In this document: positions 1 to 64,000 of the stretch, one piece after another
Numbering within the stretch: position 1 is the stretch's first letter
Layout of the letters: every line of letters starts with the position of its first letter
From: Cyanobacteria bacterium CYA
Lineage (GTDB): Bacteria > Planctomycetota > Phycisphaerae > Phycisphaerales > UBA1924
NCBI GenBank assembly: GCA_008363215.1
Contig: RHKP01000007.1
Location: 113,713-177,712 of the forward strand
Direction: 5' to 3'
DNA length: 64,000 nucleotides
Notes under the pieces: generated by a model
The model's input: only the letters and a program-made list of their open reading frames with translations
What the model was told of the DNA's origin: nothing
Databases searched by the model: none
Position numbers and translations under genes: made by a program

Positions 1-66
1 CTTGATCTGGTCGCGGTTCTTGAGCAGCCCGGCCACTGCCCCCATCATCTTCAGTTGATCGAACAA
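1..66 (-). CDS. ybaB: YbaB/EbfC-family nucleoid-associated protein, N-terminal fragment running off the window
   Basis: Minus-strand reading from TTG at 66-64 gives MFDQLKMMGAVAGLLKNRDQIK, a typical YbaB/EbfC N-terminus. It starts 1 nt after the dnaX-tau stop (70-68), which is the conserved dnaX-ybaB order. Confidence 0.6.
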   Translation of the reverse strand, partial: MFDQLKMMGAVAGLLKNRDQIK

Positions 67-67
67 C

Positions 68-598
68 TCATCCTCGCTTTCCTCGCGGCTGGACGCTCTT
101 GGGCGTCGCACCGAACAAACTCGCCACTTCCTTGACCAGCGGATGCTCCAACTCCGCGTCGGTGCTCGTGCGCAGCACGGGAGCCTGCGACTGGGACTCC
201 GCGGCCTCGCCGTCATCGGCCAGTCGCAGTGACGGGCCGCGGATACCCAGCGCCCGTTCGAACACCGGTCGCAGTTCGTTCAGATGAGCCTCAACCATGG
301 CGCGCTGCGAGGGGTCGGCATGCAACTCAAACTCGTCGCTTCCGACCTGCTCAACGCGCACCCGCGCAAGCATCGTCCGCAGCCGCGGCCCGCAGACCGA
401 GGCGAGTTGCTCGACCAGACTCATCGCCCCCGCACAAGGGGTGCCCTCCGCGTCATGCGGCGCAGGAACGGCCGGCCCGTCGGGCTCAGGAGGAGGGCGC
501 CGCAGCGCAGACGCGGCGGCCGAAGGACGCACACGGGGCACTACGGGCTCTTCAAGGGGCGGAGCCGACGTACTCCGGTCCGCCCCTAGCGTTTTTTT
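68..598 (-). CDS. dnaX: dnaX tau-specific C-terminal region, readable only in the -1 frame from the A7 run
   Basis: I translated the -1 frame by hand from 598 down to 541 (KKTLGADRSTSAPPLKSPV) and found it open. It joins the 68..541 ORF. That ORF ends ...EHPLVKEVASLFGATPKSV, which resembles the conserved DnaX C-terminus (PLV..a...FgG). Confidence 0.75.
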   Translation of the reverse strand, partial: KKTLGADRSTSAPPLEEPVVPRVRPSAAASALRRPPPEPDGPAVPAPHDAEGTPCAGAMSLVEQLASVCGPRLRTMLARVRVEQVGSDEFELHADPSQRAMVEAHLNELRPVFERALGIRGPSLRLADDGEAAESQSQAPVLRTSTDAELEHPLVKEVASLFGATPKSVQPRGKRG

Positions 599-610
599 GC
601 CGGTGCCTCC
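556..610 (-). promoter_or_regulatory. Candidate programmed -1 ribosomal frameshift / transcriptional slippage cassette in dnaX
   Basis: On the mRNA strand the order is GGAGG (606-610), 7 nt, A AAA AAA (598-592), then CGC TAG. A hairpin GGGGCGGACCG-loop-CGGCTCCGCCCC (586-556) begins about 5 nt after the slippery run. Confidence 0.6.
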
Positions 611-1722
611 GGACCTCGCGGCGAGCCGGCCGCCAGCGCCGCCGCGTCGGCAAACGTTTCCGACAGCGCCAGTCGCACCAGGGCCGCCTCCACCAGCGCC
701 TTCGGGGCCGCCGACGTGCGAAGCATCCGCTGCACGGCGTCGCAGATCGCGATCATGTGCACAATCGCCCCGGCGTCAAACTTTTTCGCCCGCTCGGCTT
801 CTTCCCGGCGCATCTCCCCGGTCAGTTCGACCAGATCGGTCTTCGGTCCGCAGGCCGACAGCACCATCAGGTCGCGCAGGCGCTCAGTCAGCGACTCGAG
901 GAACAGGTCAGGCCCCGAGCCGCGCCCGAGCAGTTCATCGCCCGCCTGGAGCACACCGGGCACGTCCCCGACTGCAATCGCGTCGATCAGCGAGCCCATC
1001 AACTTGCGATCGGGCAGTCCAAGCAGGTCTTCGAGCAGCGCGAGCGTGAGTTTCTTCTCTCCCGCAGCGATCACCCGATCCAGCAGGCTCAGCGCGTCGC
1101 GCATCGAGCCGTTGCCCAGACGCGCGATCTCATGCACCAGTTCGGGCTCGGCCTTGAGACCCTCCTGCCCAACCACGGCCGAGAGATGCTCGGCGATCTT
1201 GGCGACGGGGATGTTGCGAAAGTCAAAACGCTGACAACGGCTCTGGATGGTGGCCGGCACCTTGTGCGCTTCGGTCGTGCACAGCACGAACTTGACGTGC
1301 TCGGGCGGCTCTTCCATGGTCTTGAGCAGCGCGTTGAACGCAGCGGTGGAGAGCATGTGCACTTCGTCGATGATGTAGACCTTGTAAGGCCCGCGCATGG
1401 GCAGGTAGTTGGCATTGGCGATCAGTTCGCGGGCGTGATCGACCCCGGTGTTGCTGGCTGCGTCGATCTCGATCACGTCGGTGTCCTGCCCGCTCATGAT
1501 CGCCTTGGCGATCTCCGGGTGGTCGTCCGCGTGGTTGAGCGCCTTGGCGAATATCCGCGCGATGGAGGTCTTGCCCACCCCGCGCGTCCCGCAGAACAGG
1601 TAGGCGTGGGCCACGCGGTCCTGCTCAATGGCCGCCCGCAGGGTGCGCGCAATGGCCTCCTGCCCGACGACCTGGTCAAAACTGGTGGAGCGGTATCGAC
1701 GTGCCAGAACGGTGTAGGCCAT
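586..1722 (-). CDS. dnaX: DNA polymerase III subunit gamma/tau, zero-frame product (gamma-like, 378 aa)
   Basis: The N-terminus MAYTVLARRYRSTSFDQVVGQEAI...CGTRGVGKTSIARIFAKALN has the Walker A motif. YIIDEVHML is the Walker B/DEXX motif and the TIQSRCQRFDF sensor is present. The ORF ends ...PAKKR-TAG directly after an A7 run. Confidence 0.95.
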   Translation of the reverse strand: MAYTVLARRYRSTSFDQVVGQEAIARTLRAAIEQDRVAHAYLFCGTRGVGKTSIARIFAKALNHADDHPEIAKAIMSGQDTDVIEIDAASNTGVDHARELIANANYLPMRGPYKVYIIDEVHMLSTAAFNALLKTMEEPPEHVKFVLCTTEAHKVPATIQSRCQRFDFRNIPVAKIAEHLSAVVGQEGLKAEPELVHEIARLGNGSMRDALSLLDRVIAAGEKKLTLALLEDLLGLPDRKLMGSLIDAIAVGDVPGVLQAGDELLGRGSGPDLFLESLTERLRDLMVLSACGPKTDLVELTGEMRREEAERAKKFDAGAIVHMIAICDAVQRMLRTSAAPKALVEAALVRLALSETFADAAALAAGSPRGPEAPAKKR

Positions 1723-1751
1723 GCGGGGCGATTCTAGCGGGCACCCGGGCT

Positions 1752-2285
1752 TCAGCCCCCCAGTTCCAATTCGATGGACTCCCCGTCATCCTCCGTTTCG
1801 GCCTCTTCGCTCCCGGATTCGATCTTGGTCTGGTTCAGGGCACTCACGCCCGTCCCGTTGACCGCGTTGTAAAGGGCGACGTTGGCCCCAGCGGTGCCCA
1901 GGTTGGCCACGCGGGCACGCACCTGCCCGTTGTCCCGGTTGTACCAGTAGGCGGCCTTGCCCGCGCCCGTCACCTTGATCGTCGGCTCGGTGACGTCCGC
2001 CCCGGCGTTGACAGACTGAATACCCCTGGGAGAGGTCCCGTCGTACGGGTTCGGCGGTATTCGCCCCCCCATGAACCAGTTGGGGTCGATCGTGCCCGGC
2101 CACGAGCCCTCCAGCCCTTGGTACTCGATCACCCGTTCCTGCATGGCACGCACCGACGACGCGGCGGCCTGCACCTTGGACCCGGCGGCAAACCCGCTCA
2201 GTCGCGGTATGGCGATCGCCGCAATGACCCCGACGATCACCACGACCACGACCAGTTCAAGCAGACTGAACGCGCTTGCCTTCAT
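1752..2285 (-). CDS. Prepilin-type N-terminal cleavage/methylation domain protein (type IV pilin / T2SS pseudopilin-like)
   Basis: Internal ATG at 2285 gives MKASAFSLLELVVVVVIVGVIAAIAIP, the class III signal with F at +1 and E at +5. The upstream 35 codons of the track ORF look non-coding. Confidence 0.85.
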   Translation of the reverse strand: MKASAFSLLELVVVVVIVGVIAAIAIPRLSGFAAGSKVQAAASSVRAMQERVIEYQGLEGSWPGTIDPNWFMGGRIPPNPYDGTSPRGIQSVNAGADVTEPTIKVTGAGKAAYWYNRDNGQVRARVANLGTAGANVALYNAVNGTGVSALNQTKIESGSEEAETEDDGESIELELGG

Positions 2286-2710
2286 CGCAACCCAATGAGA
2301 ACATCGGAATTCCGCGTCCGCCGCTGCACGCACCGCGCCGGGCGCATCGCCCGCACAGGCGTCGCAGTCGGCGCACGCGTCACAGACCACACCCGCACCA
2401 CGCTCGCCCGATCCGCAGCCACAGCAGAAGCCGCTCGCGGCTCAAGGCCTTGAACAGCGCGTGCGAGTGGAAGACGGCCTCGTCAAATCCGATTTGTCGG
2501 TGCTTGAATCACGCCCGGCAGGGAGGTACCCCACACCGGCGCCGTGGAACTGCGAACAAACACTCCGGCCGCGGACGGCGTGGAACAGGGCGGGAACGGT
2601 CGATGGTGCCGGGCGCCGCAGGGCGGTAGGCTGTGGGGAAGCCACAAAGAGGCGGACACGGAAGAGCGGTATTCTACAGCACGCGAGGGAGCATCAGCAA
2701 AGGAGCGGAC

Positions 2711-4123
2711 ATGGGAGCATTGGCCATCGGCGTCATGGGATTGCTTGCAGGCGCGGCTGCGGCCGGAGACGGGCTGCTCATCGTCGCGCCTCAGTCGCTG
2801 GCCGACGGGCTCGGGGAGTTTGTCGCGTTCAAGAAGGAGCGCCTGCCGACGGAACTGGTGGTGCTCGAAGACGTGCTGGCCAGGAGCGAGGGCGCCGATG
2901 ACCCGGAAAAGGTGAAGCGCTATCTGCATGAGCGCTGGAGCCGCGGTGAGGTGGAGTACGTGCTGTTGGTCGGCGACGCCGATGTGATGCCGGTGCGCTA
3001 CATGACGCTCGACCGCGTGACCGAGCCCGCGTTTCACTACGCCTTCTACCCAAGCGATCTGTACTACGCCGACGTGGCCAGGGTGGATGGCTCGTTCGAG
3101 AGTTGGAACGCGCAGGCCGAGGACTTTCACGCGGGCTACTTTGGCGAGGTGCGGGGCGAGCACTTCAAGGACGACCCGATCAACTATGACGCGATCGACT
3201 ATCGGCCCGAGTTGAGTGTGGGGCGGTGGCCGGTGAGCACGCCTGAGAGCCTGGCGCTGCTCTGTGCGAAGACGATGCGCTACGAGCGCGGCGTCGAGGC
3301 GGCCCGCCCCGCGCCCGCAAAGAGTGCCAACGACGCAGCGACGGCCACGTCAGGCAGCAGCGGATCCCCGGAGAAGACCTGGCCCGCCACCGCCGGGCTG
3401 GTGATGGTGGGCGGGTGGATCGATGCACGCCCGCAGTTCGAGCACCTGCGCGATGCGCTTGATGAGCGCTTCAAGGTCGAACGGCGCTACTACGAAGGTG
3501 CGGCCTACGGAGTTCCCGAGCCGAGCGCCGAGCAGATCGTCGGGCTGCTCAACGACGGCGTCGGGCTGCTGGTGCACGCCGGACATGGGAGCGATGATTC
3601 GTGGGACCAGTGCATCGCCACGGGGCACCTGCCGCAATTGAACAACGCTGATCAACTGGCAGTCGTGATCTCGGCCGGTTGTTCGACTGCACGCTTCGCG
3701 ACGCTGCCCCCGTACGAGGCGTATGAGGATGTGCATGGCGCTGAGCACGCGGGGACGAACAACGGAGAGGTGTTCAGCCGGCCGCCGCCGGCGCCGGCGG
3801 TGTACGCACGCGGAAAGTACAACCTGACCGGCCTGGGCGAGCAGTTGGTGGTGGGCGGGCAGGGGGGCGCGGTGGCGTACATCGGCTGCAACACGGGCAG
3901 CCAGCCGTGCGGCCTGACGCTGGTGAACGGGTTCGTCGAAGCCGCAGGCACGCTGGATCGCCCGCGACTGGGTGACTGCTGGCGCTTCGCAGTGTCGCAA
4001 TACTACATCCGCGAGAACCTGTCGACGATCGTGCCGGACGAAGGGTGGTACCCGGCGAGCATCTTCTTTCAGGCCATGAAGTTCATGGTGTTCGGCGATC
4101 CGAGCGTGCCTGTGGGCTTGTAG
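2711..4123 (+). CDS. Secreted peptidase C25 (gingipain)-like cysteine protease
   Basis: ATG at 2711 is preceded by AAGGAG and followed by the signal-like MGALAIGVMGLLAGAAAAG. LLVHAGHGSDDSW and VVISAGCSTARF match the His/Cys dyad context of family C25. Confidence 0.7.
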   Translation: MGALAIGVMGLLAGAAAAGDGLLIVAPQSLADGLGEFVAFKKERLPTELVVLEDVLARSEGADDPEKVKRYLHERWSRGEVEYVLLVGDADVMPVRYMTLDRVTEPAFHYAFYPSDLYYADVARVDGSFESWNAQAEDFHAGYFGEVRGEHFKDDPINYDAIDYRPELSVGRWPVSTPESLALLCAKTMRYERGVEAARPAPAKSANDAATATSGSSGSPEKTWPATAGLVMVGGWIDARPQFEHLRDALDERFKVERRYYEGAAYGVPEPSAEQIVGLLNDGVGLLVHAGHGSDDSWDQCIATGHLPQLNNADQLAVVISAGCSTARFATLPPYEAYEDVHGAEHAGTNNGEVFSRPPPAPAVYARGKYNLTGLGEQLVVGGQGGAVAYIGCNTGSQPCGLTLVNGFVEAAGTLDRPRLGDCWRFAVSQYYIRENLSTIVPDEGWYPASIFFQAMKFMVFGDPSVPVGL

Positions 4124-4213
4124 AGCGAGCCGGTGGTGCCCAGGCAGCGTCAGACCGCGCCGGTACGGGCAGGGTCGCGTTGAGTTGTGCGCAGCAGGCC
4201 GGCGCGGAGATGC

Positions 4214-4438
4214 TCAGCCCGCGAACTTGTGCAGCAGTTTCCATCCCCCGAGCACGCCGCCCGAGAGAATCCACAGCAGCCCGACGGAGTGGATGCACAG
4301 CGGGAGGACCGAGAGGGCCAGTCCGACGAGGATGGCCGTGAGTTCCTGCTGCTTCTTGCCCCAGAGGAAGATGCCCAGACCGACCGATCCGAGGATCAGC
4401 CCGGAGAGCACGAGGGACATGGACATGTCGTCGATCAT
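4214..4438 (-). CDS. Small integral membrane protein (2-3 predicted TM helices), family not recognised
   Basis: The 74-aa ORF has the hydrophobic segments SLVLSGLILGSVGLGIFLW, AILVGLALSVLPLCI and VGLLWILSGGVLGGW. Confidence 0.55.
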   Translation of the reverse strand: MIDDMSMSLVLSGLILGSVGLGIFLWGKKQQELTAILVGLALSVLPLCIHSVGLLWILSGGVLGGWKLLHKFAG

Positions 4439-4632
4439 GATGAATCTCCCGCTTCAGATCATCGGGTGATGCCCGGTGGCGCGTGGGCCCGTCCGTCACG
4501 GATCACCGTCAGCGAGCAGAGTCTGCGGCGATTGCAGCGCCCCTGCGGGGCGGTGTCGCGTCCGAGAAGTGGACGCACCTGCGCGGCGCGCGTCGCTTAG
4601 ACTCTCGTGTGATCTTGCGGGAGGAGTGTGTT

Positions 4633-5550
4633 ATGCGCGTCGCACTGACGGGAGTGAGCGGGTTCATCGGGTCGACGATTGCGCGGCATCTTGTCAAGGC
4701 CGGTCACACCGTCTCCGGGCTCCTGCGCGAGACAAGCACACGCGATCACATCCGCCCGCTGGTCGAGCGGCTGGTGGTGGGTGATCAGGCCGATGAGACC
4801 CTGTGGCCCGAACTGCTCGACGGATGTGATGCGGTGATCCATAACTCGGTGGACTGGGGCCCGATCCGCGGGGGACACGAGCAGAAAGGCGGGCTGCGGA
4901 CGCACTACAAGGAAAACCTGGTCGGTTCGATGCGCCTGCTCGATCTGAGCCACCCCAGGCAGTTCATCTATGTCAGTTCGATCGCCGTACACCATGACAT
5001 GAGCCCGCGCTGGCGCGGCAAGCCCGATGAGGACCACCCGCTGCGCCCGGGCAACGTGTATGGGGCGTTCAAGGCCGCCGTCGAGGCGCACCTGTGGGCC
5101 GATCACTTCTCACGCGGGCGGCACACCAGCGCCATCCGCCCGTGCGCGGTCTACGGCATGGACCCCAAACTCGATCGCTCGCACGGGTTCGCGATCGTGC
5201 GCCAGTTGATCGAGGAGCGAAAGTACAACAAGTCAGGCGGCGGCAAGTTCGTCCACGTCGACGACGTGGCGACCGCGGCGGTGGCGCTGCTCGGCAACAA
5301 GGACGCAGCCGGACATGCCTACAACCTGGCCGACTGTTACGCGCGGTGGAGCGACTGGGCGAAAATGGCCGCAGAGATCCTGCAGATTCGCCCGGAGATC
5401 ACGGTAAGCAGCCCCGCCGAGCCTGAGAACACCTTCGACAAGTCGGCGGCCGCGACACTCGGGGTGAAACTCAACCGCGGGCGCGAGGGGATCTACAAGC
5501 ACCTCGAGCAGTTGATCGCGGAGATGACGCGGCTGGGGCTGACGAAATAG
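4633..5550 (+). CDS. NAD-dependent epimerase/dehydratase family protein
   Basis: ATG at 4633 follows GGAGGAG. MRVALTGVSGFIGSTIARHL is the Rossmann GxxGxxG motif and YGAFKAAVE is the YxxxK motif. Confidence 0.9.
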   Translation: MRVALTGVSGFIGSTIARHLVKAGHTVSGLLRETSTRDHIRPLVERLVVGDQADETLWPELLDGCDAVIHNSVDWGPIRGGHEQKGGLRTHYKENLVGSMRLLDLSHPRQFIYVSSIAVHHDMSPRWRGKPDEDHPLRPGNVYGAFKAAVEAHLWADHFSRGRHTSAIRPCAVYGMDPKLDRSHGFAIVRQLIEERKYNKSGGGKFVHVDDVATAAVALLGNKDAAGHAYNLADCYARWSDWAKMAAEILQIRPEITVSSPAEPENTFDKSAAATLGVKLNRGREGIYKHLEQLIAEMTRLGLTK

Positions 5551-5688
5551 CACGGCACGCAGTCAACGAGCCCCGGCCGCGGGAGAGGGGTTCGACCTGT
5601 CCGCAAGCGACCGCTCCCCCACGGTCGCGGCTCAGTTCAGAGAAGGTGGATCAAGCGGACCGCGCCCGGTGGCCGATGTCACTGGGGC

Positions 5689-6732
5689 ATGGTCAAGTAC
5701 ATCGGGTCCAAGCGGGTGCTGGTGCCGCGGATTGTGGAGATCGTGCGGTCGCTCGACGGCGTGCGGACCGTGTTCGACGCCTTCAGCGGGACGTCGCGCG
5801 TGGGGCACGCGCTCAAGCGTGCCGGGTACCGGGTGATCGCCAACGACCTGCTGAGTTTCGCGCACACCCTGGCAACCTGCTACGTGCAGGCCGACCGCGA
5901 GCGGGTGGAGCGCGACACCGAGCGGGTGATCGGTGAACTGAACGCCCTGCCCGGGCGGGCGGGGTACGTGACCGAGGTGTTCTGCAAGCAGTCGCGGTTC
6001 TTTCAGCCGCAGAATGGCGAGCGGATCGACGCCATGCGCGACCGGATCGAGCAGTTGGACCTGCCGCACGAGGTGCGCGCGGTGGCCCTGACCAGCCTGC
6101 TGGAGGCGGCCGACCGCGTCGATTCGACGACGGGCGTGCAGATGGCGTATGTGAAGCAGTGGGCGCCGCGGTCGTTCAACCCGATCGAGTTGCGGATGCC
6201 CGAAGTCTTGCCGCGGGCCGGGGCAGGCGCGGGGCAGGCGCTGATGTTCGACGCACGCGAGGCGGCGCGGCGCGTGCGCGCCGATCTGGCCTACCTCGAC
6301 CCTCCTTATAACCAGCACAGTTACCTGGGCAACTACCACCTGTGGGAGACCATCACGCGGTGGGACAGGCCCGAGCACTACGGCGTGGCCTGCAAGAGGG
6401 TGGATTGTCGGCAGCGCCGCAGTGATTTCAACTCCAAGGTACGGGCAGAAGCGGCGCTGCAGAGCGTGATCGACGCGATCGACGCACGCTGGATGCTGGT
6501 GTCATTCAACGATGAAGGCTACATCGCGCGCGGGCAAATGGAGGAGTTGCTCGGCAAGCGCGGGCGCGTGCGCACCGTCGAGTGCGCGTACAAACGATAC
6601 GTGGGCGCAAAGATCGGGATTCACAACCCGCAGGGCACGAAGGTGGGCACGGTGGGGCGATTGGAAAACACGGAGTTCCTGTTCCTCGTGGGCCCGATGA
6701 CGCGGGCGCAACAGATGGCCGTGGTGGCGTGA
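5689..6732 (+). CDS. D12-class N6-adenine DNA methyltransferase (Dam-like), no adjacent endonuclease
   Basis: KYIGSKR at the N-terminus, DAFSGTSRVG (FxGxG AdoMet motif) and LAYLDPPYN (DPPY catalytic motif). Confidence 0.9.
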   Translation: MVKYIGSKRVLVPRIVEIVRSLDGVRTVFDAFSGTSRVGHALKRAGYRVIANDLLSFAHTLATCYVQADRERVERDTERVIGELNALPGRAGYVTEVFCKQSRFFQPQNGERIDAMRDRIEQLDLPHEVRAVALTSLLEAADRVDSTTGVQMAYVKQWAPRSFNPIELRMPEVLPRAGAGAGQALMFDAREAARRVRADLAYLDPPYNQHSYLGNYHLWETITRWDRPEHYGVACKRVDCRQRRSDFNSKVRAEAALQSVIDAIDARWMLVSFNDEGYIARGQMEELLGKRGRVRTVECAYKRYVGAKIGIHNPQGTKVGTVGRLENTEFLFLVGPMTRAQQMAVVA

Positions 6733-7029
6733 GCGCCCGCAACACGTGCCGACAACACGCGCCGGCAACAGGTGCCGCCACACTTGGCTCTGCAAGGTTG
6801 CTGCTTCAGTTGGAAGCCGGCCGCCCGGCTCTACGGGCAGCCCGCGGAGAACCGCGCCAGATAAATCTGTACGTCGAAAAAGTTGAAAGCGGCACCGGCG
6901 AGCAAGCCGACGGAATGCAGCGATCTCATGGCAACTCCCCTTCGTCACCCCACGAGAAAAACCCATGCGAACGCATTTCAGGTCACGGCCGAAGAGCCGG
7001 AATTCGAATGGTGGGAACTGCAGGCGGGG

Positions 7030-8127
7030 TTATTGCAGCGGCTGCACGTCGCTCGGCGGGTCAACGGTAAAGAGAACCGGCAGGAAGTATCCGCGGCCTT
7101 TGGCGGCGTAGACGCGCCCCGACACGGTCATCGTCATGCTGCGGGCGGTGCCGGCGCGGGCTTCCATGCGCATGAGGGTGCGCCCGGGGATGACCACCAG
7201 CGGCGCATCGCCGAGGCTCTGCGTGTCGTTGTCAAAGGTGAGCGCCCATTCGCCGCCCGAGAGCCGTTCCAGCCGGGCCCGGCGCTGCGCGATGTACGAG
7301 CCGTCGGGAAGCAACGGCGGGTTGCCCGCCGGAGCCACATCCTCGTTGGCGTTGTGCGCACGGTCGGCCGCAAGCAGACGCTCCCGCAGCACGTCGTTGC
7401 GGCGCGTGCCGGCGCGCGCGGCGCCCTGCAAATCGGCGATGAGGTCGGCCACCTCGGTCGGCGGCTGGGGTGTGCTTTCAGGCACGCCGGCGCTCTGGCC
7501 GGGTGTCGCAGCGCTGTCGCCCGGAGAAGCCGCGCCCTCCGGTGAATCCGGCGCCTGCTGCCGTCGCGTGTAGTCGGTCAGAAGCAGGTAGTTGTGATCG
7601 TGATACAGCAGCGTCCGCCCGGAGACGTTGACCGAGGCGGGCACCGGCTGCGACTCAAGCGAGGCCGCGAGCCGATCGAGCGTCTGGTTGGGCGCGAGGA
7701 TCATCGCCCCCTCTCCCGGTACGCGCCCCTCCGGATCGGGCAGGAAGATCCACATCCCGCCGGGCCCGGGCCAGAGTTGACCCGGACGCGTGTTCAGGAA
7801 AATGCCCTCGGGCAGACGCGCTGGTCGCGGCAGTTCAGTCTGCCGGACCGCCAGCCCCGCAAGCCAGTCTTGCCCCCCGGTCAGCCCGGGCTGGACCGGC
7901 TCAAGCGGGTCCGAGGCCACCGGACGAATGGGAGGAGCCTCCTGCGTCATCCGCGGAAGCCCGAGGGACGCCCGAACCGCCGGATCGGTGACGACACCAG
8001 TGTCGGTCGGTGGATCGGACCGCGTCCCGTCCGCCGGTGCTTCGCTCCGGTCGATGGGATCGGCGTCCTGTGCCCACAGTAAGGGAGTCAGCACAAGCCC
8101 GATCGTGATGACGCCGATTCGCAGCAT
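7030..8127 (-). CDS. Secreted hypothetical protein with two related internal domains
   Basis: ATG at 8127 has a GGAG 8 nt upstream and the signal-like MLRIGVITIGLVLTPLLWAQ. Coding-like composition holds throughout. The upstream 70 codons of the track ORF were discarded. Confidence 0.75.
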   Translation of the reverse strand: MLRIGVITIGLVLTPLLWAQDADPIDRSEAPADGTRSDPPTDTGVVTDPAVRASLGLPRMTQEAPPIRPVASDPLEPVQPGLTGGQDWLAGLAVRQTELPRPARLPEGIFLNTRPGQLWPGPGGMWIFLPDPEGRVPGEGAMILAPNQTLDRLAASLESQPVPASVNVSGRTLLYHDHNYLLLTDYTRRQQAPDSPEGAASPGDSAATPGQSAGVPESTPQPPTEVADLIADLQGAARAGTRRNDVLRERLLAADRAHNANEDVAPAGNPPLLPDGSYIAQRRARLERLSGGEWALTFDNDTQSLGDAPLVVIPGRTLMRMEARAGTARSMTMTVSGRVYAAKGRGYFLPVLFTVDPPSDVQPLQ

Positions 8128-8254
8128 GAGCCACTCCGCAGGAGTTTCGGCCGGGCGGGTGTGGGCGCTTGACTGGCACAGCATAGGAACCGACCCGCGC
8201 AAGGTTGAGCCGGCGCGGGTCGGGGATGATCGCTCGCAAGCGACCGCGGTGAAC

Positions 8255-8887
8255 TCACTGGCCGCGGTCGCGCTTCTTGCCGCCCTTGCGGTCGCCCCGA
8301 TCGCCCCTGCGTTCGCGCCGTTCAGGGCGGTCTTCACGCTCGGGCTTGATTCTCTCGCCGTTGGGGCCCTTCTCGATCAGGTTGCCCTCGTTGTCAAACT
8401 CCATCTCCTCGCGCTGATCGACCTGGATGTCGCGGTCGGGCACAACGTAGACCTTGACGGTGGCCTCAAGGTTGGACTCGAAGCGGACGTGCACGTCGTA
8501 GTTGTCGACGCGCTTGATCGTGCCGGGAAGACGGACCTCGCGCGGGCGGACGGGGAAGCCAAGCCCGGTGAGGGCCTCGGCCAGGTCGTTCTGCGTCACC
8601 GAGCCGTACAGGTGCCCCTGGTCGTTGCAGGCGCGGGTGAGGGTGATCTCCAGCCCGTCGAGTTTGCCGATGATGCCCTGACGGTGCTTGCGGAGTTCGG
8701 CCAGTTCCTTCTCAGCCGCCTTGCGCTTCTCGGCCAGGCTGGCCAGCAGTTCGTCGCTGGGCTGGGTGGCCAGCCCGCGGGGCAGCAGGAAGTTGCGGGC
8801 ATAGCCGAGGCGGACGTTGACCACGTCGCCGACGATGCCCAGGTTGTCAACATTCTCGGTGAGAAGCAGTTTGAGCGATTTCGCCAT
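8255..8887 (-). CDS. rplI: 50S ribosomal protein L9 with a charged C-terminal tail of roughly 60 aa
   Basis: MAKSLKLLLTENVDNLGIVGDVVNVRLGYARNFLLPRGLA is the canonical L9 N-domain. The tail reads ...PEREDRPERRERRGDRGDRKGGKKRDRGQ. Confidence 0.95.
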   Translation of the reverse strand: MAKSLKLLLTENVDNLGIVGDVVNVRLGYARNFLLPRGLATQPSDELLASLAEKRKAAEKELAELRKHRQGIIGKLDGLEITLTRACNDQGHLYGSVTQNDLAEALTGLGFPVRPREVRLPGTIKRVDNYDVHVRFESNLEATVKVYVVPDRDIQVDQREEMEFDNEGNLIEKGPNGERIKPEREDRPERRERRGDRGDRKGGKKRDRGQ

Positions 8888-9081
8888 GAGCAGAGCCTTT
8901 CGCTGTCCTGGACGTGGGTCGTGCGGGTGGCCGCAGTGGCTCAACGCGCCGGACCCAGGTCGAGTTGAGGAGCGCCCCCCCGCCGCGGCGCCCCAACGGG
9001 ATGTGGTTGGCGGGGCAGGACTGTAGGCGGGGGGAGGGCGGCGAGCCGGGGATGGGGGATTGGAGGTCGGCGCTGAACGCA

Positions 9082-9109
9082 GAAAGGGGCGGCTCGTGCC
9101 GCCCCTTTC
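9082..9109 (-). terminator. Strong hairpin downstream of the 9153..9806 gene (possible terminator)
   Basis: GAAAGGGGCGGC-tcgt-GCCGCCCCTTTC is a perfect 12-bp stem flanked by modestly T-rich sequence on both strands. Confidence 0.5.
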
Positions 9110-9152
9110 CTGCCTTGTTCTCATGCCCAGTGCCTCTTGCCCGGTGCCTTCC

Positions 9153-9806
9153 TCAGGCCGCAAGGCCCAGGCTGGTGGTCATCGTCGAGCCGTCGGGTCC
9201 GAACTGCAGTCCCAGCGCGGCCGAGTTGACCTGGTAACTGTCGCGGAAGGCGGCGATGTAATACTCGACGCTGGAGATGCCGGTGGGCAGGGTGGTGTCA
9301 TCGAACCACTTGTCCTTGAAGGTCTTGATCATGGTGAAGTTGGTTTCGCCGGGCAGGCGGCGGAAGACGCCGAAGTAGGCGCTCTGCGCGACCGAGCCCT
9401 TCCACGTCAGCCGGATGCCCCAGGGGAAGATGAAGGTCGCCGTCAGATCGGTCGGCATGTCGGGCGGACCGGCCGGCGTGGGCGGCTTTGGCGGAGGTAT
9501 TTGCGCTACGGCGTAGACGTTGGGGTCGTTGCTGGTTTCCGCGAAGGCGCGGATGGTCTTGATCAGATCGGCGCCGAACTCACTGAGGGCGCTCATGGCG
9601 TTGGTCTGCACCGTCGTGGCGGCGCGCGAGGCCGAGCGTGCCGCCTGCGCATCGTCGAAGGCGTTTCTTGCATCATTGACCAATGAAGCCAGGGCGGTCA
9701 GTTGGGTGGAGGACAGGCCGATGCTGGCGGCCGCGGCGGCCCAGACGGGCGTGTGCTGCTCATAGAAGGCCAGTCGTTCGGCGATCTTGTCGGGGACGGT
9801 GGCCAT
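9153..9806 (-). CDS. Hypothetical protein, helical N-half and beta-rich (FN3-like?) C-half
   Basis: 217-aa ORF with an ATG start and clean coding-like sequence (…TATFIFPWGIRLTWKGSVAQSAYFGVFRRLPGETNF…). No family recognised. Confidence 0.8.
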   Translation of the reverse strand: MATVPDKIAERLAFYEQHTPVWAAAAASIGLSSTQLTALASLVNDARNAFDDAQAARSASRAATTVQTNAMSALSEFGADLIKTIRAFAETSNDPNVYAVAQIPPPKPPTPAGPPDMPTDLTATFIFPWGIRLTWKGSVAQSAYFGVFRRLPGETNFTMIKTFKDKWFDDTTLPTGISSVEYYIAAFRDSYQVNSAALGLQFGPDGSTMTTSLGLAA

Positions 9807-9924
9807 GCGGCCTCCTTTCTTCTCCTGTGTTCCGAAGCGCGATGCAGTCCCGGCGGTCCCGGGGGCCGCACGGTGCGGTCCATCGGCGGCATCGGGTCAG
9901 TGAAGGCCCGACTGAAGCGGAATG

Positions 9925-10770
9925 TCAGAAAGTCGGACAGGAAGTCAATGCCAGGGCCGGCCTTCCCAGCCGAGCAGATCCCAGAGTTGCTGGTTGAACT
10001 CGGCGTAGTAAGCGCTGAGCATGCGGCGTATTTCGGGGTTGATCACGTCGGTGTCGGTGCCCTGCCCCTTCACTTCGTCGGTACGTGTAACTGCGTGCGG
10101 CCGAAGCCCGAGCGGACGCGGCCCGTCGGGCTCGGCCCCGGGGCCGGTGGAGATCAACGGGGATGTCGTTGAAGGTCCATGCCGGCGCGCAGGTATTGCA
10201 TGCGGGGTCGGTCTGGTTGTTGCACCATGTCAGTTCGTCGTCGACAATCGACCAGACGGCCATCTGGTGATGCGCCGAGCCGGAGGCATTCGAGCGCCCA
10301 AGAATGTAGAGCCTGCTCTCGGACTCCGAGTAGTAGAGCGAACTGTTGTCGTTCGTCAGGCCGGGCACTTCGTAGACGCCGCGAAGAGTCAGACTGGGTG
10401 TCGCGCATGGGTCTGCCGCGTCCGAAGCATACTCGCCCATGTCGTAGACATACAGACGAACCTGTGAATCGTTGCCGAACTCGTGCTTGTTCATCGCCAG
10501 CACAAAGACACGGAAATCCCACCACCCGGTGCCCGAGTCGCTCCCGGTAAGCGCGACCGCCATGTCGATCCCCCATGTCGTGTAGAATGGGGCGCAGGAG
10601 GAGCCTTCGATCTGGTCCGGGAGACGGACGTCGAACTTGTGGGTCTTCCCATAGTCGGTGAAGTACATGAGCCGGACGCCGTCGAGGTATTCGGAGACAC
10701 GAGGACCCTTGGTTGGTTCACCAGGACCGCCGGTTCGGTAGGGACGGTTCCAGTCGATCACCGATCCCAT
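9925..10770 (-). CDS. Hypothetical protein; the last ~75 codons look like out-of-frame read-through
   Basis: The first ~200 aa are coding-like (…RLYVYDMGEYASDAADPCATPSLTLRGVYEVPGL…). After ...FNDIPVDLH the sequence becomes R/A/S-rich junk, and another frame there carries a sulfotransferase-like C-terminus. Confidence 0.6.
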   Translation of the reverse strand: MGSVIDWNRPYRTGGPGEPTKGPRVSEYLDGVRLMYFTDYGKTHKFDVRLPDQIEGSSCAPFYTTWGIDMAVALTGSDSGTGWWDFRVFVLAMNKHEFGNDSQVRLYVYDMGEYASDAADPCATPSLTLRGVYEVPGLTNDNSSLYYSESESRLYILGRSNASGSAHHQMAVWSIVDDELTWCNNQTDPACNTCAPAWTFNDIPVDLHRPRGRARRAASARASAARSYTYRRSEGAGHRHRRDQPRNTPHAQRLLRRVQPATLGSARLGRPALALTSCPTF

Positions 10771-10773
10771 GAC

Positions 10774-11607
10774 CTAAAGCCTGTGCCCATAGCTCTCGGC
10801 GGCGCAGTATCCGATCGTGCGCTGGGTCGTCCACACAGGAATGTCGCTGTCGAGCGCGTGGAGGTCGCTCCGCGTTTCATCGGCCAGGTCGTCCGGGATA
10901 TCCGGAGTTGGATTGCCGGTCGCCGGGTCAGTTCCGTCTGGGACATAGTGATATCTGTTGGGTTCGGTCGACTGCCCGTTGAGGCAGAATCTCTGTTGCA
11001 CCTGGGTCCACGGAAAGGAGGTCCCGATCAGTCCTGGATCACAACGGAGAATCCGAATCGTCTTGTTGCGTGGGTCGGTGTCGCTTCTCTGATCACGATA
11101 CGCCGTGCCGCACTCGGGTCCCGCGACATATATATAGCGTGACAGTTGCGACGCGCACATCCCCCACCGGGGCAGGTGAATGGCGAGATCCCCAAGGTCG
11201 TACTCTTGGACCGGCGTAGCGGAGATGAGGTCTCCAGTCGTGTCGTCGAGATCGAAGACAAAATGCCGGAGATAGTGGTGCTGCAGGACCGAGTCCGCCA
11301 CATTGTCTATGCCCTGCACAACAACGTGGAGTCGGCAATCTTCAGGGTCGTCATTGTCGATGACGATCGACGGCGGCTCGAAGCCGCGGCGCGTGGGGGC
11401 GCGTTCGTCGGCGGGCGTGGTCCAGATCTCCGTCCACACTTGCTCCCAAATTGTTGAGCCGCAGTGCCGCTTGTACAGCGTGATGTCGCGACCGTGCACT
11501 CTCTCCTGGGGAGATGCTCCGTCATCCTCCTTGCTCACAAACTGCAGAGAACCACGGTGTCGCAGTACTCGCCGACATGTGCGATCTTCGGGGCGTTTCG
11601 ACCCCAC
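10774..11607 (-). CDS. Hypothetical protein (start uncertain)
   Basis: Coding-like from about ...ITLYKRHCGSTIWEQVW onward. Its stop lies 4 nt before the start of the next gene (operon-like). The N-terminal ~30 codons overlap the 11535..11828 ORF and are doubtful. Confidence 0.6.
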   Translation of the reverse strand: MGSKRPEDRTCRRVLRHRGSLQFVSKEDDGASPQERVHGRDITLYKRHCGSTIWEQVWTEIWTTPADERAPTRRGFEPPSIVIDNDDPEDCRLHVVVQGIDNVADSVLQHHYLRHFVFDLDDTTGDLISATPVQEYDLGDLAIHLPRWGMCASQLSRYIYVAGPECGTAYRDQRSDTDPRNKTIRILRCDPGLIGTSFPWTQVQQRFCLNGQSTEPNRYHYVPDGTDPATGNPTPDIPDDLADETRSDLHALDSDIPVWTTQRTIGYCAAESYGHRL

Positions 11608-11828
11608 AGCGGGCTCGGGTCGGCGGGCGACCAGTTCCCGTCATTGTCCACGAAATCCCCGTACACCGGGTCGTTGATCTGGAGGACGATCGGCCAGTGG
11701 ATCATCGCATCGTTCGAGTCAAACCGCGTGGGGACCGGTGGCCGGCCCCCTCCGCCGCCTATCCGGGCGTGCACGCTGCCGAGCGCCGTGATGGCGATGG
11801 TGATGACGAAAATCGTGCGATCAAGCAT
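11535..11828 (-). CDS. Small secreted hypothetical protein, or the frameshifted N-terminus of the downstream gene
   Basis: Signal-like MLDRTIFVITIAITALGSVHA. It overlaps the start of the 10774..11607 ORF in another frame. Confidence 0.45.
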   Translation of the reverse strand: MLDRTIFVITIAITALGSVHARIGGGGGRPPVPTRFDSNDAMIHWPIVLQINDPVYGDFVDNDGNWSPADPSPLWGRNAPKIAHVGEYCDTVVLCSL

Positions 11829-11996
11829 GGTGAGGCTCTCCGTTCATGGCCGGCTCGCCGCCATGCCAGATTCGGCTGAGTCGGGCACCGCAGATGCGGG
11901 ACAGTGAGGGGTGGGGTGGGCCCAATGTGGAAAAGTCATATGCATCGTTATGTACGGTTGCATCACGATGAGGGGGCCTCCCGGAGGGCATCGTGA

Positions 11997-13448
11997 ATGA
12001 GGTGTATTGATGGCGTGAGGTTCCGTGCGCCGATGACGTCGTTCGCGAAGGCCGTATATATACTGTCCGGCATGCCGCTTGAGCAAGCCATCCGGAGTGT
12101 CCTTCGGGTTTTTCGCCGGGAAGATCGCGCCCACCTGCAGATCGACGCGCCCGCCGGGGAGCCTCAGGTGGGTCACTATCCCGCACTGCCCGGTTGGACG
12201 CCTGACGAAATCGCCATACTCACGCCCGACCAGCTTTCCACCAACCCTCCGCCGCCGGTGCTCAGGGATCCGGCGTTTCCCGACGAGCCGACGCGGCGTC
12301 CTCCGCCGCGGGCCGAGCAGCCCGAGCCCTACCACGCCTACACCCACAATGCCGCCGGTGACGACCCGCCCGAGGACCAGGCCCTCCCGCCCCTGCGGTT
12401 CACGCCGGTCGAGCCGACCTTTCGCCCACAAGTCAGAGTCACTCCGGTCGAGGACGAGGCGGGGCGTCTGGCGGTGTACTACTTTGAGGCAGACACGGTT
12501 GACACGTTCGACTCGCCCAACTTCTGGCGCGCCCCCCACATCCTGCCTTGGAAGGCCAGGTGGGACGTGACCGGCCGCGGGGGTGTCCGCTACAGCATCT
12601 TCCGCAGCGGACACCACGCTCCGCACTCCGGGCCCGTGCTCGAGTTTCCCTTCCGCGCCACGGCGATGCGCCTGCCCGACGACTGGCGGATGCTCAACCG
12701 GGCCGAGCTCGAACGCCACGCGCTCGCGCTCGGCTACGCACTCGACCGGGACGCGACGATCCGCGAGGTCTTCGACTGGGTGCGCCACACCATCGTCTGG
12801 TCGGCCCAGTCGAAGGTGCGATCGACGCTCGACGTCTTCTGCACGGGCGTGGGCGCCTGCGGGCAGGCCAACGCGCTGTGCTCGCTGCTGCTCGAACTCA
12901 ACGGCATCCGCACCAGGGGAGTCTCCGGCTTTGACCCGATCATCCGAAAGGAGACGGACTGTCGCGGCGGCGGGCACTCGGCCGCCGAGTACTACGACGA
13001 GGACAACCAGCGCTGGAACTACATCGACCCTTATCTCGACCTGCTCCTGCCCGGCGTCGCGGCCGCCGACTTTGATGCACACGAGATCGGCGACCTCGCG
13101 CTCGGCACGGCCGCATGCCTCCGCCCGCTGAAGCGCCAGTTCATGTATCGGCGCTACTTCGACCGGCTCAACCGCATGATCCCGGTGAGCATGTTGCAGG
13201 TCGACGGCGACGAACGCAGATGGGGCACGCGGTGGCCGCTGGTCCAGCCGCGTCCCTTCGCGCCCGGGGAACTCTTCCCGGAGACTCAGACCATCCACGT
13301 CCGGGCCCGCTACCTGCTGACCAACGGGCAGCGCGTCCTGCACCGCTCGGTCCGCCCGAACCCGGCCGGCGGGACCGGAGTGGTGGCCTCGCCTTGGGCG
13401 ACGACGGCCTTCGAGATCCGCCCGCGCGAACTTCTGGGGATCGACTAG
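11997..13448 (+). CDS. Transglutaminase-like cysteine protease superfamily protein
   Basis: GVGACGQANALCSLLLELNGIRTRGVSG (Cys), GGGHSAAEYYDEDNQRW (His) and NYIDP (Asp) match the transglutaminase core triad spacing. The N-terminal region is Pro-rich. Confidence 0.85.
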   Translation: MRCIDGVRFRAPMTSFAKAVYILSGMPLEQAIRSVLRVFRREDRAHLQIDAPAGEPQVGHYPALPGWTPDEIAILTPDQLSTNPPPPVLRDPAFPDEPTRRPPPRAEQPEPYHAYTHNAAGDDPPEDQALPPLRFTPVEPTFRPQVRVTPVEDEAGRLAVYYFEADTVDTFDSPNFWRAPHILPWKARWDVTGRGGVRYSIFRSGHHAPHSGPVLEFPFRATAMRLPDDWRMLNRAELERHALALGYALDRDATIREVFDWVRHTIVWSAQSKVRSTLDVFCTGVGACGQANALCSLLLELNGIRTRGVSGFDPIIRKETDCRGGGHSAAEYYDEDNQRWNYIDPYLDLLLPGVAAADFDAHEIGDLALGTAACLRPLKRQFMYRRYFDRLNRMIPVSMLQVDGDERRWGTRWPLVQPRPFAPGELFPETQTIHVRARYLLTNGQRVLHRSVRPNPAGGTGVVASPWATTAFEIRPRELLGID

Positions 13449-13530
13449 GCTCGCTCGCGCGTCATGCCTGAAAACATGCGGAATCAGCGTTGGGAAGCCC
13501 TCAGAGGCGTCGGAGCGCCACATCTGCCCG

Positions 13531-13783
13531 ATCGGAAACGAATTTCCAGCGGTGGAAAATGGAATTCCGGGGCCGGGGAATGAATTTCCGGCGGTCTGGA
13601 ACGACCTTCCACCGCCGGAAAACCATATCGGGGCTCCATCGTTTCATTTCCCGGGGCCGGAAAGTCATAGTCGGTGGCCCCAACGTGATTTCAGGCCGCC
13701 GGAAAGTCATTTCCCATCGCTCCAAATTGGTTTTGGACCGCCGGAACGTGACTCCGGAGGCCGGGATTGCATTTCCGAGGGCC
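13531..13783. repeat. Degenerate tandem array of about 12 units with ~21-bp period; each unit is an imperfect palindrome GGAA-N5-6-TTCC, often flanked by CCGG
   Basis: Units begin near 13534, 13554, 13577, 13598, 13617, 13641, 13659, 13685, 13701, 13724, 13743 and 13764. Examples are GGAAACGAATTTCC, GGAAAATGGAATTCC, GGAATGAATTTCC, GGAACGACCTTCC, GGAAAGTCATTTCC and GGATTGCATTTCC. Confidence 0.85.
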
Positions 13784-13996
13784 CGATCCTGCGGCCCGAT
13801 CGCCCGGCCGCTGGACGCCGTGGCGCACGACCTGGCGCGCTGAGGCCCGGTGTGCCCCGATTGGGCGCCCCGTGGGTCTCGGGCCGCGCGGGGTAGACCT
13901 TGGCGGCGAGGATCACGCCGTCGCGCGTGCGGGCGGCGCGGGCGGGCACGTGCAGCCCTCAGAAGCCCCGGCGCGCTGCCCGGCCGACGAACAGAT

Positions 13997-14635
13997 CTAC
14001 TCCCCGGCCATGTCCGCAATGAAGGCGTTGGCCTCCTCGATCGAGGCGTTCATCTCGTCGATCAGCCTGGCGACGTCGCTCTGCACCGAGGCCACCTCGC
14101 GATCGAGTGAGGCGATGGCGCGCGCGTTGAGGTTGTGCTTGAGAAACAGAACCTGGTCGTTGAAGGCGTCGAGCACCGGCTGCATCCGGGCCTCGGCGCT
14201 CTTCATCGCTTCCAGCAGTTCCTCATACCGCTCCTTCGTGCGGTCCAGTTGCTGCTGGCTGGAGCGCCGCAGATCCTCGCTGTGATACTGCTTCAGTTCG
14301 GCGTTCCATTCCTTGAACAGCGCGCCGGCCACGCGCTCCACGTCGCGGATGCGGTCGCGCACGGTTTCGGCCTGGCTCTCCGAGCGCGTCAGTTCCTTCT
14401 TGAGGCGCTCATAGGTCTTCTCCAGGTCGCCCGTGTCCGCGCTGGTCAGCGCAAGGAACTCATCCAGGGCCGAGGAAAACTGCTCCTTGGCCTCCTGCTG
14501 ATCGTCGCGGGCCTTCTGCACGCGCTCCACCAGTTGCTCACGCTTGGGATTGCCCAGCGCCTCGCGCACGGCGATGCCCGTCGAGGCACAGCCCGCCAGC
14601 ACGATCATCAAGGCCGCAATCAGTATGCTCCTCAT
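13997..14635 (-). CDS. DUF2959-like coiled-coil lipoprotein
   Basis: ATG at 14635 follows GGAGGTG. MRSILIAALMIVLAGC is a lipobox signal. The remainder is long and helical (…KARDDQQEAKEQFSSALDEF…). Confidence 0.85.
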   Translation of the reverse strand: MRSILIAALMIVLAGCASTGIAVREALGNPKREQLVERVQKARDDQQEAKEQFSSALDEFLALTSADTGDLEKTYERLKKELTRSESQAETVRDRIRDVERVAGALFKEWNAELKQYHSEDLRRSSQQQLDRTKERYEELLEAMKSAEARMQPVLDAFNDQVLFLKHNLNARAIASLDREVASVQSDVARLIDEMNASIEEANAFIADMAGE

Positions 14636-14827
14636 CAAGTCACCTCCGGGAAAGATTCGTACGCCGTCGTGGCGGAGGGACGCAAAGGCTGCGCACAGAC
14701 GCTCGGTTGGCGCGGGCAGAAAGCAGGCTCCAGGCCCTCCCTCCCGATCCGGCCTCTTTCCTGCAATCCATTCTTCACGCCGGCGCCGGTCACTTCGCCT
14801 CCTGGTCGTTCGGTCTCTTTGCCCCTT

Positions 14828-14866
14828 CTGCGTCTTCTCCGCGTCCGCTGCGTCTTCTCCGCGTCC
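14828..14866. repeat. Tandem duplication of CTGCGTCTTCTCCGCGTCC (2 copies, 20-bp period)
   Basis: 14828-14846 and 14848-14866 are identical. The duplication lies in the intergenic region between the PIN/TRAM gene stop and the DUF2959 gene start. Confidence 0.9.
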
Positions 14867-14897
14867 CCCGCGACTCATGGCGCCGTCTGCGTGCCGA

Positions 14898-16196
14898 TTA
14901 CCTTCGCGGGTTCCGTCCCCGGACGCCGCGCTGCCGCGGGCCGCGGGCAGGTCCGTGCGGCTCGCCGCTCTCAGGCTCCTCCTCCGCGCCGACACGTTCA
15001 CCCGCGCCCGGTTCGGGCAGCGCCGCCGCGTTCTCGTCGACCGACGCTTCGGGCTGCCGTCGCTCGCTCTGGCGAGCAAAAACCAGCCGCCCTGCGCTGG
15101 TCTGCAGCGTGCTCGTGACGGTGACGCGGACCTGCCGTCCGACCGCCCCCGCGCCGTCTTCGACCACCACCATCGTGCCGTCCTCGAGATATCCGACGCC
15201 CTGCCCGGGCTGCTCGCCCGGGCGCGTGACGGTGATCGAGAGTTCCTGCCCGGTCGTCACGGCCGGCTTGAGCGCGATCGCCAGGTCGTTGAGGTTCACC
15301 GCCACGACTCCGTGAATCGCAGCCACACGCACCAGCCCGGTGTCCGTCGTCACCACGATCGCCGGCATCTGGCGGGCCAGTTCGACGAGCATCTGGTCGA
15401 CCGCTTTGCCGGGGACGCCGGTTTCGTCGATGGAGATGTCGATCGCAGGCGAACGCTGGAGCGTGGAAATGTAATCAAGTCCGCGGCGACCTCGCGCACG
15501 CTTCTGCTTGTCGGTCGAGTCGGCGAGCAACTGCAACTCGGCGATCACAAAGTGCGGGATCACCAGCGGCGCCTGGATGAAACCCGTCTGGCACACGTCC
15601 AGGACGCGCCCGTCGATGAGGACCGAAGAGTCGAGCAGCATCGGCCTCATGCCGCGAATCTGCTTGGCAAACTCGACGTAGGGGATGACCAGGCGGAAAT
15701 CGTCCTGCGTCTGGAGAACCGTCGTGATGGAAAGATACGCCAGCGTGATCCCCAGCAGCACCTTGATCGTCGCCACGATGGGCGCAATGGCCTCACGCGA
15801 GTTCTGGTCGATGATCCACGTCTCCAGCAGCAGGTCGATGACGAAGCCCAGAGCGATGGAGGCCACGACCGCCCCGAGGATGCCGATCAACACGCTGAAA
15901 AGCGTCGAAATCTTTTTCTTGGGCGTCAGATAGTCGAGCAGAAGCACCACCCCGGCCACCGCCCCGGCAAGGAGCAGAATCACCGGGTACGCAATGGCCC
16001 AGCGAATCTCGGCTTCCTTCGAGTCGGACTGAACCCCCACGATGGAGAGCAGGGTGACGGTGAAAAAGAGCGCCACAAAGCAGACGCGGATGATGCGGAT
16101 GAGGTAGACGCGCCCGTGATCCGGGGGCGAGAGGTCGGCGGACTGCTGCTTGCGCGCGGGGGAGGGCACGGGATCGGGGGGGCCTTGGGCCGGCAT
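14898..16196 (-). CDS. PIN/TRAM domain-containing membrane protein (YacL-like)
   Basis: ATG at 16196. Four N-terminal TM helices, a PIN-like MLLDSSVLIDGRVLDV...VIPHFVIAELQLLAD, and a C-terminal TRAM-like ...ITVTRPGEQPGQGVGYLEDGTMVVVEDG. Confidence 0.9.
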   Translation of the reverse strand: MPAQGPPDPVPSPARKQQSADLSPPDHGRVYLIRIIRVCFVALFFTVTLLSIVGVQSDSKEAEIRWAIAYPVILLLAGAVAGVVLLLDYLTPKKKISTLFSVLIGILGAVVASIALGFVIDLLLETWIIDQNSREAIAPIVATIKVLLGITLAYLSITTVLQTQDDFRLVIPYVEFAKQIRGMRPMLLDSSVLIDGRVLDVCQTGFIQAPLVIPHFVIAELQLLADSTDKQKRARGRRGLDYISTLQRSPAIDISIDETGVPGKAVDQMLVELARQMPAIVVTTDTGLVRVAAIHGVVAVNLNDLAIALKPAVTTGQELSITVTRPGEQPGQGVGYLEDGTMVVVEDGAGAVGRQVRVTVTSTLQTSAGRLVFARQSERRQPEASVDENAAALPEPGAGERVGAEEEPESGEPHGPARGPRQRGVRGRNPRR

Positions 16197-16343
16197 ATGG
16201 GAGAGTGTACCCGGGGGCGCAGGTGTTCTAGCATGGGTGCTCCCGCGTCGGTTGACGGCCGGGCCCGGTGCACGGGTTGTGCCGTGAACCTGGTCAGGGC
16301 TTGACCGCAGCAGCCATAAGCGGACATGGCCCGGTGCCGCCGG

Positions 16344-16364
16344 TGTCCTGGCCGTCAACCGCGC
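16344..16364 (+). repeat. Left copy of an exact 21-bp direct repeat, TGTCCTGGCCGTCAACCGCGC
   Basis: Identical to 19202-19222. It lies 49 nt upstream of the 16413 start codon. Confidence 0.9.
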
Positions 16365-16412
16365 GGGGGCTTCCCCTGGACAGCGAGTGAACCTTTTTGT
16401 TACCATGCCCAC

Positions 16413-17579
16413 ATGAACTGGGCAAAGGCCATGGGCCGTTTCGGGGCCGGGTGCGTGCTCCTGTGCGTGTCTTCCTTGGCCTCCGGTGGGGCGAGGCTTG
16501 ATGCAGAGCCTGGTTCGTTGGAGTGGTTCCAGGAGATCTGGGACGAGGCGACGGCGTGGAAGCCACCGACGGGAGTGACGATTGAATACGACATCGTCGA
16601 ACGCCACACGGTTGAGCAGTCGCAGATCGACGAGTTGGTGCTGAAGGGGGCTTCTGATCTGACGCATCCTCATCACTCTCAACTGGTCAACCTTCTTCAG
16701 TTGCAGCGGGTCCCCGAGTATCCATCGAAGCAGGTTGTCACGCTTCTGGCAGAAGGGTGGCGAGTTGATCGTGATTGTCTGGCCGAGGGACTGACCCCTG
16801 AGCAGAAGTGGGAAACGGTCGCCGAAGGCACGAGCAGGTGGCAACTTCGCCCGGGATCTCTTCTCATCACCGACAAATCGGAGCCGGATGAGCATTTTGG
16901 CTTTGACAATGAGTTGGCGGCGATCGACCTGCATCTGCGGGAGCATGTGTGGTTCGGCATGGGCAACCAGTCGGGCGCGGCTTGGAGATTTCGGCCCGAA
17001 TCGTCGAAGTTAGCATCTGATGGATCATGGATTGGCGTCGTGGCGACACCGGACCGCGGGATCAGGAAGCAGTTTTCCGGCCGCATCGACTCGGAGGGTG
17101 ACGTGTTCGTGTCTCGCGCCGAGATCATAGAGGCCCGTGACGAACACGCATACGCCGTCGGGCAGAGTTGGGAGTTCGCCGAACCTGTAGCGGGCGGGAT
17201 CCTTGGCGACCGGACCATCGGGCGCCGAGTGACGTGGAGATTGCCTCCGGCCGGAATCACGCGGACGCAAACTCTGGTCAGTGTGAGCTCCATTCCGAGC
17301 AGCGAAACGAAGAACTACGCGCTGCTTGATCCACCGCTCAATGGGCAGAACGCCTTGCGCGGAGATGTTTCTGTGTCTCAATTGCGTGAAGTTGCCCGCG
17401 GGCGTGAACGAAGAAGTGTCGAAGACGACGCGGGTGGCAGGCGGGTGGTCGATGCGGACGCCGGTGCATGGTGGCGACAATCAGACTCGTGGTCCCCAAA
17501 ACACCTGGGATGGCTTGTCGCCGGATTCATGGTCATTCTCATCGTGGTGGTGCGAGTGTGGACCGCACGCCGACCGTGA
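16413..17579 (+). CDS. Hypothetical protein with an N-terminal signal and a C-terminal TM anchor
   Basis: MNWAKAMGRFGAGCVLLCVSSLASGGA is signal-like and the C-terminal LGWLVAGFMVILIVVVRVW is a TM helix. By eye this DNA is less GC-rich than the flanks. Confidence 0.7.
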   Translation: MNWAKAMGRFGAGCVLLCVSSLASGGARLDAEPGSLEWFQEIWDEATAWKPPTGVTIEYDIVERHTVEQSQIDELVLKGASDLTHPHHSQLVNLLQLQRVPEYPSKQVVTLLAEGWRVDRDCLAEGLTPEQKWETVAEGTSRWQLRPGSLLITDKSEPDEHFGFDNELAAIDLHLREHVWFGMGNQSGAAWRFRPESSKLASDGSWIGVVATPDRGIRKQFSGRIDSEGDVFVSRAEIIEARDEHAYAVGQSWEFAEPVAGGILGDRTIGRRVTWRLPPAGITRTQTLVSVSSIPSSETKNYALLDPPLNGQNALRGDVSVSQLREVARGRERRSVEDDAGGRRVVDADAGAWWRQSDSWSPKHLGWLVAGFMVILIVVVRVWTARRP

Positions 17580-17649
17580 AAGCTCTCATGTGGCGCTCAT
17601 TGCGCAAGGAGTGAACGGCGTGGGGCGAGCAGGGAACTCACTTTGTAGT

Positions 17650-18000
17650 GTGGCCGCTGTTTCAACTTTGTCCGGCGGCGCCGTTGCCGTTGTGTGTTAC
17701 CTTCTGGTCCCCTTGGGAAACGGGTGTGATGCGTCGCCCCCGCCATTGGCGCCGTGGCAGTGTGTCTATGCCACGAGCCTCAACTCAATGCTCTTTGCAT
17801 GTGACAATATCGAGGAGTACGACCCGTTGGGCAAGACGTCCTGCAGCCACACGATGGACCTCGTGTGCCAAATGGAGATCGGCGTCCTCAACAATGGTGT
17901 GTGCGTAGCGTCAGAGTCTGGAGGCATCCATAAGGTGTGGACGCTGCAAGCTTTCTTCCCGACGGGCGCGAGCCCTTGTCCCCAGGGCGGACCCGGGTAA
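17650..18000 (+). CDS. Possible small Cys-rich secreted/lipoprotein (8 Cys in about 116 aa); start uncertain
   Basis: GTG at 17650 gives (M)AAVSTLSGGAVAVVCYLLVPLGNGCDAS... followed by regularly spaced Cys. This is the only coding-like frame between the flanking genes. Confidence 0.4.
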   Translation: MAAVSTLSGGAVAVVCYLLVPLGNGCDASPPPLAPWQCVYATSLNSMLFACDNIEEYDPLGKTSCSHTMDLVCQMEIGVLNNGVCVASESGGIHKVWTLQAFFPTGASPCPQGGPG

Positions 18001-18016
18001 CGCGGGGCAATCGCCC

Positions 18017-19195
18017 ATGGTCACCGTACAGCGCCGTTTGAGATCCGTCGCCCGACGTGCCTGGGTGTGTTCTGCGCTTGTCATCGCCGCTGCCGGGTTG
18101 CTGAAACTGACAGATGTAGAAAGTTTCGCGGCGACGCTTTCGAGTTGGCGCGTCGTGCCTCCGGTAACCCGCTTTCCCGTCGCACTGACCGTGCTGGTGC
18201 TCGAACTCGGCCTCGGCCTTGCCGCCCTTGTTGGGCTATGGCGCTCGCGCGCCGTGTTGGGTTTGATGGCGCTTCTGGCACTGGTGACTTCGGTGTTCGT
18301 GGTGGAGTCGGTGGTTTCCTCTCCACCCACCTGCGGCTGCTTCGGGCTGATCTCGCGATGGCATGGTTCCCATCCGTCCGCCTGGTTGCTGCTTGGGCGA
18401 AATCTCCTTCTCCTTGGCATGCTCGTGCCGGCAGTCTTGACTCAGGACGCCTCGTCATCGCCGAAGTTCAGGCCTCTGGCGCAGTCACCCGAAGTCCTGC
18501 GTCGCGGCTTTTCGATCGCTGAGTTGCTCGTGGTCATCGCCGTCGTGGGCGTTCTCGTGGCGCTGGCGCTGCCCATGCTGTCACGCTCGATGAAAGAGGC
18601 TCGCAGCACGGCTTCGCTGGCAAATCTCAAGTCTCATGCGACCGTCGTCACGCTCTACTGCACGGACTCGGCTGATGTGTTCCCGTGGTTTTCCGACCCG
18701 GTGACATGGAATCTGGACCTCGAGTACGGCGATCGCGACTACTCCTACCCTCACTTCTTTCTCGCGCACGTCTGGGGCGTCGGTCTGGTCGACTATTACG
18801 AAGGCATCTGGCCGCACGCGGCCATGGCATACCCGGGCGTCCGAGAGGACTGCTCCTATTACCTGTCCAGCACATTGATGGCCTCGCCCGAGTACTGGGA
18901 CGGGCTTGCCCGAAATGGGCCGGAGCAGTGGAAGGCCCAGATGCTCCACAACGTGACGTTCCCCGGCAAGAAGGCGATGTTGGTCACGGCCATCGACTCC
19001 CAGTTCCCCTGGTGGTCGTTCAAGGGCCCGACCGCCGAGTTCGCGCTCGTCGATGGGAGTGCAGCCCGGTTCCCCGCCGCCCGCTTGATTGAGCCGCTGC
19101 TGACCGGCGACGGGCGCTGGTATGGCACGTACCTTCCCATCGGCGTCTACGGGCTGCACACGGTGCGCGGAGTGCAGGGACGGGACATCGAGTAG
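18017..19195 (+). CDS. Fusion protein: MauE/DoxX-like membrane domain plus a prepilin-type N-terminal methylation domain protein (DUF1559-like)
   Basis: The N-terminal ~150 aa have 4 TM helices and the TCGCFG motif characteristic of MauE. RGFSIAELLVVIAVVGVLVALALPML follows (G|F cleavage motif, E at +5), then a pilin-like globular part. Confidence 0.8.
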   Translation: MVTVQRRLRSVARRAWVCSALVIAAAGLLKLTDVESFAATLSSWRVVPPVTRFPVALTVLVLELGLGLAALVGLWRSRAVLGLMALLALVTSVFVVESVVSSPPTCGCFGLISRWHGSHPSAWLLLGRNLLLLGMLVPAVLTQDASSSPKFRPLAQSPEVLRRGFSIAELLVVIAVVGVLVALALPMLSRSMKEARSTASLANLKSHATVVTLYCTDSADVFPWFSDPVTWNLDLEYGDRDYSYPHFFLAHVWGVGLVDYYEGIWPHAAMAYPGVREDCSYYLSSTLMASPEYWDGLARNGPEQWKAQMLHNVTFPGKKAMLVTAIDSQFPWWSFKGPTAEFALVDGSAARFPAARLIEPLLTGDGRWYGTYLPIGVYGLHTVRGVQGRDIE

Positions 19196-19201
19196 CGTCG
19201 T

Positions 19202-19222
19202 TGTCCTGGCCGTCAACCGCGC
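19202..19222 (+). repeat. Right copy of the exact 21-bp direct repeat, TGTCCTGGCCGTCAACCGCGC
   Basis: Identical to 16344-16364. It begins 7 nt after the stop of the MauE-prepilin gene. Confidence 0.9.
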
Positions 19223-19485
19223 CGGAGCCCCCACGCGCTTCTTCGTGACGCACTCGATCCGCTGCCCTCCGGGACCGTTACGCCAGCAAGCCGTCAACCA
19301 GACCTTTGACCAGGTCGATTCTCGTGGGCAATCTGCCTTCGGGTGGACGCCGGACAACCGCGCACCTTGACCCACTCACGCGGGCCGATCGACAGTGGGT
19401 CGCGGCGTTCCTGAGTCTTCGGCCGGGGACGGGGCGTCTGCCGGCCAAGCGTCGGGCGGTGCACGAGATTCGGCAGGACTCCCTG

Positions 19486-20913
19486 TCACTCCGTTCCGGC
19501 TCTCAACTGACGTGGGCTTTCGTCGACCGTCTTGAGTTCGGCGATGGTGCGTGCGCTCGTGGCGCCGGCCTCTTCAAACTTGCGGAGCGTCGGCACCAGG
19601 CGCCCGTCGATCGAGCCGACCACCTCATTGTACTTCTTGCCCGCGCTGCCGATCAGTTTGCCCAGTTCGTCGATCTTCTGGAACGCGACGGCTGCACGCT
19701 CGTGCAACTCACGCCCCAGTGTGAACAACTCCGCAGCCTGCTCGGTGAGGCTGTGTTCGCGCCAGCCGACGGCCACGGCGCGCAGGAGCCCGATCAGCGT
19801 GCTCGGGCTTGCAAGGATCACCCCCTGCTGGCAGGCTTCGTCGAGCAGGGCGGGATGACGCTGCAGGGCCGCGTCGATGAAGTGGTCGCCAGGGACGAAC
19901 ATGACGACAAAGTCAGGCGACCCGTCATACTGCGACCAGTAGCGCTTGGCGCCCAGTTTCTTCGCCTGCTCGCACACGTGACGCGAAAAGCGTGACAGGT
20001 GTTCCTCGCGCTCGGAGTCAGACGCGGCGTTGCAGGCCTCGATGTAGGCATAGATGTTGGTCTTCGCGTCCACCGCGATGACGCGATCGTTGGGCAGGCG
20101 CACGATCATGTCGGGGCGCAGCATGTTGCCGTCGGCGTCGCGGACCGACGACTGCTCCTCGAAATCGCAGTAACTGGTCATGCCGGCCAGTTCGGCCACA
20201 CGCCGCAACTGCATCTCCCCGTACTGCCCGCGGATCTCAGGGCGGCTCAAGGCCCGCGTCAGGCGCGCCGTCTCGGCCCGCAGGCCTTCGCTCGACCCGG
20301 TGACGCCCTCCAGTTTCTCGTGCAGACGGGCGAAACTCTCCACACGCAGTTTCTCGATCGCATCGAGTTTCTCCCGCGTCGAGGCGAGCACCTCGTTGAT
20401 CGGTTTGACCAGGTCGCTCTGCTCCTTCTTCGCCGCCTCGAAGATCGGACGCACCTGCACCAGAAACTCCTCGCGCGACATCTTCAACGCGTCGCTGGTG
20501 AGCGCGCGAAAGGCGTCGGTCATGCGCTTTTCGATTGCAGCGTGCTCGTCGAGGCGCCGCGCAGCCTCTTCGAGTCGCTGCGAAAGTGACGCATTCTGCT
20601 TGCTCAGGTCGAGTACGCGCGCAGTCGAGGAATCGGCCCGGCCCAGCGCATCCCTGACTTCCCGATCCAGCCGCTCGCCCTCACGCTGCAACTGCTCGTG
20701 CGCGCTCTCCAGACGCGTGCGGGCTTCAGCAAGCGCACGCTCCGCAGACTCGCGCGCCCGTGTGGCCTCGTCCCGCGCGGCCACTGCGTCGGCCCGGTCC
20801 GCCAGGATCTGATCGCGAGCCCTCACCAGTCCGCGCCGCTCGGCCAACAGCCAGGCCGCCGCGCCCACGCCCGCCAGCGCCACGACCCCCAGCACCCAAG
20901 TCAATAGTTCCAT
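19486..20913 (-). CDS. rmuC: DNA recombination protein RmuC
   Basis: ATG at 20913 gives a TM start, MELLTWVLGVVALAGVGAAAWLL. A long coiled coil follows, then the RmuC nuclease-like core ...RPDMIVRLPNDRVIAVDAKT...FVVMFVPGDHF. Confidence 0.9.
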   Translation of the reverse strand: MELLTWVLGVVALAGVGAAAWLLAERRGLVRARDQILADRADAVAARDEATRARESAERALAEARTRLESAHEQLQREGERLDREVRDALGRADSSTARVLDLSKQNASLSQRLEEAARRLDEHAAIEKRMTDAFRALTSDALKMSREEFLVQVRPIFEAAKKEQSDLVKPINEVLASTREKLDAIEKLRVESFARLHEKLEGVTGSSEGLRAETARLTRALSRPEIRGQYGEMQLRRVAELAGMTSYCDFEEQSSVRDADGNMLRPDMIVRLPNDRVIAVDAKTNIYAYIEACNAASDSEREEHLSRFSRHVCEQAKKLGAKRYWSQYDGSPDFVVMFVPGDHFIDAALQRHPALLDEACQQGVILASPSTLIGLLRAVAVGWREHSLTEQAAELFTLGRELHERAAVAFQKIDELGKLIGSAGKKYNEVVGSIDGRLVPTLRKFEEAGATSARTIAELKTVDESPRQLRAGTE

Positions 20914-21174
20914 GCGGTGATTGTAAGGGGCGACGCGGCAACGGGCAGGCCGGCGATCGACTCTCATCACCCACAGGAAGGGCGTTCGGGATCAGAGCCG
21001 AGCCGCGGGCAGTCGCGACACCGTCCTGCCAACTTGGCACCCCGCAGCGGGAACCAGCGCGCCCGTGGCAGAGGGTGATGGAACCGAAGAAGGTGTCCGG
21101 ATCGCGCAAACAGCCTGTTTTCAAAGAGTTGCGCCCATGAGCGCTCCGGCATCATCTTTGCCGTCAAGCCTCCC

Positions 21175-21708
21175 GTGCGGAACGTGCGCCCACATCACGA
21201 TGCTCCCCTTCCCGAAGGCGGACAGGCCGCGGGCGATGCCCCACGCTCGCGGCTGAACCTGCTTCTGTCATATGCGGGGTTTTCGGCAGACTCGTGGGTC
21301 GATCGCCTGCCCCTGCTGCTCCAACCGCTGGGGGTTCACTCCCTGCGGGCGGAAAACTGCGCGGAGGCGACTCGGGTGATCCAGCACTTCCCGGTCCATA
21401 TCGCCGTGGTCGACCTCGGGCTCCCGATGGAGCAGTTGACAGCCCACAAGCCGGATGCAGGTGAAGCCGGCCCGCGGATTCTCGAACTGCTGCGCCGGCT
21501 CGATGCCCCGCCTCCGATCGTAGTGGTCAAGCCTGCGCGCTCGCACCGCGACGACGCGCGGCAGATCGCCGCCGCCCTGCGGGCCGGGGTGTACGCCGTC
21601 GTCGATCGTCCGCACGGGCAGGGCGACCTGGAACTGATGCTGGGGGTTTTGCAGCGCTGCCTGCGCCGGTTTTATCACAATCGCTGGCCCGGAACATCCA
21701 ACTGTTAG
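21175..21708 (+). CDS. Degenerate response-regulator receiver-like protein (pseudo-receiver); start uncertain
   Basis: HIAVVDLGLP (phospho-Asp position), GPRILELLRRL..PPIVVV and ALRAGVYAVVDRP follow receiver-domain spacing. The N-terminal acidic pair and the conserved Lys are absent. Confidence 0.55.
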   Translation: MRNVRPHHDAPLPEGGQAAGDAPRSRLNLLLSYAGFSADSWVDRLPLLLQPLGVHSLRAENCAEATRVIQHFPVHIAVVDLGLPMEQLTAHKPDAGEAGPRILELLRRLDAPPPIVVVKPARSHRDDARQIAAALRAGVYAVVDRPHGQGDLELMLGVLQRCLRRFYHNRWPGTSNC

Positions 21709-21783
21709 TTTGTCCGCCCGCCCGACCGGGGCCGGGAGGATTTTCGTCGCGTCACACCACCATCGGAGAATGGAGTTTCAAAC

Positions 21784-22104
21784 ATGGCAACCAAGACCAG
21801 GAAAGAAACCACCGTCGGCGTTCGTCCGCTGCACAACAAGATTCTCGTCGAGCGCGATGAGGCCGAAGGCCGCACCGTGTCGGGCATCTATCTGCCCGAA
21901 TCAAGCAAGGACCGCCCGAAGACCGGCACCGTCAAGGCCGTGGGCGACGGCTCGCTGAACACCGAAACGGGACAGCGCATCCCGCTGACCGTCAAGGCCG
22001 GCGACCGCGTGATCTTCTCCTCCTACGCCGGCACCGAGATCAAACTCGAAGGCGAGGAACTGCTGATTATGAAAGAAGAAGACATCCTGGCGATCATCGA
22101 CTGA
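21784..22104 (+). CDS. groES: Co-chaperonin GroES
   Basis: VRPLHNKILVERDEAEGRTVSGIYLPESSKDRPKTGTVKAVGDG...DRVIFSSYAGTEIKLEGEELLIMKEEDILAII. Confidence 0.97.
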   Translation: MATKTRKETTVGVRPLHNKILVERDEAEGRTVSGIYLPESSKDRPKTGTVKAVGDGSLNTETGQRIPLTVKAGDRVIFSSYAGTEIKLEGEELLIMKEEDILAIID

Positions 22105-22152
22105 TCTCGTGCCCTTCCGGATGCCGAGTGCCCGGTGCATGGTGCCTTCCTC

Positions 22153-22374
22153 ATGAACTCCGACCAACTTCGCAAAGCCCTCGCCGAACTCAAAGGTCAG
22201 CGCACCGCCACCTTTGTTCTCCACGGCGTGCCCGAGCCCAACACCTCACTCGCCGTTCGCAACGCGATGCTCGTGCCCGACGAGCCCGATCACCTGATCA
22301 AACTGACCGACGGGCAGAGCATCTTCATCCTCGACGCCGAACGCGTCGCGTACATCCGAATCGGTCTGCAGTAA
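22153..22374 (+). CDS. Small hypothetical protein inserted between groES and groEL
   Basis: 73-aa ORF MNSDQLRKALAELKGQRTATFVLHGVPEPN...IFILDAERVAYIRIGLQ (alternative start at 22135). It has coding-like composition and fills the groES-groEL spacer. Confidence 0.55.
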   Translation: MNSDQLRKALAELKGQRTATFVLHGVPEPNTSLAVRNAMLVPDEPDHLIKLTDGQSIFILDAERVAYIRIGLQ

Positions 22375-22381
22375 TACGTAG

Positions 22382-24061
<1,680 letters not shown>

Positions 24062-24088
24062 TCCAACTCTGTGCCTTCGGCTTTCCCG

Positions 24089-24124
24089 CAGGGGCCTGGC
24101 AGTTTGCCGGGCCCCTGTTCTTTG
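24089..24124 (+). terminator. Rho-independent terminator after groEL
   Basis: CAGGGGCC (24089-24096) pairs with GGCCCCTG (24110-24117) and is followed by TTCTTTGG. Confidence 0.6.
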
Positions 24125-24744
24125 GTCCCGGCAAACCCATGTCACCATGCTCGCTGCAGCGCGGCCACACCAGGTCTGGTGAAGGTCCGCACTTGGGCGC
24201 ACGCTCCCGCCAGACGGTGAGGCAGATCGAATTCAGGCGCCGCGGCAGGAGCGCGATCTGATCGCCGCGGACACCGACCGCCGCGCTCGCACGACCAGTT
24301 CCACCAGGGCTTCGACATCGGCCCCGGCTCGCTGCATGCCGCCATCGCCCACATTCTCGGCCCCACCCGCGCCTGGGCCGACATCCTCGCCGGCCACGAG
24401 CAGCGCGAGCCACTCGAAGCCCAGAGTCCGAGAACTTGTGAACAACCGGCGTCACTAGTTGACAGAATCCTCTCCGGCTTCCACCATCGCACCCAGCGCC
24501 CCAGCATGCTCCGCCTCCTCGGCGTCGAACGCCTGCTCCGCTCGGCCGTCGTCAAGTGGAGGCTCAAGGTCAACGCGCAAGGCTGATCGACAACTCGCGC
24601 GCTCTATCTCCTCCGGTGAATTCACCAATTCTGGTCATGGGTAGCCAGTTTTAGTTGCTTTCACCGAGCCGCGCGGTACCCTCCGATCAGCCAAGTGTAC
24701 CGTCGTGCATGTCGTGCGCGCGGCTCGAGAGAGAGGAGTTCCAT

Positions 24745-25254
24745 ATGTTGTCCCGTGTCACCTCCGTCGCTGTCTCCGTCCTCGCACCCATCGCCTGTGC
24801 GCAGATGATGGGTGAAACCATCACCGCCGAGTGGCACTACGGCGGGCTCGGTGCGCCGATCGAAGCCCATCAGATCGTCGTCGGCAACGGCGTTGAACTC
24901 ACCGCCGACGACATCCTCAACGACACCAAGTTCTCCATCGACCTGACCGGCAACACCGTCAGTTTCGCCTTCAACGCCGCGAGCTTTTGGTCGGTCAACA
25001 ACTTCAACGGCTGGTACTTCGCCGACACCAACGACACACTTCCCGACATCATCGGCTATCAGATCGGGTCCTTCAGCGGCACGGGCACTCCCGTCGTCAC
25101 GACCGGCTGGGACGACAACGCCTTCTGGGCCAACTTCCAAGGCTCCCAATTCTACGCCGGAGACGTCATCACCATGGAAGTGATCTTCGTCCCCGCGCCG
25201 TCGGCAGCGATGGCAGGCCTCATCGGCCTGGCCGCCCTCCGCCGCCGCCGCTGA
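24745..25254 (+). CDS. PEP-CTERM sorting-domain protein
   Basis: ATG at 24745 follows GAGAGAGGAG. The signal is MLSRVTSVAVSVLAPIACAQ. The C-terminal VPAPSAAMAGLIGLAALRRRR is a PEP-CTERM-type motif plus TM helix plus Arg cluster. Confidence 0.85.
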   Translation: MLSRVTSVAVSVLAPIACAQMMGETITAEWHYGGLGAPIEAHQIVVGNGVELTADDILNDTKFSIDLTGNTVSFAFNAASFWSVNNFNGWYFADTNDTLPDIIGYQIGSFSGTGTPVVTTGWDDNAFWANFQGSQFYAGDVITMEVIFVPAPSAAMAGLIGLAALRRRR

Positions 25255-25318
25255 ACGGCGCCTCGGGCGCTCGAGTCCCGCGTCCGACGCGGCGCAATCA
25301 ACCATCGGATCCATGCAC

Positions 25319-25351
25319 CACTGACCCGCCGTCGGGTCAGTGTGTGTTTTT
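25319..25351 (+). terminator. Rho-independent terminator
   Basis: CACTGACCCG-ccgt-CGGGTCAGTG is a perfect 10-bp stem followed by TGTGTTTTT. Confidence 0.75.
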
Positions 25352-25595
25352 CCCCTTCCGCACTTCAGAACATGATTGAGCGCCGGGCTCTGCGTTCCTT
25401 TGTCCTTCTTCCATGAAACCGGCAGGTGGCCCGGCCGGCTGCATCCAGGTGGATGCCCCACGCCGACCCGTCACCTCAAAATACCGACGCTGCACTCAAC
25501 TGACCCGTTCGCGATTCCCCTCCTGCTGCTCGCTGAATACTCTATGAGGACGCTGTCTTGCTCGCGCCGCTGGAACCAACCGCGCAGGCCGGTAC

Positions 25596-26804
25596 ATGGC
25601 CCGGACATTCGAGGTTGACCGCTGCAACCGTGCAGCAGGAGGCTCTCCAGTGCGTCGTTGGATCAAGCGACTCGGATTCCTGCTCGCCCTGCTGACCATC
25701 GCCGCGTTCATCGCCTACCAGCAGTTGTGGCGACCCGTCTCCGTACACGTGGTTGAGGTCGCCTCCGGCGACCTGGCGCTCGAAGTCACCGGCACCGGGC
25801 TGCTTGACGCACACCTGTCCGCAGTCATCTCCACCCGAATCGCCGGCCGCATCCTCAGCATCGACGTCGACCAGAACGACACCGTCGCTGCCGGTCAGGT
25901 CGTGTGCCGCCTCGATGACTCAGACCTGCTCCGCCAGGTAGAGATCGGACAGGCCAGTGTCGATGTCGCCGGCGCAGCCATCGATCGCGCCCAGACCGAC
26001 GTGGCGCGTTCCACCGCCGTACTCGAACTGGCTCGGCGCGATGCCAAGCGAATGCAGGAAGCCTCCCAGAGCGGCGCCGCCTCGGTCCAGGAAGTGGACA
26101 CCATCGTCCAGCAGGTCAAGATAGCCCAGGCCGACCTTGCCCGCGCCGAAGCCGGCCTGGTCGAGAGCCGGCGTCAACTCGCTGCCGCCGAGCGAACCCT
26201 CGACTTCTACCGCGCGCAACTGGACGACACGGTCATCACGAGCCCCTTCGCCGGTCTGGTCGTCCGGCGCGATCGAGATCCGGGTGAGGTTCTTGTCCCC
26301 GGATCGTCCATCCTCCGCATCATCGCCCCCGACCAACTTTGGCTCTCCGCATGGGTTGACGAAACGGCCATCGCTTCACTGGCGCCCGAACAGGAGGCCC
26401 GCATCGTCTTCCGCTCGCAGCCCGACCACGAGTATCGCGGGCAGGTCGTGCGTGTCGGGCTCGAGGTCGATCCCGAGAGCCGCGAGTTTCTGGTGGACAT
26501 CGCCCTGACCGAAGTGCCGCCCCGCTGGGCCATCGGGCAGCGCGCCGAGGCATATATCCAGACCCGCGTCCTGGCAGATGCCGTGATCGTGCCGGCCCGG
26601 TTCATCGCCGCACGCGACGGGCACATGGGTGTGTTCGTGCTCAGCGGCGACCGCGCCGAGTGGCGTCCCTGTGAGTTTGGACAGCGCGGGCGAGAGTACG
26701 TCGAGGTCCGCTCAGGCCTCCAGCCGGGCGAACGCATCGTGCGCGGCGCCGATGAGGCCTCCTCGCTCGCGCTGCGCCCCGGCAAAAGGGTCGTCCTCCG
26801 ATGA
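25596..26804 (+). CDS. Periplasmic adaptor (HlyD/MFP, DevB-like) of a tripartite ABC exporter
   Basis: TM anchor RLGFLLALLTIAAFIAY. Lipoyl-like IAGRILSIDVDQNDTVAAGQVVCRLDDSDL. A coiled-coil hairpin and a beta-barrel C-terminus follow. Its stop overlaps the next start (ATGA at 26801). Confidence 0.9.
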   Translation: MARTFEVDRCNRAAGGSPVRRWIKRLGFLLALLTIAAFIAYQQLWRPVSVHVVEVASGDLALEVTGTGLLDAHLSAVISTRIAGRILSIDVDQNDTVAAGQVVCRLDDSDLLRQVEIGQASVDVAGAAIDRAQTDVARSTAVLELARRDAKRMQEASQSGAASVQEVDTIVQQVKIAQADLARAEAGLVESRRQLAAAERTLDFYRAQLDDTVITSPFAGLVVRRDRDPGEVLVPGSSILRIIAPDQLWLSAWVDETAIASLAPEQEARIVFRSQPDHEYRGQVVRVGLEVDPESREFLVDIALTEVPPRWAIGQRAEAYIQTRVLADAVIVPARFIAARDGHMGVFVLSGDRAEWRPCEFGQRGREYVEVRSGLQPGERIVRGADEASSLALRPGKRVVLR

Positions 26805-28012
26805 ACCTCGCAGCCCGTGACATTCGGCACAATCTCGGACGATTCGTGCTCACCTCACTGGGCCTGGGCCTGCTCGTCGTCATCGTCATGGGCATGGGCG
26901 GCATCTATCGAGGCATCGTCGAAGACGCCACACTCCTGGTCGATCGACTCGATGCCGACCTGTGGATCGTTCAACGAGACACCAAGGGTCCATTCGCAGA
27001 GATCTCGCGCGTTCCCATCGCACTGGAAGACAGGGCCCTGGCCGTCCAGGGCGTCGCCTCCGCACGACGATTCGTCACCCACACCATCCAGCGCGATTAT
27101 CACGGACGACCGCTGCGCATGGCCGTCGTCGGTCTGGCATGGCCCCACGATCGCGGCGACTGGCTCCCCCTCCTCGCCGGACGATCCCTCCGGCAGGGCC
27201 ACTACGAGATGATCGCCGATCGCTCGCTCGGCCTGGCCCCGGGCCAACTCCTCCGCCTGGGAAAGGACGAGTACACCGTCGTCGGCCTCACCAGCGGAAT
27301 GGTGTCCTCGGCCGGCGATGGACTCGCCTTCTTCACCGCGTCAGACGCACTGGCGATTCAGTTTGACACCAGCCCCGAATCCACACGCCTCGAACGCGCC
27401 GCCCGACGGGCTCGTGCCGAACGCATCGACCTGGGCGCCACACAGCCCACGCTCTTCGAGCGGGCCAGGCTTCCAAACGCTCAGATCCCGGCCCTCGGGC
27501 CGCCCCAGGTCAGCGCCGTGCTTGTCAACGTCAAGCCCGGATACGACACCGCCGCCGTCGCCGCAACCCTGGACGCTTGGCCCGACGTGTCCGTCTTTTC
27601 CTCCGCCCAGCAGCGCCAACTCCTCCTCCGAGGCCCGGTCGACAAAGCACGTCGGCAGATCGGAATGTTCCGCACCCTCCTCGTCGTCATCTCGGCCATC
27701 ATCGTCGCACTCATCCTCTATACCCTCACTCTGGACAAACTCCACGACATCGCCCTGCTCAAACTCATCGGCGCGCGCGATTCACTGATCCTCGCCCTGG
27801 TGCTGCAGGAAGCCCTGATGCTCGGCGCGGCCGCCTACCTGATCGCCTACCTGGCCGCGCAACGCCTCTTCCCCCACTTCCCCAGGCGCGTCATCGTCAC
27901 CCCGGACATGTATCTCTGGCTGGCCGGCGCCGTCACCGTGATCTGCGTCCTGGGAAGCCTTCTTGGCATCTGGCGAGCCATGCGCGTCGAGGCGCGAGAG
28001 GTGCTCACATGA
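26801..28012 (+). CDS. ABC exporter permease (FtsX/MacB-type, DevC-like)
   Basis: N-terminal TM helix, a large periplasmic domain, then three C-terminal TM helices (FtsX-like). It overlaps the next start (ATGA at 28009). Confidence 0.9.
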   Translation: MNLAARDIRHNLGRFVLTSLGLGLLVVIVMGMGGIYRGIVEDATLLVDRLDADLWIVQRDTKGPFAEISRVPIALEDRALAVQGVASARRFVTHTIQRDYHGRPLRMAVVGLAWPHDRGDWLPLLAGRSLRQGHYEMIADRSLGLAPGQLLRLGKDEYTVVGLTSGMVSSAGDGLAFFTASDALAIQFDTSPESTRLERAARRARAERIDLGATQPTLFERARLPNAQIPALGPPQVSAVLVNVKPGYDTAAVAATLDAWPDVSVFSSAQQRQLLLRGPVDKARRQIGMFRTLLVVISAIIVALILYTLTLDKLHDIALLKLIGARDSLILALVLQEALMLGAAAYLIAYLAAQRLFPHFPRRVIVTPDMYLWLAGAVTVICVLGSLLGIWRAMRVEAREVLT

Positions 28013-28722
28013 ACACCGGCCCCCCGGCCATCGAGGTGCGCTCGGCTTGGCAGGTCTACGGGCAGGGCGAAACCCGCGTCGTCGCGCTGCGCGACGCTTC
28101 CCTCTCCATCGCCCACGGTGAAGTCGTCGCCCTGCTCGGGCCCAGCGGTTCGGGAAAGTCCACCCTCCTTTCCATTATGGGAATGATCGCCACCCCGACC
28201 TCCGGCGATGTGCTCCTCGACGGCCGGCAAATCGTCCGCGCCGGGCAGGCGATGGGTGATCTCCGACGCATCCGGCGCGAACACCTCGGTTTCGTCTTTC
28301 AAAAAGCCAATCTGATCCCCTTCCTCACCGCGATGGAAAACGTGCTCGTCGCCCTCGACATTGCCGACGTGCCCCCCGCCGCCGCTCGCGCACGCGCACG
28401 AGATCTCCTCGCCGCGCTCGGCGTGGCCGACCGCGCCCATCATCATCCCGCCAAACTCTCCGGCGGCCAGCAGCAGAGGGTCGCCATCGCTCGTGCTCTG
28501 GCCAACCGCCCAAGCCTGCTCCTGGCCGATGAACCCACCGCCGCCCTCGACGGCAAACTCGGTCGCCAGGTCATGGAACTCTTCCGCGATCTGGGACACA
28601 CCCACGGCGCCGGCGTCCTGGTCGTCACCCATGACCACCGCGCACTCGACGTGTTCGATCGCGTGGTCGAACTCGAAGACGGCATCATCACGCGCGATGA
28701 ACCTCGCCGCCCCGTCCACTGA
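28009..28722 (+). CDS. ABC transporter ATP-binding protein (DevA/MacB-NBD-like)
   Basis: GPSGSGKST (Walker A), LSGGQQQRVAIARAL (signature), LLLADEPTAALD (Walker B) and the H-loop VVTHD. Confidence 0.95.
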   Translation: MNTGPPAIEVRSAWQVYGQGETRVVALRDASLSIAHGEVVALLGPSGSGKSTLLSIMGMIATPTSGDVLLDGRQIVRAGQAMGDLRRIRREHLGFVFQKANLIPFLTAMENVLVALDIADVPPAAARARARDLLAALGVADRAHHHPAKLSGGQQQRVAIARALANRPSLLLADEPTAALDGKLGRQVMELFRDLGHTHGAGVLVVTHDHRALDVFDRVVELEDGIITRDEPRRPVH

Positions 28723-28975
28723 TCTCTCGACTTGCCGCCCTCCTGCCGCTCTCCGCCGCCCTCCGCCGCCCCGTGGCGCCGGCTGCTCCCACGCCCCCCA
28801 ACGCGGCAAGGACGCGCCCGCCACGTCCCCAAACGCCGAGGCAGGCGCCGTGGCGCACCCGGTCGGCCTGCCCATACAGGTGTCATTCGAGGCGTCGCGC
28901 CGGCTGCCCGTTCGGAGTCAAAGCGTCTGGCCACTGTGCATCTCTGCCCGCCGCCGGCCCCTACACTTCTCCGAT

Positions 28976-29057
28976 CGCGCGGGGCGTCGCCACAGAAATG
29001 GCGGCTGAGATGGCACCCGTCGAACCTGATCCGGATCACACCGGCGGAGGGAACGCG
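28976..29057 (+). promoter_or_regulatory. TPP (THI-box) riboswitch aptamer upstream of thiC
   Basis: CGCG-GGGGCGUCGCC...GGCGGCUGAGAUGGCACCC...GAACCUGAUCCGGAUCACACCGGCGGAGGGAA-CGCG contains the invariant CUGAGA and ACCUGAUC(U/C)GGAU.A..CC.GCG.AGGGA blocks. Downstream, GGAGGG/CCCTCC pairing could mask the thiC SD. Confidence 0.85.
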
Positions 29058-29101
29058 GTCACCGGGAATCCCGGCCCTCCGCCACATACGCGGAGAATCT
29101 C

Positions 29102-31369
29102 ATGACCACCAAGTCCAGCGGACGCCTCAACGTCGGGCCGGGCTCGAACGCGGGCCCGACTCCCGAATCGGCCGGACGGTCCACCAGTGTCGATGCCGTT
29201 CGCTCGCTCTCTCCGGCCGAAAAAGCCGACCAACTCACCACCCGCGCCCTGCGCTCCCGCGCCGAACTCATCGCGGCCGGCGGCATGAGCGCCGGTGACT
29301 CGGGAGTCGCCGGCACGGGCGTCGCGCCCGCGTTCCGCCCCACCACCCCTGCCCCCGCCTACCCCGGCGCTCCCACGCGGCCCGGCTATGCCATCCCCGC
29401 CCACGGCGCTCTCAACCCCGGCTCCGAGCCCAAGGCCACCACCCCCGGCTCCTTCGCACTCGCCCCCGACATCGGCGGCCCGCTCATGTTCGCCAGCCCC
29501 GACACTCCCGGCATGCCCGCCCCCTCCACCAAAACCGCCTGGGACTTCCTGCCGGAAGGATGGACGGCCGAAGTGACGAAGGGAACAGGAGACCCACAGA
29601 CGAAGTGCGGCTGCGACCACCATGCCTGCGTCGATTCGCACGCCGCTCCGCCTCTTCGTCACTCCGTCTCTCCGTCTCTCGAAGCCGTCGAGTTCACTGA
29701 CGCCCGCTGCCTCACGCGCCGCGTCACCTTCCCCGCCGGCTTCAGACCAGTCACCCAACTCGAACACGCACGCCTCGGGATCATCACGCCCGAAATGCGC
29801 CGCGTCGCACAGCGCGAGCCGCACCTAACCCCCGAGCAGGTCCGCGACGAAATCGCCGCCGGACGACTCATCATCCCCGCCAACATCCACCACCTCGCCC
29901 ACCAACTCGACCCCATGGCCATCGGCCGCGCAACCAAAACCAAAGTCAACGCCAACATGGGCGCCTCCCCCGTCTCCAGCAGCACCGACGAAGAAGTCGA
30001 AAAACTCCGCTGGGCCGAACGCTGGGGTTCCGACACATGCATGGATTTATCGACGGGGGGGGATTTGGATGCGTGTCGGGAGGCGATTATTGCGAACGCG
30101 AGGGTGCCGATCGGGACGGTGCCGATCTATTCGATGATCATCGGGCGGAAGTTGGAGGATCTGACGCCGGAGATCATTCTGGAGACGATCGAGCACCAGG
30201 CCAGGCAGGGTGTGGACTACATGACGATCCATGCGGGGGTTGTGCGCAAACATCTACCGCTGGTGAAGAACCGGCTGATCGGCATCGTCAGCCGCGGCGG
30301 GTCGCTGCTGGCCAAGTGGATGCTGACGCACAATGCTGAGAACCCGATGTACACGCTGTGGGACGACATCTGCCGCATTCTGCGCAGGCACGATGTGTCG
30401 TTTTCGATCGGCGACGGGCTTCGGCCGGGCGGACTTGCGGATGCGAGCGACCAGGCGCAGTTGGCTGAACTGGCGGTGATCGGCGAACTGACCGAGCGAG
30501 CGTGGCGGCACGGGGTGCAGGTGATGGTTGAGGGGCCGGGGCACGTGCCGTTCGATCAGATCGAGTACAACGCCAAGTTGCAGCGGGCGATCTGCCACGG
30601 TGCGCCGTTCTACGTGCTGGGGCCGTTGGTGACGGATGTTTTCCCCGGCTATGACCACATCACCAGTTGCATCGGGGCGACGGCGATTGCGTACCACGGT
30701 GCGGCGATGCTGTGCTACGTGACGCCGAAGGAGCACCTGGGGCTGCCCAAGCGCGGGGACGTGAAGGAAGGCTGCATCGCGTACAAGATCGCCGCCCACG
30801 CGGCGGACGTGGCGCTCGGCATCCCCGGCACGCGCGACTGGGACGACGAACTGACCAAGGCCCGCGCGGCGCTCAACTGGCAGAAGCACTTTGAACTGGC
30901 CTATGACGAGGACACCGCGCGGGCGTACCACGACGAGGACCTCGACGTCGACACGGATTTCTGCGCCATGTGCGGGCATGACTGGTGCAGCGTGCGCATC
31001 AGCAAGGAGATCCAGGAGTTTGCCAGCGGCAAGGCCAAGGGGTTTGAGCGAGGCAAGGCGGTGCGATCCGGCGCGCTGACGGCCGAGCAGAGGGCGATTC
31101 TGGAGCAGCGGGGGTATCTCAAGCCGGAGGAGATACACAAGTTGGCTGAGAAGGCACGGGGGAGAGACGGAGAGACGAAGGGACGCGGAGACGAAGTGGA
31201 ACGAACCCGAAGCGCCGGGGGAGGAGTCGAAGCCAAGCCGTCGTGCCACTCGGACTACGTGGACTCGGACGAGGCCAAGCGGTTGCAGCGTGAGGCGCTG
31301 GGGGGGGAACTGATCCAGTTAGACACGAGCGAGGCGCACAACCTGGCGAAGGAGGATCGGCTGATCTGA
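29102..31369 (+). CDS. thiC: Phosphomethylpyrimidine synthase ThiC with long low-complexity N- and C-terminal extensions
   Basis: The core runs from ...[19 protein letters not shown] to [14 protein letters not shown] (the Fe-S CX2CX4C motif). About 190 P/A-rich residues precede the core and about 110 follow it. Confidence 0.95.
31157..31226 (-). repeat. Copy D of the dispersed TTCG-rich repeat family (reverse orientation), inside the thiC 3' extension
   Basis: The reverse complement reads CTCCTCCCCCGGCGCTTCGGGTTCGTTCCACTTCGTCTCCGCGTCCCTTCGTCTCTCCGTCTCTCC. About 24 of 29 positions match copy F. Confidence 0.7.
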
Positions 31370-31387
31370 CTCCTCTCAAATGGACCG

Positions 31388-31714
31388 TTGAATGGAGGAC
31401 GCCGGGGCTCCTTCGCGCTGAAGGTTCACCTCAAGGGCGCTTCAGCAGACGAGGTCAAGTCCCTCGTCGCACGTTCTGTCTTGCGATGGAGCAAGCCGGA
31501 CGAGGACGGGGCGCGGGCGGCTTCGATCACTCCTAAGCGCCATGGATGGATCACGATTTTTCCAAGCGACGAGTTGTTTCCTTCGGATTGCCTGAACGGG
31601 GCGTTGGAGAGGGACGCGAGGGGGCCCATCATCGCATTCGGCCTGCATGACAGCGATGTCCTCTCCTACCGGTATCTTCAGGATGGAGAGTATCCGGATT
31701 ACTACAACTCCTGA
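31388..31714 (+). CDS. Hypothetical protein (TTG start; possibly truncated)
   Basis: Coding-like ...HGWITIFPSDELFPSDCLNGALERDARGPIIAFGLHDSDVLSYRYLQDGEYPDYYNS. No family recognised, and about 330 bp downstream has no clear gene. Confidence 0.4.
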   Translation: MNGGRRGSFALKVHLKGASADEVKSLVARSVLRWSKPDEDGARAASITPKRHGWITIFPSDELFPSDCLNGALERDARGPIIAFGLHDSDVLSYRYLQDGEYPDYYNS

Positions 31715-32045
31715 CCCGATTCCTTCGGGGCCGCCCGGAGGGCGAGATGGAGACGTCGGGAAGTACCGAGGCTTTTTCCGGACTGGTTGACGAGACTACT
31801 CAAAGCCGGCGGGCATCCCTCAACGCGAGCCGCCTGATTGACGGCGAGGTCGTCGGAGATAGATGGTCTGGAGTTCGTCGTCGAAGATGATCGTCTGCGC
31901 GGACTGATGGACGCACGGCTCGCATGGGTGGTAGTCCGGGTCTTGCACCACTCGGTGGTCCTCGCGCCGAGTCTGCCTCGTCGGATCAGGAGCGGCACTG
32001 TCCGCGCCCGTACTTGCGAACAGTGCCACCCCGTGAGCACGGCCG

Positions 32046-32414
32046 TCACTCCAGCCCCAGTTCGGCCCGTTTCTTGCGCGACAGCCCGGCGGCGACGACT
32101 GCGTGCGCCCTGGTGAGCAATGCCTTGGCCTGGGCGGGCGGCAGCGCGTCACGGCGCATCACTTTGACCCAGCCGAAGCGGGCCGAATAGGGCGCCGGGA
32201 TGATGCCGTCGATCTCGGTCAGGCGATCGAAGTCGTCATCATCGCACTTGAAGGCAAACTGCCGCGTGCCGTCGGTGTCGAAGCCGGCGAACATCTTGCC
32301 GCCGACGCTGAAGATCAGGTTGTCGCCCCACTTGATGTCCTCGGTCACGCCGACGAGCGAACGGCAATGGGTCTGCAGCGCATCGGCACTGTACCTGGCG
32401 GACCTGGCGGCCAT
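32046..32414 (-). CDS. MmcQ/YjbR-family DNA-binding protein
   Basis: ATG at 32414. ...VTEDIKWGDNLIFSVGGKMFAGF...APYSARFGWVKV... is typical of the YjbR fold family. The 540 upstream codons of the track ORF are S/P/T/A-rich junk. Confidence 0.85.
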   Translation of the reverse strand: MAARSARYSADALQTHCRSLVGVTEDIKWGDNLIFSVGGKMFAGFDTDGTRQFAFKCDDDDFDRLTEIDGIIPAPYSARFGWVKVMRRDALPPAQAKALLTRAHAVVAAGLSRKKRAELGLE

Positions 32415-32601
32415 GCGGGAGCATAGAAGGGCGCTGCAGGAGCGAGCCGGCGAGTTGCCTTCGCCGCTCTCGGGGCTCTGCTTGATGTTGGAGCAGCGGA
32501 CCCCGGGCTGCATCCAGGGCTTTGGACGGCGGCGCGGCTGGGGCCGGGGATATGGGTGCGTCTTGTTCCTTTTGCTCAAGGGGAGGGGGCGGCGCATCCC
32601 T

Positions 32602-33894
32602 TCATCCGGCTTCGAGGACTCGGCCGCTTTCTCCCGCACGGGGAGAGGGATGCGTTGAAGGGAGTTCGTTGAGTGCGGCGAGTTGGCGGCGGGAGTGGAC
32701 GTTGTAGAACTTGTAGAGGCGTTTGATGTGGGCGTGGACGGTGGAGTAGGCCAGGCCGAGGGAGTCGGCGATCTGGTTGTAGGTGAGGCCCTGGAGGAGG
32801 AGGCGTTCGACCTGGTCGCGGCGTGGGGACAGGCGGGTGCGCGGGGTGTAGCGGCGCCTGCGGATGTGAGGGAGAGAGGCGGGGCGTGGGACTTCGTGGC
32901 CGAAGAGGAGGCCGGCGGAGATGTGGGTGACGAAGTGGTTCCAGCCTTCGCGGTCGAGGGTGAAGTATCGGATGCGGTGGCAGTGATGGCAGAGGAAGGC
33001 ATCGGGGATTCGGCAGGGGGCGTCGGGACGGGACTGGGGAGCGGGTGATGGGAATGGCAAGAGGGGGTCGTCGGCGAGGAGGTGGGCGAGGGTGGTGACG
33101 GGGAGGGGGCAGTACAGGCGAGAGACGAGGCGGGAGCAGCGAGGCGCCTCATCGGTCTCGACACGTTGCGTCGAGCGAGCGTCTGCGCCGAGGGGAGAAG
33201 GCAGGATGGCGTCATTGGCTCGGTCGCTTGTGGGCGGCGAACCCCGGCGCGCGCCGATGGGTCGGCCGGGGCATTGGAAGAGCCAGCCGCAGTGGCGTGG
33301 GCGTGCGCCGGCGGCGTCGCGCGGGTCGGCGCGGGTGCGCGGGAAGCGGTCGGCGGTGAGTGTGAGGGTGTCGGGGATGCGGGTGTGGTGGTATTGCCAG
33401 ATGGTGCCCCAGACGGCGTGAGGCGGCCGGCCGATGTTGGCGTTCGGATCGAGCGGAGAGGGAGTCCAGAGGACGGGGACGCGTTTGCCGCGCGAGGAGT
33501 GGATGGAAGGCGGGTCGTAGCGGACGTGGACGAGGCCTTTGTCGAGCCAGTTGCGGAGGGACTCGGGGTGGCGGCCGAGGCGGGCGGCGGCGCGAGTGGC
33601 ACGGATACCCGGCCACGGGATGTTGACAGGTGCGACGAGGGTGCGGATGGCCGGGGTGTAGAGGGTGAGCGCATGCGGGAGGCCGCGCTTGCAGTCGCGC
33701 TCGGAGGCGAGCGCGGCAAGGGCGTCGAGACGGGTGTCGGAAGCGCGGACGCAGAGGCACCATGCGCGGGGCGGACGGGTGAGCGTCGGCGTGGATCGGC
33801 GGGCGGCGCGTACGGCTGCTTCCACGCGGTCGGCGCGTACGCGGCGCCCGAGGCGGGACCATGCGTCGAGCAGGGCGCGATCGAGTTCGTCCAT
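32602..33894 (-). CDS. Atypical regulator with a C-terminal LuxR/GerE-type HTH and a Cys/His cluster
   Basis: ATG at 33894 (MDELDRALLDAW...). The C-terminus LSPRRDQVERLLLQGLTYNQIADSLGLAYSTVHAHIKRLYKFYNV is a GerE HTH. CRIPDAFLCHHCHRIRYF is upstream. The N-terminal ~330 aa are unrecognised. Confidence 0.7.
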   Translation of the reverse strand: MDELDRALLDAWSRLGRRVRADRVEAAVRAARRSTPTLTRPPRAWCLCVRASDTRLDALAALASERDCKRGLPHALTLYTPAIRTLVAPVNIPWPGIRATRAAARLGRHPESLRNWLDKGLVHVRYDPPSIHSSRGKRVPVLWTPSPLDPNANIGRPPHAVWGTIWQYHHTRIPDTLTLTADRFPRTRADPRDAAGARPRHCGWLFQCPGRPIGARRGSPPTSDRANDAILPSPLGADARSTQRVETDEAPRCSRLVSRLYCPLPVTTLAHLLADDPLLPFPSPAPQSRPDAPCRIPDAFLCHHCHRIRYFTLDREGWNHFVTHISAGLLFGHEVPRPASLPHIRRRRYTPRTRLSPRRDQVERLLLQGLTYNQIADSLGLAYSTVHAHIKRLYKFYNVHSRRQLAALNELPSTHPSPRAGESGRVLEAG

Positions 33895-34085
33895 GGCGGT
33901 GCTCCTGTCGGGGGGAGCAGCGCGAGGGTAGCCGCATGTGAGGCGAGCAGAAGGGCAAATCGGCGGAGGGGCGCGTTTGTGCGCGCGCGGGCGCGTGATT
34001 GGACAAAAAAAGCACGCGCCCGTTTCGGGGCGCGTGCGTGCAATCACCCAACCAAATTCATCTGACCAGCGATGCCTTCACCCGA

Positions 34086-34616
34086 TCAGCGATCCGATTC
34101 GACCCGCTCACTCGAGCGAACCACGATTTCCGGCGGCTCCTGTTCGCGGACCAGTTTCGGCTCGGTGATGGTGCGCGTTTCGGCCTGATCGCGGATGCGT
34201 GTGCCTTCCTCGATGTAGCCCAGGGCGCGGGCGATCAGTTCGCCGCGGCTGGAGGCGCCGAGTTTGCGGTGCAGGCTCTTAACGTGGTCGTGGACGGTGT
34301 GCGGGCTGCGTTCCAGGTCGTCGGCGATCTGGCGGACGCTCTTTCCGAGCACGAGTTGCTCGAGCACCTGCTGCTCGCGGACGGTCAGCCACGTCTGGGC
34401 GGAGTCCTGGGCCGACCCGAGCGCCAACTTGGCGCGGTGGGAGAGCAGGGGGAGGATGGCTTGAAGGGCGGCCTGATTTTCGGGGCTGATCCGGCGTGGT
34501 CCGACGGCCCCGTGGCCCATCAGTCCGATTTCCACGACGATGTAGCGGCGCGGGGTGCCGTCATCGAGTGCGGCCACGCCGATGAGCAGGTCGGAGATGT
34601 CCGTGCCCACCCACAT
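34086..34616 (-). CDS. LuxR/GerE-family transcriptional regulator (probably the 3' part of a frameshifted longer gene reaching ~35032)
   Basis: LTVREQQVLEQLVLGKSVRQIADDLERSPHTVHDHVKSLHRKLG is a GerE HTH. The frame stays open and coding-like for a further 81 codons upstream of the first ATG (to a TGA at 34862-34860) with no start codon. Confidence 0.7.
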   Translation of the reverse strand: MWVGTDISDLLIGVAALDDGTPRRYIVVEIGLMGHGAVGPRRISPENQAALQAILPLLSHRAKLALGSAQDSAQTWLTVREQQVLEQLVLGKSVRQIADDLERSPHTVHDHVKSLHRKLGASSRGELIARALGYIEEGTRIRDQAETRTITEPKLVREQEPPEIVVRSSERVESDR

Positions 34617-35290
34617 GGAGCCGATGGGGGCGGTGCGCCAGAGTTCGGTTCCCGCCAGACGTGCGGCCGAGGCTGCGGTGATGCCTGTCGGGCCCAGTCC
34701 GTCGAGGCGGAAACCGAGTTCTCGGAGTCGATCGGCGCGGGACCGGACGGAGAGTTCGACGCCGCTCGATTCGTCGAGGGGGGAGTCGTCTTCGGTCCAT
34801 GCGGGGGCGGCCGGCTGAATGGCGGCGGCGCGGGAGGTACAGAAACGCGTCCGGACAGTTCAGCGCGGAGGATCATGGCGCAGACGCGGCTAGGGGCCAT
34901 GAGTACGCTGAGCGCGCGTGCGGCGCGGTCGCTCCAATCGAGCGTGGCGACCGCGGGCAGCCCGCACAATCTTTCTGAAGCACGCACCACCGACTCCATC
35001 GCCGCGGCGATTGCTTGCCCGCTCTCACCCATCGCGACCTCCTTCAGACCACGACTCAAAGACTCAGTCCGTTGAATCTGTGCCATGTCCCAAGAACACT
35101 CGGCTGGCCGGCGCCCGGGGGAACAGTTTCCGGGGGTGCGTACACCCGTTCATGTGGCCAAGCCCCGCCAGCGGAAGCGTCTATGGGCGATAGTCTAGCC
35201 GAAGTGTGCCCGAATCGGCATGGTGACGAGCGGAATCGCGCAAAGAAAGCGGCCGCCCAAACAAGTGGGGATCCTTCCGAGCCTTACAGC

Positions 35291-36673
35291 ATGGGGATTT
35301 TGCCGCATCTTCGTCCGAGAACCTTTTCATCCCGCCCTGGGCGCGCGTTCGGGGGGAACATTTCGCAGCGGCTACCATACACCACGAACGCACACCCGGC
35401 CAACTCACGGCACATTCTCATCGTCGGCGGCGGGTTCGCCGGGCTGGCCTGCGCGCGGGCCTTGGCGCGGGCGCCTGTTCGCATCACCCTGGTCGATCGG
35501 AACAACCACCATCTGTTCCAGCCGCTGCTGTACCAGGTCGCCACTGCGGCGCTGAGCCCGGCCGACATCGCTGCCCCCATCCGGGGTGTGCTGCGGCGCA
35601 ACGCGCGGGCCGAGGTTCTGCTGGCGGAGGTGGAGTCGATCGACGCGGAGGCCCGCCGCGTCGTGGCGGGCGGACGGACGCTCACCTACGACACGCTCGT
35701 GCTGGCGAGCGGCACGGAGCACTCGTATTTCGGGCATGAGGAGTGGGAGGCCAGCGCACCGGGGCTCAAGTCGATTGACGAGGCGCTGGAGATCCGGCGT
35801 CGCATGCTGCTGGGCTTCGAGCGTGCCGAGAACGAGCCTGACGCCGACGAACGCCGTCGTCTGATGACCTTCGTGATCGTCGGGGGCGGGCCGACGGGCG
35901 TGGAGATGGCCGGCGCCATCGGCGAGATCGCCACCTGCGCCATCCCCCGCGACTTTCGGCACATTGACACGCGTTCGGCGCGCATCGTGCTGATCGAGGC
36001 CGGCCCGCGACTGCTTCCCGCCTTTCCGGAAGAACTCTCCGCCCGCGCGCAGCGCGACCTGGAATCGATCGGCGTCGAGGTCCGCACCAACACGCGCGTC
36101 ACGGACATTTCGCCAGAGGGCGCCATGGTCGGCGATGCGCTGATCGGCTCGCGTCATGTCATTTGGGCGGCCGGCGTTCGCGCGTCGTCACTTACCGCAC
36201 AACTTCCCTGCGAGCGTGACCGGAGCGGACGCGTGCTTGTGGGCCCCGACCTGTGCGTGCCGGGGCACCCGGAAGTCTTCGTCCTGGGCGACATCGCGCG
36301 CGTGGTGGATCCGAAAACGGGGCTTGAAGTCCCCGGCGTCGCGCCGGCGGCCATGCAGATGGGGCGCTACGCGGCTCGACAGATCGACCGCGAAGCGCGC
36401 GGCGTGCAGACGCCCGCGGAGCGGCCCGCATTCGTCTACCGCGACAAGGGGCTGCTTGCGACGATCGGGCGCGGCAAGGCCGTGGCGGCGATCGGCAAGA
36501 GCCGATTTGCCGGCCTGCCTGCGTGGCTGCTGTGGGCCCTCGTCCACGTCTATTTCCTGATCAACTTCCGCAACCGGCTCTCGGTCATGCTCGGGTGGGC
36601 GTGGGCGTACCTCTTCTTCGAACGCGGTGCGCGACTGATTACGGGGCAACGCGTGAGCCAGCCTCGCGGCTGA
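35291..36673 (+). CDS. ndh: Type II NADH dehydrogenase (NDH-2)
   Basis: HILIVGGGFAGLACARAL (first GxGxxG), NHHLFQPLLYQVA, and FVIVGGGPTGVEMAGAI (second dinucleotide fold). Start chosen at ATG 35291. Confidence 0.9.
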   Translation: MGILPHLRPRTFSSRPGRAFGGNISQRLPYTTNAHPANSRHILIVGGGFAGLACARALARAPVRITLVDRNNHHLFQPLLYQVATAALSPADIAAPIRGVLRRNARAEVLLAEVESIDAEARRVVAGGRTLTYDTLVLASGTEHSYFGHEEWEASAPGLKSIDEALEIRRRMLLGFERAENEPDADERRRLMTFVIVGGGPTGVEMAGAIGEIATCAIPRDFRHIDTRSARIVLIEAGPRLLPAFPEELSARAQRDLESIGVEVRTNTRVTDISPEGAMVGDALIGSRHVIWAAGVRASSLTAQLPCERDRSGRVLVGPDLCVPGHPEVFVLGDIARVVDPKTGLEVPGVAPAAMQMGRYAARQIDREARGVQTPAERPAFVYRDKGLLATIGRGKAVAAIGKSRFAGLPAWLLWALVHVYFLINFRNRLSVMLGWAWAYLFFERGARLITGQRVSQPRG

Positions 36674-36877
36674 AGGAGTGACTTTGTGTGCCGCCGACTT
36701 TCGACTTTGGAAGTCGGTGCGGGCGGGTCAGGGGGCACACCGAGTTCGCAAAGCCGAACTCGGTGGGGCGGGACCTGGTGTCACCTGCCGGGTCGGGGGC
36801 TGGAGGCTGGGGGAGGGTCCGTATGATCCCGCTGCGTGGCAGGATTCCGGATCGTCCGGGTCTGCCGGAGGTGGAGT

Positions 36878-37675
36878 ATGGGGCAAGGTCGGCGTCACGA
36901 ACGCCGGGAGACCAGCGATCGTCACGTCCTTGAACTGGAGATGCTGCCGCAGCCGGATGACGTGACGTGCGGGCCGACGTGCCTGCACGCGGTGTACCGG
37001 TTCTGGGGTGAAGACGTGCCGCTGGAGGAGGTGGTGGGCTCGGTGCATCTGCTGAACGCGGAGGCCGGGCGAGGCACTCTGGCGGTGAATCTCGGCTCGC
37101 ACGCGCTCAAGCGCGGCTACAAGGCGACGCTGTACACGTTCAACCTGCACATGTTCGATCCGACGTGGTTTGCCGGGGAGCGGACGGAGCGGGCGGCGCT
37201 GCTGCGGAGCAAACTGGAGGCCCAGGCGGAGGCGAAGGCGAAGGGGAACGTCAAGTTCGCGGTGGCCACCCGTGCCTACATCGAGTTCCTCGGGCTGGGG
37301 GGCGAGATCCGGTTTGAGGATCTGACCGGCCGGCTGATTTCCGGGCACATCCGGGCGGGGTGTCCGGTGCTGGTGGGACTGAGCGCGACGTATCTGTATC
37401 GGGCGGCGCGTGAGTACGGTCCCGACGACATCGAGGATGACGTGCGGGGATTGCCGGCGGGGCATTTCGTGGTGCTGCACGGGTACGAGCCTCGGGTGCG
37501 GCGGCTGCACGTGACCGATCCGCTGGCCGACAATCCGGGCTTTGCTGCCCGCAACTACACTGTTCCGATGTCGCGGCTGGTCCCGGCGATCATGCTGGGA
37601 GTCCTGACGTATGACGGGAACCTGCTGGTGATCGAGCCGGCAGGGCGTCGGGATGAGATGGAACGTCGAACATGA
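36878..37675 (+). CDS. Peptidase C39-like (papain-fold) cysteine peptidase
   Basis: ATG at 36878 follows GGAGGTGGAG. LPQPDDVTCGPTCL (Gln...Cys), GHFVVLHGY (His) and HVTDP (Asp) follow the C39-like order. Its stop overlaps the next start (ATGA at 37672). Confidence 0.75.
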   Translation: MGQGRRHERRETSDRHVLELEMLPQPDDVTCGPTCLHAVYRFWGEDVPLEEVVGSVHLLNAEAGRGTLAVNLGSHALKRGYKATLYTFNLHMFDPTWFAGERTERAALLRSKLEAQAEAKAKGNVKFAVATRAYIEFLGLGGEIRFEDLTGRLISGHIRAGCPVLVGLSATYLYRAAREYGPDDIEDDVRGLPAGHFVVLHGYEPRVRRLHVTDPLADNPGFAARNYTVPMSRLVPAIMLGVLTYDGNLLVIEPAGRRDEMERRT

Positions 37676-39123
37676 AGCCACTTGTCATCGTGGATTCGCC
37701 CAAGCGCTGGCCGCTCCACATACCGGGAACCGAACTGGTCTCGACGTATGACTACCTTTCGGATCCGACTTTTGCGCAGGGGCCTGGGCGGAAGGTGTTC
37801 AATTTGTGTCGCTCGCTGCGATACCAGTCGTCGGGCTACTACGTGTCGCTGCTGGCCGATGCGCGTCGGCACCGCCCACTGCCTTCGGTGTCGGCCATCC
37901 AGGGGTTCAAACTGGCGCCGGTGATCCGCGCGGCGTCGGAAGAACTGACCGACCTGATCCAGACGAGTCTGCGGCGCATCCGCTCGGACAAGTTTGAACT
38001 GTCGGTGTACTTCGGGCACAACGTATCAGCCGGGCACGAGCGGCTGGCGGCGGGGGTTTTCAACGCTTTTCCGGTGCCGCTGCTGCGGGCTCGGTTTGAG
38101 CGTGACGGAACGTGGCGTCTGACGTCGGTGCGGGCGATCGGTCTGGGTGAGGTTCCCGAGTCGCATCGCCCCTTCGTGGTGGAAAAGGCGGAGTTGTACC
38201 TGCGGCGCCGTCCGCGGCGGAGCCGCAGTTCACCTCCGACCAAGTATGACCTGGCGATCCTGCATGATCCGGCCAATCCGCTGCCCCCTTCGAACAAGAG
38301 GGCGCTCAAGAAGTTCATCGAAGCGGGCGAGTCGCTGGGGATCGGGTGCGACCTGATCGAGCGTGACGCCTACGGTCGGATTGCCGAGTATGACGGGCTG
38401 TTCATCCGGGAGACGACGGCGGTGAACCACTACACCTACCGGTTTGCGCGCCGAGCGCTGGCCGAAGGGCTCACGGTCATCGACGACCCGCAGTCGATCG
38501 TGCGTTGCACGAACAAGGTGTTTCTGGCCGAGACGCTGACGCGCCACCGCCTGCCCGTGCCCAAGACGGTGATTCTGTCGAAGGAGAACGCGCTGGAGGC
38601 GATCCGTTCGATCGGGTATCCGTGCGTGATCAAGCAGCCTGACAGTTCGTTCTCAGCGGGGGTATCGCGGATCGACTGTGAGGAGGAGGTCGAAGGGAAA
38701 CTGCACGACCTGTTCGAGGTTTCCGAGTTGCTCATTGCGCAGGAGTTCGTGCCGACCGATTTCGACTGGCGCGTCGGGGTGCTGGGCGGTCGGGCGCTTT
38801 GGGTGTGCCGCTACAACATGGCGCCCGGGCACTGGCAGATCGTCAAGCGTGACGACAAGGGCGTGCACGAGGGCTCGTTTGCGGCGTTGTCGGTCGACGA
38901 CGCGCCCCGGGATGTGGTCAAACTGGCGGTGCGATCGGCGGCGTTGATGGGCGACGGGCTGTACGGCGTCGATCTCAAGGTAATCAACGGGAAGGCTGTT
39001 GTGATCGAGGTGAACGACAACCCCAACATCGACGCAGGGGTGGAAGACTCGGTGCTCGGCAGTTGGCTGTACGAAGCCATCATGCAGCACTTCCTGCGCA
39101 AGTTTGAGGAGCAGCGTCCATGA
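37672..39123 (+). CDS. RimK-like ATP-grasp amidoligase with an N-terminal RLAN-type domain
   Basis: The C-terminal half (…KVFLAETLTRHRLPVPKT...YPCVIKQPDSSFSAGV...LIAQEFVPTDFDWRVGVLGG...YGVDLKVINGKAVVIEVNDNP) is an ATP-grasp fold. About 200 additional N-terminal residues are present. Its stop overlaps the next start (ATGA at 39120). Confidence 0.88.
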   Translation: MKPLVIVDSPKRWPLHIPGTELVSTYDYLSDPTFAQGPGRKVFNLCRSLRYQSSGYYVSLLADARRHRPLPSVSAIQGFKLAPVIRAASEELTDLIQTSLRRIRSDKFELSVYFGHNVSAGHERLAAGVFNAFPVPLLRARFERDGTWRLTSVRAIGLGEVPESHRPFVVEKAELYLRRRPRRSRSSPPTKYDLAILHDPANPLPPSNKRALKKFIEAGESLGIGCDLIERDAYGRIAEYDGLFIRETTAVNHYTYRFARRALAEGLTVIDDPQSIVRCTNKVFLAETLTRHRLPVPKTVILSKENALEAIRSIGYPCVIKQPDSSFSAGVSRIDCEEEVEGKLHDLFEVSELLIAQEFVPTDFDWRVGVLGGRALWVCRYNMAPGHWQIVKRDDKGVHEGSFAALSVDDAPRDVVKLAVRSAALMGDGLYGVDLKVINGKAVVIEVNDNPNIDAGVEDSVLGSWLYEAIMQHFLRKFEEQRP

Positions 39124-40394
39124 GCAGGGCAACCATGACCGCGGGCGCCGGCTATTCGTATCCCCTTGGGCTGTTCGAGGGATACGGGCTTGAACTGGAG
39201 TACATGATCGTCGACGAGGCGACGCTGGACATCCGCCCGGTGGCCGACCAGTTGTTCCGGGCGGCTGCGGGGCAGGATGCCTCGTGGCATCTGCCGGAGG
39301 GGGAGGACGGGCTGATGGGCTGGTCGAACGAACTGGCGCTGCACGTGCTTGAGTTCAAGACCACCCGGCCCACGCCGCGCCTGGACGGGATGGAGCAGCG
39401 ATTTCAGCAGCAGGTGTGCGAGGCTGAGAAGTTGCTCAAGCCGCTGGGCTGTCGCCTGCTGCCGACGGGGATGCACCCGTGGATGAACCCGGATCTGGAG
39501 ACGCGGCTGTGGCCTCACGAGAACAACGAGATTTACGCGGCCTACGACCGGATCTTCGGGTGTCGCGGGCACGGGTGGAGCAACCTTCAGAGCAGCCACA
39601 TCAACCTGCCGTTCGCCAATGACGAGGAGTTCGGGCGTCTGCACGCGGCGGTGCGGCTGGTGCTTCCGCTGCTGCCGGCGCTTGCGGCCAGTTCTCCGGT
39701 GGTGGACGGGAAGTGGTCTCCGGTGGCCGACTACAGGCTGGAGGCGTATCGCACCAACTCGAAGCGAGTGCCGGCGATGGCGGGGTCGTTGATTCCCGAG
39801 CCGGTGTTCACGCGGGGCGATTATGAGCGGGAGGTGCTGGGCAAACTGTACACGGCGATGGAGGGGCTGGACCCCGAGGGGGTTTTGCGGCACGAGTGGG
39901 CCAATGCTCGGGGATGCATCGCGCGGTTCGATCGCGGGTCGGTGGAGATCCGCCTGCTGGACTCACAAGAGTGCCCGCTGGCCGACATGGCCATCGTGGC
40001 GCTGGTGGGCGAACTGGTACGGGCGCTGGTGGAGGAGCGCTGGCTGACCTACAAGCAGCAGAGGGGCATTGCGACCGAGCCGCTGGCCAACGTGCTGGTG
40101 GACACGATGCGCTACGCCGAGCGAGCGCGGGTGAGCGAGCGTCGCATGCTGGAGGCGATGGGGATCAAGCGCACGATGACCTGGGCCAGCGACGTGTGGG
40201 GCGAACTGCTCGAGGAACTGATGCCGTCGCACCCGGTGTGGACGCCGGCGCTGCGGCAGATGCTCGCGGCCGGGACACTGTCAACGCGCATTTCGCGGTT
40301 GATCCGGCGCTATCCGACGCGTGGGGAACTGCACGGCGTGTACGCCGAACTGGCCGACTGCCTGCGAAGCGGGAGCCTGTTCCGTGTACGGTGA
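39120..40394 (+). CDS. Glutamate-cysteine ligase family 2 (GCS2/YbdK-like) carboxylate-amine ligase
   Basis: GLELEYMIVDEATLDIRP...WSNELALHVLEFKT...HINLPF...SVEIRLLDSQECP follows the GCS2 pattern. Confidence 0.88.
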   Translation: MSRATMTAGAGYSYPLGLFEGYGLELEYMIVDEATLDIRPVADQLFRAAAGQDASWHLPEGEDGLMGWSNELALHVLEFKTTRPTPRLDGMEQRFQQQVCEAEKLLKPLGCRLLPTGMHPWMNPDLETRLWPHENNEIYAAYDRIFGCRGHGWSNLQSSHINLPFANDEEFGRLHAAVRLVLPLLPALAASSPVVDGKWSPVADYRLEAYRTNSKRVPAMAGSLIPEPVFTRGDYEREVLGKLYTAMEGLDPEGVLRHEWANARGCIARFDRGSVEIRLLDSQECPLADMAIVALVGELVRALVEERWLTYKQQRGIATEPLANVLVDTMRYAERARVSERRMLEAMGIKRTMTWASDVWGELLEELMPSHPVWTPALRQMLAAGTLSTRISRLIRRYPTRGELHGVYAELADCLRSGSLFRVR

Positions 40395-41106
40395 GGAAAC
40401 GAGCATTGCGGCGCCGGCGGTGCTGATTTCCTGCGAACACGCGGGCAACGTGGTTCCGGAGGAGTATCGCGAACTTTTCGCGCACGCGCGCGATGAACTG
40501 GAGAGCCATCGCGGGTTTGACGCGGGCGCGCTCGAGGTGGCGCTGCGCCTCTCGGGCATGCTCGCCGCCCCGCTCTACCACACCTGCGTCACGCGGCTGC
40601 TGGTGGAGTGCAACCGGTCGGAAGATCACGCCGACCTGTTCAGCCGTTTCACGCGTCTGCTCCCCGATGATGAGAAGCAGCGCATCCTGGCGACCTACTA
40701 CCACCCCCACCGCTCGGCGGTGTGTCGGCAGGTGGAGATGTGGACCGCCCGCGGCCGCCCGGTTGTGCATGTCGGGGTCCACTCCTTCATCGATGAGTGG
40801 CCGGGACAGGACCGGAATTTTGAGATCGGACTGCTCTTCGACCCCGCCCGGATCTGGGAGGGCGAGATCTGCGCTCGCTGGGCCGAGGAAATCAGCGCTT
40901 TGTGGCCTCAGATCAGGGTGCGGGCCAACGAGCCCTATCTGGGTGTGGACGACGGGTTGACGACGACGCTGCGGGACCGGTTTGCGGGAATCGCGTACGC
41001 CGGGATTGAAGTCGAGTTGCGACAGGGGTTTCTGCTTTCTGAGGCGGTCGCGGAGGTGGGCTGGGTTCTCGGGGCGGCATTGAGACAGGTCCTGGGAGAG
41101 GATTGA
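40384..41106 (+). CDS. N-formylglutamate amidohydrolase (FGase) family protein
   Basis: GTG at 40384 overlaps the GCS2 stop. VLISCEHAGNVVPEEY...HRGFDAGAL...LLVECNRS...VHVGVHSF is characteristic of the FGase family. Confidence 0.82.
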   Translation: MYGEETSIAAPAVLISCEHAGNVVPEEYRELFAHARDELESHRGFDAGALEVALRLSGMLAAPLYHTCVTRLLVECNRSEDHADLFSRFTRLLPDDEKQRILATYYHPHRSAVCRQVEMWTARGRPVVHVGVHSFIDEWPGQDRNFEIGLLFDPARIWEGEICARWAEEISALWPQIRVRANEPYLGVDDGLTTTLRDRFAGIAYAGIEVELRQGFLLSEAVAEVGWVLGAALRQVLGED

Positions 41107-41316
41107 TGGACACCAACGGGCTGATTCGGCTCGTCTGGAATACACGGTCTTTTTGAAGCAGTTTTCACGAGCGGCTGATTGCAGACATTGAGGTGTCCTC
41201 TCATCGAACCGGACCTCCGAGGCAACCGTCCAGGCAGCGGATTCCGTGCGAGGTAGTCGAGGCGGGAGGGGCCTTTTCGACAGGGCGTGCGCGATTCAAG
41301 CACGCGGGCCTGAACG

Positions 41317-41790
41317 TTGAGCGCGAGAAGAATGCGCACGACGGGCCGGCGGGCAACCGCGTGCTCCACGATGGGCAACGGGACGTGGACGGCGGAGATG
41401 ATTCCGGCGAAGATCACGCCGCCGGCCGTTCGCGTGAGGCAGCCAGCGGGGGGACGCGTCCGCTTCGGCCCGGGCAAGATGACCAGCATGGGCAACTGCG
41501 CCGACCTGGTGGTGGCGTTCAACGGGCAGGTGCCGAACGAACGGCTGCTCAAGGACGCGTCCGGCGGAGGCACGGTGATTCTGCTCGAGAACAAGGAGGC
41601 GGCCGACCCGGGCGAGCAGATCCGCGACATGTACAACTCGGCGGTGGAAGGCTTCGGCTCGCGCGGACTGATTGTGCATGAACCGGTGGTGCATGAGGCC
41701 TGCCTGGAGTTCGTCCATGACCCCAGCCGGCGATGCTGGGCGCGGTTGCAGAGGCGGCGCACGGGTGCGGGCATTCGTCGGCGGGTTTGA
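41317..41790 (+). pseudogene. Possible remnant of a 2-oxoacid:ferredoxin oxidoreductase (POR/KorA gamma-type domain)
   Basis: ...GGRVRFGPGKMTSMGNCADLVVAFNGQVPNERLLKDASGGGTVILLENK... resembles the catalytic-domain segment (aDlLVAFN...l..GG.vi). It is far too short for the family, and neighbouring frames carry further fragments. Confidence 0.3.
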
Positions 41791-42012
41791 AGGCATGCAG
41801 GCATTACCCGCACAAGTCGCCGCCAAGGCCGCCCCTGCCGCCGCCGCACACACGATGAACGCCCGTGGCGCGTGGGCATCTGCACCCCCCGCGGCGGTCC
41901 CGACGGCTACTTTGCTCGCATCGGACCGGTCGACGAGCAGGCACAGGTACACATGTCCACCGGCCTGCGCGCGCGTGGAGTTGCTGCGGCTCCCTTCGCC
42001 CGGACTTGATGC

Positions 42013-42426
42013 TCAGTAGCGGATGATCGCGACAGTGCCGATGAACCCGCAGGCGATCACCGACCCCCACACCGCGGGGTAATACCCACGCTCCATGAGC
42101 AGGTATGAACTGACGGCAATGCCCAGCCACATCATCGCGATTGAAACAACCTTGGCCCGGGCGGGCATGCGGTCGCGCTGGTCGATGATCTGGAAGAACG
42201 GGGCGAAGAGCGGGAACCTGCGGACGCGATCTTCGATCCACGGGCACGAGCGGGCGAAACACCAGCAGGCGACGATCAGAAAAATGGTAGTGGGCAGGCC
42301 GGGGATGACGGCTCCCACGGCCCCCATGCCCACGCAGGCAAGACCGACCGCGGCCAAAGCCCATCGCCGAGGCTGGCTGACCACGCTGCGGGGACAACTT
42401 GTCGGGCGCACTGGAAGGTTGGTCAT
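42013..42426 (-). CDS. DUF454 (YbaN-like) inner membrane protein
   Basis: ATG at 42426. ...VGMGAVGAVIPGLPTTIFLIVACWCFARSCPWIEDRV... is the typical YbaN signature. Confidence 0.85.
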   Translation of the reverse strand: MTNLPVRPTSCPRSVVSQPRRWALAAVGLACVGMGAVGAVIPGLPTTIFLIVACWCFARSCPWIEDRVRRFPLFAPFFQIIDQRDRMPARAKVVSIAMMWLGIAVSSYLLMERGYYPAVWGSVIACGFIGTVAIIRY

Positions 42427-42579
42427 GGGATCTGACCTGCTGCTCCGGGACGGGGGATCCGATGATAGTCGTCTGGTGCGAATAGGGCGGATCGTGCGGT
42501 TCTTCGGGCCGGAATAGGGGTGCGTTCTCGGCGCGAATGGCCGCGTGCCGGCTGCGTGCACGGCCCTGGAGGGCGATGC

Positions 42580-44541
42580 TCAGGCACGGTCGATTGTGTC
42601 CTTCCCGACGGCCAGCAGCGGCACGCCGGCCCCGTGGCGCACGTCGGAGATGGTCTGGCCGTGCACGAGGTCGGCCAGCCCGCGGTGCCCGTGCCCGCCG
42701 ACGACGAGGATGTCGAGTTGCTCTCCCCTGGCGATGCGGACCAGTTCGCGTGCCACCTGTCCGTAGCCGAGCACGCCGCGAATGCCGGCGATGTTGCGTC
42801 CGCCCAGGCGGGCCTGCAGTTGAGCGACCAGTTCGCTCATGTAGCGTTCGTCTTCGCGGCTTTCGGTGTCGCCGGTCTGCTGCCCGTACCACTGCCCGCC
42901 GACCCCTTCGACCACGTGGATGAGCAGCAGTTCGGCGCCGTGGATCTCCGCGAGGCTGATGGCCTCGGACAGCATGCCCGAGTCCGAGGCCTTGGCTTCC
43001 AGCGCCACGCCGACGCGGGCGAAGCGGCGCGTTGCCTGCAACGCGCGGGCGGACACGTCGGCAGCCGCCACGGGCGGGGGAGGGACATGGTCGCGTTCGG
43101 GACGGAAGATCATCCACACCAGCATCGCGCCCAGGGCCAAGGCCGGCGGAATTGTGCACACCATCACGAGCCAGCCCCATGAACCCGCGGCCCTGGACCA
43201 CGAGCCGATTTCTCCGACCACCAGCAGCACGTTGAGCACGATGATGATGCCGGCGATGATCCACGCCAACACCTGGACCCACGCGCGGTTGACGAACGGG
43301 CCCATCTTCGGGCGGCTGGAGGTGAACTTGATGAGCGGAACGACGGCGAAGGGCAGTTGCATGCTGAGAATGACCTGGCTGAGAATGAGCAGTTTGTAGG
43401 AGCCGGTGTTGCCCATGACGCCGATGACGATCATCGCGGGAACGAGGGCGATGGAGCGCGTGATGAGCCGTCGCAGCCACGGGCGGATGCGGAAGTGCAG
43501 GAAGCCTTCCATGGTGATCTGCCCGGCCAGCGTGCCGGTCAGCGTCGAGGACTGCCCGGCACAGAGCAGCGCCAGCGCGAAGGCGACGGGCGCCAGCGCC
43601 GTGCCGAGGATATCGTCGAGCAGCGCGTGCGCCTGGTCGAGTTCATTGACCTCGATGCCGTTGCGCCAGAAGGTGGCGGCCGCGAGGATGAGAATCGCGG
43701 CGTTCACGAAGAACGCGGCGTTGAGGGCCACGGCCGAGTCGATGAAGTTGTAGCGGCAGGCCTGACGGATCCCCTGCCGGGTGCGCTGTACGTTGCGTGT
43801 CTGCGCCAGCGAGGAGTGCAGATACAGGTTGTGCGGCATGACCGTGGCGCCGAGCATTCCGATGGCCACGTACAACTCCGCCCGGCTGAGCGAGCCGGGC
43901 ACGAACCCCGAAGCGACGCCCGACCACTCGGGCCTGGAGATGAAGATCTGGAAGATGAAGCACACGCCGATGGTGAAGACCAGTGCGAGGATGAAGGCCT
44001 CCATCTTGCGGATGCCCAGACGCTGCAGCCCGAGCAGCACCAGCACGTCGAAACCGGTAATCAAGACGGCAACTTCCAGCGGGATGCCGAACAGCAGGTT
44101 GAGCCCGATCGCCGTGCCGAGCAGTTCGGCCAGGTCCGTGGCGGCGATGGCGACCTCGCACAGGAAGAAGAGCACCCATCGCACGGGGCGCGGGTACGAG
44201 TCACGGCATGCCTGGGCCAGGTCGCGCCCCGTGACCAGCCCCAGGCGGGCCGACAGCGTCTGCAGGAGCACCGCCATCAGGTTGCTCATCAGGAGAATCC
44301 AGATGAGTCTGTATCCAAAACTGGCGCCTGCCTCCAGGTCGGTCGCCCAGTTGCCCGGATCCATGTACCCGACGGACACCATGTATGCCGGTCCGAGAAA
44401 GGCGAAGAGGCGTCGGAACAGGCGGGGGTGATCGACACCGACGGAGCGATGCACGTCGACCAGCGACGGGTCAGGGAACGGCGCCGTGGCGCCGCCGCCT
44501 GCGGGCGAACCTGATGCCGACGCCAGATCATCCTGACGCAT
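42580..44541 (-). CDS. mntH: Nramp-family divalent metal (Mn2+/Fe2+) transporter fused to a C-terminal universal stress protein domain
   Basis: GPAYMVSVGYMDPGNWATDLEAG is the Nramp DPGN motif and about 11 TM helices follow. The C-terminal ~150 aa (…LLLIHVVEG...DILVVGGHGHRGLADLVHGQTISDVRHGAGVPLLAV) is a USP fold. Confidence 0.9.
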   Translation of the reverse strand: MRQDDLASASGSPAGGGATAPFPDPSLVDVHRSVGVDHPRLFRRLFAFLGPAYMVSVGYMDPGNWATDLEAGASFGYRLIWILLMSNLMAVLLQTLSARLGLVTGRDLAQACRDSYPRPVRWVLFFLCEVAIAATDLAELLGTAIGLNLLFGIPLEVAVLITGFDVLVLLGLQRLGIRKMEAFILALVFTIGVCFIFQIFISRPEWSGVASGFVPGSLSRAELYVAIGMLGATVMPHNLYLHSSLAQTRNVQRTRQGIRQACRYNFIDSAVALNAAFFVNAAILILAAATFWRNGIEVNELDQAHALLDDILGTALAPVAFALALLCAGQSSTLTGTLAGQITMEGFLHFRIRPWLRRLITRSIALVPAMIVIGVMGNTGSYKLLILSQVILSMQLPFAVVPLIKFTSSRPKMGPFVNRAWVQVLAWIIAGIIIVLNVLLVVGEIGSWSRAAGSWGWLVMVCTIPPALALGAMLVWMIFRPERDHVPPPPVAAADVSARALQATRRFARVGVALEAKASDSGMLSEAISLAEIHGAELLLIHVVEGVGGQWYGQQTGDTESREDERYMSELVAQLQARLGGRNIAGIRGVLGYGQVARELVRIARGEQLDILVVGGHGHRGLADLVHGQTISDVRHGAGVPLLAVGKDTIDRA

Positions 44542-44584
44542 GGTGACCGCTCCCTGCCTTGACGAAGCCCCCGGACACGCAGAA

Positions 44585-44626
44585 TGTAGCCACACCTACA
44601 ATAGCACTGAGAGAGGAGCGCGTCAA
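44585..44626 (-). promoter_or_regulatory. Candidate sigma70-type promoter with an overlapping DtxR/MntR-like operator upstream of mntH
   Basis: On the minus strand: TTGACG (44626-44621), 17 nt, TATTGT (44603-44598). The palindrome TGTAGGTGTGGCTACA (44600-44585) overlaps the -10 and resembles the TAGGTTAGGCTAAC core of DtxR-family boxes. Confidence 0.45.
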
Positions 44627-44784
44627 GTGCGTTCCCGGGGCTCGACCTGCCCGCCGTGTTCTGAACGTGCCGGCGGCAGCGCCGCGACGGCTCTGCGTTG
44701 CGCTCTGAGGGCGCTGTTTGCCGGATGGCACGTTCGGACGCTGGGGTGCGGGGGCCTCACACGCCGATCGGCAGGCCGAGGCGA

Positions 44785-47097
44785 TCAATGCGTCGCGAAC
44801 AGGAAGCCGATGAGCGTGGCGCTGATGGCCACCATCGCGGCCATGAGCGCTTCACCGGCCACCAGGCCCGACGCCACGGGGATGGTGTACTTCTCGGCCG
44901 TCTTCTTGTGGGCCAATTGCCAGGCCCAGGCGATGACTGCACCGATGGCAAACCCAAGCGCGTTGTACCAGGGCACGACCCACGCCAAGCCCAGGCCCAT
45001 GGCCGAAGGCACCCAATGGCGTGCCTTGATCGGCAGGGCGGACTGAATCAGCGGCAGGGCGATCCCGATCACGCCTCCCACCAGGATGGCCATCTGTGCC
45101 GTCGCGGGGATGGAGTGCAAGCCCTGGGTCAGCGCGCGGGCCACGGCTTCCCACATGATTGCGGCCGGCGGGTTGAAACTCTCAAACGTCTTCACGTCGG
45201 GCACCATGAGGTACCAGGCCGGGACGATCACCAGCGTGCCGAAGAAGACGCCGATGAACTGCGCCAGGAACTGCTTGCGAGGATTGGCGCCGAGCAGATA
45301 CCCGCTCTTCAGGTCAGTGAGCAGGTCAGCCGACGCTCCGCCCGCGGCGGCGGTCGTGCCCGCTGACATCAGGTTTGGGACGATCTGCCCCTTGGCCAGC
45401 ACGGCGTAGACCAACTGCGTCACCTTGCCCATCGCACCGATCGGGGTGGTGTCCGTCTCGCCGGTCGCGCGGCAGCACACCAGCGCGATCGGATAGGTCA
45501 TCACCACCGACACCAGTCCGAGCCACCAAGACATGTGGAAGGCCAGCATGGACAGCACCATGATGCCGATCGTGATCGGGAGCATGCCGATGATGAACCA
45601 TGAGTTGGGCACTTCCAGGCGCTGCATTTCGTCAAGATCGGCGGCCGAGGCGCCCGTCGCTCCGCGGCCTTCCCTGCGGAACGCGCGGACCAGTGTCTTC
45701 CATCCCATCGCCACGGCTGTCAGGCTTGAGAACACCATGATCGACGTGCCGCCCCACAGCGCCCACTGCACGGGATAGAACCCGAACCTGGCGTTCGGAT
45801 TGCCGATGTAGGTCCACTTGACCTTGGGGGCTTTTTCGGCCGTCGCCGGAGCGGCGGGGGCTGCGTCCTGTCCTTCCGGGGGTGCGGGAGGCTGGATCAA
45901 TGCGGGATCGACTCCCAGTTCGATCAGGTTCCGTCGCCACGTGTCCTCATCGACATACGTCATCGTGTTCACGTCCAGACCCTTGCGGATCTCGCGTCCG
46001 AGTTCCTTGACGGAGGTGACATATGTCTGGTTGATGCCCCACAAGTCCTCGGTGCGCTGAATGGCGGCAACGGCCTGCGGGTTGTTCCGGAGATGATCCA
46101 TGTCGTACTGGAAGATTGCCGGAGCGGCGACGAAATACAGGAGCGCCGACCCCACGAGCATCGAGAGCGACACGCGCAGCCCGACGATCATGCCCGCCGC
46201 CACGAGCAACATGCTCGGCTCAAATGCCCAGTTGGCCACGTTGACATTGCGGAACTTGCTGCTCAGGATCGAACTGGGCCAAGGGAACAAATCGGGCATG
46301 CGGAAGGGAAACTGAGACAACGTCGCCAGCGTCTGGTCCTTGACCTTGCCGACGCCATGCAGCGCCTCGATGACGGCCGGATAGGTGCGGTAGAGAGCCA
46401 GCGCCATGCCCGCGAACAGCGCGATGATGAGCGCCCGTGCTTTCTGGGCCGCCTCACGTCCGTGTGAATACAGCGACCGCAGCGTCGTTGCCGCGGCGAT
46501 GCCGCTGGGGAAACGCAACTGCTCGTGATTGATCATCTGTCGCTTCATCGGCACCGCGATGAACACGCCCAGCGCCGCGGTCAGGAACACGAACGGCACC
46601 AGGTAGTACCAGGCAAAGTGCTCGCGTTGAATGAGCAGCAGAGCGCCGAAAGCCGTTCCGATCGTGCCGCCGGTGGAATACCCGGCGGCCGAGGCCGTCG
46701 ACTGCATGCAGTTGTTCTCAAGGATGGTCATCTTGCTCAGGCGGTGCCCCGAGGCCGCACGCAGCGTGTTCCAGATCACGTATGACAGGATGCACGCGGT
46801 GATCGCCACGCCGAACGCCCATCCCAGTTTGATGGTCGTGTACAGGTTCGAGATGGACATGGCCATCCCGATGATCGCTCCCATCACTACCGCCCGCACC
46901 GTCAACTGCGGCACACGATCGCCACGGTAGATGTGCGTGTACCAGAAGTGATCCTTCTCCTCGGGGGTCGCGTCCTCGGGCAGCGCAGGGAGTTCCTCAA
47001 ATGTCGGCGCGATCTGGTACGTCTCCAGATCAAACTTCTCTCCTGACGGCTGGGACTGCGGGACGCCAGGACGAGCAGGACTGGGCTGGTCACTCAT
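44785..47097 (-). CDS. OPT-family oligopeptide/metal-chelate transporter
   Basis: ATG at 47097. ...QLTVRAVVMGAIIGMAMSISNLYTTIKLGWAFGVAITACILSY... and ...GTTAAAGGASADLLTDLKSGYLLGANPRKQF... are OPT-superfamily hallmarks. Confidence 0.9.
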   Translation of the reverse strand: MSDQPSPARPGVPQSQPSGEKFDLETYQIAPTFEELPALPEDATPEEKDHFWYTHIYRGDRVPQLTVRAVVMGAIIGMAMSISNLYTTIKLGWAFGVAITACILSYVIWNTLRAASGHRLSKMTILENNCMQSTASAAGYSTGGTIGTAFGALLLIQREHFAWYYLVPFVFLTAALGVFIAVPMKRQMINHEQLRFPSGIAAATTLRSLYSHGREAAQKARALIIALFAGMALALYRTYPAVIEALHGVGKVKDQTLATLSQFPFRMPDLFPWPSSILSSKFRNVNVANWAFEPSMLLVAAGMIVGLRVSLSMLVGSALLYFVAAPAIFQYDMDHLRNNPQAVAAIQRTEDLWGINQTYVTSVKELGREIRKGLDVNTMTYVDEDTWRRNLIELGVDPALIQPPAPPEGQDAAPAAPATAEKAPKVKWTYIGNPNARFGFYPVQWALWGGTSIMVFSSLTAVAMGWKTLVRAFRREGRGATGASAADLDEMQRLEVPNSWFIIGMLPITIGIMVLSMLAFHMSWWLGLVSVVMTYPIALVCCRATGETDTTPIGAMGKVTQLVYAVLAKGQIVPNLMSAGTTAAAGGASADLLTDLKSGYLLGANPRKQFLAQFIGVFFGTLVIVPAWYLMVPDVKTFESFNPPAAIMWEAVARALTQGLHSIPATAQMAILVGGVIGIALPLIQSALPIKARHWVPSAMGLGLAWVVPWYNALGFAIGAVIAWAWQLAHKKTAEKYTIPVASGLVAGEALMAAMVAISATLIGFLFATH

Positions 47098-47356
47098 GGG
47101 ACGGGCACTCCACCGGCGCACCGCGGCCTCCATCGCCGAGTGCGACGATCCGTTACGCTACCACGTTTTGCTCGCCCCCGCCACTGGCCCCGGAATCGTC
47201 ATGGAACCCATCGCCCGCCCGGCGCCGCGCATCAGCACCCTGCGCAACTGCGGCCGAACCGGCTCCACGACGAACGGGGCACGGCCGCGAGAGGCCGAGC
47301 CTTCCGAGCCGGACTGAATACAATCCTGTGTCAAGCCAAGGAAGGAGTTGCTCACC

Positions 47357-47953
47357 ATGGCTCGCCTGCTTCCCGCTGCTTTGGCCGTACTCGGGCTGTC
47401 TGCTCCCGTCCTCGCCCACACGGGGCCCGACATGGGCGCTCACGACGCCTTTGTCGGAGGACTTCTTCACCCGTGGCTCGGCTGGGACCACCTGCTGGCC
47501 ATGCTGGCCGTCGGCGTCTGGGCCGTCCAGATCGGACGCCGGGCGTGCTGGGTGCTCCCTGCGGCGTTCGTCTCCTGCATGATCGGCGGGTGCCTGCTCA
47601 GCCTGCTCGGGCTGCGCACACCCATGACCGAGGCCGGCATCGTCACGTCAGTCCTCGTCCTCGGGGTGATGGTTGCGCTGCGCTGGCGCCCATCGCCGGC
47701 GCTGGCGGGCGTGCTGGTCGGCGCGATGGCGATCTTCCACGGCTCAGCCCACGCTGCTGAACTTCCGGCTGGCGCTTCGGTCGCTGGATTCGTCATCGGC
47801 TTTGCCGTCGCGACCGGCGCGCTGCACCTGCTCGGCATTCTCATCGCGATGAGATTGGTCGACAAGCGCCCCGGGCTGGTCCGACTGGCCGGAGCAGGCG
47901 TGGTCGCCACCGGCGTGGCCTTCGCGCTGGCGCCTGCATGGTTGAGCGCGTGA
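47357..47953 (+). CDS. hupE: HupE/UreJ-family (Ni/Co) membrane protein
   Basis: ATG at 47357 lies 9 nt after AAGGAG. Signal plus HTGPD..., GGLLHPWLGWDHLLAMLAVGVWA and FHGSAHAAE match HupE/UreJ. Confidence 0.85.
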   Translation: MARLLPAALAVLGLSAPVLAHTGPDMGAHDAFVGGLLHPWLGWDHLLAMLAVGVWAVQIGRRACWVLPAAFVSCMIGGCLLSLLGLRTPMTEAGIVTSVLVLGVMVALRWRPSPALAGVLVGAMAIFHGSAHAAELPAGASVAGFVIGFAVATGALHLLGILIAMRLVDKRPGLVRLAGAGVVATGVAFALAPAWLSA

Positions 47954-48316
47954 GCCGCTTCCATTCACCCGGTGGACATGCGGCAGGCGCCCGCGCATGG
48001 CTCTGGACACCATGCCGTACACTCGATTTTTGAGCGGCGGCACGCGTCGGTTTTGATACTCTCTTTGCCGACCTGTTGAGGGGGGTCTGTGTCTGTTTGA
48101 CGGGACGGCGCCGTCCGATCACCGCGCCGGGGCCGACAAGTACTGCTTTCTGCGGGCCTCGCGAGGACAGGAACTGCGGCGGAATTCGACTGTTTCGACC
48201 TTGCACCCACCCAGGTCCGGTCGCGCACACTTCCATTTTGAGGACAAGCCCCGATGCAAACCGAAGTCGTCAAGTGTCATCCTATTGGTGACGATGGCGC
48301 ACTTCCGAGGTGAGAC

Positions 48317-48541
48317 ATGCGCAAGACACCAATGGATGCAGATCCGGCTGTTCCGTCGGCCTTTGGGCGCGGCGCGGCCACGCCCACCCGGCGATCGCCC
48401 GCCTTTGCCCGTCGTGAAGTTCGCATCGCTGAACGCGCGCGTGAGATATGGCTGCTCGAAGGATGCCCCACCGGGCGCGAACGAGAGCACTGGGCCCGGG
48501 CCGAAGAAGTCGTCCGGCTGCTCGACAATGTCGAGAGTTGA
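48317..48541 (+). CDS. DUF2934-domain small protein
   Basis: REVRIAERAREIWLLEGCPTGREREHWARAEEVV matches the DUF2934 pattern (IrerAyelW..eGrP.Gr...HW..AE). Confidence 0.7.
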   Translation: MRKTPMDADPAVPSAFGRGAATPTRRSPAFARREVRIAERAREIWLLEGCPTGREREHWARAEEVVRLLDNVES

Positions 48542-48744
48542 CCGACGCGCCGGCACGACCACCTGTCTGTCATGCCCGGGCGCGCGCGGCGCCGCTCGAC
48601 GCAATCCGGCATCGTGGACTTCCAATAGGATATTCGTACAGACCAGCCCCTGAGAGTCACATCAGGGACGCCTCTCTTCTCGCCCGACTGCACGACATCG
48701 AGCAGCAACTGGCCCGCGTTGCCGGGCCGACTCGGCAGTTTGCC

Positions 48745-48774
48745 GAAGAACGAAAACGAGGGCGTGCGCCCTCG
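48745..48774 (-). terminator. Rho-independent terminator after citrate synthase
   Basis: Minus strand: CGAGGGCG-ca-CGCCCTCG (48774-48757) followed by TTTTCGTTCTT. Confidence 0.75.
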
Positions 48775-48805
48775 GCTCGTGCCCCGCCAATCTCGACTCA
48801 ATGCT

Positions 48806-49936
48806 CTACCGATTGCCCATCGGCACGTACGGCGCGTTGTGCGGGCCGATGTACTCGGCCTTCGGGCGGAAAAGCCGGTTGTCGCTCAACTGTTCGATGA
48901 TGTGTCCGCTCCACCCGCCCAGGCGCGACATTGCGAACATGGGCGTGAACAGGTCGAGTCTGAGGCCGATGCAGTGGTAGGTCGTTGCGCTGTAGAAGTC
49001 GACGTTCGGATAGATCCCCTTGGCCGCCACTTCGCGCTCCATGATCTCCTCGATCCTGCTGCTTTTCTGATACAGCGCCTGGTTGCCGGTGTCCTTGGCC
49101 AGTTGTGCCGCCAGGCGCTTGAGGGCCAGGGCTCGCGGGTCGCGCGTCTTGTATACGCGGTGCCCGAAGCCCATGATTTTCTCCTTGCGCTCCAGTTTGC
49201 CCTTCACGTACTCCTCGACCGCCTCGATCGACGGAATCTCGTTGAGCATCTTCATCACGCCCTCGTTCGCTCCGCCGTGCAGAGGCCCGCGCAGCGAGCC
49301 CAGCGCCCCCGTCAGGGCCGAGTACACGTCCGACATTGTTGAGATGATGACCCGCGCCGCAAACGTCGAGTTGTTCAGCCCGTGGTCGGCGTGCAGGATC
49401 ATGCAGATGTCAAACGCCCGCTCCATCGTCGGCGTCGGCTTCTCCCCGTTGAGCATGTACAGGAAGTTGGCTGCAAACGACAGCGACGGATCGGGATCGA
49501 TGATATGTAAACCGCGACGGTACCGGTCGAAGTGTGCGATGATCGCGGGCGCCCGCGCCAGGATGAACAGCGACTTGATCCGCGCCGACTCCACGTCGTT
49601 GGCGTTCGGATTGTCGTCATGCATCGACAGCGCCGACACCATCGTCCGCAGTACGTGCATCGGCTCGGCGCTGGTCGGGAGGGCCATCAGACGGTTGGCC
49701 ATGCCCGCCGGCAGGTGATACCGGGAGCGCAGTTCCCGCTGGAACGCCTTGAGTTCGTCGGCCCTGGGAAGCCGCTTGTTCCACAACAGGAACACCGTCT
49801 CCTCGAAGGTGCTCTTGTCACTCAACTCCCCGATCGGGATGCCGACGTACTCGAGAATCCCCTGCTGTCCGTCGATAAACGACATTTCCGTCTGTGCGGC
49901 AACGATACCCTCCAGACCCTTCACAAACGTGCTCAT
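48806..49936 (-). CDS. gltA: Citrate synthase (376-aa short form)
   Basis: MSTFVKGLEGIVAAQTEMSFIDG..., ILHADHGLNNSTFAARV and GFGHRVYKTRDPRA contain the catalytic His/His/Asp contexts. Confidence 0.95.
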   Translation of the reverse strand: MSTFVKGLEGIVAAQTEMSFIDGQQGILEYVGIPIGELSDKSTFEETVFLLWNKRLPRADELKAFQRELRSRYHLPAGMANRLMALPTSAEPMHVLRTMVSALSMHDDNPNANDVESARIKSLFILARAPAIIAHFDRYRRGLHIIDPDPSLSFAANFLYMLNGEKPTPTMERAFDICMILHADHGLNNSTFAARVIISTMSDVYSALTGALGSLRGPLHGGANEGVMKMLNEIPSIEAVEEYVKGKLERKEKIMGFGHRVYKTRDPRALALKRLAAQLAKDTGNQALYQKSSRIEEIMEREVAAKGIYPNVDFYSATTYHCIGLRLDLFTPMFAMSRLGGWSGHIIEQLSDNRLFRPKAEYIGPHNAPYVPMGNR

Positions 49937-50082
49937 GCGCTATTCCCTTGAGTATGGGACAAGCCCGGGCGTCCGACCCGATCGCGACAAGACCGTCCCT
50001 TCGCCCCCGACTCGTGATGCGATCATAGTGCCCGCAAACTGTTCACTCCACCGCCCCGCCTGGTCTGACTTACCATCTCTGC

Positions 50083-51243
50083 GTGCTCATCCCGCTTGGA
50101 ACCGAACAAACCACCCGGCGCAGCCCGGTACTGACCGGGGCGATCCTCGCTCTGACGGTGCTCACCCACCTGTTCGTCTACACCCTGGCCCGCGCCGACC
50201 CGGACCTGCACGCCCGGATCTTCGACCTCTTCAAACTAACTCCCCCTCCCGGCTTCCGCTGGTGGGGGCTTTTCACCTGCACGCTACTCCATGCCAACTG
50301 GGTCCATCTGGCCGGCAACATGTTCTTTTTCTGGACATTCGCCCCCGCCATCGAAGATCGCTTCGGGCGTCTGGGCTTCCTCACCTTTTATCTGGCCGGC
50401 GCCGCCGCTTCGAGCGGCGCCCACGCGCTCTTTGAGTCCGCTCCGGCCATCGGGGCCTCCGGCGCGGTCGCCGCCGTCACGGGGGCCTACCTGGTCCTCT
50501 TCCCCTTCACCCGCGTCCGGTGCCTGTGGCTCTTCGGTGTCACGATCATCCATCCGCCGGCATGGTGGCTCATTGGTCTGGGTATCGGGTGGAACATCAT
50601 CGCACGCGGGCTGGGCGCCGATCAGGGCGTCGCCCACGTCGCCCACCTGTCCGGGTACGCCTTCGGCGTCGCCGTGCCCATGATGCTCCTGTGGGCCAAC
50701 GTTTTCTCACGCCAGCCCTACGACCTGTTCACCTTTTTCCGGCAGGCCAGGCGACGCCGGCAACTGCGGGCGGCCACCAGTGGGCAGAACGCCATCACGC
50801 TGCCCGAGCGTGCGGCTGCGCGACCCCACGATCACACCCTCGACGCGATTTCCGCCGCCCGGGCCCGCGTCTCCGGATTCATCTCTCAGCGGCGGCTGCC
50901 CGAGGCCGCCGACGCCTACCTCGACTTCACCACCGCCTACGCCCATCGCCCCGATCTGCTCACCCTGGCACGCAACGCGCAGTACGAGATTGCGACGTGG
51001 TTCTATCGCCAGGCCCGCTACGCCGATGCGGCCGTCGCGTTTGCCCGGTTCCTCGACGTTTACCCCAATGACCGCGAGGCGGACGCCATCCGCATGTTGC
51101 TCGCCCGCACGTACCTGACGCGCCTCGACCGCCCCGCCGACGCCGAGCAGTTGCTTACGCGCCTCAGCGAGCAATCCAACGACGATGACCTCCGCACACT
51201 GGCCCGCGAAGAACTCTCCCATCTCCAGCGTACAGAGGAATAG
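50083..51243 (+). CDS. Rhomboid-family intramembrane serine protease with a C-terminal TPR-like domain
   Basis: LLHANWVHLAGNMFFFW, GASGAVAAVTGAY (GxSG) and HVAHLSGYAFG (catalytic His), followed by a helical repeat tail. GTG start. Confidence 0.85.
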   Translation: MLIPLGTEQTTRRSPVLTGAILALTVLTHLFVYTLARADPDLHARIFDLFKLTPPPGFRWWGLFTCTLLHANWVHLAGNMFFFWTFAPAIEDRFGRLGFLTFYLAGAAASSGAHALFESAPAIGASGAVAAVTGAYLVLFPFTRVRCLWLFGVTIIHPPAWWLIGLGIGWNIIARGLGADQGVAHVAHLSGYAFGVAVPMMLLWANVFSRQPYDLFTFFRQARRRRQLRAATSGQNAITLPERAAARPHDHTLDAISAARARVSGFISQRRLPEAADAYLDFTTAYAHRPDLLTLARNAQYEIATWFYRQARYADAAVAFARFLDVYPNDREADAIRMLLARTYLTRLDRPADAEQLLTRLSEQSNDDDLRTLAREELSHLQRTEE

Positions 51244-51246
51244 CCC

Positions 51247-51882
51247 ATGCCCCGCACGCGCATCAAGATCTGCGGCCTGCGCGACGCCGACTCTCTCGCC
51301 GCGGCCGTCGAAGCCGGCGCCGACGCCGTCGGCTTCAATCTCATCCGCGAATCCCCTCGCTTCATCGAGCCGGAGGAGGCCACGGAACTGATGTACATGC
51401 TCCCTCCCATGGTCACGGCCATCGGCATCGTCCGCAACCTCTCCGTCGACCAATACTGCGAAATGGAAGCCCGCTTCCCCGCACCGATCATGCAACTCCA
51501 CGGTACGGAGCCGGAAAAGGTCGTCGCCTCGTGCGGGCCCGGCGTGATCAAGGCCGTGCAGTTCCACCCGCAGACCATCGACGCCGACCTGAAACGCTGG
51601 AATGACCTAGACGAAGTCGACGCCATCCTCATCGACGGCTCCGCGGGGGGCGAGGGCAAGGCGTTCGACTGGAACGCCCTGGCATCGAAACTGGAGCAGG
51701 TCGACAAGCCGATCTTCCTGGCCGGCGGGCTGACGCCGGACAACGTCGGCGATGCCATCCGCGCCATCCGCCCCTACGCCGTCGACGTCGCCTCGGGCGT
51801 GGAATCATCCCCGGGCGTCAAGGACCCCGCGAAGATCGAAGCCTTCTGCCGGGCCGTGGCGCAGGCGAACCTCAGCGCGTAG
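51247..51882 (+). CDS. trpF: Phosphoribosylanthranilate isomerase
   Basis: RIKICGLRDADSLAAAVEAGADAVGFNL...MQLHG...FLAGGLTPDNV...PYAVDVASGVE. Confidence 0.93.
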   Translation: MPRTRIKICGLRDADSLAAAVEAGADAVGFNLIRESPRFIEPEEATELMYMLPPMVTAIGIVRNLSVDQYCEMEARFPAPIMQLHGTEPEKVVASCGPGVIKAVQFHPQTIDADLKRWNDLDEVDAILIDGSAGGEGKAFDWNALASKLEQVDKPIFLAGGLTPDNVGDAIRAIRPYAVDVASGVESSPGVKDPAKIEAFCRAVAQANLSA

Positions 51883-52022
51883 TTCTCCGGGCTTGAAACG
51901 TGTTCAGGACGCCGGACCTCTGTGAGTCTTCGGGTACGGGTTCGGGTCGCACGCGCTCTCTCACCCCGACCTGCGCACGCTCCTTCCACCTCACGCCCGT
52001 TGCCCGGTCCCTGATGCCTGCT

Positions 52023-52496
52023 TCACTTCCTCCCCGTGCTCCCGAATCCCCCGTCGCCGCGCTCCGTCCCTTCCAACGCCTCCACCTCGACCACCTCCGC
52101 GCTCGCCACCGGGGCGATCACCAGTTGGGCCACCCGCTCGGCGTGGTGCACCGTGTATGGCTCGCGCCCGAGGTTTATCAGCGCCACGAACGCCTCACCC
52201 CGGTAGTCGGCGTCGATCGTCCCCGGCGCGTTCGGCACGGTCACGCCGAACTTCGTCGCCAGCCCCGACCGGGGCCGCACCTGCCCCTCGAACCCCTCCG
52301 GGATCGCCACGACGATCCCGATGGGGATCTTCACGATGGCGCCCGGCTCGATCACGACGCATTCGGCCGTGTGCTCATGGCGTGGCAGACAGGCCGCCAG
52401 GTCCAGACCGGCCGCCAGAGGTGAGTGGGCCCTGGGCGCGGTGGCCCGCGGGTCGAGTTTCACGAATCGCAACGTCGGTCGCCGAGTGTCAGACAT
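52023..52496 (-). CDS. dut: dUTP diphosphatase
   Basis: AAGLDLAA..., RPRSGLA, GTIDADYRGE and the C-terminal RGDGGFGSTG are the five dUTPase motifs. Confidence 0.95.
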   Translation of the reverse strand: MSDTRRPTLRFVKLDPRATAPRAHSPLAAGLDLAACLPRHEHTAECVVIEPGAIVKIPIGIVVAIPEGFEGQVRPRSGLATKFGVTVPNAPGTIDADYRGEAFVALINLGREPYTVHHAERVAQLVIAPVASAEVVEVEALEGTERGDGGFGSTGRK

Positions 52497-52630
52497 GGGC
52501 CCATGCTAGACCTGTGGAAGCTGCGCGCCACGCGCCGGGTCTTCCGGTGCGAGCCTTCGACATGGCCAGAAAACACAGCACGGACCCGCGACCGGGCCCG
52601 CGCGTCGTACCTCTTCGAGGGTTCTGCACC

Positions 52631-52933
52631 TCACGACACCGATGGCGCCCGCTTCTCCAGACTCCCCAGCATCGTCAGGTCCTCTTCATCCAACTCGTCG
52701 CGCAACTGGTCGAGCACCCGGTTGAACGCGTCGATGAGCCGCTGCGTGCTGGCGATGGCATTGTCCATGCTGCTGGCGCCTGTCACCTTCTTGAGGAAAT
52801 CCGTCTGGTTGATCTGGGCCAGGTTCTGCTCAGACCGATTTTTCGCCTGACGCAGCGCCTCCAGCAGTTGCAGAGCCCGATCCCGCTGCGCCTGTGTTTC
52901 AACCATCATTTTCGATCTCTGCGTCATGGTCAT
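52631..52933 (-). CDS. Small coiled-coil hypothetical protein
   Basis: ATG at 52933 follows GGAGG. The 100-aa product is helical (MTMTQRSKMMVETQAQRDRALQLLEALRQAKNRSEQNL...). Confidence 0.6.
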   Translation of the reverse strand: MTMTQRSKMMVETQAQRDRALQLLEALRQAKNRSEQNLAQINQTDFLKKVTGASSMDNAIASTQRLIDAFNRVLDQLRDELDEEDLTMLGSLEKRAPSVS

Positions 52934-53183
52934 GTGCTCGACCTCCGGCCTGTTGGGTCGGTCCGACAGGCAGGGTCGTGCAGACTGACGGGGTTCGACT
53001 GACCAAAGCCGCGTTCTCTCGACGGCACCGACGGAATCAAGTTCGCCAGACCACACCACCGGACTTCAGGTAGGATACGTCGCCGTCTCATATCCGCAAG
53101 TCCGGCTTCCCCAGACCCGGGGTTATAGGCTGATTCCGCGCAAGACCCGTGGACAACCCGTGAAAACGGGGTTTCGGGCCCGG

Positions 53184-54656
53184 TCAGGCCGCCACACGCT
53201 GCCCACCCATCTGCGGGACGAACCGACCCATCGCTCGAACAACCCGCTCACTCGAACCCTCGCGCCGGGCCCGGTCCAGGTGTTCGACCATCGCCGCCAG
53301 CGTTGCCTCGTCCGGTGCCCACGCGTCCCGTAACGCCATGATTCCCGGGTGCGCGGTCGGCCTCAGCGACTCGACGTCGTACGCCAACTCCTCGTGCAAC
53401 TTCTCGCCGGGGCGAATCCCGGTCAGGCGAATCTCTGTCTGGTTCCACGCACCGGCCTTGCTTCCCACCACAGGCTCCAGCCCGTGCGCCCGCACAAACC
53501 GCTTGGCCAACTCCAGAATGGAGACCGGCTCGCCCATGTCCAGCACGAACACCTCGGCCTGCGCGGGCGTGGACAGACTCGCCGCGTGCACCACCAGCCC
53601 TGCCGCCTCGGGAATGGTCATGAAGTACCGCGTCATCCGCGTGTCGGTCACCGTGACCGGCCCGCCCTCGGCGATCTGGCTCTCCCAGATCGGCAAGACG
53701 CTGCATGCACTGCCCAGAACGTTCCCGAACCGCACCATGCTCAACTGCGTCGCGCCCCCGCCACGTCGGCCCAGTCCCTGCACGTACATCTCCGCCAGTC
53801 GCTTGGTGGCCCCCATCACGCTCGTCGGGTTCACCGCTTTGTCCGATGAAATCAGCACAAACCGCCGCACCCCCGCCGACACCGCCGCGTCGGCGATCGA
53901 CCGCGTCCCGAAAAAATTGTTCGTCAGCGCGTGTGACGGATGATCCTCCATCAGCGGCACGTGTTTGTGCGCGGCCGCGTGAAAAATCAGGTCCGGTTGC
54001 GTCTGCTCCACCAGCACGCGCGTCGCGTCACGATCCACAACATCATGCAGCACCGCCCGCCGCGGCACCCCGCGGTGCGTCCCGCCCAGCGTGCGATCAA
54101 TTTCGAACACCGCGTTCTCGGACCGGTCGGCCAGCACCAGCAGCGCCGGCTCGAAACTGGCGCACAGGCGCGCAATCTCCGATCCGATGGAACCTCCTGC
54201 CCCGGTAATCAGCACCCGCGACCCACCCAGCAGGCGTTCCAGTTGGGCACGGTCCACCGGGTGAGCCCTCCGACCCACCAGGGTCGCCAGATCCACCGTC
54301 TGCGCGCGCCGCGCCGCGATGGGCAGCGGTTCGCGGCTGAGCAGTTCGTCCAGCGGGGGCACCACGCGTGTCCGCACGCCGCAGCGCGCCAGCGCGGCCC
54401 GGATCTCCCGTTCCTGACCGGCCAGTGCCCCGGGCAGCGAGACCACGGCCACGGCAGGCCGATGGGCCCGACAGACGCTTTCGAGTTCTCCAAGCCCCCC
54501 CAGGTCCATCAGGTGCCCGGGTGGCCCGTCGTCGCCGACGAGAACCGCCCCGATCGGGGTAGGCGCTTCCGGCAACAGGTCCAACTGTCTTCGGAGCAAC
54601 TCCACTGAATCGGGCGTCCCGATGAGTACGCATCGTTCGTCGCGCGAGGTTCTCAT
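53184..54656 (-). CDS. Polysaccharide biosynthesis NDP-sugar 4,6-dehydratase/epimerase (CapD/PglF/WbpM family), soluble form
   Basis: VLITGAGGSIGSEIARL, LIFHAAAHKHVPLMEDHP, FVLISSDKAVNPTSVMGATKRLAE and MTRYFMTIPEAA. An alternative GTG start exists at 54722. Confidence 0.88.
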   Translation of the reverse strand: MRTSRDERCVLIGTPDSVELLRRQLDLLPEAPTPIGAVLVGDDGPPGHLMDLGGLGELESVCRAHRPAVAVVSLPGALAGQEREIRAALARCGVRTRVVPPLDELLSREPLPIAARRAQTVDLATLVGRRAHPVDRAQLERLLGGSRVLITGAGGSIGSEIARLCASFEPALLVLADRSENAVFEIDRTLGGTHRGVPRRAVLHDVVDRDATRVLVEQTQPDLIFHAAAHKHVPLMEDHPSHALTNNFFGTRSIADAAVSAGVRRFVLISSDKAVNPTSVMGATKRLAEMYVQGLGRRGGGATQLSMVRFGNVLGSACSVLPIWESQIAEGGPVTVTDTRMTRYFMTIPEAAGLVVHAASLSTPAQAEVFVLDMGEPVSILELAKRFVRAHGLEPVVGSKAGAWNQTEIRLTGIRPGEKLHEELAYDVESLRPTAHPGIMALRDAWAPDEATLAAMVEHLDRARREGSSERVVRAMGRFVPQMGGQRVAA

Positions 54657-54914
54657 GCCGGTCCCATCCGGCTCCGGGGTGCGCCCAAAGAGCCCGAAGC
54701 GCCGGCGGGGGAAAGCGTCCACCGCTCCCGCCGCTGACGCTTCTGGCTCGCGAGGCGCATGCTCCGGAGCGATCTCTTCACGTTGCGGCCTATCGGTCCA
54801 AACCTCCGTGCCTGCACATCATCCATTGCCACGGACACCCCCGCGCAGAAACCTGCACCACCAGACTGAGCGGGCTTCACGTTGTGGTAGCATGCCGTCC
54901 GGAAGGAGACACGC

Positions 54915-55961
54915 ATGGCCACCGCCCTGTCGCGCCGCCACTTCGTGGGTCTGAGCATCGCCTGGGGCGTCTGCCTGCGCGCCTCTGCCCGCGCTTCGCG
55001 TGACGACGACCAGATCATCGGGCATGGCCCCCACCGCTACCGCGTCGTTCGAGGCTGGGGGGCCGCGGATCCGGCCGCCACTCCCGTGCGGGACTGCCAC
55101 GAGATGGTGCAGACCCGCGACGGCCGCCTGTTCATGTTCGGCAACGACACCCGCAACAACATGGTCATCTACAACCGGGACGGGCGCATCGTCGGCGCCT
55201 GGGGCAATGAGTTTCCCGGCGGGCACGGATGCACGCTTTCGGACGAGAACGGCGAGGAGTTCCTCTTCCTGACCGACCCCGACCGGCACCAGGTCTTCAA
55301 GACCACGCTCGACGGGCGCGTGCTCCTCACGCTCGACGCCCCGCTCGATGCCGACCAGTACCCTGATGCCAACAACTATCGCCCCACGGAAACGGCGATC
55401 GGGCCCAACGGCGACATTTACGTGGCCGACGGATACGGGAGCCAGTACCTGATCCACTACTCGCCCAAGGGCGAACTCAAGGGCGTCTACGCCGGACCCG
55501 GCTCGGGCGAGGCGCAGTTCAACAACATGCACGGCGTCTCGCTCGACACGCGCGACAAGTCCAACCCGACGCTCCTGCTCACCGCACGCGCCCAGAATCG
55601 GTTCAAGCGTTTCAGCCTCGATGGCAGACACCTCGAGACCATCCCGACACCCGGCGCATGGATCTGCCGCCCGGTGCTCCACGGCGACGACCTGTTCTTT
55701 GCCGTCATCATCTCCGGGCTGGCGCAGTGGCAGTCCAACCGGTCCGGCTTTGTTGCGATCCTCGATCAGCGCAACCGCGTCGTCTCATGCCCCGGCGGAC
55801 ACGAGCCGACCTACAAGGACGGTTCGCTGCAGCCGCTCAGCCAGTCGCGCCCCAACCTGTTCATGCACCCCCACGACGTGTGCGTCGACCGCGACGGCAA
55901 TCTGTGCGTGCCACAATGGAACTCAGGCAGGACGTACCCGGTGAGGCTGGAGCGGGTGTGA
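54915..55961 (+). CDS. Tat-exported six-bladed beta-propeller (NHL-repeat) protein
   Basis: MATALSRRHFVGLS is a twin-arginine signal. Repeated ...NGDIYVADGYG..., ...HGVSLD... and ...HDVCVDRDGNLCV... resemble NHL blades. Confidence 0.85.
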   Translation: MATALSRRHFVGLSIAWGVCLRASARASRDDDQIIGHGPHRYRVVRGWGAADPAATPVRDCHEMVQTRDGRLFMFGNDTRNNMVIYNRDGRIVGAWGNEFPGGHGCTLSDENGEEFLFLTDPDRHQVFKTTLDGRVLLTLDAPLDADQYPDANNYRPTETAIGPNGDIYVADGYGSQYLIHYSPKGELKGVYAGPGSGEAQFNNMHGVSLDTRDKSNPTLLLTARAQNRFKRFSLDGRHLETIPTPGAWICRPVLHGDDLFFAVIISGLAQWQSNRSGFVAILDQRNRVVSCPGGHEPTYKDGSLQPLSQSRPNLFMHPHDVCVDRDGNLCVPQWNSGRTYPVRLERV

Positions 55962-56054
55962 GATCACTTGAGATCGGGTGATCTGGTGGGCGGGATGCGG
56001 TGACACCTCCGCGTCGCCGGCTGCCTGGGAGGCGCGCGGGGCTTGTACCGGAAA

Positions 56055-56095
56055 CTCCCGCGCTGGCGCTTCGGGCTCGTACGCGCCCTCCGGTC
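56055..56095 (+). repeat. Copy A of the dispersed TTCG-rich repeat family
   Basis: CTCCCGCGCTGGCGCTTCGGGCTCGTACGCGCCCTCCGGTC shares the core GCGCTTCGGGCTCGT and the flanking CTCCGGTC with copy B. It lies between the convergent NHL and terminase genes. Confidence 0.75.
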
Positions 56096-56107
56096 ATTCT
56101 GCCCGGC

Positions 56108-57604
56108 TCAGTGCAGATAGTTCACGATGCTGGTCTGGTACCCGCGTTCCAGGTTGATCACCATGTAGCGCAGTGCGTCGACCGCGTGGTCCGACCCGTC
56201 CTTGACCGGTGTGAGTGTCTCGGGGTTTTCGGCCGGGTATCGGTACTTTTCGAGCGATTCGATCAGTTGCGCGCAGCGTTCGTGGATGTACAGACTCGGC
56301 TCACCGGCGGCCGGTTTGAGGCGGGCGCGGATGAGGCTGAGTCCTTCGACCACGCCCATGCGTCGCGCCCGGCATCGAAGGCCGGTCCTGAGGAGCGCCT
56401 GCACGTCGCTGATGCCGGTCTGGTTGCTGCGACTTCTTCCCGCCGGGTCGACGCCGATCCACTCGGGAACGGGCCAGCGGGCTTCGAGGACCGCGCGGGC
56501 GTGCTCGCCGACGATGATGCCGGAGGCGATTCGTTCGTCGACGACGAAGATGCGCCCGTCAGGATCAACCCGGGCCCACAGCACGACGGTCGGCGCGCGG
56601 ATGCCGAAGTCCATTCCGCCGATCCAGCCCGAGCCGTGCTGCTCGGGCGGGAGTCGGCTGACCACGTGCATGTCGCGGTTGAACTCGGGCAGCACGCAAT
56701 CGCCGCGGCGGGGGCGCGTGCAGAGCATCTCGGAGTCCCAGGTTGCCTGGCTGACGCGCTGCTGCTGGCGCAGCGCGTCGTGAACCTCGACGTGTCCGGG
56801 CGGGGCGCCCTGCGCGTCGCGCTGCTTGGCGCGCCCCTGGCAGGCGGAGAAGAGCGGACAGGCCGGCTGCCCGCTTTCATCGCGACACTGGTTTGCATCG
56901 CCGCACACGCCCAGCACGTCGATGACACCCCACTTGAAGAGGGCGCGCTTCTGCTCGCGCGCCTCGGCCACGAGGCGATACATCAGCCCGTAGGGGATGT
57001 GCATCGTTGAGAGACACTCGATCGAGCCTGAGACCAGGATTCCGCCGCAGTCCTTGCTGCGCGTCGTGAGTTGGGCGGCCTCCCACACTTCGGGGTCGAA
57101 CAACTCGACCTCGTCGCAGCGGAGTTTCTGCACGCGCGTGCCGCGCACGGAAGTCTGAGACTGGGCGAGCAGTTCAACGGATGAGCCGCTGAGAAGGCGC
57201 AGGCGCTTCTCGGTGATCCTGCCCTCGACCAGTTCGGCAAACTGCGGGCGCGCGAAGATGGCGCGCAGGTGGTGGTGCATGCGTTTGGCCTGCTCGAGCG
57301 AGCCGCCGAGAATGCGGACCTCGATGCCCGGCTTGAAGACCAGGTCGAGAGCAGTCGCGACGGCTGCCAGGAAAGTCTTGCCGCCGCCACGGTTGGCCCA
57401 CACCACGCAGTCGAGCGCCCGCGTCGGGTCGATCTCGAAGAACGCGTGGCACAGATAGTCGAAGGGTGCGGCGTGCCCCAGCATGATCGGAGTGCGCGGG
57501 ACCACCAGGCCAAGGTGCACGCGCAGCCACTCGTGCAACTCGTCGAACGTCCGCGGCATGGTCGAGAACTCCATCGTCGTGTGTGCGTTGCCCGTGTCTT
57601 CCAT
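56108..57604 (-). CDS. Phage terminase large subunit-like ATPase/nuclease
   Basis: ATG at 57604 follows GGGGGAG. WANRGGGKTFLAAV (Walker A) and LRCDEVELF (Walker B). The C-terminal RNaseH-like nuclease has GMDFGIRAP..., VGVDPAG... and SDHAVDALRYMV. Confidence 0.88.
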   Translation of the reverse strand: MEDTGNAHTTMEFSTMPRTFDELHEWLRVHLGLVVPRTPIMLGHAAPFDYLCHAFFEIDPTRALDCVVWANRGGGKTFLAAVATALDLVFKPGIEVRILGGSLEQAKRMHHHLRAIFARPQFAELVEGRITEKRLRLLSGSSVELLAQSQTSVRGTRVQKLRCDEVELFDPEVWEAAQLTTRSKDCGGILVSGSIECLSTMHIPYGLMYRLVAEAREQKRALFKWGVIDVLGVCGDANQCRDESGQPACPLFSACQGRAKQRDAQGAPPGHVEVHDALRQQQRVSQATWDSEMLCTRPRRGDCVLPEFNRDMHVVSRLPPEQHGSGWIGGMDFGIRAPTVVLWARVDPDGRIFVVDERIASGIIVGEHARAVLEARWPVPEWIGVDPAGRSRSNQTGISDVQALLRTGLRCRARRMGVVEGLSLIRARLKPAAGEPSLYIHERCAQLIESLEKYRYPAENPETLTPVKDGSDHAVDALRYMVINLERGYQTSIVNYLH

Positions 57605-57617
57605 CGGCTCCCCCGTA

Positions 57618-57998
57618 TCAGTCCTGTTCGATCCCCAGCGCCCGCAAGAGCGCATCGACCCGGCGCGCGTGATGCCGCTGCAGCGCCTTGAGCACGGCCT
57701 GGCGCTGCCCGGCGTTGAGAAAGAACGTCAGCGCGTGCGGAAGTTGCTCCGGCCGAGTCGGCGCTGCGCACTCGGTGAGCGGCGGAGGCTCGCCCGTGCC
57801 TGCAGCCGCGGGCACTCTGCGGTCGCAACCCTCAGTCCTGCTCGGGCCTGACCTGGCGCCGGCGTGCTGCGAGTTGCCTCGCCTGCGTTTCGGGCTCGTG
57901 GTCGCGTCATTCTTCGTGCTTCCGAGGCTTCGTGCCTTCGCACCTTTGTCCTCGTCTCCCGGTCTTTTCGTCTCCCCGGTTCCTTTATCTGACCTCAT
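57618..57998 (-). CDS. Small protein: low-complexity basic N-half and helical C-half (small-terminase or DNA-binding candidate)
   Basis: It ends 13 nt before the terminase start and its start overlaps the upstream stop. Only the last ~45 aa (QLPHALTFFLNAGQRQAVLKALQRHHARRVDALLRALGIEQD) look like a folded domain. The N-half is encoded by repeat copy C. Confidence 0.4.
   Translation of the reverse strand: MRSDKGTGETKRPGDEDKGAKARSLGSTKNDATTSPKRRRGNSQHAGARSGPSRTEGCDRRVPAAAGTGEPPPLTECAAPTRPEQLPHALTFFLNAGQRQAVLKALQRHHARRVDALLRALGIEQD
57874..57985 (+). repeat. Copy C of the dispersed TTCG-rich repeat family (core plus CTTCGT-type tail)
   Basis: TTGCCTCGCCTGCGTTTCGGGCTCGTGGTCGCGTCATTCTTCGTGCTTCCGAGGCTTCGTGCCTTCGC...CTCGTCTCCCGGTCTTTTCGTCTCCCC. 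It lies antisense within the 57618..57998 ORF. Confidence 0.7.
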
Positions 57999-59370
57999 CC
58001 GGTTCCCCCTTGCGTCGGTTCGACGCCGTGCTCGGGGGGAACACGTGTGCATAGGCCATCGGTGTGACGCACAGGCGTGCGCCGGCCAGTCGTGCGCGTT
58101 CGTCTGGTTGGGCGTTCTGCAGGTGTCGACAGCGGGACCAGCGTTCGAGTTCGCGTGCCAGGAGGGGCCGGCGCAGCAGGTCGGCTGCGCGGTCCGCGTC
58201 GGCGAGCATCCATGCCTCGTGCCCTTCGCTTTCCAGCGCATCGGCGAGGCGCGCGTCGGCGGGATGACGCGGAAGGCGATAGCCCGTCATCCCGGCGCGC
58301 TCGAAGAGCGGGCAGATCGAGCCCATCGCGGCGACGGCCTCGGTGGCGGGCGTCTGCGGATCGCGCAGGTACTTGTCGACCAGTCGCCGCGCCACACCTC
58401 GGCCGCGATAGCGCGGATCGACGATCACGCGGGAGATGCAGCGGACTTCGGCGTTGAGCCGTGCGGAGGCGGCGCGGCGAGAGCAGGCGGAATAGCGCCC
58501 GGGCCAGGCCTGCGCTCGCCACACGCCGTTGAGCGTCGGCATGGAGATTACGAGCACGCCGGCGAGTTGGTCGTGCAACTCATCGACAGCGCGCAGGTAT
58601 CCGACGCGCGTGGCGGGCGGTCCGGCGAGGTAGTGGTGGTCGATCAGACGCTCCAGGTCGCGCTTCGAGCCGGGCTCGATGATGATCGGATCGGGCGCCG
58701 GCGAGGTCGGCCCGCACGGTCGCCACGAGCCGAGTGCATCGAACTGCAGATGCAGATCGGGCGCCAGGCGCCGCGCGAGATCATGGTGGGCCGTGGCGAC
58801 GACGACGCGCACGCGAGTCGCGCGGGCGGCGCGGGCGAAGGTGTGGGCGACGCCCTCGGCCGTCACACGGTCAAGCACCGAGCAGAACTCGTCGATGAGG
58901 AGCCAGTCGGCGCCGACGCGCTCGGCGCGCCAGAAACCTGCGGCCAGCAGAGCGCGGTGACGCTGACCTTCCGACAGTTCGCCCAGGCGGCGGGCCAGCA
59001 GGGCCGGTTCAGCCAGCCCGAAGCGGGCGAGGTGGGCCATCACGCGCTCAGGCGGCAGGTCGTGCCCGAGAATGTCGATAAGCAGGGGGTCGGTGCGCGG
59101 CGATTCGGAGTGCGAGACGATGACCACCCGCGAGCGACGGCGCAGATGTTCGGTCAGCGCGTGCAGCGTGCGCGACTTGCCGCACCCGCTCGGGCCGGTG
59201 AGCAGGGCGATCTGGCCGGCGAGCAGTGCAGTGCGCACGTGTGCGGCCGGTTCGCGCCAGTCGGCGAGCGGCGCCGCCCCGGCGCGCAGGTGCAGCCCGA
59301 AGGGCGCACAGGCTTCGATCTGTCGCGACGTCGGTCGATCGGTCGTGAAGATGACTTTGGGCGAAGACAT
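57985..59370 (-). CDS. ABC-type ATPase fused to a GNAT-like acetyltransferase domain (COG2401-like architecture)
   Basis: ATG at 59370. GPSGCGKSR (Walker A), LSEGQRHRALLA (signature-like) and WLLIDEF (Walker B). The C-terminal ISRVIVDPRYRGRGVARRLV resembles the GNAT acetyl-CoA motif A (Q/RxxGxG/A). Confidence 0.78.
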   Translation of the reverse strand: MSSPKVIFTTDRPTSRQIEACAPFGLHLRAGAAPLADWREPAAHVRTALLAGQIALLTGPSGCGKSRTLHALTEHLRRRSRVVIVSHSESPRTDPLLIDILGHDLPPERVMAHLARFGLAEPALLARRLGELSEGQRHRALLAAGFWRAERVGADWLLIDEFCSVLDRVTAEGVAHTFARAARATRVRVVVATAHHDLARRLAPDLHLQFDALGSWRPCGPTSPAPDPIIIEPGSKRDLERLIDHHYLAGPPATRVGYLRAVDELHDQLAGVLVISMPTLNGVWRAQAWPGRYSACSRRAASARLNAEVRCISRVIVDPRYRGRGVARRLVDKYLRDPQTPATEAVAAMGSICPLFERAGMTGYRLPRHPADARLADALESEGHEAWMLADADRAADLLRRPLLARELERWSRCRHLQNAQPDERARLAGARLCVTPMAYAHVFPPSTASNRRKGEPDEVR

Positions 59371-59491
59371 GGTGTGCTCGGCAGGCGAAAGGCGACAAGC
59401 AGAGAGTGACGAACGACAACCGGCGAACGGGCATGCGAACTGAACACGCCCGAACCGAGGGCGAGGGAGGAGAGAGGGAGGGGGGAATCGG

Positions 59492-60025
59492 TCAGGCGGT
59501 CCGGCGTTCGGGCCGGCGAGTCGCGGACGCTCGCTTCTCAGACTCATACAGCGCGTTGATTGCTTCGGCGTGACGTCGCACGGAGTAGAGGCTCATGCGC
59601 AGGTGGATCGAGGCGGCGCGCATGGAGAGCCCCTGCATGACCATCGCCGTGGCGACGCGACGACGTGAGGGCGACCAGGTTTCGAAGTTGCGCAGGACAA
59701 ATGAGAAGCGGTCGGAAAGCAAGCGCTCGGTGAGGCGTCGCAGTCGACGACTCAGGACGCGGGGGTCGGTCTTTGAAGCCTCGGCCAGGATCTTGATGGT
59801 GCGTCCTTCGCGGAAGTAGGACTCGACGAGCAGACGCTCGGCGGGGGGGAGGAAGCCGGCGCGGGCGACCACGCAGTCGGCCCGGTCGCGGCGGAAGCGT
59901 TTTCGCAGGTCCAAAGCCTGTTCGGGATCGGTCGGCCTCCACATCCCAGTCGAGTCTGTTCGGGTCAGATGCTGCACGGGACAGTCCTCCTTCGCGGTCT
60001 CACCCACGGATCTGTGGTTTTCCAC
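59492..60025 (-). CDS. DNA-binding protein with two sigma-70 region-4-like HTH units
   Basis: GTG at 60025 follows GGAAGGTGA. LPPAERLLVESYFREGRTIKILAEASKTDPRVLSRRLRRLTERL and SPSRRRVATAMVMQGLSMRAASIHLRMSLYSVRRHAEAI both fit region-4/LuxR-like HTHs. Confidence 0.65.
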   Translation of the reverse strand: MENHRSVGETAKEDCPVQHLTRTDSTGMWRPTDPEQALDLRKRFRRDRADCVVARAGFLPPAERLLVESYFREGRTIKILAEASKTDPRVLSRRLRRLTERLLSDRFSFVLRNFETWSPSRRRVATAMVMQGLSMRAASIHLRMSLYSVRRHAEAINALYESEKRASATRRPERRTA

Positions 60026-60049
60026 TCACCTTCCGCACGTCCTTGTGGA

Positions 60050-60065
60050 TTCGCTATTTAGCGAA
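60050..60065. promoter_or_regulatory. Candidate operator palindrome in the divergent control region
   Basis: TTCGCTA-TT-TAGCGAA is a perfect 7+7 inverted repeat 25 nt upstream of the 60025 start. A related half-site GGCGAAC is present near 60090. The 60026-60208 spacer is visibly AT-richer than its surroundings. Confidence 0.4.
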
Positions 60066-60208
60066 CTTACACGTAGGGTTCTACCAATCGGCGAACGGCA
60101 TTCAAGTACTTTCGGACCGAACTCCACGAACGCGCGCACAGCCGCATACGATTGGGTATTGTATGGCATATGATCGGTCGGAGCCACAGGCCGGACGGAG
60201 GTTCGATC

Positions 60209-61030
60209 ATGTCACGCGAGATTCGGCAATCCGATCCCTGGCCATTGGGGGCGCGGCTGCGTCAGGCCCGCGAGAACCGGGGGCTGAACCTGGAGGAACT
60301 GGGGCGAAGGGCGGGGTGCGCCAAGTCGTACCTGTCGGAGATCGAGACCGGTCGGCGCGGGCCACCCAGTGACGAGGTGCTGGATCGACTCGAGCGGGCG
60401 CTGGGCCTGGAGTCGGGCGATCTGGTGCGTCTTGCCGAGTGGGCGCGGACGCCTCGGGAGGTGCGGCGTGAGATGAGCGGGATGGCGTTGTCGTCGCAGG
60501 CGGCGCGGAAACTGGGTGAGATCCTGCGCGCGGGCGGGTCGCTCGACGATGCCTATCGATCCGGCGCGCTGCGCGGGCTGGTGAACGCGGTGTCGCCGAG
60601 CGAGGAGGGCGTGCTGGCGGCGCTCCCGATGGAGGTGCCGTTGATCAATCGCGTCAGCGCGGGGTATCCGGCTGATTTCACGGATCTGGGGTATCCGGCG
60701 CGCGTGGCCGACGAGTACGTGCGCTGCCCGGGGCTGAGCGATCCCGACGCGTTTGCGGCCAGGGTCATCGGCGACTCGATGATGCCCGAGTATCGGGAGG
60801 GGGACATCGTGGTGTTCAGCCCGGCGCGCGACGTGGAGAGTGGGGCCGACTGCTTTGTGCGTGTGGCGCCCGACCACGAGAGCACGTTCAAGCGGGTGTA
60901 TTTCGAAGGCGAGGAGGGTGCGGAGATGATCCGGTTGCAGCCGATCAACAACCGGTATGCGCCGCGCGTGCTGTCGCGCGAGGATGTGCTGGGGCTGTAC
61001 CGGGCGGTGAGCGTGACGAGAGTGATCTGA
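60209..61030 (+). CDS. CI/LexA-type repressor: XRE-family HTH plus S24 self-cleaving peptidase domain
   Basis: ATG at 60209 follows GGAGG. LGARLRQARENRGLNLEELGRRAGCAKSYLSEIETGRR is the HTH_XRE. VIGDSMMPEYREGDIVVF (Ser nucleophile) ... FKRV (Lys) is the S24 domain. Confidence 0.9.
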   Translation: MSREIRQSDPWPLGARLRQARENRGLNLEELGRRAGCAKSYLSEIETGRRGPPSDEVLDRLERALGLESGDLVRLAEWARTPREVRREMSGMALSSQAARKLGEILRAGGSLDDAYRSGALRGLVNAVSPSEEGVLAALPMEVPLINRVSAGYPADFTDLGYPARVADEYVRCPGLSDPDAFAARVIGDSMMPEYREGDIVVFSPARDVESGADCFVRVAPDHESTFKRVYFEGEEGAEMIRLQPINNRYAPRVLSREDVLGLYRAVSVTRVI

Positions 61031-61067
61031 AGCGGGTATTGGAGATTCGGCCATAAGCGTTGGGGGA

Positions 61068-61117
61068 GCGGGCATTCGGGTTCGTTCGGCTTCGTCTCTT
61101 CGGTTCGTCTGTTCCCC
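61068..61117 (+). repeat. Copy F of the dispersed TTCG-rich repeat family, in the metG 5' leader
   Basis: GCGGGCATTCGGGTTCGTTCGGCTTCGTCTCTTCGGTTCGTCTGTTCCCC ends 13 nt before the metG ATG. Confidence 0.75.
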
Positions 61118-61129
61118 TACACTCCGCCC

Positions 61130-62815
61130 ATGACTCCGTACTACGTCACGACGCCGATTTACTACGTCAATGATCGTCCGCACATCGGGCACTGTTATAC
61201 GACGCTGATCGCCGACGTGGCCGCCCGGATGCATCGGCTCATCGGGCGCAACGTGTTCTTCCTGACCGGGACGGACGAGCACGCGGAGAAGGTGGTGGTC
61301 AAGGCGGCCGAGAACGGGGTCAGTCCGCTCGAGTGGGCTGACCGCAACGCCGCGGAGTTCCGCAAGGCGTTCGCGTTCATGAACTTCTCGAACGACGACT
61401 TTGTGCGCACCACCGAGGAGCGGCACAAGAGCAAGGCCAGCGCGTACATTCAGAAACTCGTGGACTCGGGCGACATCGAACTGGGCGACTACGAGGGCTG
61501 GTGGGACGGCTCGCAGGAGGAGTATCTGACCGAGACGGTCGCCAAGGAGCACGATTACAAGAGCCCGGTCACCGGGCGGCCGTTGGAGAAGCGCAAGGAG
61601 CAGAACTATTTCTTCCGGCTGGACAAGTACGCGGGGTGGCTGGAGGAGCAGATCGCCGGCGGCACGATCCGCGTGCTGCCCGAGGCGCGGAAGAATGAGG
61701 TGCTGGGGCGGATCAGGCAGGGGTTGCAGAAGGTGCCGGTGTCGCGGCGGATCAAGGCGGGGGACGCGGACTGGGGCGTGCGGATGCCCAACGACCCCGA
61801 GCACCGCGTGTATGTGTGGATTGAGGCGCTGTGCAACTACCTGACGGTGGTGGACACGCCGGAGCGTCGCACGTGGTGGCCGAAGGCGGGGTCAACGGGC
61901 CCCGAGTGTGAGGCAGGGGTCGGCTGTGCGCCGGTCGTGCACCTGATGGCCAAGGACATCGTGTGGTTCCACGCGGTGATCTGGCCAGCGATGTTGAAGG
62001 CCCTGGGCGAGCGGGCGCCGAGGACGGTGTACGCGCACGCGTACTTCATCGCCGAAGGCCGGAAGATGAGCAAGAGTCTGGGCAACTTCATCGAGATCGA
62101 CCAGTTGCGGGCGTACGCGGGCAAGTACAGCCTCGACGCGCTGCGGTGGTTCCTGGTGACGCAGGGCCCCTTGGGGGCCAATGATGCGGACTTTGCGTAC
62201 CAGCGCTTCGTCGAGGTGTACAACGCGGACCTGGCCAACGGGATCGGCAACGCAACCAGCCGCGTGTCGAACATGATCGCCAAGTATTTTGAAGGGAAGG
62301 TGCCGGGCCGCGACGGCACAGTGCTAACCGGGAATGAGCACTGGATTGACCGCGCAGAGCAAGATGTCGGAGCGTTCCTGTGGATGGCAGAGCGATGCGA
62401 GTGGAATGCAGTGACGATCGGCTGCAACATCGTTGCACAGATCGACGAGTACATCTCCGGTACCCGGCCGTTTGAATTGGCCAAACACGCAGCGAAACTG
62501 GCTGCCGAAGGACACGCGGCACAAGCCGAAGCGCGATGGGCGGAGATTGGAACCATTCTTTACCAGTGCGCAGAGCAACTGCGCATCGCGTCGCTGCTGC
62601 TGTATCCGGCCATGCCCGAGAAGATGGCCGAACTGTGGCGACGGTGGAACTGCAGGCACCTGGTGGATCCGGGTGATTGCAACTCGGCGTTCGTCGCGCC
62701 GCTGGCCGAGTTGGCCAAGTGGGGCGGGAAGCACGGGCTCAAGCCGGGGCAGGAAGTAGTGAAGGGCGATGCGCTGTTCATGCGGGCAGATGCGGGCGAA
62801 GCGGCGCCGGGATGA
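61130..62815 (+). CDS. metG: Methionine--tRNA ligase
   Basis: YYVTTPIYYVNDRPHIGHCYTT (HIGH motif), FLTGTDEHAEK and GRKMSKSLGN (KMSKS motif). Confidence 0.97.
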   Translation: MTPYYVTTPIYYVNDRPHIGHCYTTLIADVAARMHRLIGRNVFFLTGTDEHAEKVVVKAAENGVSPLEWADRNAAEFRKAFAFMNFSNDDFVRTTEERHKSKASAYIQKLVDSGDIELGDYEGWWDGSQEEYLTETVAKEHDYKSPVTGRPLEKRKEQNYFFRLDKYAGWLEEQIAGGTIRVLPEARKNEVLGRIRQGLQKVPVSRRIKAGDADWGVRMPNDPEHRVYVWIEALCNYLTVVDTPERRTWWPKAGSTGPECEAGVGCAPVVHLMAKDIVWFHAVIWPAMLKALGERAPRTVYAHAYFIAEGRKMSKSLGNFIEIDQLRAYAGKYSLDALRWFLVTQGPLGANDADFAYQRFVEVYNADLANGIGNATSRVSNMIAKYFEGKVPGRDGTVLTGNEHWIDRAEQDVGAFLWMAERCEWNAVTIGCNIVAQIDEYISGTRPFELAKHAAKLAAEGHAAQAEARWAEIGTILYQCAEQLRIASLLLYPAMPEKMAELWRRWNCRHLVDPGDCNSAFVAPLAELAKWGGKHGLKPGQEVVKGDALFMRADAGEAAPG

Positions 62816-62842
62816 GGCCGGTTGTCTCGGCGCACGCGGCGG

Positions 62843-62904
62843 GAGGGACCGAGTCGCGTGTGCTCCCTCGCCGGCGCTTCGGGCTCGTTATGCTCCGGTC
62901 CCTC
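62843..62904 (+). repeat. Copy B of the dispersed TTCG-rich repeat family, enclosed by a 9-bp inverted repeat
   Basis: GAGGGACCG...CTCCCTCGCCGGCGCTTCGGGCTCGTTATGCTC-CGGTCCCTC. The outer stem GAGGGACCG/CGGTCCCTC brackets the conserved core. It lies just downstream of the metG stop. Confidence 0.75.
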
Positions 62905-63159
62905 TCATCCACCCCACCCCACAAGCGGTGTGGATTCCCCCGGAGCGTCGGAAAGCCGGGCCGGTCTTGACCTTGCCGCAACCACGGCTGTAATTGTCGC
63001 GAACCATCTGCACGAGCGGATGGCTCGGCTCGGCGGAGAAGCGAGCCGAACGCAAGGCGTGCGACACTGGTCGAAGGTTCGACCGGGGCGTCTGCATCCT
63101 GGCAGAGAGCAACCGAACACCCAATCCCGGCCCCCCGGAAGCATGGAAGAGGAATGGTC

Positions 63160-64000
63160 ATGAACCCACGTCGATCACTTGTCGTCAGCGCGTTGTGCCT
63201 TGGAACATTGGCAGGCACGGCGATGGGCCAGTGGGTCACCGCCGGCGCCAATATCTACTACAACGGGGGCAACGTGGGCATCGGGACGGCAGCGCCGGCC
63301 TGGCCTCTCGAAGTCCGTGCCCAGGTCGATCGCGGCGTCGCGGTCACCAACTCCAAGGTGACCGGAACGACCTACGGCATCTTCAGCGTGGCTCGCAGCC
63401 CCTCGGCGCGCGGCGTGTATGGGCTGGCCAACAACGTCGATGGAACCGGCTACGGCGTGCTGGGCGTCAGCAACGGGAGCACGGGGCACGGAGTGCGCGG
63501 CATCGCGCAGGCCAACATCACCAACAAGGCCAGTTACGGCGTGTCGGGCAAGTCCGAATCGGTCAAGGGCGCCGGTGTATTCGGCGAAGCGACGCGCGGC
63601 GTCGGTGTGCTCGGGCAGGCCAACTCGGTTGCCAACGGGCCGGCCAACGGCTCGACCGCCATCGCCGGCGTCCGCGGCGTGATCAGTTCCACCACGCCCG
63701 GCTCGTTCTCGGCCGGCGTCTGGGGCATCAACAACGGCACGAGCACCAAGGGCGTCGGCGTCGCCGGATATCACGCCGGCTCGGGCTACGCCGTGTACGG
63801 GCTTGTCAACGGAAACAGCGGGTACGCGGGCTATTTCGAGGGCGGACAGAACTTCTTTGAGGGCGACGTGGGCATCGGCACCGACCAGCCCAGCGCCAAA
63901 CTCGACGTGCAGGGCGACGTGCGCATTCGCACCGGGGACCGCTTCTACTTCGGCGACGACACCGAGAACGACGACCCGACCTACTTCGAGCGCGATTTCA
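63160..64000 (+). CDS. Secreted Gly-rich repeat protein (tail-fibre-like repeats), 3' end outside the window
   Basis: ATG at 63160 follows GGAAGAGGAA. The signal is MNPRRSLVVSALCLGTLAGTAMGQ. GNVGIGTAAPAWPLEV ... GDVGIGTDQPSAKLDVQGDV and many YGV.G/.GV.G repeats follow. The frame is open to the window end and is not in the ORF track because it has no stop. Confidence 0.75.
   Translation, partial: MNPRRSLVVSALCLGTLAGTAMGQWVTAGANIYYNGGNVGIGTAAPAWPLEVRAQVDRGVAVTNSKVTGTTYGIFSVARSPSARGVYGLANNVDGTGYGVLGVSNGSTGHGVRGIAQANITNKASYGVSGKSESVKGAGVFGEATRGVGVLGQANSVANGPANGSTAIAGVRGVISSTTPGSFSAGVWGINNGTSTKGVGVAGYHAGSGYAVYGLVNGNSGYAGYFEGGQNFFEGDVGIGTDQPSAKLDVQGDVRIRTGDRFYFGDDTENDDPTYFERDF

Follow-up and report, generated by a model that had tools for sequence, protein, structure and literature searches.

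A probable programmed −1 ribosomal frameshift with swapped products in the dnaX gene of Phycisphaerales

Organization of the dnaX 3′ end

The stretch of DNA analysed here (64,000 nt, hereafter the window) belongs to a Phycisphaerales (Planctomycetota) genome of 3.57 Mb, which is available as a 44-contig draft assembly and is 95% complete. The dnaX gene is located close to the beginning of the window on the minus strand. Its mRNA strand reads, in order, GGAGG-CACCGGC-A_AAA_AAA-CGC-TAG, followed by a stem-loop. The features of the region are listed below in window coordinates, with the source of each assignment in brackets.

1..66, minus strand: start of ybaB/ebfC, beginning with TTG at 66 and running off the window (ORF; Pfam YbaB_DNA_bd, 4e-16)
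68..592, minus strand: tail in the −1 frame, the putative tau-specific C-terminal region, 174 codons followed by the stop codon TGA at 70..68 (open frame, homology)
555..587, minus strand: 3′ stem-loop of 13 bp, a candidate frameshift stimulator (RNA fold)
586..588, minus strand: zero-frame stop codon TAG, which ends gamma one codon (CGC, 591..589) past the heptamer (sequence)
586..1722, minus strand: zero-frame ORF of dnaX, gamma-length, 378 aa, ending in ...APAKKR (ORF list, Pfam, NCBIfam)
592..598, minus strand: slippery heptamer A_AAA_AAA in the X_XXY_YYZ phase, zero frame GCA AAA AAA (sequence)
606..610, minus strand: Shine-Dalgarno (SD)-like GGAGG, a candidate 5′ stimulator through anti-SD pairing (sequence)

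The GGAGG element and the heptamer are separated by 7 nt (CACCGGC), and the first base of the heptamer occupies codon position 3 of the zero frame. According to the RNA fold, the stem-loop begins 4–5 nt past the A run. Its sequence, from 587 to 555, is (A)GGGGCGGACCGG-AGUACG-UCGG-C-UCCGCCCC(U), with a 6-nt loop (AGUACG) and one bulged C. An earlier note on this DNA had described a GGAGG element 7 nt upstream of an A7 run and a hairpin about 5 nt downstream of it, and the sequence and its folding located all three. Translation from position 598 showed no stop in the −1 frame between the A run and the TGA codon at 70..68; the tail begins with ACG at 592 and ends in ...HPLVKEVASLFGATPKSV... Fused at the A run, the two frames encode a protein of 551 aa, and the trans-frame junction of this predicted tau would be contained in the Glu-C peptide APAKKTLGADRSTSAPPLE.

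The TTG start of ybaB at 66 lies one base past the tau stop codon, so tightly are the genes packed, and the two genes are possibly translationally coupled. The adjacency of dnaX and ybaB is the usual dnaX neighbourhood. Immediately upstream of dnaX, the ORF list contains a 212-aa reading frame on the minus strand (1752..2390) with a prepilin-like hydrophobic N-terminal segment (FSLLELVVVVVIVGVIAAIAIP). The segment is of the kind seen in type II secretion/type IV pilin-like proteins, to judge by its sequence; such proteins are common in planctomycetes. Another A7 run of the window is found at 34005..34011 on the plus strand, among the genome's 20 A/T runs of at least 7.

Products of the two reading frames

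The 378-aa zero-frame product comprises DnaX domains I–III, as determined by Pfam matches to DNA_pol3_delta2 (1.7e-36), DNAX_ATPase_lid (1.6e-14) and DNA_pol3_gamma3 (7.1e-11). The models PF13177, PF22608 and PF12169 all scored above their cut-offs, which places the protein in the clamp-loader family. The NCBIfam models agreed: dnaX_nterm (TIGR02397) matched at 2.7e-116 with 388.7 bits (cut-off 250) and NF004046 with 419.2 bits (cut-off 400). The ORF list and the Pfam core domains thus bear out the view that the zero frame stops just past the A run and yields a gamma-like product of 378 aa. The fused 551-aa protein aligned in a single stretch to the full-length tau models PRK14965 (residues 1–529) and PRK09111 (2–537), at scores below those models' own whole-protein cut-offs. 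The tail alone had no Pfam match. The tau C-terminal region becomes contiguous with the clamp-loader core only after a −1 shift.

The tail of the window dnaX shares 57% and 44% identity with the −1 tails of two congeners, and 26–29% identity, over 100–140 aa, with the zero-frame C-termini of relatives in which dnaX is a single ORF. All of the −1 tails inspected end in a common motif, HPLV..a..lF.a.vv. Substitutions relative to the congeners pile up at the third codon position of the −1 frame (71 versus 47 and 36, and 86 versus 54 and 53). The translation, the alignment to the tau models and the tail homology support the earlier view that the −1 frame carries a DnaX-like C-terminus, and together with the substitution pattern they indicate that the tail is the coding C-terminal region of tau. 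In the studied bacteria this region provides the binding sites for the polymerase core and the helicase. The tails of seven relatives (L113–L117 of genus g37, L010 and L016) extend just 67–92 codons past the zero-frame stop; they retain the HPLV..LF C-terminal motif and lack the middle part of the window tau, so that tau would be much shorter in these genomes.

No further dnaX was found in the window genome or in the one-contig genomes of its family. Annotated fused tau was absent among the 8000 candidates scored in public protein sets, which contained gamma-length proteins only. For the genus of the window genome, these sets hold only the 376–378-aa product, in one entry under the label "hypothetical protein".

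Conservation of the slip motif in related genomes

The dnaX 3′ junctions were taken from 89 genomes of the class; in one genome the junction was cut by the contig end, and run type and polarity were assigned for 75. In 33 related genomes a 7-nt slip motif is followed by a zero-frame stop codon and a tail in the −1 frame (33/33); these reversed 7-nt loci, in which the zero frame encodes gamma and the shifted frame encodes tau, belong to families f1 (29 genomes), f2 (3) and f5 (1). Among them are the two remaining genomes of the genus (L002 and L003), each with A7 plus the stop codon, and four one-contig assemblies (G008, G294, G088 and G103). The reversed polarity that the earlier note had read from the window alone is thus common to 33 related genomes.

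The X_XXY_YYZ phase was found in all 33 reversed 7-nt loci, a count that, like the other conservation statistics, treats related genomes as independent, their flanks being very divergent. The motif is A_AAA_AAA in 25 loci and G_GGA_AAA in eight. The latter variant is a canonical tandem-slip heptamer with four A's only, occurs in eight genomes of at least four genera (g37, G013, G015 and G253), and is still followed by a tail in the −1 frame. It allows perfect tandem −1 re-pairing of tRNA-Gly(UCC) and tRNA-Lys(UUU). The zero-frame stop lies 0–3 nt past the motif in 30 of the 33 loci and 15–18 nt past it in the other three, and the −1 frame runs on for 67–244 codons. Runs of this kind are rare in the window genome, in which just 20 A/T runs of 7 or more occur in 3.57 Mb. 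Judging from these comparisons, the dnaX recoding signal is genuine and clade-wide.

Candidate stimulatory elements

The 48 nt past the A run of the window fold at −25.6 kcal/mol, compared with a mean of −14.7 kcal/mol at other positions in this locus (rank 1.5%). Folding of an 81-nt segment against shuffled sequences gave a z-score of only −1.27. The latter value is unimpressive because GC-rich shuffles fold well, and positional controls were used instead. The fold signal of the window is a compact stem at a fixed position.

Stems were therefore scored by folding each locus separately against within-locus controls, a procedure that measures the presence of a stem and not strict covariation. 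In the reversed 7-nt loci (n = 33), the mean MFE of the 48 nt past the motif was −25.1 kcal/mol versus −15.1 kcal/mol within the locus, with a median rank of 1.5%, and in 23 loci the downstream fold was in the top 5%. By contrast, the reversed A10 loci of relatives (n = 19) gave −11.9 kcal/mol versus −12.3 kcal/mol for the controls (median rank 49%), and the A9/A10 runs of relatives lack such a downstream stem. A closed stem begins 6–7 nt past the motif in 29/33 reversed 7-nt loci. The comparison of orthologous loci for A7 versus A8 and for the hairpin, suggested earlier, has therefore given A7 or G_GGA_AAA in 33 relatives, with this stem onset in most of them. The arms of the stem vary by lineage and complementarity is kept, e.g., GGGCGG/CCGCCC and CGGCGG/CCGCCG, as well as GCCGGAGGC/GCCTCCGGC, CGGAGCGGG/CCCGCTCCG and GGCGAAGCC/GGCTTCGCC. 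An alignment fold of 18 heptamer-anchored sequences returned no consensus structure, since MAFFT left the sequences ungapped and the loop lengths differ. No match to Rfam RF00382 was obtained between positions 450 and 750 of the window on either strand (E <= 10). Weak Rfam matches to ncS01 (18 bits versus a cut-off of 58) and isrG were discarded, as they were on the wrong strand and far below the cut-offs. The possibility that the stem is an intrinsic terminator was also rejected, because no U tract follows it.

Upstream of the motif, GGAG or GAGG was found 6–10 nt away in 19 of the 33 reversed 7-nt loci (spacers of 5–12 nt were scanned), against 8.5% of control positions and one of the 19 A10 loci. 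The mean energy of the anti-SD duplex at the 7-nt loci was −6.4 against −2.1 kcal/mol. The 16S rRNA of the window genome ends in ...GGATCACCTCCTTTCT and thus carries the canonical anti-SD sequence CCUCC. The most frequent spacer among the relatives is 8 nt; like the 7 nt of the window, it falls short of the 10 nt of E. coli dnaX.

The window genome encodes both tRNA-Lys(CUU) and tRNA-Lys(UUU). The preference of E. coli for a heptamer ending in AAG is attributed to its single tRNA-Lys, which pairs weakly with AAG (Tsuchihashi & Brown 1992, as cited in PMC4066793). With a separate cognate tRNA for AAG, a heptamer ending in AAA, and not the ...AAG of E. coli, would be the sensible choice. In E. 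coli itself, ribosomes shift less readily on A_AAA_AAA than on A_AAA_AAG (Atkins et al. 2016, PMC5009743). For a cluster of IS elements, −1 frameshifting at A_AAA_AAA with stimulation by a stem-loop has been proven (Sharma et al. 2014, PMC4066793).

Long A runs and classical polarity in the class

The 19 reversed A10 loci differ in arrangement: the run lies in phase 1, 2 or 3, the stop codon is found at a distance of 1–31 nt, and 12 loci carry the tail in the −1 frame and seven (family f10) in the +1 frame. In these seven genomes (L145–L150 and L152) the A10 run is followed by G TGA and a tau tail of 224–274 codons in the +1 frame, so that tau would need one A lost or two gained. G209, which also belongs to family f10, has its tail in the −1 frame.

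A short hairpin that ends 0–3 nt upstream of the run was observed in reversed A10 relatives (L126, L132, L128, L130, L145–L150 and L152; genomes G300, G028, G130, G163, G195, G175, G275, G141, G263, G161 and G287). The 24 nt upstream of A10 had a mean MFE of −8.3 versus −3.9 kcal/mol for the controls, with 12/19 loci ranking at or below 10%; the corresponding values for the 7-nt motifs were −7.2 versus −4.9 kcal/mol and 8/33 loci. In family f10, the hairpin arms show compensatory changes (CTCGC/GCGAG versus CCCGC/GCGGG). The hairpin resembles the nascent-RNA stem-loop of a Roseiflexus IS element, which stimulates transcriptional slippage. The idea that it is specific to the loci that require a one-base deletion (f10) was dropped, as similar hairpins occur in A10 loci that need an insertion.

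In 23 relatives dnaX is a single full-length ORF, and an A run is present at the homologous place in all of them (23/23). Seven (L120, L121, L123, L026, L125, L142 and L144) carry an in-phase A7 with the stem and the SD-like element; the −1 frame in these classical-polarity loci reaches a stop codon 2–9 codons on, and three of the loci are in the family of the window genome. Their stem folds at −24.8 versus −16.2. A further 15 of the 23 have A9 or A10 without a stem, i.e., the Thermus type. As the stem is present in both polarities of the heptamer loci, it tracks the heptamer and not the polarity, and the comparison suggests that one cassette works in both. Both polarities occur within each of the families f1, f2, f4 and f5.

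Discussion

The arrangement described above is best explained as programmed −1 frameshifting by the ribosome, like that of E. coli dnaX but with the products swapped, a reading that we consider probable. Ribosomes that stay in frame would read GCA AAA AAA CGC and stop at TAG, producing the 378-aa gamma-like clamp-loader subunit. A fraction of the ribosomes would slip back by one base, with two lysine tRNAs on A_AAA_AAA, and read ACG CUA GGG... and on through the 174 further codons to give the 551-aa tau. The GC-rich stem-loop, which would meet the ribosome 4–6 nt past the heptamer, is expected to promote the slip, and GGAGG, 7 nt upstream and paired to the anti-SD sequence of the 16S rRNA, would probably add to the stimulation. 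The sequences themselves show the anatomy of the site, its clade-wide conservation and the coding character of the −1 tail; the ribosomal shift, its efficiency and the role of the SD-like element are inferred.

The earlier note had left two routes to tau side by side, a −1 ribosomal shift or the addition of one A during transcription, and the comparative data favour the former. In the latter, RNA polymerase would be programmed to add one A at A7, and the A8 transcripts would yield tau by ordinary translation. Homopolymeric A runs are the classical substrate of such slippage, an A7 run can support a low level of it with the same protein as the outcome (AKKT...), relatives of the same class clearly use A9/A10 at the homologous site, and Antonov et al. 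(PMC3711429) argued that even two-ORF dnaX genes with A7–A9 may use it. Efficient cases, however, have been published for runs of 9. The eight relatives with G_GGA_AAA keep the same site and the same −1 tail with just four A's, and the phase is invariant in 40/40 7-nt loci, which slippage would not require. The tail of the 7-nt loci is in the −1 direction only, and the stem at a spacing appropriate for the ribosome, as well as the SD-like element, goes with the 7-nt motifs and is missing at A9/A10. On these grounds polymerase slippage as the programmed mechanism is unlikely, and +1A slippage may serve as a minor or alternative route.

The ribosomal reading also has to be weighed against explanations that involve no recoding. 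An artefact or decay would mean a true A8 misassembled as A7, as the earlier note had considered, or else a recent frameshift pseudogene; in its favour, some sequencing chemistries easily misread homopolymers, and the window comes from a 44-contig draft. The one-base error was refuted by the relatives: the congeners and 30 further genomes share the in-phase 7-nt motif, the stop and the −1 tail, the layout recurs in 33 independently assembled genomes, among them both congeners and the four one-contig assemblies, and it is also seen with G_GGA_AAA, which is not a homopolymer. The fixed spacing at which the stop, the stem and the SD-like element are kept further argues against an artefact, and decay is opposed by the fact that dnaX is a single-copy gene and an essential one. 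Artefact or decay is, in our view, hardly credible. The locus might instead encode two separate proteins, a gamma-only DnaX and an independently initiated small protein, given that a GTG codon (541) is present 17 codons into the −1 frame and that public gene calls give just the 376–378-aa product. The first possible −1 start in the relatives, however, is scattered 0–77 codons past the site, L114 has none, and in L010 and L016 its use would cost about three quarters of the tail. In addition, the fused protein gives one continuous alignment with full-length tau models, the tail is part of the zero frame in the single-ORF relatives, and tau function needs its C-terminal region tethered to the clamp-loader core. 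Two separate products are therefore very improbable.

Reversed, or two-ORF, dnaX genes have been published (Antonov et al. 2013, NAR 41:6514, PMC3711429), and the window dnaX is a member of this class in a phylum for which no report was found: our literature search on dnaX recoding in Planctomycetes returned no paper. The 2013 survey, which included just two Planctomycetes genomes, listed 17 genes, spread over 12 genera, and the species it names are Chlorobi, Bacteroidetes and Verrucomicrobia; twelve of the genes had poly-A runs (nine A10 and one each A9, A8 and A7), and transcriptional realignment was proposed (PMC3711429). Atkins et al. (2016, PMC5009743) restated two-ORF dnaX and mentioned, as unpublished work, Chlorobium phaeobacteroides with A7 and E. 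coli-like stimulators, and Sharma et al. (2014, PMC4066793) noted dnaX cases with the longer product as the shifted one. The window locus resembles the genes of Antonov and colleagues in that the zero frame ends right past a slip-prone A run and gives gamma, so that tau needs a −1 shift, and in that the layout is kept across genera and is unannotated in databases. It differs from most of them, which have A9–A10, in the strict in-phase A7 heptamer with an SD-like element and a stem-loop, and in its clade, Phycisphaerales. An in-phase heptamer with these two elements points to ribosomal frameshifting.

With E. coli dnaX the window locus shares the gene, the position of the site at the end of domain III, the −1 direction, a stop codon one codon past the site and a signal laid out in three parts, of which the SD-like element is a candidate part here. 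The E. coli signal consists of A_AAA_AAG, an SD element 10 nt upstream and a stem-loop 6 nt downstream (RF00382). Unlike in E. coli, the stop here interrupts the zero frame, so that the longer protein is the one made by shifting, and the heptamer ends in A instead of G, a separate tRNA-Lys(CUU) is encoded, the SD-like spacer is 7 nt and RF00382 is not matched. Thermus thermophilus, according to accounts in PMC5009743 and PMC3711429 of the work of Larsen et al. (2000), makes use of transcriptional slippage on an A9 run in dnaX. There, too, the one gene yields tau and gamma by way of an A run in this position, and the A9/A10 relatives are of this type. As described in those accounts, the Thermus gene has A9, encodes tau in the zero frame and lacks ribosomal stimulators, in contrast to the A7, the stem, the SD-like element and the zero-frame gamma of the window.

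Taken across the class, dnaX of Phycisphaerae may be a natural switch-point, where the gamma/tau boundary carries a single conserved recoding site with four inter-convertible states; we would give this wider reading even chances. Under it, the ribosomal states would consist of a heptamer with a 3′ stem and have either tau or gamma as the shifted product, and the slippage states, likewise of both polarities, would consist of an A9/A10 run that slips in either direction and in many cases has a hairpin immediately before it. The presence of both polarities in f1, f2, f4 and f5 would then reflect repeated single-base flips, which in turn would imply efficiencies of about 50% in both states. The comparative series is in support of the published idea that a one-base change swaps which dnaX product is the shifted one, and G_GGA_AAA would be a dnaX shift site unreported before.

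The joint occurrence of heptamer and A10 runs, with and without a stem and in both polarities, provides an unusually clean sequence-only test of ribosomal versus transcriptional recoding, and a series of four states in a single class makes a useful natural experiment. In practice, annotators of Phycisphaerales genomes should treat dnaX as a single gene with ribosomal slippage. Tau connects the clamp loader with the polymerase cores and the helicase. If the proposed frameshift is true, this essential replication protein would depend wholly, in the clade studied here, on a recoding event that annotation pipelines have missed.

Follow-up and report, generated by a model that had tools for sequence, protein, structure and literature searches.

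Sites repeated at an interval of two helical turns are found in several bacterial systems. The R1 parC centromere with its partner ParR, pSK41 parC, F sopC, the ARG boxes (18 bp plus 3 bp) and the type I K-boxes of ComK all show this spacing, in up to 10–12 copies. In ParR-type centromeres, omega-type operators, the tandem ARG boxes of ArgR and the K-boxes of ComK, dimers bind along one helix face and polymerise. Operators and centromeres phased in this way have high identity between units and an adjacent cognate gene, and the regulators have further sites in the genome. The range of unit length and copy number covered by iterons and by parC or sopC arrays includes twelve units of 21 bp. Palindromic repeats are also known in the form of REPs, which are dispersed copies of one sequence, and REP/BIME clusters of enterobacteria stop or pause RNA polymerase or protect mRNA 3′ ends.

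Two published classes of tandem array are also close in form. Prokaryotic satellites (Subirana and Messeguer, 2019; PMC6749651) are head-to-tail, spacerless and intergenic, they turn over rapidly, and each has a sequence found only at its own locus, without relation to the remaining satellites of that genome. The terms “21 bp” and “helical” were not found in that survey (PMC6749651). BrickBuilt, a minisatellite-bearing MITE of Porphyromonas gingivalis, is described as always intergenic, spacerless tandem units of about two turns (23 nt), with one sequence present at 19 loci in the genome and flanked by a leader and a tail module that end in inverted repeats (Klein et al., 2015; PMC4596501).

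The locus analysed here lies within a window of 64,000 nucleotides (the whole stretch of DNA under study) from a 3.57-Mb planctomycete genome assigned to the Phycisphaerales. The array found there is real and specific to the lineage, has a unique sequence and a non-coding composition, and belongs to a set of many spacer arrays with a 21-bp period. All of the satellite features listed above apply to it; however, periods of 21, 42 and 63 bp dominate the spectra of two congeneric genomes, and in comparison with arrays returned by the usual tools the target is far more degenerate. In contrast to BrickBuilt, the unit is private and single copy, and the array spacer has nothing in common with the spacers of other arrays; a MITE-borne minisatellite of that type was rejected on these grounds. 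Likeness to REP/BIME elements, which are associated with RAYT transposases, extends to palindromy, alternating orientation, a spacer at gene 3′ ends and hairpins on both strands, but the unit occurs nowhere else in the genome, and the lack of dispersed copies of the same unit led us to set this identity aside. The geometry of symmetric sites every two turns is shared with the phased operator and centromere arrays, whose high unit identity, adjacent cognate gene and further genomic sites the target lacks. Iterons are several near-identical direct repeats of 17–22 bp at a spacing of about two turns; the 21-bp spacing of the target agrees with this, and the mean identity of 10.9 of 21 positions between neighbouring units does not.

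Architecture of the array

Stepwise reading in 21-bp intervals placed 12 head-to-tail units in a single, gapless register. The array and its two blocks, for which no strand is assigned, are:

13529–13780: 21-bp array of 12 degenerate units, consensus CGCCGGAAA-RTSA-TTTCCGG-G, defined by register, autocorrelation and uniqueness in the genome
13529–13612: left block, units 1–4, with TTCC at the identical column in all four units
13613–13780: right block, units 5–12, with a 42-bp super-period (repeat family D1)

The location, the count of 12 units and the phasing of about 21 bp (two helical turns) agree with a preliminary description of the locus made from the sequence. The column consensus of the units is CGC-CGGAAA-RTSA-TTTCCG-GG, and each consensus unit forms an 18-bp imperfect palindrome, with arms of 7 bp (CCGGAAA and TTTCCGG) separated by 4 central base pairs; a linker of 3 bp completes the unit. 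Every unit had been described as a GGAA-N5-6-TTCC palindrome; palindromy holds for the consensus, but an exact GGAA-N5-7-TTCC is present in only 5 of the 12 units, the others being degraded. One arm has been lost in half of the units, and unit 10 reads CCAAA/TTTGG. Palindromes centred on the linker (TTTCC-N6-8-GGAAA, GC-rich) are equal in quality to those centred on the AT-rich core, so that the simplest description of the array is one of half-sites in alternating orientation every ~10.5 bp.

The two blocks differ in their internal order. Units of the left block share 11–15 of 21 positions in pairwise comparison, and their palindrome centre lies 1 bp rightward of that in the right block. In the right block the odd units read CGCCGGAA... 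and the even units are more degraded, the 42-bp super-period running through the right two thirds of the array. Start-to-start spacings obtained by repeat finding were 21, 21 and 21 bp for the left units and 42, 42, 42 and 20 bp for the right units.

The array was detected by autocorrelation, used in place of Tandem Repeats Finder; the latter, run at a minimum score of 30, did not report it because the identity between units is only ~52% (adjacent units share a mean of 10.9 of 21 positions). The self-match of the array is ~0.50–0.52 at lag 21, 0.52 at lag 42 and 0.48 at lag 63, with values of ~0.25 elsewhere. Across 5000 shuffles and all lags between 7 and 63, the maximum obtained was 0.39, compared with 0.52 for the array at lag 21. 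The GC content of 0.56–0.61 is below that of the genome (0.66).

A genome-wide search for further GGAA/TTCC clusters showed the array to be the densest, with 16 such words in a 260-bp interval and 9 in the next-best interval of the genome. Only two perfect GGAAA-N3-5-TTTCC sites occur genome-wide, both of them inside the array, and the only match of the array sequence in the genome is to itself. As already described, the array is not a CRISPR array, since its units abut without spacers; the CRISPR arrays of this genome (period 66) lie on other contigs beside cas2 and cas9.

Neighbourhood and history of the locus

The neighbouring features, in which G001 denotes a congener, are:

9050–13821 (approximate boundaries), no strand assigned: lineage-specific segment of 4.8 kb, defined by a synteny break relative to G001
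11997–13448, plus strand: transglutaminase-core protein gene (Pfam PF01841), 3′ end toward the array
13822–13949, minus strand: aldo/keto reductase gene remnant of ~40 codons (...RDGVILAAKVYPARPETHGAPNRGTPGLSA...), 80% DNA identity to G001, identified by tblastx and by reading of the G001 gene
13997–14635, minus strand: DUF2959 lipoprotein gene (Pfam PF11172, start read from the sequence), 3′ end toward the reductase remnant and the array

The transglutaminase-like and DUF2959 genes are convergent, as had been noted, but on the right-hand side the array is separated from DUF2959 by the reductase remnant of ~130 bp. In G001 the DUF2959 gene is 86% identical, and an intact aldo/keto reductase gene (327 aa) lies just downstream of it. 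The remnant is the sole part of the spacer that matches relatives, with 80% identity in G001 and 72% in G013. The array itself, for which conservation in relatives had been put forward as a check, is absent from the 40 relatives compared.

Synteny with G001 is kept on both sides and breaks between about 9031–9050 and 13821. The corresponding place in G001 is taken by the reductase gene alone; in this genome it is filled by the 4.8-kb segment, with the transglutaminase-like gene, four minus-strand genes without a family match, and the array. Judged from this comparison, the segment appears to have replaced the reductase gene, with the array at the segment edge. GC and GC3 are lower within 9900–11600, which is part of the segment. 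Four sequencing runs (SRR23814898, SRR28106883, SRR35759037 and SRR30953397) yield contigs of this organism that agree at 100% identity over 5–7 kb, showing that the array is not an assembly artefact; since all the same-species contigs are identical, population variation is uninformative.

The flanking genes encode the transglutaminase-like, DUF2959 and PIN-TRAM proteins together with possibly secreted proteins without a family match. Screening of the surrounding ORFs with Pfam, NCBIfam and their translations revealed no Rep, Par, regulator or DNA-binding domains. The contig is chromosomal in content (e.g. the L9 gene), and a scan for promoters and terminators gave no promoter and one weak terminator-like site.

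We considered whether the array could be the relic of a mobile replicon, with iterons or a centromere brought in by the 4.8-kb segment and the rep or par genes since lost. The position at the edge of a lower-GC segment that is absent from the congener is consistent with such an origin, as are a GC content (0.56–0.61) resembling that of the segment and a unit length and copy number within the range of iterons, parC or sopC. However, no integrase, transposase, Rep or Par domain is present in the segment, and a distant-mode BLAST search with the array against 72,556 plasmid and 50,697 phage records gave no match. Among 200 genomes of the order there is no homologue of the transglutaminase-like protein at E ≤ 1e-20, and other contigs with homologues of 60–64% identity have no array behind that gene. 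Moreover, the same period occurs in many chromosomal spacers beside housekeeping genes. A mobile relic is in our view very improbable. The specific roles proposed in the preliminary description were not supported: for iterons, the neighbouring ORFs have no Rep domain, the contig carries chromosomal genes, and there is no plasmid or phage match; for a parC/parS-like partition centromere, no parA/parB(R) operon adjoins the array and no partition gene is found among the neighbours.

Coding potential

A 21-bp period corresponds to seven codons, and the array might encode, or might formerly have encoded, a heptad-repeat peptide. Frames +0, +2 and −1 are open throughout; the other three, described earlier as open too, are not, with 4 stops in frame +1, 1 in frame −0 and 3 in frame −2. 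Furthermore, three other arrays with a 21-bp period (C23, C36 and C37b) give neat heptads (e.g. EIRAISK) with weakly positive codon scores. The composition of the array argues against coding. Using a codon-usage log-odds score trained on 787 long ORFs of this genome, all six frames gave negative values (best −0.17 per codon), compared with +0.27 to +0.31 for the transglutaminase-like gene, +0.58 to +0.68 for the DUF2959 gene and ~+0.3 to +0.7 for other neighbouring genes. GC3 is 0.52–0.67 in the array frames and 0.86–0.88 in the neighbouring genes.

None of the three long ORFs starts with ATG (the starts are TTG, GTG and TTG), and in the public gene calls on four contigs of the same organism the 548-bp spacer is without any gene. 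No period-3 (wobble) pattern was seen in the column conservation, and the translated peptides, rich in Arg or Pro, are not amphipathic. The palindromic character of every unit gives both strands similar translations, which reflects the DNA and not a protein, and a peptide repeat would leave this palindromy unexplained. A gene for a heptad-repeat protein was rejected on its starts, host codon usage and wobble variation, and we regard a coding function, present or past, as extremely improbable; GC3, codon scores and the absence of public gene calls bear out the non-coding assignment made previously.

Conservation within the units and occurrence of the motif

The information per unit column is flat, at 0.5–1.2 bits, with the linker CGC at least as conserved as GGAAA or TTTCC. 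Such even, weak conservation fits descent with decay better than selection for a recognition site. Arm complementarity is 4.67 of 7 positions within units and 4.64 between units, compared with 3.77 ± 0.22 in shuffles; the equality of the first two values indicates that palindromy was inherited from an ancestral consensus, and a test for unit-specific compensatory changes in the arms was negative. Palindromy is neither rebuilt in each unit, as under selection for hairpins, nor focused on the half-sites, as under selection by a binding protein.

Outside the array the motif is not enriched. GGAA-N5-7-TTCC occurs 145 times genome-wide, with 128 expected. In 250 genomes of the order, GGAAA-N4-TTTCC is present 0–10 times per genome and controls reached similar numbers; clustering was not seen, the listed places being scattered single sites.

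In metagenome and viral contigs, GGAAA-N4-TTTCC repeated after 6–8 bp was found in at least 120 metagenome stretches and 46 viral stretches. At this spacing of ~21 bp, three control palindromes gave 9, 2 and 1 viral stretches, although ~30 of the 46 come from one sample. Some of the matches are long arrays in low-GC DNA. Paired sites lie directly upstream of PEP-CTERM genes on three unrelated metagenome contigs, and also beside a sigma-54 activator gene. These matches suggest that proteins reading GGAAA-N4-TTTCC may exist elsewhere. The published upstream motif of proteobacterial PEP-CTERM genes includes TTTACA, and GGAA and TTCC are absent from the text (PMC1569441). A link of the motif to PEP-CTERM genes or to the sigma-54 activator was rejected here, as the 15 PEP-CTERM genes of this genome have no upstream sites.

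The symmetry and phasing of the array could reflect a landing platform for a protein, whose dimers would polymerise after docking on the 18-bp palindromes, or on alternating half-sites at 10.5-bp intervals, along one side of the helix. Such a platform might silence, insulate or organise the convergent gene ends. The strict two-turn phasing of 12 gapless units, the palindromic consensus with its 7-bp arms, the enrichment of pairs with the same motif and spacing in viral contigs over control palindromes and the pairs beside PEP-CTERM and sigma-54 activator genes are all consistent with this. Nevertheless, a candidate binder gene was not found nearby, and the motif is not in excess elsewhere in the genome, the upstream regions of the 15 PEP-CTERM genes included. 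Conservation does not single out the half-sites over the linkers, and half of the units are one-armed; the location between two 3′ ends is one where a promoter is unexpected; and ten other arrays have the same phasing with unrelated sequences. From these sequence features, we consider both the platform and its putative effect on the gene ends unlikely. The array matches no known operator, in agreement with the preliminary description, but the cooperative transcription-factor array suggested there is not supported, with flat conservation in place of conserved half-sites, no cognate sites enriched elsewhere in the genome and no regulator gene nearby.

Alternatively, the arms might act after transcription, folding into hairpins that would stop or pause RNA polymerase or protect mRNA 3′ ends. 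The flanking convergent genes are without canonical terminators, and palindromic units could serve both directions. Predicted folding is more stable than that of dinucleotide shuffles on both strands, at −119.4 kcal/mol (z = −2.75) and −124.3 kcal/mol (z = −4.0), and such a result is expected of any palindromic repeat. Against this, the compensatory changes expected in individual units are absent, the stems of single units are mostly weak, A-U-rich helices of 5 bp, half of them degraded, and sister arrays occupy divergent or promoter-proximal spacers. There is no Rfam match either: Rfam 15 at E ≤ 10 gave only chance-level matches to microRNA models, with 18–22 bits compared with gathering values of 60–63. 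A role as a nucleic-acid structure would therefore seem quite unlikely.

A class of 21-bp arrays in the genome and genus

Autocorrelation was applied to the whole genome with a minimum self-match of 58% across 126 nt. There were 14 loci at lag 21, 12 at lag 42 and 6 at lag 63, with 6 for the best other lag, and 21/42/63 bp is the dominant tandem period of this genome. Three loci were set aside, namely C27 (clearly coding), C22 (ambiguous) and C17 (beside a CRISPR locus). About ten other arrays lie in long spacers, as defined by a gene finder based on the codon score. The target array, with a self-match of ~0.5, falls under the 58% cut-off and is the most decayed member of this class of intergenic arrays across the genome and genus.

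Members of the class have unrelated unit sequences and, in every case, a unit length of 21 bp or a multiple thereof. Each array has a private unit, and a palindrome is present in most units. The array at C29:36207–36750 contains 27 units of TCGTCGTTGACCGATCGACGG, with several sub-types in one register, and further units of the class are GAGAACAATTCCGGGCCCC, ACTCTTCGGCAGCGGTGCAGC and GACGGGAGGTCCAGTTTCCTC. No similarity was found between the target array spacer and the spacers of the other arrays. Codon scores are negative in all frames for most of the arrays, with C23, C36 and C37b, those with neat heptads, being ambiguous. The neighbours are unrelated housekeeping genes (L17, pheS, mutS, nrdR, an M24 peptidase, an amylase and cas9), the spacers are convergent, tandem or divergent, and nearly all of the arrays are intergenic. 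With at least ten other arrays of 21 or 42 bp built from unrelated units, the phasing is a genome-wide property and hence not evidence for one dedicated binding protein.

The same period is found in the congener. In the 400 kb of G001 that were scanned, lag 21 is the top period, with 5 loci, no other lag exceeding 2. In both genomes the orthologous spacer downstream of pheS contains an array in a strict 21-bp register but with unit number and sequence differing: in G001 there are 17 units in perfect register, belonging to several sub-types, and the set in this genome is shorter and different. Only the array end and the DNA that follows it are well conserved between the species. This comparison indicates that the location of an array outlasts its content, which turns over.

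By a wedge model, which gives weak evidence, curvature is not a common property of the arrays: the target lies only in the most curved 8% of genome intervals, and the other arrays range from the top 0.03% to straight.

Origin and maintenance of the array

We favour, at about an even chance, the interpretation of the array as an old and decaying non-coding minisatellite without a partner protein. Its 12 units of 21 bp lie within the definition of a non-coding minisatellite as at least five head-to-tail units of 10–100 bp outside coding DNA. As part of the same interpretation, and with equal reserve, neither a regulon nor a dedicated binding protein would go with the array in this organism. Its source would be an ancestral palindromic unit of 21 bp (CCGGAAA-N4-TTTCCGG and a linker) that was amplified head to tail, in the right-hand part as 42-bp dimers, and the copies would later have drifted to ~50% identity. 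Growth could have proceeded by slippage or unequal recombination. A length of two turns may have been favoured because the copies then stay on one helix face, and such phasing could suit a nucleoid protein that reads structure, or curved DNA; alternatively, an uncharacterised process might add DNA in steps of 21 bp. The array probably arrived with the transglutaminase segment and would now be at most weakly selected.

By a rough, uncomputed estimate, plain neutral decay should leave several indels in an array of this kind. There are no gaps over 252 bp despite a divergence of ~50% between units, suggesting that selection on phase, or homogenisation that preserves the register, may act. Moreover, the reductase remnant is still 80% identical to the G001 gene, which suggests that the divergence of the array is older than the local rearrangement and, if so, that the 250 bp have been retained for a long time. 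Some phase constraint may thus act on the target array and on the class as a whole.

On its own, the target is a decayed repeat of little consequence, and its value is as an entry point. The free sequence, fixed length and persistence at a locus point to a constraint on length or phase in bacterial non-coding DNA that is invisible to current annotation, the target array having been overlooked by Tandem Repeats Finder. More tentatively, the array could be an instance of a minisatellite class spanning several phyla, in which the unit sequence is free and turns over rapidly and the length is held at 21, 42 or 63 bp. A unit fixed at precisely two turns of the helix would imply that whatever reads or generates these arrays responds to phase and not to sequence. 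Possible candidates, put forward with the same hesitation, are a filament of a nucleoid protein, a need for supercoiling or curvature in long spacers, or a 21-bp step in repair or replication; to our knowledge, no such phase-sensing or 21-bp-step process has been described. Should the constraint prove to lie in a protein or in the physical properties of DNA, it would be relevant to how long spacers are organised in uncultured lineages, and the tandem-period spectrum would be a simple genome statistic for finding the genomes affected.

Further arrays and repeats

Shared tails are seen only among some of the arrays, C36 with C37b and C25 with C17. The sequence TGTTTTCA, considered as a common boundary motif, was rejected as it holds for the C36 and C37b arrays only and not for the target. 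A separate REP-like 17-mer, GGGNCCGGTTTCCAACC, which is not part of the target array, has 23 copies in the genome, three of them flanking the only Y1-transposase gene of the genome. Outside this genome, at locus L082, agcgtgcGGAAATCATTTTCC is repeated in at least 12 units with a period of 21 bp; the adjacent gene encodes a protein with a type IX secretion sorting domain (Por_Secre_tail).

A lineage-specific segment and a gene remnant

Comparison with the congener genome G001 revealed two differences within the window:

about 9050-13821, 4.8-kb segment absent in the congener
13822-13949, minus strand, aldo/keto reductase gene fragment of ~40 codons, both ends gone

The segment carries four unassigned minus-strand ORFs, whose products are possibly secreted, together with a transglutaminase-like gene for which no close homologues were found in the order, and GC3 is reduced at 9900-11600. 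At the position matching the remnant, G001 has a complete aldo/keto reductase gene (327 aa), and the remnant marks the trace of a replacement or deletion event.

Further 21/42-bp arrays in the source genome

Further arrays with a 21/42-bp period were found at 12 loci of the source genome, G000, nearly all of them intergenic. Each has a private unit, palindromic in most.

Further 21/42-bp arrays of G000 (C, contig)
C17:3963-4170
C23:39620-39766
C25:92220-92470
C26:24400-24590
C29:36207-36750, ~27 units of four sub-types in a single strict register
C31:30740-30912, unit ACTCTTCGGCAGSGSTGCRGM
C31:48210-48433
C32:5265-5838
C36:58780-59000
C37:64020-64150
C37:65731-65982
C39:246-448

The ACTCTTCGGCAGSGSTGCRGM array (21 bp) precedes a cas9-like gene (C31:31977) by ~1 kb, and a similar array, with unit CCGAACTCTTCGGCAGGCGTG, occurs in G001 at C1:152557.

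The arrays at C36:58780-59040 and C37:65731-65992 form, with G001 C1:118894-119334, one related family around AGGCCT, closed by a conserved hairpin, TGTTTTCAAA(T/C)A(G/A)AAAAG. When translated, these arrays give a/d-type heptads (EAFETML..., EAFNRVM...), and differences between the two species in the conserved tail are nearly all non-synonymous. The family could represent small coiled-coil ORFs, or else upstream regulatory arrays.

Copies of a dispersed 17-mer, GGGNCCGGTTTCCAACC, lie alongside the C25 and C17 arrays. Allowing ≤2 mismatches, the genome holds 23 copies, at C32:15263-15810 and 20 other places; three of these flank the only Y1-transposase (PF01797) gene in the genome, at C32:15344-15598. 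Taken together, the 17-mer and the transposase resemble a REP/RAYT system, here in a member of the Phycisphaerales.

Two tetranucleotides, AGCT and CTAG, are very scarce throughout G000; by genome counts, AGCT is roughly 13-fold rarer than GGAA, a word of identical base composition. This scarcity may reflect restriction avoidance.

Related patterns in metagenome and viral contigs

Paired GGAAA-N4-TTTCC palindromes, ~21 bp apart, immediately precede genes for PEP-CTERM proteins in unrelated high-GC metagenome contigs, and in one of these contigs a sigma-54 activator gene lies just before the pair. The pairs were observed at:

L087:801-836
L113:3963-3997
L115:7952-7987
L126:1308-1341

The pair is a candidate for an undescribed enhancer site, which may serve PEP-CTERM genes outside Proteobacteria.

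Arrays of aaacagGGAAAAACCTTTCC with a period of 20 bp were seen in a viral contig family (L192, L200, L204-L206, L212, L213 and L218) from IMG/VR sample 3300045988. These contigs are mostly about 90-155 kb in size, and the arrays often occupy terminal or near-terminal positions in the stretches retrieved.

Follow-up and report, generated by a model that had tools for sequence, protein, structure and literature searches.

Gene organization and protein families

The DNA analyzed here, a 64,000-nt stretch from a Phycisphaerales genome (the window), bears on its forward strand four genes encoding a C39-like cysteine peptidase (36878–37675, 265 aa), a ligase combining an RLAN domain with a RimK-type ATP-grasp module (37672–39123, 483 aa), a GCS2-family carboxylate-amine ligase (39120–40394, 424 aa) and an FGase-family (N-formylglutamate amidohydrolase-like) hydrolase with a GTG start (40384–41106, 240 aa). 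As read directly off the sequence, a Shine-Dalgarno-like motif (GGAGGTGGAG, 36867–36876, + strand) ends 1 nt short of the ATG of the peptidase gene (36878), ATGA stop/start overlaps join the peptidase to the ligase gene (37672–37675) and the ligase to the GCS2 gene (39120–39123), and the FGase GTG lies in an 11-nt overlap (40384–40394) with the end of the GCS2 gene, the TGA stop of which is found at 40392–40394. The GTG at 40384 shares its frame with the FGase ORF and has GGGAG 8 nt 5' of it. Three other metagenomic contigs carry the same locus; there, independent gene calls predict proteins of 265, 483, 424 and 240 aa and overlaps identical to those in the window, the FGase GTG start being chosen by the independent caller as well. 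The layout and the translational coupling of the four genes, both claimed in a previous sequence-only reading, are thus upheld by direct inspection of ORFs and junctions and by agreeing independent calls.

The four domain assignments of that reading were likewise borne out by Pfam profile search, all scoring above the gathering threshold, and catalytic residues are kept in all four proteins in alignments with homologues. Neither a signal peptide nor a transmembrane segment was detected in any of the four proteins, all of which look cytoplasmic. The peptidase matches Peptidase_C39_2 (PF13529) at 33.2 bits (cut-off 24), and its catalytic tetrad, assigned by alignment to Q25 (36950–36952), C31 (36968–36970), H196 (37463–37465) and D214 (37517–37519), is invariant in 25 of 25 homologues from many phyla. 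With the profile of the peptidase alignment, the C39 domain of ComA (PDB 3k8u) was retrieved at E = 1.8e-5, and the AF2 model (pLDDT 78.5) is nearest in fold to the double-glycine peptidases 6mpz and 3k8u (TM-score 0.72–0.74 over the target), which corroborates a papain-fold peptidase with Q/C/H/D motifs. Among the significant fold matches is also Alr0975 (E ~5e-4), a phytochelatin synthase whose solved structure contains a glutathione acyl-intermediate; at a TM-score of 0.41–0.50 over the target, versus the values for C39, a phytochelatin-synthase-like transpeptidase was retained as a minor rival only.

In the ligase, the RLAN domain (PF14401, 146.4 bits over aa 27–171, corresponding to 37750–38184) is followed by a basic linker (RRRPRRSRSS) and, from Pfam and AF2, a complete ATP-grasp module (about aa 190–483), in which RimK (PF08443) is matched over aa 281–454 besides other ATP-grasp models. 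The C-terminal approximately 300 residues of the AF2 model (pLDDT 82) superpose on ArgX, LysX and RimK (TM-score 0.75–0.83 over the target). As the matches in this fold search, run on the whole protein and dominated by the ATP-grasp part, cover at most about half of the query (TMq ≤0.49), the N-terminal RLAN region lacks a counterpart among solved structures, and the RLAN sequence profile did not match any PDB entry. The ATP-grasp motifs, including the ATP-binding lysines and the Mg-binding D/E-x-N, align with those of Pseudomonas aeruginosa RimK (7qyr), and K282, K321, E358, D434, E446 and N448 are invariant in the homologue alignment. The RLAN domain is consistently basic (median pI 9.4), in contrast to a median pI of 5.1 for the ATP-grasp part. 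LysX, rimK_fam, MptN and CofF are the nearest NCBIfam models; all of these, as well as RimK and ArgX, couple a dicarboxylic amino acid to a carboxylate of the glutamyl type. Since the ligase falls far below the cut-offs of the curated RimK models (TIGR00768, 76.2 bits versus 143.4; NF007764, 22.2 bits versus 331), glutamate as substrate is suggested by its clade only. GshB models are not reached either (18.6 versus a cut-off of 272).

The third protein scores 91.9 bits with GCS2 (cut-off 21), stays below the YbdK model TIGR02050 (49.6 bits versus 176.4) and lies far under the cut-offs of all GshA equivalog models in NCBIfam, and by these scores is assigned to a divergent GCS2 subfamily. Across 25 homologues, its residues E25, E27, H75, E78, R264, R269, R272, E276 and R278 do not vary, and similarity to the structures of plant glutamate-cysteine ligase is weak (E ~0.01). 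Pfam Pup_ligase, representing the pupylation enzymes of the PafA/Dop/Pup system, was not matched, GCS2 being the only hit of this protein. The FGase protein (PF05013, 75.6 bits) has Atu2144 as nearest solved structure (PDB 2odf, E = 1.3e-20) and keeps C17-E18-H19, H42, D46, N77-R78-S79, H129, H133, D153, E209 and E211 invariant. It has no match in NCBIfam and hence to no curated HutG model, and a hut operon context is absent around its gene.

Conservation and surroundings of the cassette

The RLAN ligase is carried by more than 596 GTDB species and is 50–70% identical across phyla. The cassette occurs, among others, in Legionella, Azospirillum, Thiobacillus, Blastopirellula and one Parachlamydiaceae genome, and probably in Francisella as well. 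Gene neighborhoods were sampled in 80 species-level genomes (loci) from at least 8 phyla. About 72 of 79 loci have the peptidase gene upstream of that for the RLAN ligase, and 68 of 73 have GCS2 downstream of it, whereas only 40 of 68 loci with room for FGase contain it. The core therefore consists of peptidase and RLAN ligase, usually accompanied by GCS2, with FGase as an optional, accessory member. Consequently, the four-gene set does not hold as a conserved unit, the genes following GCS2 in FGase-less loci being mutually unrelated. Order and strand of the cassette genes are constant across the sampled loci, −4 overlaps are the most frequent arrangement both between peptidase and ligase and between ligase and GCS2, and the percent identities of the partner genes co-vary with those of the ligase (r = 0.90, 0.88 and 0.77). 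Co-localization is hence clearly non-random, and the genes are inherited together. Apparent peptidase-RLAN and RLAN-GCS2 fusions (cluster representatives P0268, P0242, P0324, P0340 and P0296) contain garbled out-of-frame stretches and were discarded as frameshift artefacts of overlapping genes.

The tightest pair is formed by the C39-like peptidase and the RLAN ligase, which are also found together without GCS2. In Azospirillum, a GNAT domain fused to a second C39-like family takes the place of the peptidase upstream of the ligase; GCS2 and FGase are both missing from this locus, GNAT standing in for GCS2. Members of the C39-like DUF3335 family frequently carry a fused GNAT domain (PMC10318531). 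A stand-alone RLAN ligase is present in P. aeruginosa, and GNAT-RLAN-ATP-grasp fusion proteins exist as well. The latter prompted consideration of Ngg, an enzyme of the NAGGN pathway (AsnO-Ngg), as a characterized RLAN protein. This candidate was rejected, because tblastn of the fusion query against all PLSDB plasmids, assumed to include pSymB, gave no Sinorhizobium match at E ≤1e-3 and thus no RLAN relative. GNAT and AsnO genes are absent from the window.

ORF clustering did not reveal any further conserved neighbor gene across the sampled loci, and in the 700-nt flanks no small ORF for a precursor or tag is conserved beyond closely related genomes. Likewise, no exporter, regulator, tailoring enzyme or immunity gene adjoining the cassette is conserved in the sampled loci, nor is a double-glycine leader-peptide gene or an ABC transporter in its flanks. 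The neighbors in the window encode NDH-2, LuxR-type regulators, a DUF454 protein, an Nramp-Usp fusion and an OPT transporter, of which the OPT transporter and the LuxR regulators are not kept at other loci. At the cassette itself, neither a sigma-70-like promoter nor an Rfam match of note was found, and terminator-like sites occur only upstream, within the NDH-2 gene. An anti-phage defense system was considered and dismissed, as PADLOC models gave 0 matches for the four proteins.

Proposed function and alternative explanations

The sequence-only reading had inferred a reversible tagging or small-peptide pathway. Our preferred interpretation, which we put forward tentatively and would not yet call probable, is that the cassette operates in the cytoplasm as a writer/eraser module, complete in itself, for an acidic, glutamate-containing (iso)peptide of oligo- or poly-glutamyl type. 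At the center of this module we would place a RimK-type alpha-L-glutamate ligase with its dedicated cysteine peptidase. The GCS2 ligase would activate a carboxylate (the gamma-carboxyl of glutamate, judging from other family members) and join it to an amine, thereby possibly providing a gamma-glutamyl-type primer, cap or branch. Subsequently, the RLAN-RimK ligase may extend the terminal carboxylate by successive L-glutamate residues, with the basic RLAN domain gripping the growing polyanionic chain or an acidic acceptor. The C39-like peptidase, produced at a fixed ratio via translational coupling, would cut or trim the chain and may also stimulate the ligase, as RimB does with RimK. Where present, the FGase-like enzyme could finally strip a terminal N-acyl-linked glutamate and recycle the amino acid. 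None of the computations pointed out a substrate for the cassette enzymes, and all substrates, the sequence of steps and the function of the RLAN domain are our inference. With respect to the product, we lean slightly toward a free oligo- or poly-glutamyl peptide over a protein tail.

The analogy to RimK and RimB, drawn already in the sequence-only reading, is sound and even strengthened. Both enzymes are established as writer/eraser pair for ribosomal protein S6 (PMC10092738, PMC11957791). In Pseudomonas, RimB binds RimK and raises its ATPase activity about four-fold. It is an endopeptidase that trims the S6 (RpsF) tails, and RimK depends on it, both in vitro and in vivo, for making free poly-alpha-glutamate (PMC11957791). 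As the C39-like peptidase is non-homologous to RimB, the analogy is a functional one only. Counting against the proposed module, a ligase and a hydrolase kept at a fixed ratio and acting on a free peptide could run a futile cycle unless regulated. Also speaking against it, no polymer is among the known substrates of GCS2 and FGase enzymes, which are single amino acids or N-formylglutamate. The sole reported knock-out, of Francisella FTT0178 (490 aa), probably a member of the RLAN-ligase family, showed no attenuation (PMC2675058).

Possible as well, although we consider it rather doubtful, is protein tagging, in which the ligase, assisted by the other three enzymes, would append glutamates to a protein from another locus (S6 or a LysW-like carrier, for instance), either at its C-terminus or on an acidic tail. 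GCS2 would then add an isopeptide-linked group, as PafA does in pupylation, the C39-like peptidase would expose or erase the tag and FGase would take off the last residue. The three nearest solved ligases, RimK, LysX and ArgX, act on a protein C-terminal glutamate, and beyond the RimK/RimB precedent on S6, C39 peptidases cut polypeptides, with double-glycine leader peptidases as the nearest folds. The cross-phylum identity of the ligase fits a universal, conserved target, an acidic protein could dock on the basic RLAN domain, and GCS2 and the Pup ligase PafA belong to one superfamily. However, neither a target gene nor a small tag ORF is conserved nearby, Pup_ligase is not matched, small molecules are the known GCS2 and FGase substrates, and GNAT fusions and replacements are as reminiscent of dipeptide synthesis of the Ngg type as of protein acetylation. 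A defined short metabolite, i.e., a glutathione-like or N-acetylaspartylglutamate-like tri- or tetrapeptide (e.g., gamma-Glu-X-Glu) serving as thiol buffer or osmolyte, appears improbable to us. Here, GCS2 and the ATP-grasp ligase would act in succession like GshA and GshB, sharing with these the combination of GCS and ATP-grasp folds, and the cysteine peptidase would be an opposing amidase, comparable to that of glutathionylspermidine synthetase/amidase, or a phytochelatin-synthase-like transpeptidase. E. coli GspSA indeed couples a papain-like amidase with an ATP-grasp-like synthetase, and the Alr0975 fold match and the small-molecule precedents for FGase and GCS2 point in the same direction. 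The GNAT-RLAN-ATP-grasp fusions, moreover, have an analogue in Ngg, whose product is an N-acetyl dipeptide (PMC8070244). On the other hand, the peptidase is far nearer to C39 than to phytochelatin synthase, the GshB cut-off is clearly missed, Ngg is devoid of an RLAN domain as judged from the missing pSymB match, and tripeptide synthesis has no obvious need for a basic extra domain of about 180 aa.

For a peptide natural product destined for export (a siderophore or antibiotic, for example), put together by two stand-alone ligases and then processed by the peptidase, a linkage of ATP-grasp and COOH-NH2 ligases in secondary-metabolite pathways (PMC4431377) could be invoked. With no exporter, regulator, tailoring or immunity gene conserved by the cassette, the window's OPT transporter not kept elsewhere and a cross-phylum sequence conservation above that usual for such clusters, this explanation is very unlikely. 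Chance adjacency of four genes with independent functions is favored by nothing further than that each family is also found alone, as with the P. aeruginosa RLAN ligase, and has a negligible probability; it is effectively refuted by the recurrence of order, strand and overlaps in at least 8 phyla and by the correlated divergences.

The cassette could even make a new intracellular product, either a primed or decorated poly-glutamate or a new protein tag, with the cysteine peptidase as a regulated and possibly redox-sensitive switch, albeit we regard this reading as rather unlikely. The polymer might be poly-alpha-glutamate with a gamma-glutamyl primer or with decorated side chains; cyanophycin synthesis would then have a counterpart split over several enzymes, with the basic RLAN domain anchoring the chain and the C39-like peptidase making primers. 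The tag would be a new bacterial one with its own writer and eraser enzymes. Highly conserved in hundreds of species, the cassette might disclose an acidic peptide metabolite, a polymer or a protein tag of a new kind. Once its product is identified, four widespread "family protein" annotations would gain a function, and it would become clear whether RimK-type ligases are paired with peptidases as a general rule, one that arose repeatedly and with non-homologous peptidases. For this purpose, the minimal set of genes is narrowed to peptidase and RLAN ligase, with or without GCS2, and the signature to be expected is 129-Da glutamate increments.

Comparison with known systems

Iyer, Abhiman, Burroughs and Aravind reportedly predicted, in 2009 (Mol Biosyst 5:1636), neighborhoods of RLAN-ATP-grasp and COOH-NH2 (GCS2) ligases, and the cassette in the window presumably has the same RLAN-ATP-grasp architecture and partners (GCS2, FGase and papain-like peptidase). 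With RLAN N-terminal to ATP-grasp, flanking GCS2 and peptidase genes and FGase all found at the locus, it is a Phycisphaerales member of this type, from which it does not differ essentially. Linked ATP-grasp, COOH-NH2 ligase and GNAT genes have also been described with reference to Iyer 2009 (PMC4431377). The cassette type is accordingly already predicted and experimentally uncharacterized: no experimental characterization of an RLAN cassette was found in the literature, in agreement with the earlier statement that no product or target is established for the four-gene arrangement. New compared to the predicted neighborhoods are the optional status of FGase, the core of peptidase and ligase, and the choice of GCS2 or GNAT as second enzyme.

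By profile and fold, the peptidase is closest to the C39 double-glycine leader peptidases (ComA, LahT and PCAT1), sharing the Q/C/H/D tetrad at similar spacing. In contrast to these, it is a stand-alone protein of 265 aa that appears cytoplasmic and is not fused to an ABC transporter; it also shows an insert of about 80 residues between catalytic Cys and His, which are 165 residues apart versus about 79 in ComA. The glutathione route (GshA and GshB), when combined with phytochelatin synthase or glutathionylspermidine synthetase/amidase, has GCS-fold and ATP-grasp ligases in common with the cassette and employs a papain-fold Cys-His-Asp enzyme acting on the product, as proposed here. However, no curated GshA, GshB or YbdK model is reached by the cassette proteins, the peptidase is nearer to C39, and a thiol product is unsupported. 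In cyanophycin synthetase CphA1, an ATP-grasp module extends an acidic backbone that is decorated at its side chains by a second ligase, while the polymer is anchored by the N-terminal domain and primers arise from a hydrolytic activity. The cassette differs in having its activities on separate proteins and a second ligase of GCS rather than Mur-ligase fold; the CphA model scores only 23 bits (cut-off 850), and a polymer is here a proposal only. The closest tested analogue is the RimK/RimB system of Pseudomonas, in which a RimK-clade ATP-grasp ligase is likewise encoded together with a dedicated endopeptidase. [quoted passage not shown] Moreover, the cassette is without RimA and adds to this pair a GCS2 ligase and an FGase-type hydrolase.

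Gene arrangement and protein families of the cassette

The cassette comprises four ORFs on the plus strand within positions 36878-41106. The C39-like peptidase gene (36878-37675) starts with ATG 36878, one base after the end of GGAGGTGGAG, and its stop codon is shared with the start of the RLAN ligase gene (37672-39123) in an ATGA at 37672-37675. A second ATGA, at 39120-39123, is common to the latter and the GCS2 ligase gene (39120-40394), the stop of which lies at 40392-40394. For the FGase-family amidohydrolase gene (40384-41106), a GTG at 40384 in the frame of the ORF and with GGGAG 8 nt before it is a possible start, resulting in an overlap of 11 nt with the GCS2 gene. The same overlaps and exactly the same products of 265, 483, 424 and 240 aa were called by an independent gene caller on three further metagenomic contigs, chosen as carriers of a peptidase identical to that of the window. 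Hence, the operon of four overlapping genes claimed in the sequence-only reading is borne out in every detail by ORFs, junctions and independent gene calls. Its domain assignments likewise hold in the profile search, where all four Pfam families score above their gathering scores: Peptidase_C39_2 (33.2 bits), RLAN (146.4 bits) plus RimK/ATP-grasp in the second protein, GCS2 (91.9 bits) and FGase (75.6 bits). The G+C content of the window is 62-70%, the closest homologues are MAG proteins named Phycisphaerales or Phycisphaeraceae, and the identical locus is present in metagenome assemblies only. The source of the window is therefore a planctomycete of the class Phycisphaerae that is not in culture.

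In the peptidase, residues Q25, C31, H196 and D214 are invariant among 25 homologues, and the family profile matches the C39 peptidase domain of ComA at E = 1.8e-5, in an alignment that pairs both Gln and Cys. The AF2 model (pLDDT 78.5) predicts that residues 176-193, immediately N-terminal to the catalytic His, form an acidic loop that is disordered. Its top fold matches are the double-glycine leader peptidases 6mpz, 3k8u and 5xe8, with a TM-score of 0.72-0.74 over the target; phytochelatin synthase Alr0975, xylellain and the pseudomurein isopeptidase PeiR rank next.

The C-terminal ~300 residues of the RLAN ligase form a complete ATP-grasp in the model, superposing on ArgX, LysX and RimK in the fold search and retaining the ATP- and Mg-binding motifs, while the protein scores far under the curated cut-offs for RimK, LysX, MptN and GshB. 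For the N-terminal RLAN region, the Pfam definition of which reportedly goes back to Iyer et al. 2009, no sequence relative was found in the PDB. This region is consistently basic (median pI 9.4, net charge +6), the ATP-grasp part being acidic (pI 5.1). The GCS2 protein belongs to a divergent subfamily, scoring under the YbdK cut-off and matching plant glutamate-cysteine ligase structures only at E~0.01; invariant in it are a G-x-E-x-E motif in the N-terminal part and several Arg, Glu and His residues. The closest solved structure to the FGase is the uncharacterised Atu2144 (2odf, E = 1.3e-20), and its invariant motifs are CEH, NRS, HxxxH and ExE. Neither a signal peptide nor a membrane segment was found in any of the four proteins.

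Conservation, variants and the core of the cassette

When scanning one genome per GTDB species, the RLAN-ligase gene is found in at least 596 species. From these carriers, 80 loci were drawn, representing, by record title, Planctomycetota (Phycisphaerae, Planctomycetaceae, Pirellulales, Gemmatales and Isosphaeraceae), Gemmatimonadota, Acidobacteriota, Nitrospirae, Parachlamydiaceae, Alpha-, Beta- and Gammaproteobacteria, Desulfobulbaceae, Desulfuromonadales and Balneolales (Rhodohalobacter, Aliifodinibius). Neighbours were counted in two separate ways, by tblastn searches using the four proteins of the window and by all-against-all ORF clustering. The cassette is conserved and not a chance adjacency, the co-localisation on which the sequence-only reading depended being evident from the loci with sufficient flanking sequence: about 72 of 79 have a peptidase gene immediately 5' of the RLAN ligase, and 68 of 73 a GCS2 gene immediately 3' of it. 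An FGase gene follows GCS2 in 40 of 68 loci long enough to hold one; in those devoid of it, the gene 3' of GCS2 varies by locus. Across the sample, a 4-nt overlap is the most frequent spacing both where the peptidase gene meets the ligase gene and where the latter meets GCS2. Moreover, identity to the window proteins tracks that of the ligase (r = 0.90 for the peptidase, 0.88 for GCS2 and 0.77 for the FGase), as expected of a jointly inherited unit. No further gene family emerged from ORF clustering of the 80 loci as shared beyond a small group of close relatives.

Upstream of the cassette, a conserved, divergently oriented gene for a protein of ~390 aa, membrane-anchored at its C-terminus (ORF cluster 10), occurs in 11 loci, nearly all from Phycisphaerales by record title (L002, L005, L007, L010, L013, L017, L018, L031 and others); this protein is absent from that position in the window.

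Reduced arrangements comprise peptidase and RLAN ligase without GCS2 (loci L043, L045 and L077) and the RLAN ligase alone (L033, L034, L038 and L073). A stand-alone 529-aa RLAN ligase, annotated as 'RimK family alpha-L-glutamate ligase', is also encoded in Pseudomonas aeruginosa (locus L081, 4902-6491), flanked by pagP and an SDR gene on one side and an aminotransferase gene on the other and adjoining the aatJQMP glutamate/aspartate ABC transporter genes. Legionella adelaidensis shows the order ligase-GCS2-FGase, annotated as 'RimK family protein', 'glutamate-cysteine ligase family protein' and 'N-formylglutamate amidohydrolase'. On plasmid p1 of Azospirillum brasilense Sp7 (locus L083, 5884-8591), a fusion gene of GNAT and DUF3335, a second 'Peptidase_C39 like' family, lies just 5' of an RLAN-ATP-grasp gene with a TGATG overlap at the junction, and neither GCS2 nor FGase is found 3'. 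In a profile comparison, the two peptidase families align at Q...C, RRGY/F, GHFVV/PHWVV and DP, albeit with E~9e-4 and at a probability kept low by the single sequence on one side. In the Azospirillum locus, the peptidase-ligase pair takes a second form. Among 744 cluster representatives bearing an RLAN domain (393 at E<=1e-10), the main architecture is RLAN plus ATP-grasp at ~480-500 aa, besides GNAT-RLAN-ATP-grasp and RLAN-ATP-grasp-GNAT fusions.

From these locus variants and fusions, it therefore follows that the core of the cassette is the C39-like peptidase plus the RLAN-RimK ligase, usually accompanied by a second amide-forming enzyme, for which GCS2 and GNAT are interchangeable, while the FGase is an optional fourth member. 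This division goes beyond the sequence-only reading, as do the basic character of RLAN and the updated RimB precedent.

In L033, L034 and L038 (Isosphaeraceae / Phycisphaerales), the RLAN ligase is encoded directly 3' of a conserved ~1500-aa ORF (cluster 39). Apparent peptidase-RLAN or RLAN-GCS2 fusions among public predictions (representatives P0268, P0242, P0296, P0324 and P0340) were rejected as frameshifted read-throughs of overlapping genes; they are a trap for domain-architecture surveys.

Surroundings in the window

Upstream of the cassette, two LuxR/GerE-type regulators are encoded on the minus strand (32602-34047 and 34086-34616), followed by a plus-strand ORF for an NDH-2 type NADH dehydrogenase (35015-36673) ending 204 nt before the cassette. 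On other contigs, the dehydrogenase is called as 460 aa, i.e., with a start near 35291; its co-transcription with the cassette is possible. A plus-strand ORF of 152-157 aa (41317-41790), located some 225 nt beyond the FGase gene and also called by an independent gene caller, shows no Pfam match and is in no conserved cluster. Further downstream, the minus strand encodes a 671-aa fusion in which an Nramp metal transporter is followed by a universal stress protein (Usp) domain (42580-44595) and, 3.7 kb from the cassette, an OPT-family oligopeptide transporter (44785-47133). The latter is a tempting partner but is not conserved beside the cassette in other loci. The OPT transporter, the Nramp-Usp fusion, a DUF454 protein, NDH-2 and the LuxR-type regulators are particular to the window's lineage. 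Near the cassette, no conserved small ORF was found as precursor or tag gene, and the loci compared show no exporter or regulator conserved with it. Neither an Rfam element, promoter or terminator of note at the cassette nor a match of its proteins to defence-system models was detected.

Proposed function and precedents

Ligases of the RimK clade, such as RimK, LysX/ArgX, MptN and CofF, activate a carboxylate of glutamyl type by phosphorylation and couple it to the amino group of glutamate or alpha-aminoadipate. The gamma-carboxyl of glutamate is activated by ligases of GCS and GS fold, peptide or isopeptide bonds are cut by papain-fold enzymes, and FGase and its clan hydrolyze N-acyl-glutamate or N-acyl-aspartate bonds. 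Based on this family chemistry, the RimK/RimB precedent and the position of the peptidase, we propose that the cassette acts in the cytoplasm as the writer/eraser module of an (iso)peptide that is acidic and contains glutamate, with substrates that we infer throughout. GCS2, or GNAT in variant systems, would provide a primer, cap or branch, and the RLAN ligase would elongate it with glutamate, its RLAN domain keeping hold of the polyanion. The peptidase would cut the chain and possibly also activate the ligase, and the FGase may recycle terminal glutamate.

As to the product, we lean slightly toward a free peptide or polymer, because small molecules are the only precedents for two of the four families, the GNAT fusions are analogous to Ngg and no target gene is found nearby. 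Nearly as likely is a protein acceptor encoded elsewhere, given that every one of the nearest ligase structures belongs to an enzyme acting on protein C-termini and that the sequences are very highly conserved across phyla. The appeal of the cassette lies in a tractable biochemical question rather than in sequence surprise.

The cassette is a real operon with wide conservation, and its kind has already been recognised through comparative genomics. Operons of ATP-grasp with COOH-NH2 ligase or GNAT, probably for successive peptide ligations, have been described in Iyer et al. 2009 according to PMC4431377, and PMC10318531, citing the same work, has DUF3335 frequently fused to GNAT domains; both papers are consistent with the predicted neighbourhoods that the sequence-only reading had mentioned. 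In the literature searched, no experimental study was found on RLAN (PF14401) or on RimK together with FGase, C39 or carboxylate-amine ligase. Deletion of the 'rimK' gene FTT0178 in Francisella tularensis did not attenuate virulence (PMC2675058). At 490 aa, its product fits an RLAN ligase in length, not RimK, making it a candidate family member and the deletion possibly the only functional datum on RLAN ligases.

The one tested system built on this logic is the RimK/RimB pair of Pseudomonas. RimB is a binding partner of RimK and increases its ATPase activity about four-fold, and formation of free poly-alpha-glutamate, with up to ~28-36 residues in vitro and accumulation also in vivo, requires RimB (PMC11957791). 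In addition, RimB trims the glutamate tails of RpsF, and hybrid RimB-RimK proteins are known (PMC11957791; PMC10092738). The window peptidase and RimB are unrelated proteins but take an equivalent position relative to the ligase, which in our reading suggests a non-homologous replacement within a similar partnership.

Follow-up and report, generated by a model that had tools for sequence, protein, structure and literature searches.

A conserved terminase cassette under a CI/LexA-type repressor in the Phycisphaerales, possibly the packaging arm of a GTA-like system

Introduction

Why does a chromosome keep an intact large terminase (TerL) gene behind a repressor of the self-cleaving type when no virion genes lie beside it? 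The question was raised by the initial annotation of a 64-kb stretch of DNA (the window), in which the module at positions 56108-61030 was held to differ from ordinary prophage decay and was attributed to a phage satellite, to a domesticated module or to a recent large deletion. The first intuition was right, in that an intact TerL behind such a repressor is not ordinary prophage decay; the three explanations fared differently and are considered below with the results that bear on them.

Results

Organisation of the locus

The layout that had been proposed was recovered in all its parts. An XRE-S24 repressor gene on the plus strand (60209-61030, 273 aa) faces a minus-strand operon that encodes successively a protein with two sigma-70 region-4-like HTH domains (59492-60025, 177 aa), an ABC-type ATPase/GNAT fusion (57985-59370, 461 aa), a small basic protein (57618-57998, 126 aa, pI 10.6) and a full-length TerL (56108-57604, 498 aa). 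The divergent regulatory spacer (60026-60208) is exactly 183 bp long, as had been stated, with a GC content of 0.546 versus 0.66 for the window. The flanks were also correctly described, with metG on one side and, on the other, a gene for an NHL-repeat protein carrying the twin-arginine motif SRRHF. The absence of structural genes from the locus was borne out: neither the window nor the adjoining 7 kb of the source contig has a portal or capsid homologue, and no head genes were found in the whole 83 kb of that contig. There are no tRNA genes near the module, no flanking att-like repeats were found, no integrase lies nearby, and neither a sigma-70 consensus promoter in the spacer nor an intrinsic terminator in the module was found. 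A Peptidase_S74 fibre-like gene adjoining metG was considered as a structural remnant of the module and rejected; it is syntenic in the closest relative only.

The repressor and a candidate operator

The repressor matches Pfam HTH_31 (5e-17) and Peptidase_S24 (3e-16) as well as phrog_4, annotated as 'transcriptional repressor' (2e-29). It carries an N-terminal XRE HTH, a predicted cleavage site at Ala151-Gly152 (VSAGYP) and the putative catalytic residues Ser190 (GDSM) and Lys228 (TFKRV). By its motifs, which combine DNA-binding and S24 domains with the Ala-Gly site and the Ser/Lys dyad, it is a member of the LexA/CI S24 class. Among 64 orthologues, 60 retain the S24 motifs; the catalytic Ser/Lys has been lost in four Phycisphaerales-family lineages. 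The dN/dS is 0.14 (against locus L001). The HTH resembles that of CapH-type regulators of defence systems (PADLOC capH, 1e-11, a generic match).

A perfect 16-bp palindrome, TTCGCTATTTAGCGAA (60050-60065), lies 25 bp upstream of the start of the HTH gene and occurs once in the window. As this exact palindrome is common to the window and its closest relative only, a degenerate form, TTC[AG][CT]-N6-[AG][CT]GAA, was derived. The orthologous loci, 1.37 Mb in all, contain it 25 times, and 21 of the 25 occurrences (19 scored by script, together with those of L064 and L080, placed there by coordinates) fall in the XRE/HTH intergenic regions, which total 28 kb; elsewhere in the ~1.4 Mb of flanks the motif is not above chance. 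The arrangement resembles that of the lambda CI and LexA repressors, with HTH and S24 domains, an Ala-Gly site, a Ser/Lys dyad and a palindromic operator, here predicted, in a divergent promoter. It differs in what would be controlled, namely a four-gene packaging operon instead of a lytic cascade or the SOS regulon.

The operon encodes an intact TerL and three companions

The gene content announced for the operon was confirmed and its last product, TerL, was analyzed for domain integrity. For TerL and the HTH protein, PDB searches with single sequences were uninformative, and profile searches were needed. The ATPase motifs comprise a P-loop (72-RGGGKT-77), a Walker B with catalytic D164-E165 (LRCDE) and a C-motif (S199-T200), and the nuclease acidic residues D332, D386 and D472/D476 (GMDFG, VDPAG, DHAVDALRY) were aligned by PDB profile search with the nuclease of D6E TerL. 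The Walker A and B motifs, the C-motif and the three acidic motifs are invariant in 45 homologues, and no sign of inactivation was seen. TerL matches phrog_2 (3e-18) and, just short of the Pfam cut-off, Terminase_6C (1.6e-4). The AF2 model has a pLDDT of 81, and its top 34 PDB matches in Foldseek are all phage TerLs (best 4e-13). As judged from sequence and model, the protein is a terminase of two-domain fold, with an ASCE ATPase and an RNase H-like nuclease bearing three acidic motifs. It also contains a Cys4 insertion (C234, C240, C249, C255). Its start is probably the ATG at 57604 (after GGGGGAG) and not 57655, and its dN/dS is 0.18.

The HTH protein (GTG start at 60025, alternative ATG at 59944; pI 11.6) gave sigma matches only below threshold by itself; among its orthologues, 33 of 37 match Sigma70_r4_2 (best 1.8e-13) in two tandem copies and 12 of 37 match Phage_antitermQ, and the PDB profile search led to sigma region 4. 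Its dN/dS is 0.07, and the gene that opens the cassette of a sister clade, described below, encodes a homologue (hhalign 98.6%).

The ABC/GNAT protein starts at 59370, not at 59547, as an identical database protein confirms. Its ATPase (residues ~1-225) leads into a GNAT acetyltransferase domain (~229-365), with a helical tail after it; the domains match Pfam ABC_tran and Acetyltransf_1, and the protein matches phrog_11143, phrog_293 and phrog_886. In 63 homologues, the ABC motifs (Walker A, LSGGQ-like signature, Walker B and H-loop) are invariant, as is GNAT motif A (R-x-x-G). The AF2 model (pLDDT 92) has an ABC NBD fold (E ~4e-8 versus PDB), and its best structural match, over the full length, is the ABC/GNAT protein of phage LE4 (E 4.5e-17). 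Its dN/dS is 0.27.

The gene for the small protein overlaps the stop of ABC/GNAT on one side and stops 13 nt short of TerL on the other. The protein has a variable N-terminus and a conserved C-terminal motif of ~45 aa (LPxALTFFLTxxQRRAVLRxLR...R..ALLxALG) in at least 26 loci; it is lineage-restricted, being absent from the L028 lineage, and its dN/dS is 0.41. No significant family or PDB match was found for it. The sole PDB signal, a short helix-hairpin like that of ribosomal protein S15, was judged not meaningful. By eye, the sequence might suggest a ribbon-helix-helix protein. Neither the HTH protein nor the small protein is significantly similar to TerS or ParB proteins of phages (one HTH is weakly similar to nickie gp153, at 21% probability), and a TerS role for either of them is therefore unsupported. 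In PADLOC 2.0, TerL, the HTH protein and the small protein had no matches and ABC/GNAT had generic weak matches only; NCBIfam likewise yielded only generic ABC and LexA-like matches below cut-offs.

Phage relatives and a sister clade

The ABC, GNAT and TerL genes are homologous to, and syntenic with, the packaging regions of Pseudomonas phage nickie, RHph (Rhizobium RHEph10-like) phages, SSU5-like phage-plasmids, LE4 and many IMG/VR contigs, among which there is a probable ParB-ABC-GNAT fusion directly upstream of TerS-TerL-portal. In these phages the block consists of ParB-like, ABC, GNAT-like, TerS, TerL and portal genes; the ABC, GNAT-like and TerL genes are in the same order and on the same strand as in the window, and in phage LE4 and locus L127 ABC and GNAT are fused as they are here. 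By homology and gene order, the ABC-GNAT-TerL block is of phage origin. The window differs from the phage blocks in that ParB, a recognisable TerS and a downstream portal or capsid gene are missing, a 2xHTH gene and an S24 repressor are added, and the whole is chromosomal and vertically inherited. The TerLs of these phages are only 23-29% identical to that of the window. No close copy of TerL was found in IMG/VR (best 29% identity), and single-protein IMG/VR scans with divergent TerL representatives returned no matches.

A sister clade of Planctomycetota has the order HTH-ABC-GNAT-ParB-TerS-TerL, flanked by rpiB and aspS. This cassette retains a TerS-like gene, has no adjacent S24 repressor and shows no portal downstream of TerL. 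As the sister clade lacks the adjacent repressor and four lineages have lost the Ser/Lys pair, SOS control is not universal.

The cassette is conserved across an order

More than 3000 TerL homologues of 56-84% identity are present on Mb-scale Phycisphaerales contigs. Relatives of TerL were found in 497 GTDB species, the best 80 all belonging to the Phycisphaerales or Planctomycetota. When synteny was analyzed in relatives, the order XRE-S24 / HTH-ABC/GNAT-(small)-TerL was found to be kept in ~70 of 80 loci, with flanks that vary. Complete Phycisphaerales genomes are among the carriers, for example CP051526, OZ245804, OZ244206, Phycisphaera mikurensis NBRC 102666 and GCA_011525725.1, and Phycisphaera mikurensis and Algisphaera are carriers in culture. 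Four of the five cassette genes have dN/dS values of 0.07-0.27, compared with 0.12-0.21 for metG, dut and epimerase, and the GC3 of the cassette equals that of host genes. The distance matrices of TerL and MetRS are correlated (Mantel r=0.76; none of 5000 permutations gave a higher value). By these measures, the cassette is inherited vertically and is under purifying selection.

These results bear on two of the initial explanations. Firstly, a recent large deletion is refuted, as the cassette stands without adjacent virion genes in essentially all 80 species examined and TerL relatives extend to 497 species. Secondly, a satellite or PICI-like element became unlikely, since integrase, att sites and tRNA are lacking, descent is vertical, composition is host-like and IMG/VR holds no close TerL. 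No replication module or mobility of the kind that defines PICIs and satellites was found either. The integrase, att sites and sporadic strain-level spread of a prophage were not seen, and the distribution is order-wide.

Head genes in related loci

In three related loci, a conserved portal gene lies 1.5-7 kb from the cassette, with host genes between. In L247 and L263, an SPP1-type portal (Pfam 1.4e-20) is located 1.5 kb from the cassette together with a scaffold gene, and the sequence ends there. In L064, portal, scaffold and major head protein (MCP; phrog_1328, 2e-75) genes are present 2.4 kb beyond the XRE-S24 gene, and their GC3 is host-like. As L247 and L263 are close relatives, the three loci amount to two independent cases. 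The portals of the two clades are 51% identical and the MCPs 59%; the MCP is 33% identical to its best cultured-phage match and at most 38% identical to other IMG/VR relatives. The structural cluster of L292 extends over ~7 kb; neither its downstream ORFs, at 11268-18300, nor its large 614-aa protein have phage matches. No tail or lysis genes were identified in the loci examined.

Head genes were found near the cassette (within ~8-10 kb) in just 3 of 160 related loci and in none of the remaining 157, and the co-location could be that of coincidental neighbouring remnants. The domesticated-type portal and MCP are both lacking from the phages whose TerLs are closest (36-41% identity). A query with the portal of L086, the nearest viral relative in TerL, recovered viral-type contigs only, with no co-domesticated relative. 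The presence of portal, scaffold and MCP genes near the cassette in relatives points to a split-locus GTA-like system rather than to a capsid-free defence or repair device. Of the domesticated module initially proposed, domestication is supported; its capsid-free premise is probably wrong at the genome level, given the portal near the cassette in relatives.

Discussion

Because vertical inheritance and selection extend across hundreds of Phycisphaerales species, the cassette is probably the packaging arm of a GTA-like system and not debris or a satellite. In the full reading, an ancient GTA-like element derived from a phage has its regulatory and packaging functions in this cassette and its head genes at sites unlinked to the terminase. 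This is the best explanation that we can offer, and in our judgement it stands evenly poised between right and wrong. The XRE-S24 repressor would bind the conserved palindrome beside the operon start and keep the operon off, a role suggested by conservation of the operator. Upon DNA damage, RecA would stimulate self-cleavage of the repressor at the Ala-Gly site by the Ser/Lys dyad, as its motifs lead one to expect. Once the operon is expressed, the 2x sigma region-4 HTH protein may act as a transcription activator or a DNA-recognition factor, and the ABC-ATPase/GNAT enzyme, which recurs beside TerL where phages encode their packaging functions, could assist TerL together with the small, presumably DNA-binding, protein. 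TerL would then cut DNA and pump it into procapsids made from portal, scaffold and capsid genes elsewhere in the genome, genes that were seen adjoining the cassette only in the three related loci.

Like the GTAs (RcGTA-type of Alphaproteobacteria, BaGTA, VSH-1 and Caulobacter GTA), the cassette derives from a phage, has been passed down vertically within a large clade and has a TerL under strong purifying selection; predicted host- or SOS-linked control and the possible dispersal of auxiliary loci are further likenesses. GTA activators of the GafA/GafYZ type are also HTH proteins. The cassette differs from GTAs in that host genes, or distances of more than 10 kb, separate TerL from the genes for portal and capsid. 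Its packaging arm also has an ABC-ATPase/GNAT enzyme, joined in the sister clade by ParB and TerS, and is placed directly under a CI-like XRE-S24 repressor, and no tail or lysis genes were identified.

The main alternative is exaptation independent of capsids, the cassette being an inducible terminase-type ATP-dependent nuclease/translocase that would work with ABC/GNAT and HTH partners in the processing or repair of damaged DNA, or in abortive infection or anti-phage functions by cutting replicating phage DNA or competing for it. It would explain why virion genes are absent within ~10 kb in 157 of 160 loci and why the cassette stays intact as a unit while its neighbours change; it also fits the CapH-like HTH of the repressor and the lack of a detected co-domesticated relative of the nearest viral portal. 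It is harder to reconcile with a TerL that retains every packaging-motor motif, including the P-loop Arg and the C-motif, and has no match in PADLOC, with the TerS-like gene kept in the sister clade and with the conserved head genes (portal, scaffold and MCP) that accompany the cassette in two independent lineages. Order-wide, housekeeping-like vertical conservation is moreover unusual for defence genes, and we regard this alternative as unlikely, if a serious contender. A specific form of it, in which a capsid-free terminase holoenzyme acts with the ABC-ATPase/GNAT as an SOS-induced DNA nuclease/translocase powered by ATP in chromosome processing, repair or anti-phage activity, is kept across the Phycisphaerales much as housekeeping genes are, and the head genes of relatives are unrelated or vestigial, appears decidedly doubtful.

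A phage satellite or PICI-like island, which a helper phage or SOS would derepress and whose own terminase would package it into helper capsids, is very improbable. Packaging genes under a repressor without a full virion set are indeed found in the SaPI, cf-PICI, P4 and PLE satellites, and related TerL types do exist in real phages. The cassette, however, has none of the integrase, replication module, att repeats or tRNA expected of such elements; it shows vertical descent, host-like composition and housekeeping-level constraint, it is present order-wide where satellites are mobile and patchy, it was never captured in IMG/VR, and it encodes TerL itself rather than only TerS or capsid-remodelling genes. 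That the cassette is a functionless prophage remnant or the product of a recent deletion, as five genes with phage-type relatives in a block without virion genes might suggest, is hardly credible with every ORF intact, dN/dS of 0.07-0.27, a conserved operator and an architecture shared by ~70 of 80 species and the sister clade.

Neither a GTA nor this cassette has been described in Planctomycetota in the literature searched. If the split GTA-like reading is true, no domesticated phage system of a GTA-like kind would have been described in this phylum before, and this one is unusual: its terminase arm is split from the head genes, a CI/LexA-type switch sits directly on that arm, and an ABC-ATPase/GNAT that recurs beside TerL in many unrelated phages is always present. 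It would also bear on how this phylum, whose cell biology is atypical, transfers genes horizontally or responds to DNA damage. The cassette also offers a tractable, conserved context for the role of this widespread ABC/GNAT (and ParB) packaging companion of phages. When Planctomycetota MAGs are annotated, these TerL genes ought not to count towards a prophage or viral signal; the related head clusters, conversely, are at present classed as viral in IMG/VR.

A terminase cassette with no head genes at its locus

ORF listing and family searches identified an XRE-HTH/Peptidase_S24 repressor of 273 aa (60209-61030, + strand) that faces a four-gene operon on the - strand across a spacer of 183 bp (60026-60208; GC 0.546, compared to 0.66 for the window). 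The first operon gene encodes a basic HTH protein with two sigma-70 region-4-like HTHs (59492-60025). It is followed by an ABC-ATPase/GNAT fusion of 461 aa (57985-59370), the start of which agrees with that of an identical database protein, by a small basic protein of 126 aa (57618-57998) that overlaps the ABC/GNAT stop and lies 13 nt short of the next gene, and lastly by the large terminase TerL, 498 aa (56108-57604). The switch, its AT-richer spacer and the kinds of genes involved had been proposed in the initial annotation and were confirmed, as were the borders, metG on one side and a Tat-type propeller protein, identified as a twin-arginine NHL-repeat protein, on the other. The outer neighbours are polysaccharide-synthesis, dUTPase, rhomboid and citrate-synthase genes. 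No tRNA genes, bracketing direct repeats or integrase were found around the cassette in the window, and portal and capsid homologues were found neither in the window nor 7 kb past it on contig WYBV01000011.1 (GCA_011525725.1), the source contig, which bears out the claim that the locus is devoid of capsid, portal and integrase genes.

Directly after metG (63160-64000, running off the window end; 12031-13398 in locus L207) lies a gene for a glycine-rich, fibre-like protein with a signal peptide and a C-terminal Peptidase_S74 domain, a phage tail-fibre intramolecular chaperone. It was rejected as a conserved cassette member, being syntenic in the closest relative (L001) only. Rfam searches at the gathering threshold also identified a TPP riboswitch (28970-29070, +, 63.5 bits) and a bacterial small SRP RNA (16257-16356, +, 57.4 bits). 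The database protein identical to the ABC/GNAT fusion (P0121) originates from a MAG called 'Leptolyngbya sp. PLA3' at NCBI; the gene content and homologues of this MAG are all Phycisphaerales or Planctomycetota, and the label is probably a taxonomic misnaming of the bin.

The cassette is intact and conserved in Phycisphaerales

The window TerL matches phrog_2 (3e-18), the nuclease motifs of its family profile align to the D6E TerL structure, and the top 34 PDB matches of its AF2 model (pLDDT 81) are exclusively phage large terminases. The P-loop RGGGKT, the Walker B/catalytic DE, the ST coupling motif, a Cys4 insertion and the three acidic nuclease motifs are invariant in 45 homologues. The domain-integrity check by profile and structure searches thus revealed no inactivating change, in agreement with the earlier view of TerL as apparently intact. 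The nearest viral TerLs share the Cys4 insertion and a conserved N-terminal segment, and both features are therefore ancestral. In the ABC/GNAT protein (confident predicted fold, pLDDT 92), all ABC motifs and GNAT motif A are invariant in 63 homologues; ABC NBDs alone were matched in the PDB, with no full-length analogue, and the top predicted viral structure is a 366-aa ABC/GNAT protein of Leptospira phage LE4 (E 4.5e-17). Sigma70_r4_2 is matched by 33 of 37 HTH-protein orthologues. Combined, these results indicate that the cassette is intact.

More than 3000 homologues of the window TerL share 56-84% identity, many on Mb-sized contigs, and those with taxon names are all Phycisphaerales or Planctomycetota. 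When one genome per GTDB species was scanned, TerL relatives were present in 497 species, the best 80 of which are all of Phycisphaerales type; among them are MAGs of Phycisphaera and Tepidisphaera as well as several complete chromosomes. The five-gene synteny proposed for testing holds: the order XRE-S24(-), then HTH, ABC/GNAT, (small) and TerL(+), is kept in these 80 loci wherever the flank suffices. The flanks differ, however, as metG and the NHL gene adjoin the cassette in the closest relative only, and in other species small membrane proteins and further cellular genes lie downstream of TerL.

A candidate operator in the repressor-operon spacer

The window spacer contains a perfect 16-bp palindrome, TTCGCTATTTAGCGAA, at 60050-60065, which precedes the HTH gene by 25 bp and occurs once in the window. 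Spacers of orthologous loci contain variants of the TTCACT-N4-AGTGAA type. Across 1.37 Mb of loci, 25 copies of the degenerate motif were counted; 19 of these occurrences were scored by script within the 28 kb of XRE/HTH intergenic DNA, and those of L064 and L080 occupy the same place by coordinates, giving 21 of 25, compared to a chance expectation, estimated by hand from base composition, of about 8 overall and less than 1 in spacers. At the sequence level, the candidate operator is conserved. The repressor motifs VSAGYP, GDSM and TFKRV are retained in 60 of 64 orthologues, and judged by these motifs the repressor would be competent for self-cleavage. The catalytic Ser/Lys and the Ala-Gly site context are lost in four lineages that keep the cassette (L040, L043, the Tepidisphaera-labelled L066 and the P. 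mikurensis-labelled L075), which implies another induction mechanism in these lineages.

A sister cassette and the phage packaging region

In an exhaustive HMMER search, TerL relatives formed a gapless series reaching down to about 34% identity, with 318 cluster representatives at E<=1e-30. All retain the TerL motifs, and one representative belongs to a MAG named 'Planctomycetales bacterium'. When metagenomes were scanned with these relatives as seeds, a second tight TerL family emerged, 57-62% identical to the Planctomycetales representative and about 40% to the window TerL, in loci with a GC content of 0.42-0.64. The conserved gene order there is 2xHTH, ABC, GNAT-like, ParB_N, TerS-like (phrog_2538) and TerL, with aspS downstream and at times rpiB or other cellular genes in between; these loci have neither a portal after TerL nor an adjacent S24 repressor. 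As the window HTH protein has its homologue in the first gene of this order (hhalign 98.6%) and the HTH-ABC-GNAT-TerL core is shared, this core is older than the Phycisphaerales. The S24 switch, the ABC-GNAT fusion (re-split in some lineages), the loss of ParB and the small protein standing where the sister clade has the TerS-like gene, to which it is not homologous, are specific to the Phycisphaerales. In many sister loci rpiB lies mostly between the TerS-like gene and TerL (L223, 6534-7004); L223 also carries a methyltransferase, a DHH phosphoesterase and a primosomal-like gene amid the cassette genes, so that the sister cassette was invaded by or interleaved with cellular genes and is nevertheless conserved.

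Among cultured phages, TerL is matched best by SSU5-like, RHEph10-like, nickie/hairong and Stenotrophomonas phages, in which ABC and GNAT-like (phrog_886) genes sit 1-3 kb upstream of TerL in the order ParB-like, (MTase), ABC, GNAT-like, DNA-binding protein, TerL, portal and capsid; in LE4 the order is ParB-like, ABC/GNAT fusion, three small ORFs, TerL and portal. IMG/VR contains 124 loci with ABC(-GNAT) relatives, and at least 15 of the 35 with sufficient downstream sequence have a recognisable same-strand TerL 0.5-4 kb downstream (535-786 nt for the closest relatives, at 31-34% identity). The ABC/GNAT protein is therefore a recurrent companion of phage terminases. This linkage is kept in the Phycisphaerales cassette, which is derived from a phage packaging region. 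In the IMG/VR contig L127 (6248-8248), a single 666-aa fusion located just ahead of TerS, TerL and portal combines ABC and GNAT with a ParB-like N-terminus, assigned by eye and without a Pfam hit. This is a Rosetta-stone sign that the three cooperate in phage packaging regions. In four other IMG/VR loci (L303, L308, L309, L323) the viral TerL matches cover query residues 25-490 over about 1.9 kb of DNA, which suggests an insertion of ~500 nt, possibly an intein or intron.

Head genes adjoin the cassette in two lineages

An SPP1-type portal (Pfam 1.4e-20, phrog_64 5e-30) is present 1.5 kb away from the HTH gene in the sister-clade loci L247 and L263, divergent from the cassette, with a PfkB kinase in between and a scaffold gene after the portal. 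In the Phycisphaerales-type locus L064, the TerL of which is 56% identical to that of the window, XRE-S24 and the cassette are preceded by a membrane protein and a phosphofructokinase, beyond which lie the C-terminal part of a portal, a scaffold-like gene, the gene for a major head protein (phrog_1328, 2e-75) and three small ORFs; the GC3 of these head genes is host-like. The sister-lineage IMG/VR contig L292 carries two TerS-like genes followed by portal, scaffold, major capsid protein (MCP) and about eight more ORFs, bordered by radical-SAM-type cellular genes. Identity between the two clades is about 51% for the portal and about 59% for MCP, and that of MCP is at most 33% to cultured phages and 38% to other IMG/VR contigs; the head genes therefore echo the TerL pattern of a tight family far from viruses. 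Thus, cognate-looking head genes adjoin the cassette in two independent lineages. The window and the remaining 79 Phycisphaerales and 78 sister loci yielded no head-gene homologues, and head genes elsewhere, if present, would normally lie more than 10 kb from the cassette. L292 (1-21152, IMGVR_UViG_3300031673_016560), L290 and L291 are contigs classed as viral by IMG/VR that contain the conserved Planctomycetota-type portal-scaffold-MCP cluster; instead of viruses, they may be chromosomal clusters resembling gene transfer agents (GTAs).

We give about even chances to a GTA-like model with split loci, in which DNA is packaged into capsids encoded elsewhere. The cassette would be induced by the SOS response, the HTH protein could recognise DNA or act as activator, packaging-associated roles would fall to the ABC/GNAT enzyme and the small protein, and TerL would fill capsids from distant genes. 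A role independent of capsids, as nuclease/translocase or in defence, is rather unlikely. In the literature searched, neither such an element nor GTAs in Planctomycetota had been described; the cassette would belong to a domesticated phage or GTA-like system that is unusual in its split architecture, with a CI-type switch set directly on it and ABC/GNAT as companion in packaging.

Selection and vertical descent

In comparisons with the closest relative, at a dS of about 0.5-0.7, dN/dS is 0.18 for TerL, 0.27 for ABC/GNAT, 0.07 for the HTH protein, 0.14 for the repressor and 0.41 for the small protein, compared to 0.12-0.21 for metG, the NHL gene, an epimerase and dut. Pairwise identities of TerL and MetRS are correlated (Mantel r=0.76; 0 of 5000 permutations higher), cassette GC3 equals that of host genes, and IMG/VR holds no close TerL copy (top match 29% identity). 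The cassette is ancient, vertically inherited and selectively maintained. A phage satellite or PICI-like element, as initially suggested, is hence very improbable, since descent with MetRS, host-like GC3 and the lack of a close IMG/VR copy all argue against mobility. A plain remnant can practically be dismissed given the dN/dS of four of the genes, on par with host genes, and the widely conserved order. The recent large deletion also put forward is excluded, the same order recurring in the best 80 loci and TerL relatives in 497 species.

In a subset of Phycisphaerales (L015, L016, L018-L020, L028, L029, L032, L033, L036 and others), ABC and GNAT are separate ORFs; in L028 (8582-9954), which has no small basic protein, the two ORFs share 285 nt, an overlap that a frameshift or an internal start could explain. 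Extra conserved neighbours, missing at this locus in the window lineage, are present in 37-58 of the 80 Phycisphaerales loci (L028 5786-7015, 11584-13307 and equivalents). Past the repressor lies a MerR/excisionase-like HTH protein that has a TM tail and a long acidic region; TerL is followed by genes for two small membrane proteins, for an acidic peptide and for a conserved protein with the motif ...EEGEMxxEQFLFLxAIxxFK...WTDVLEVxRLLGYRKT.
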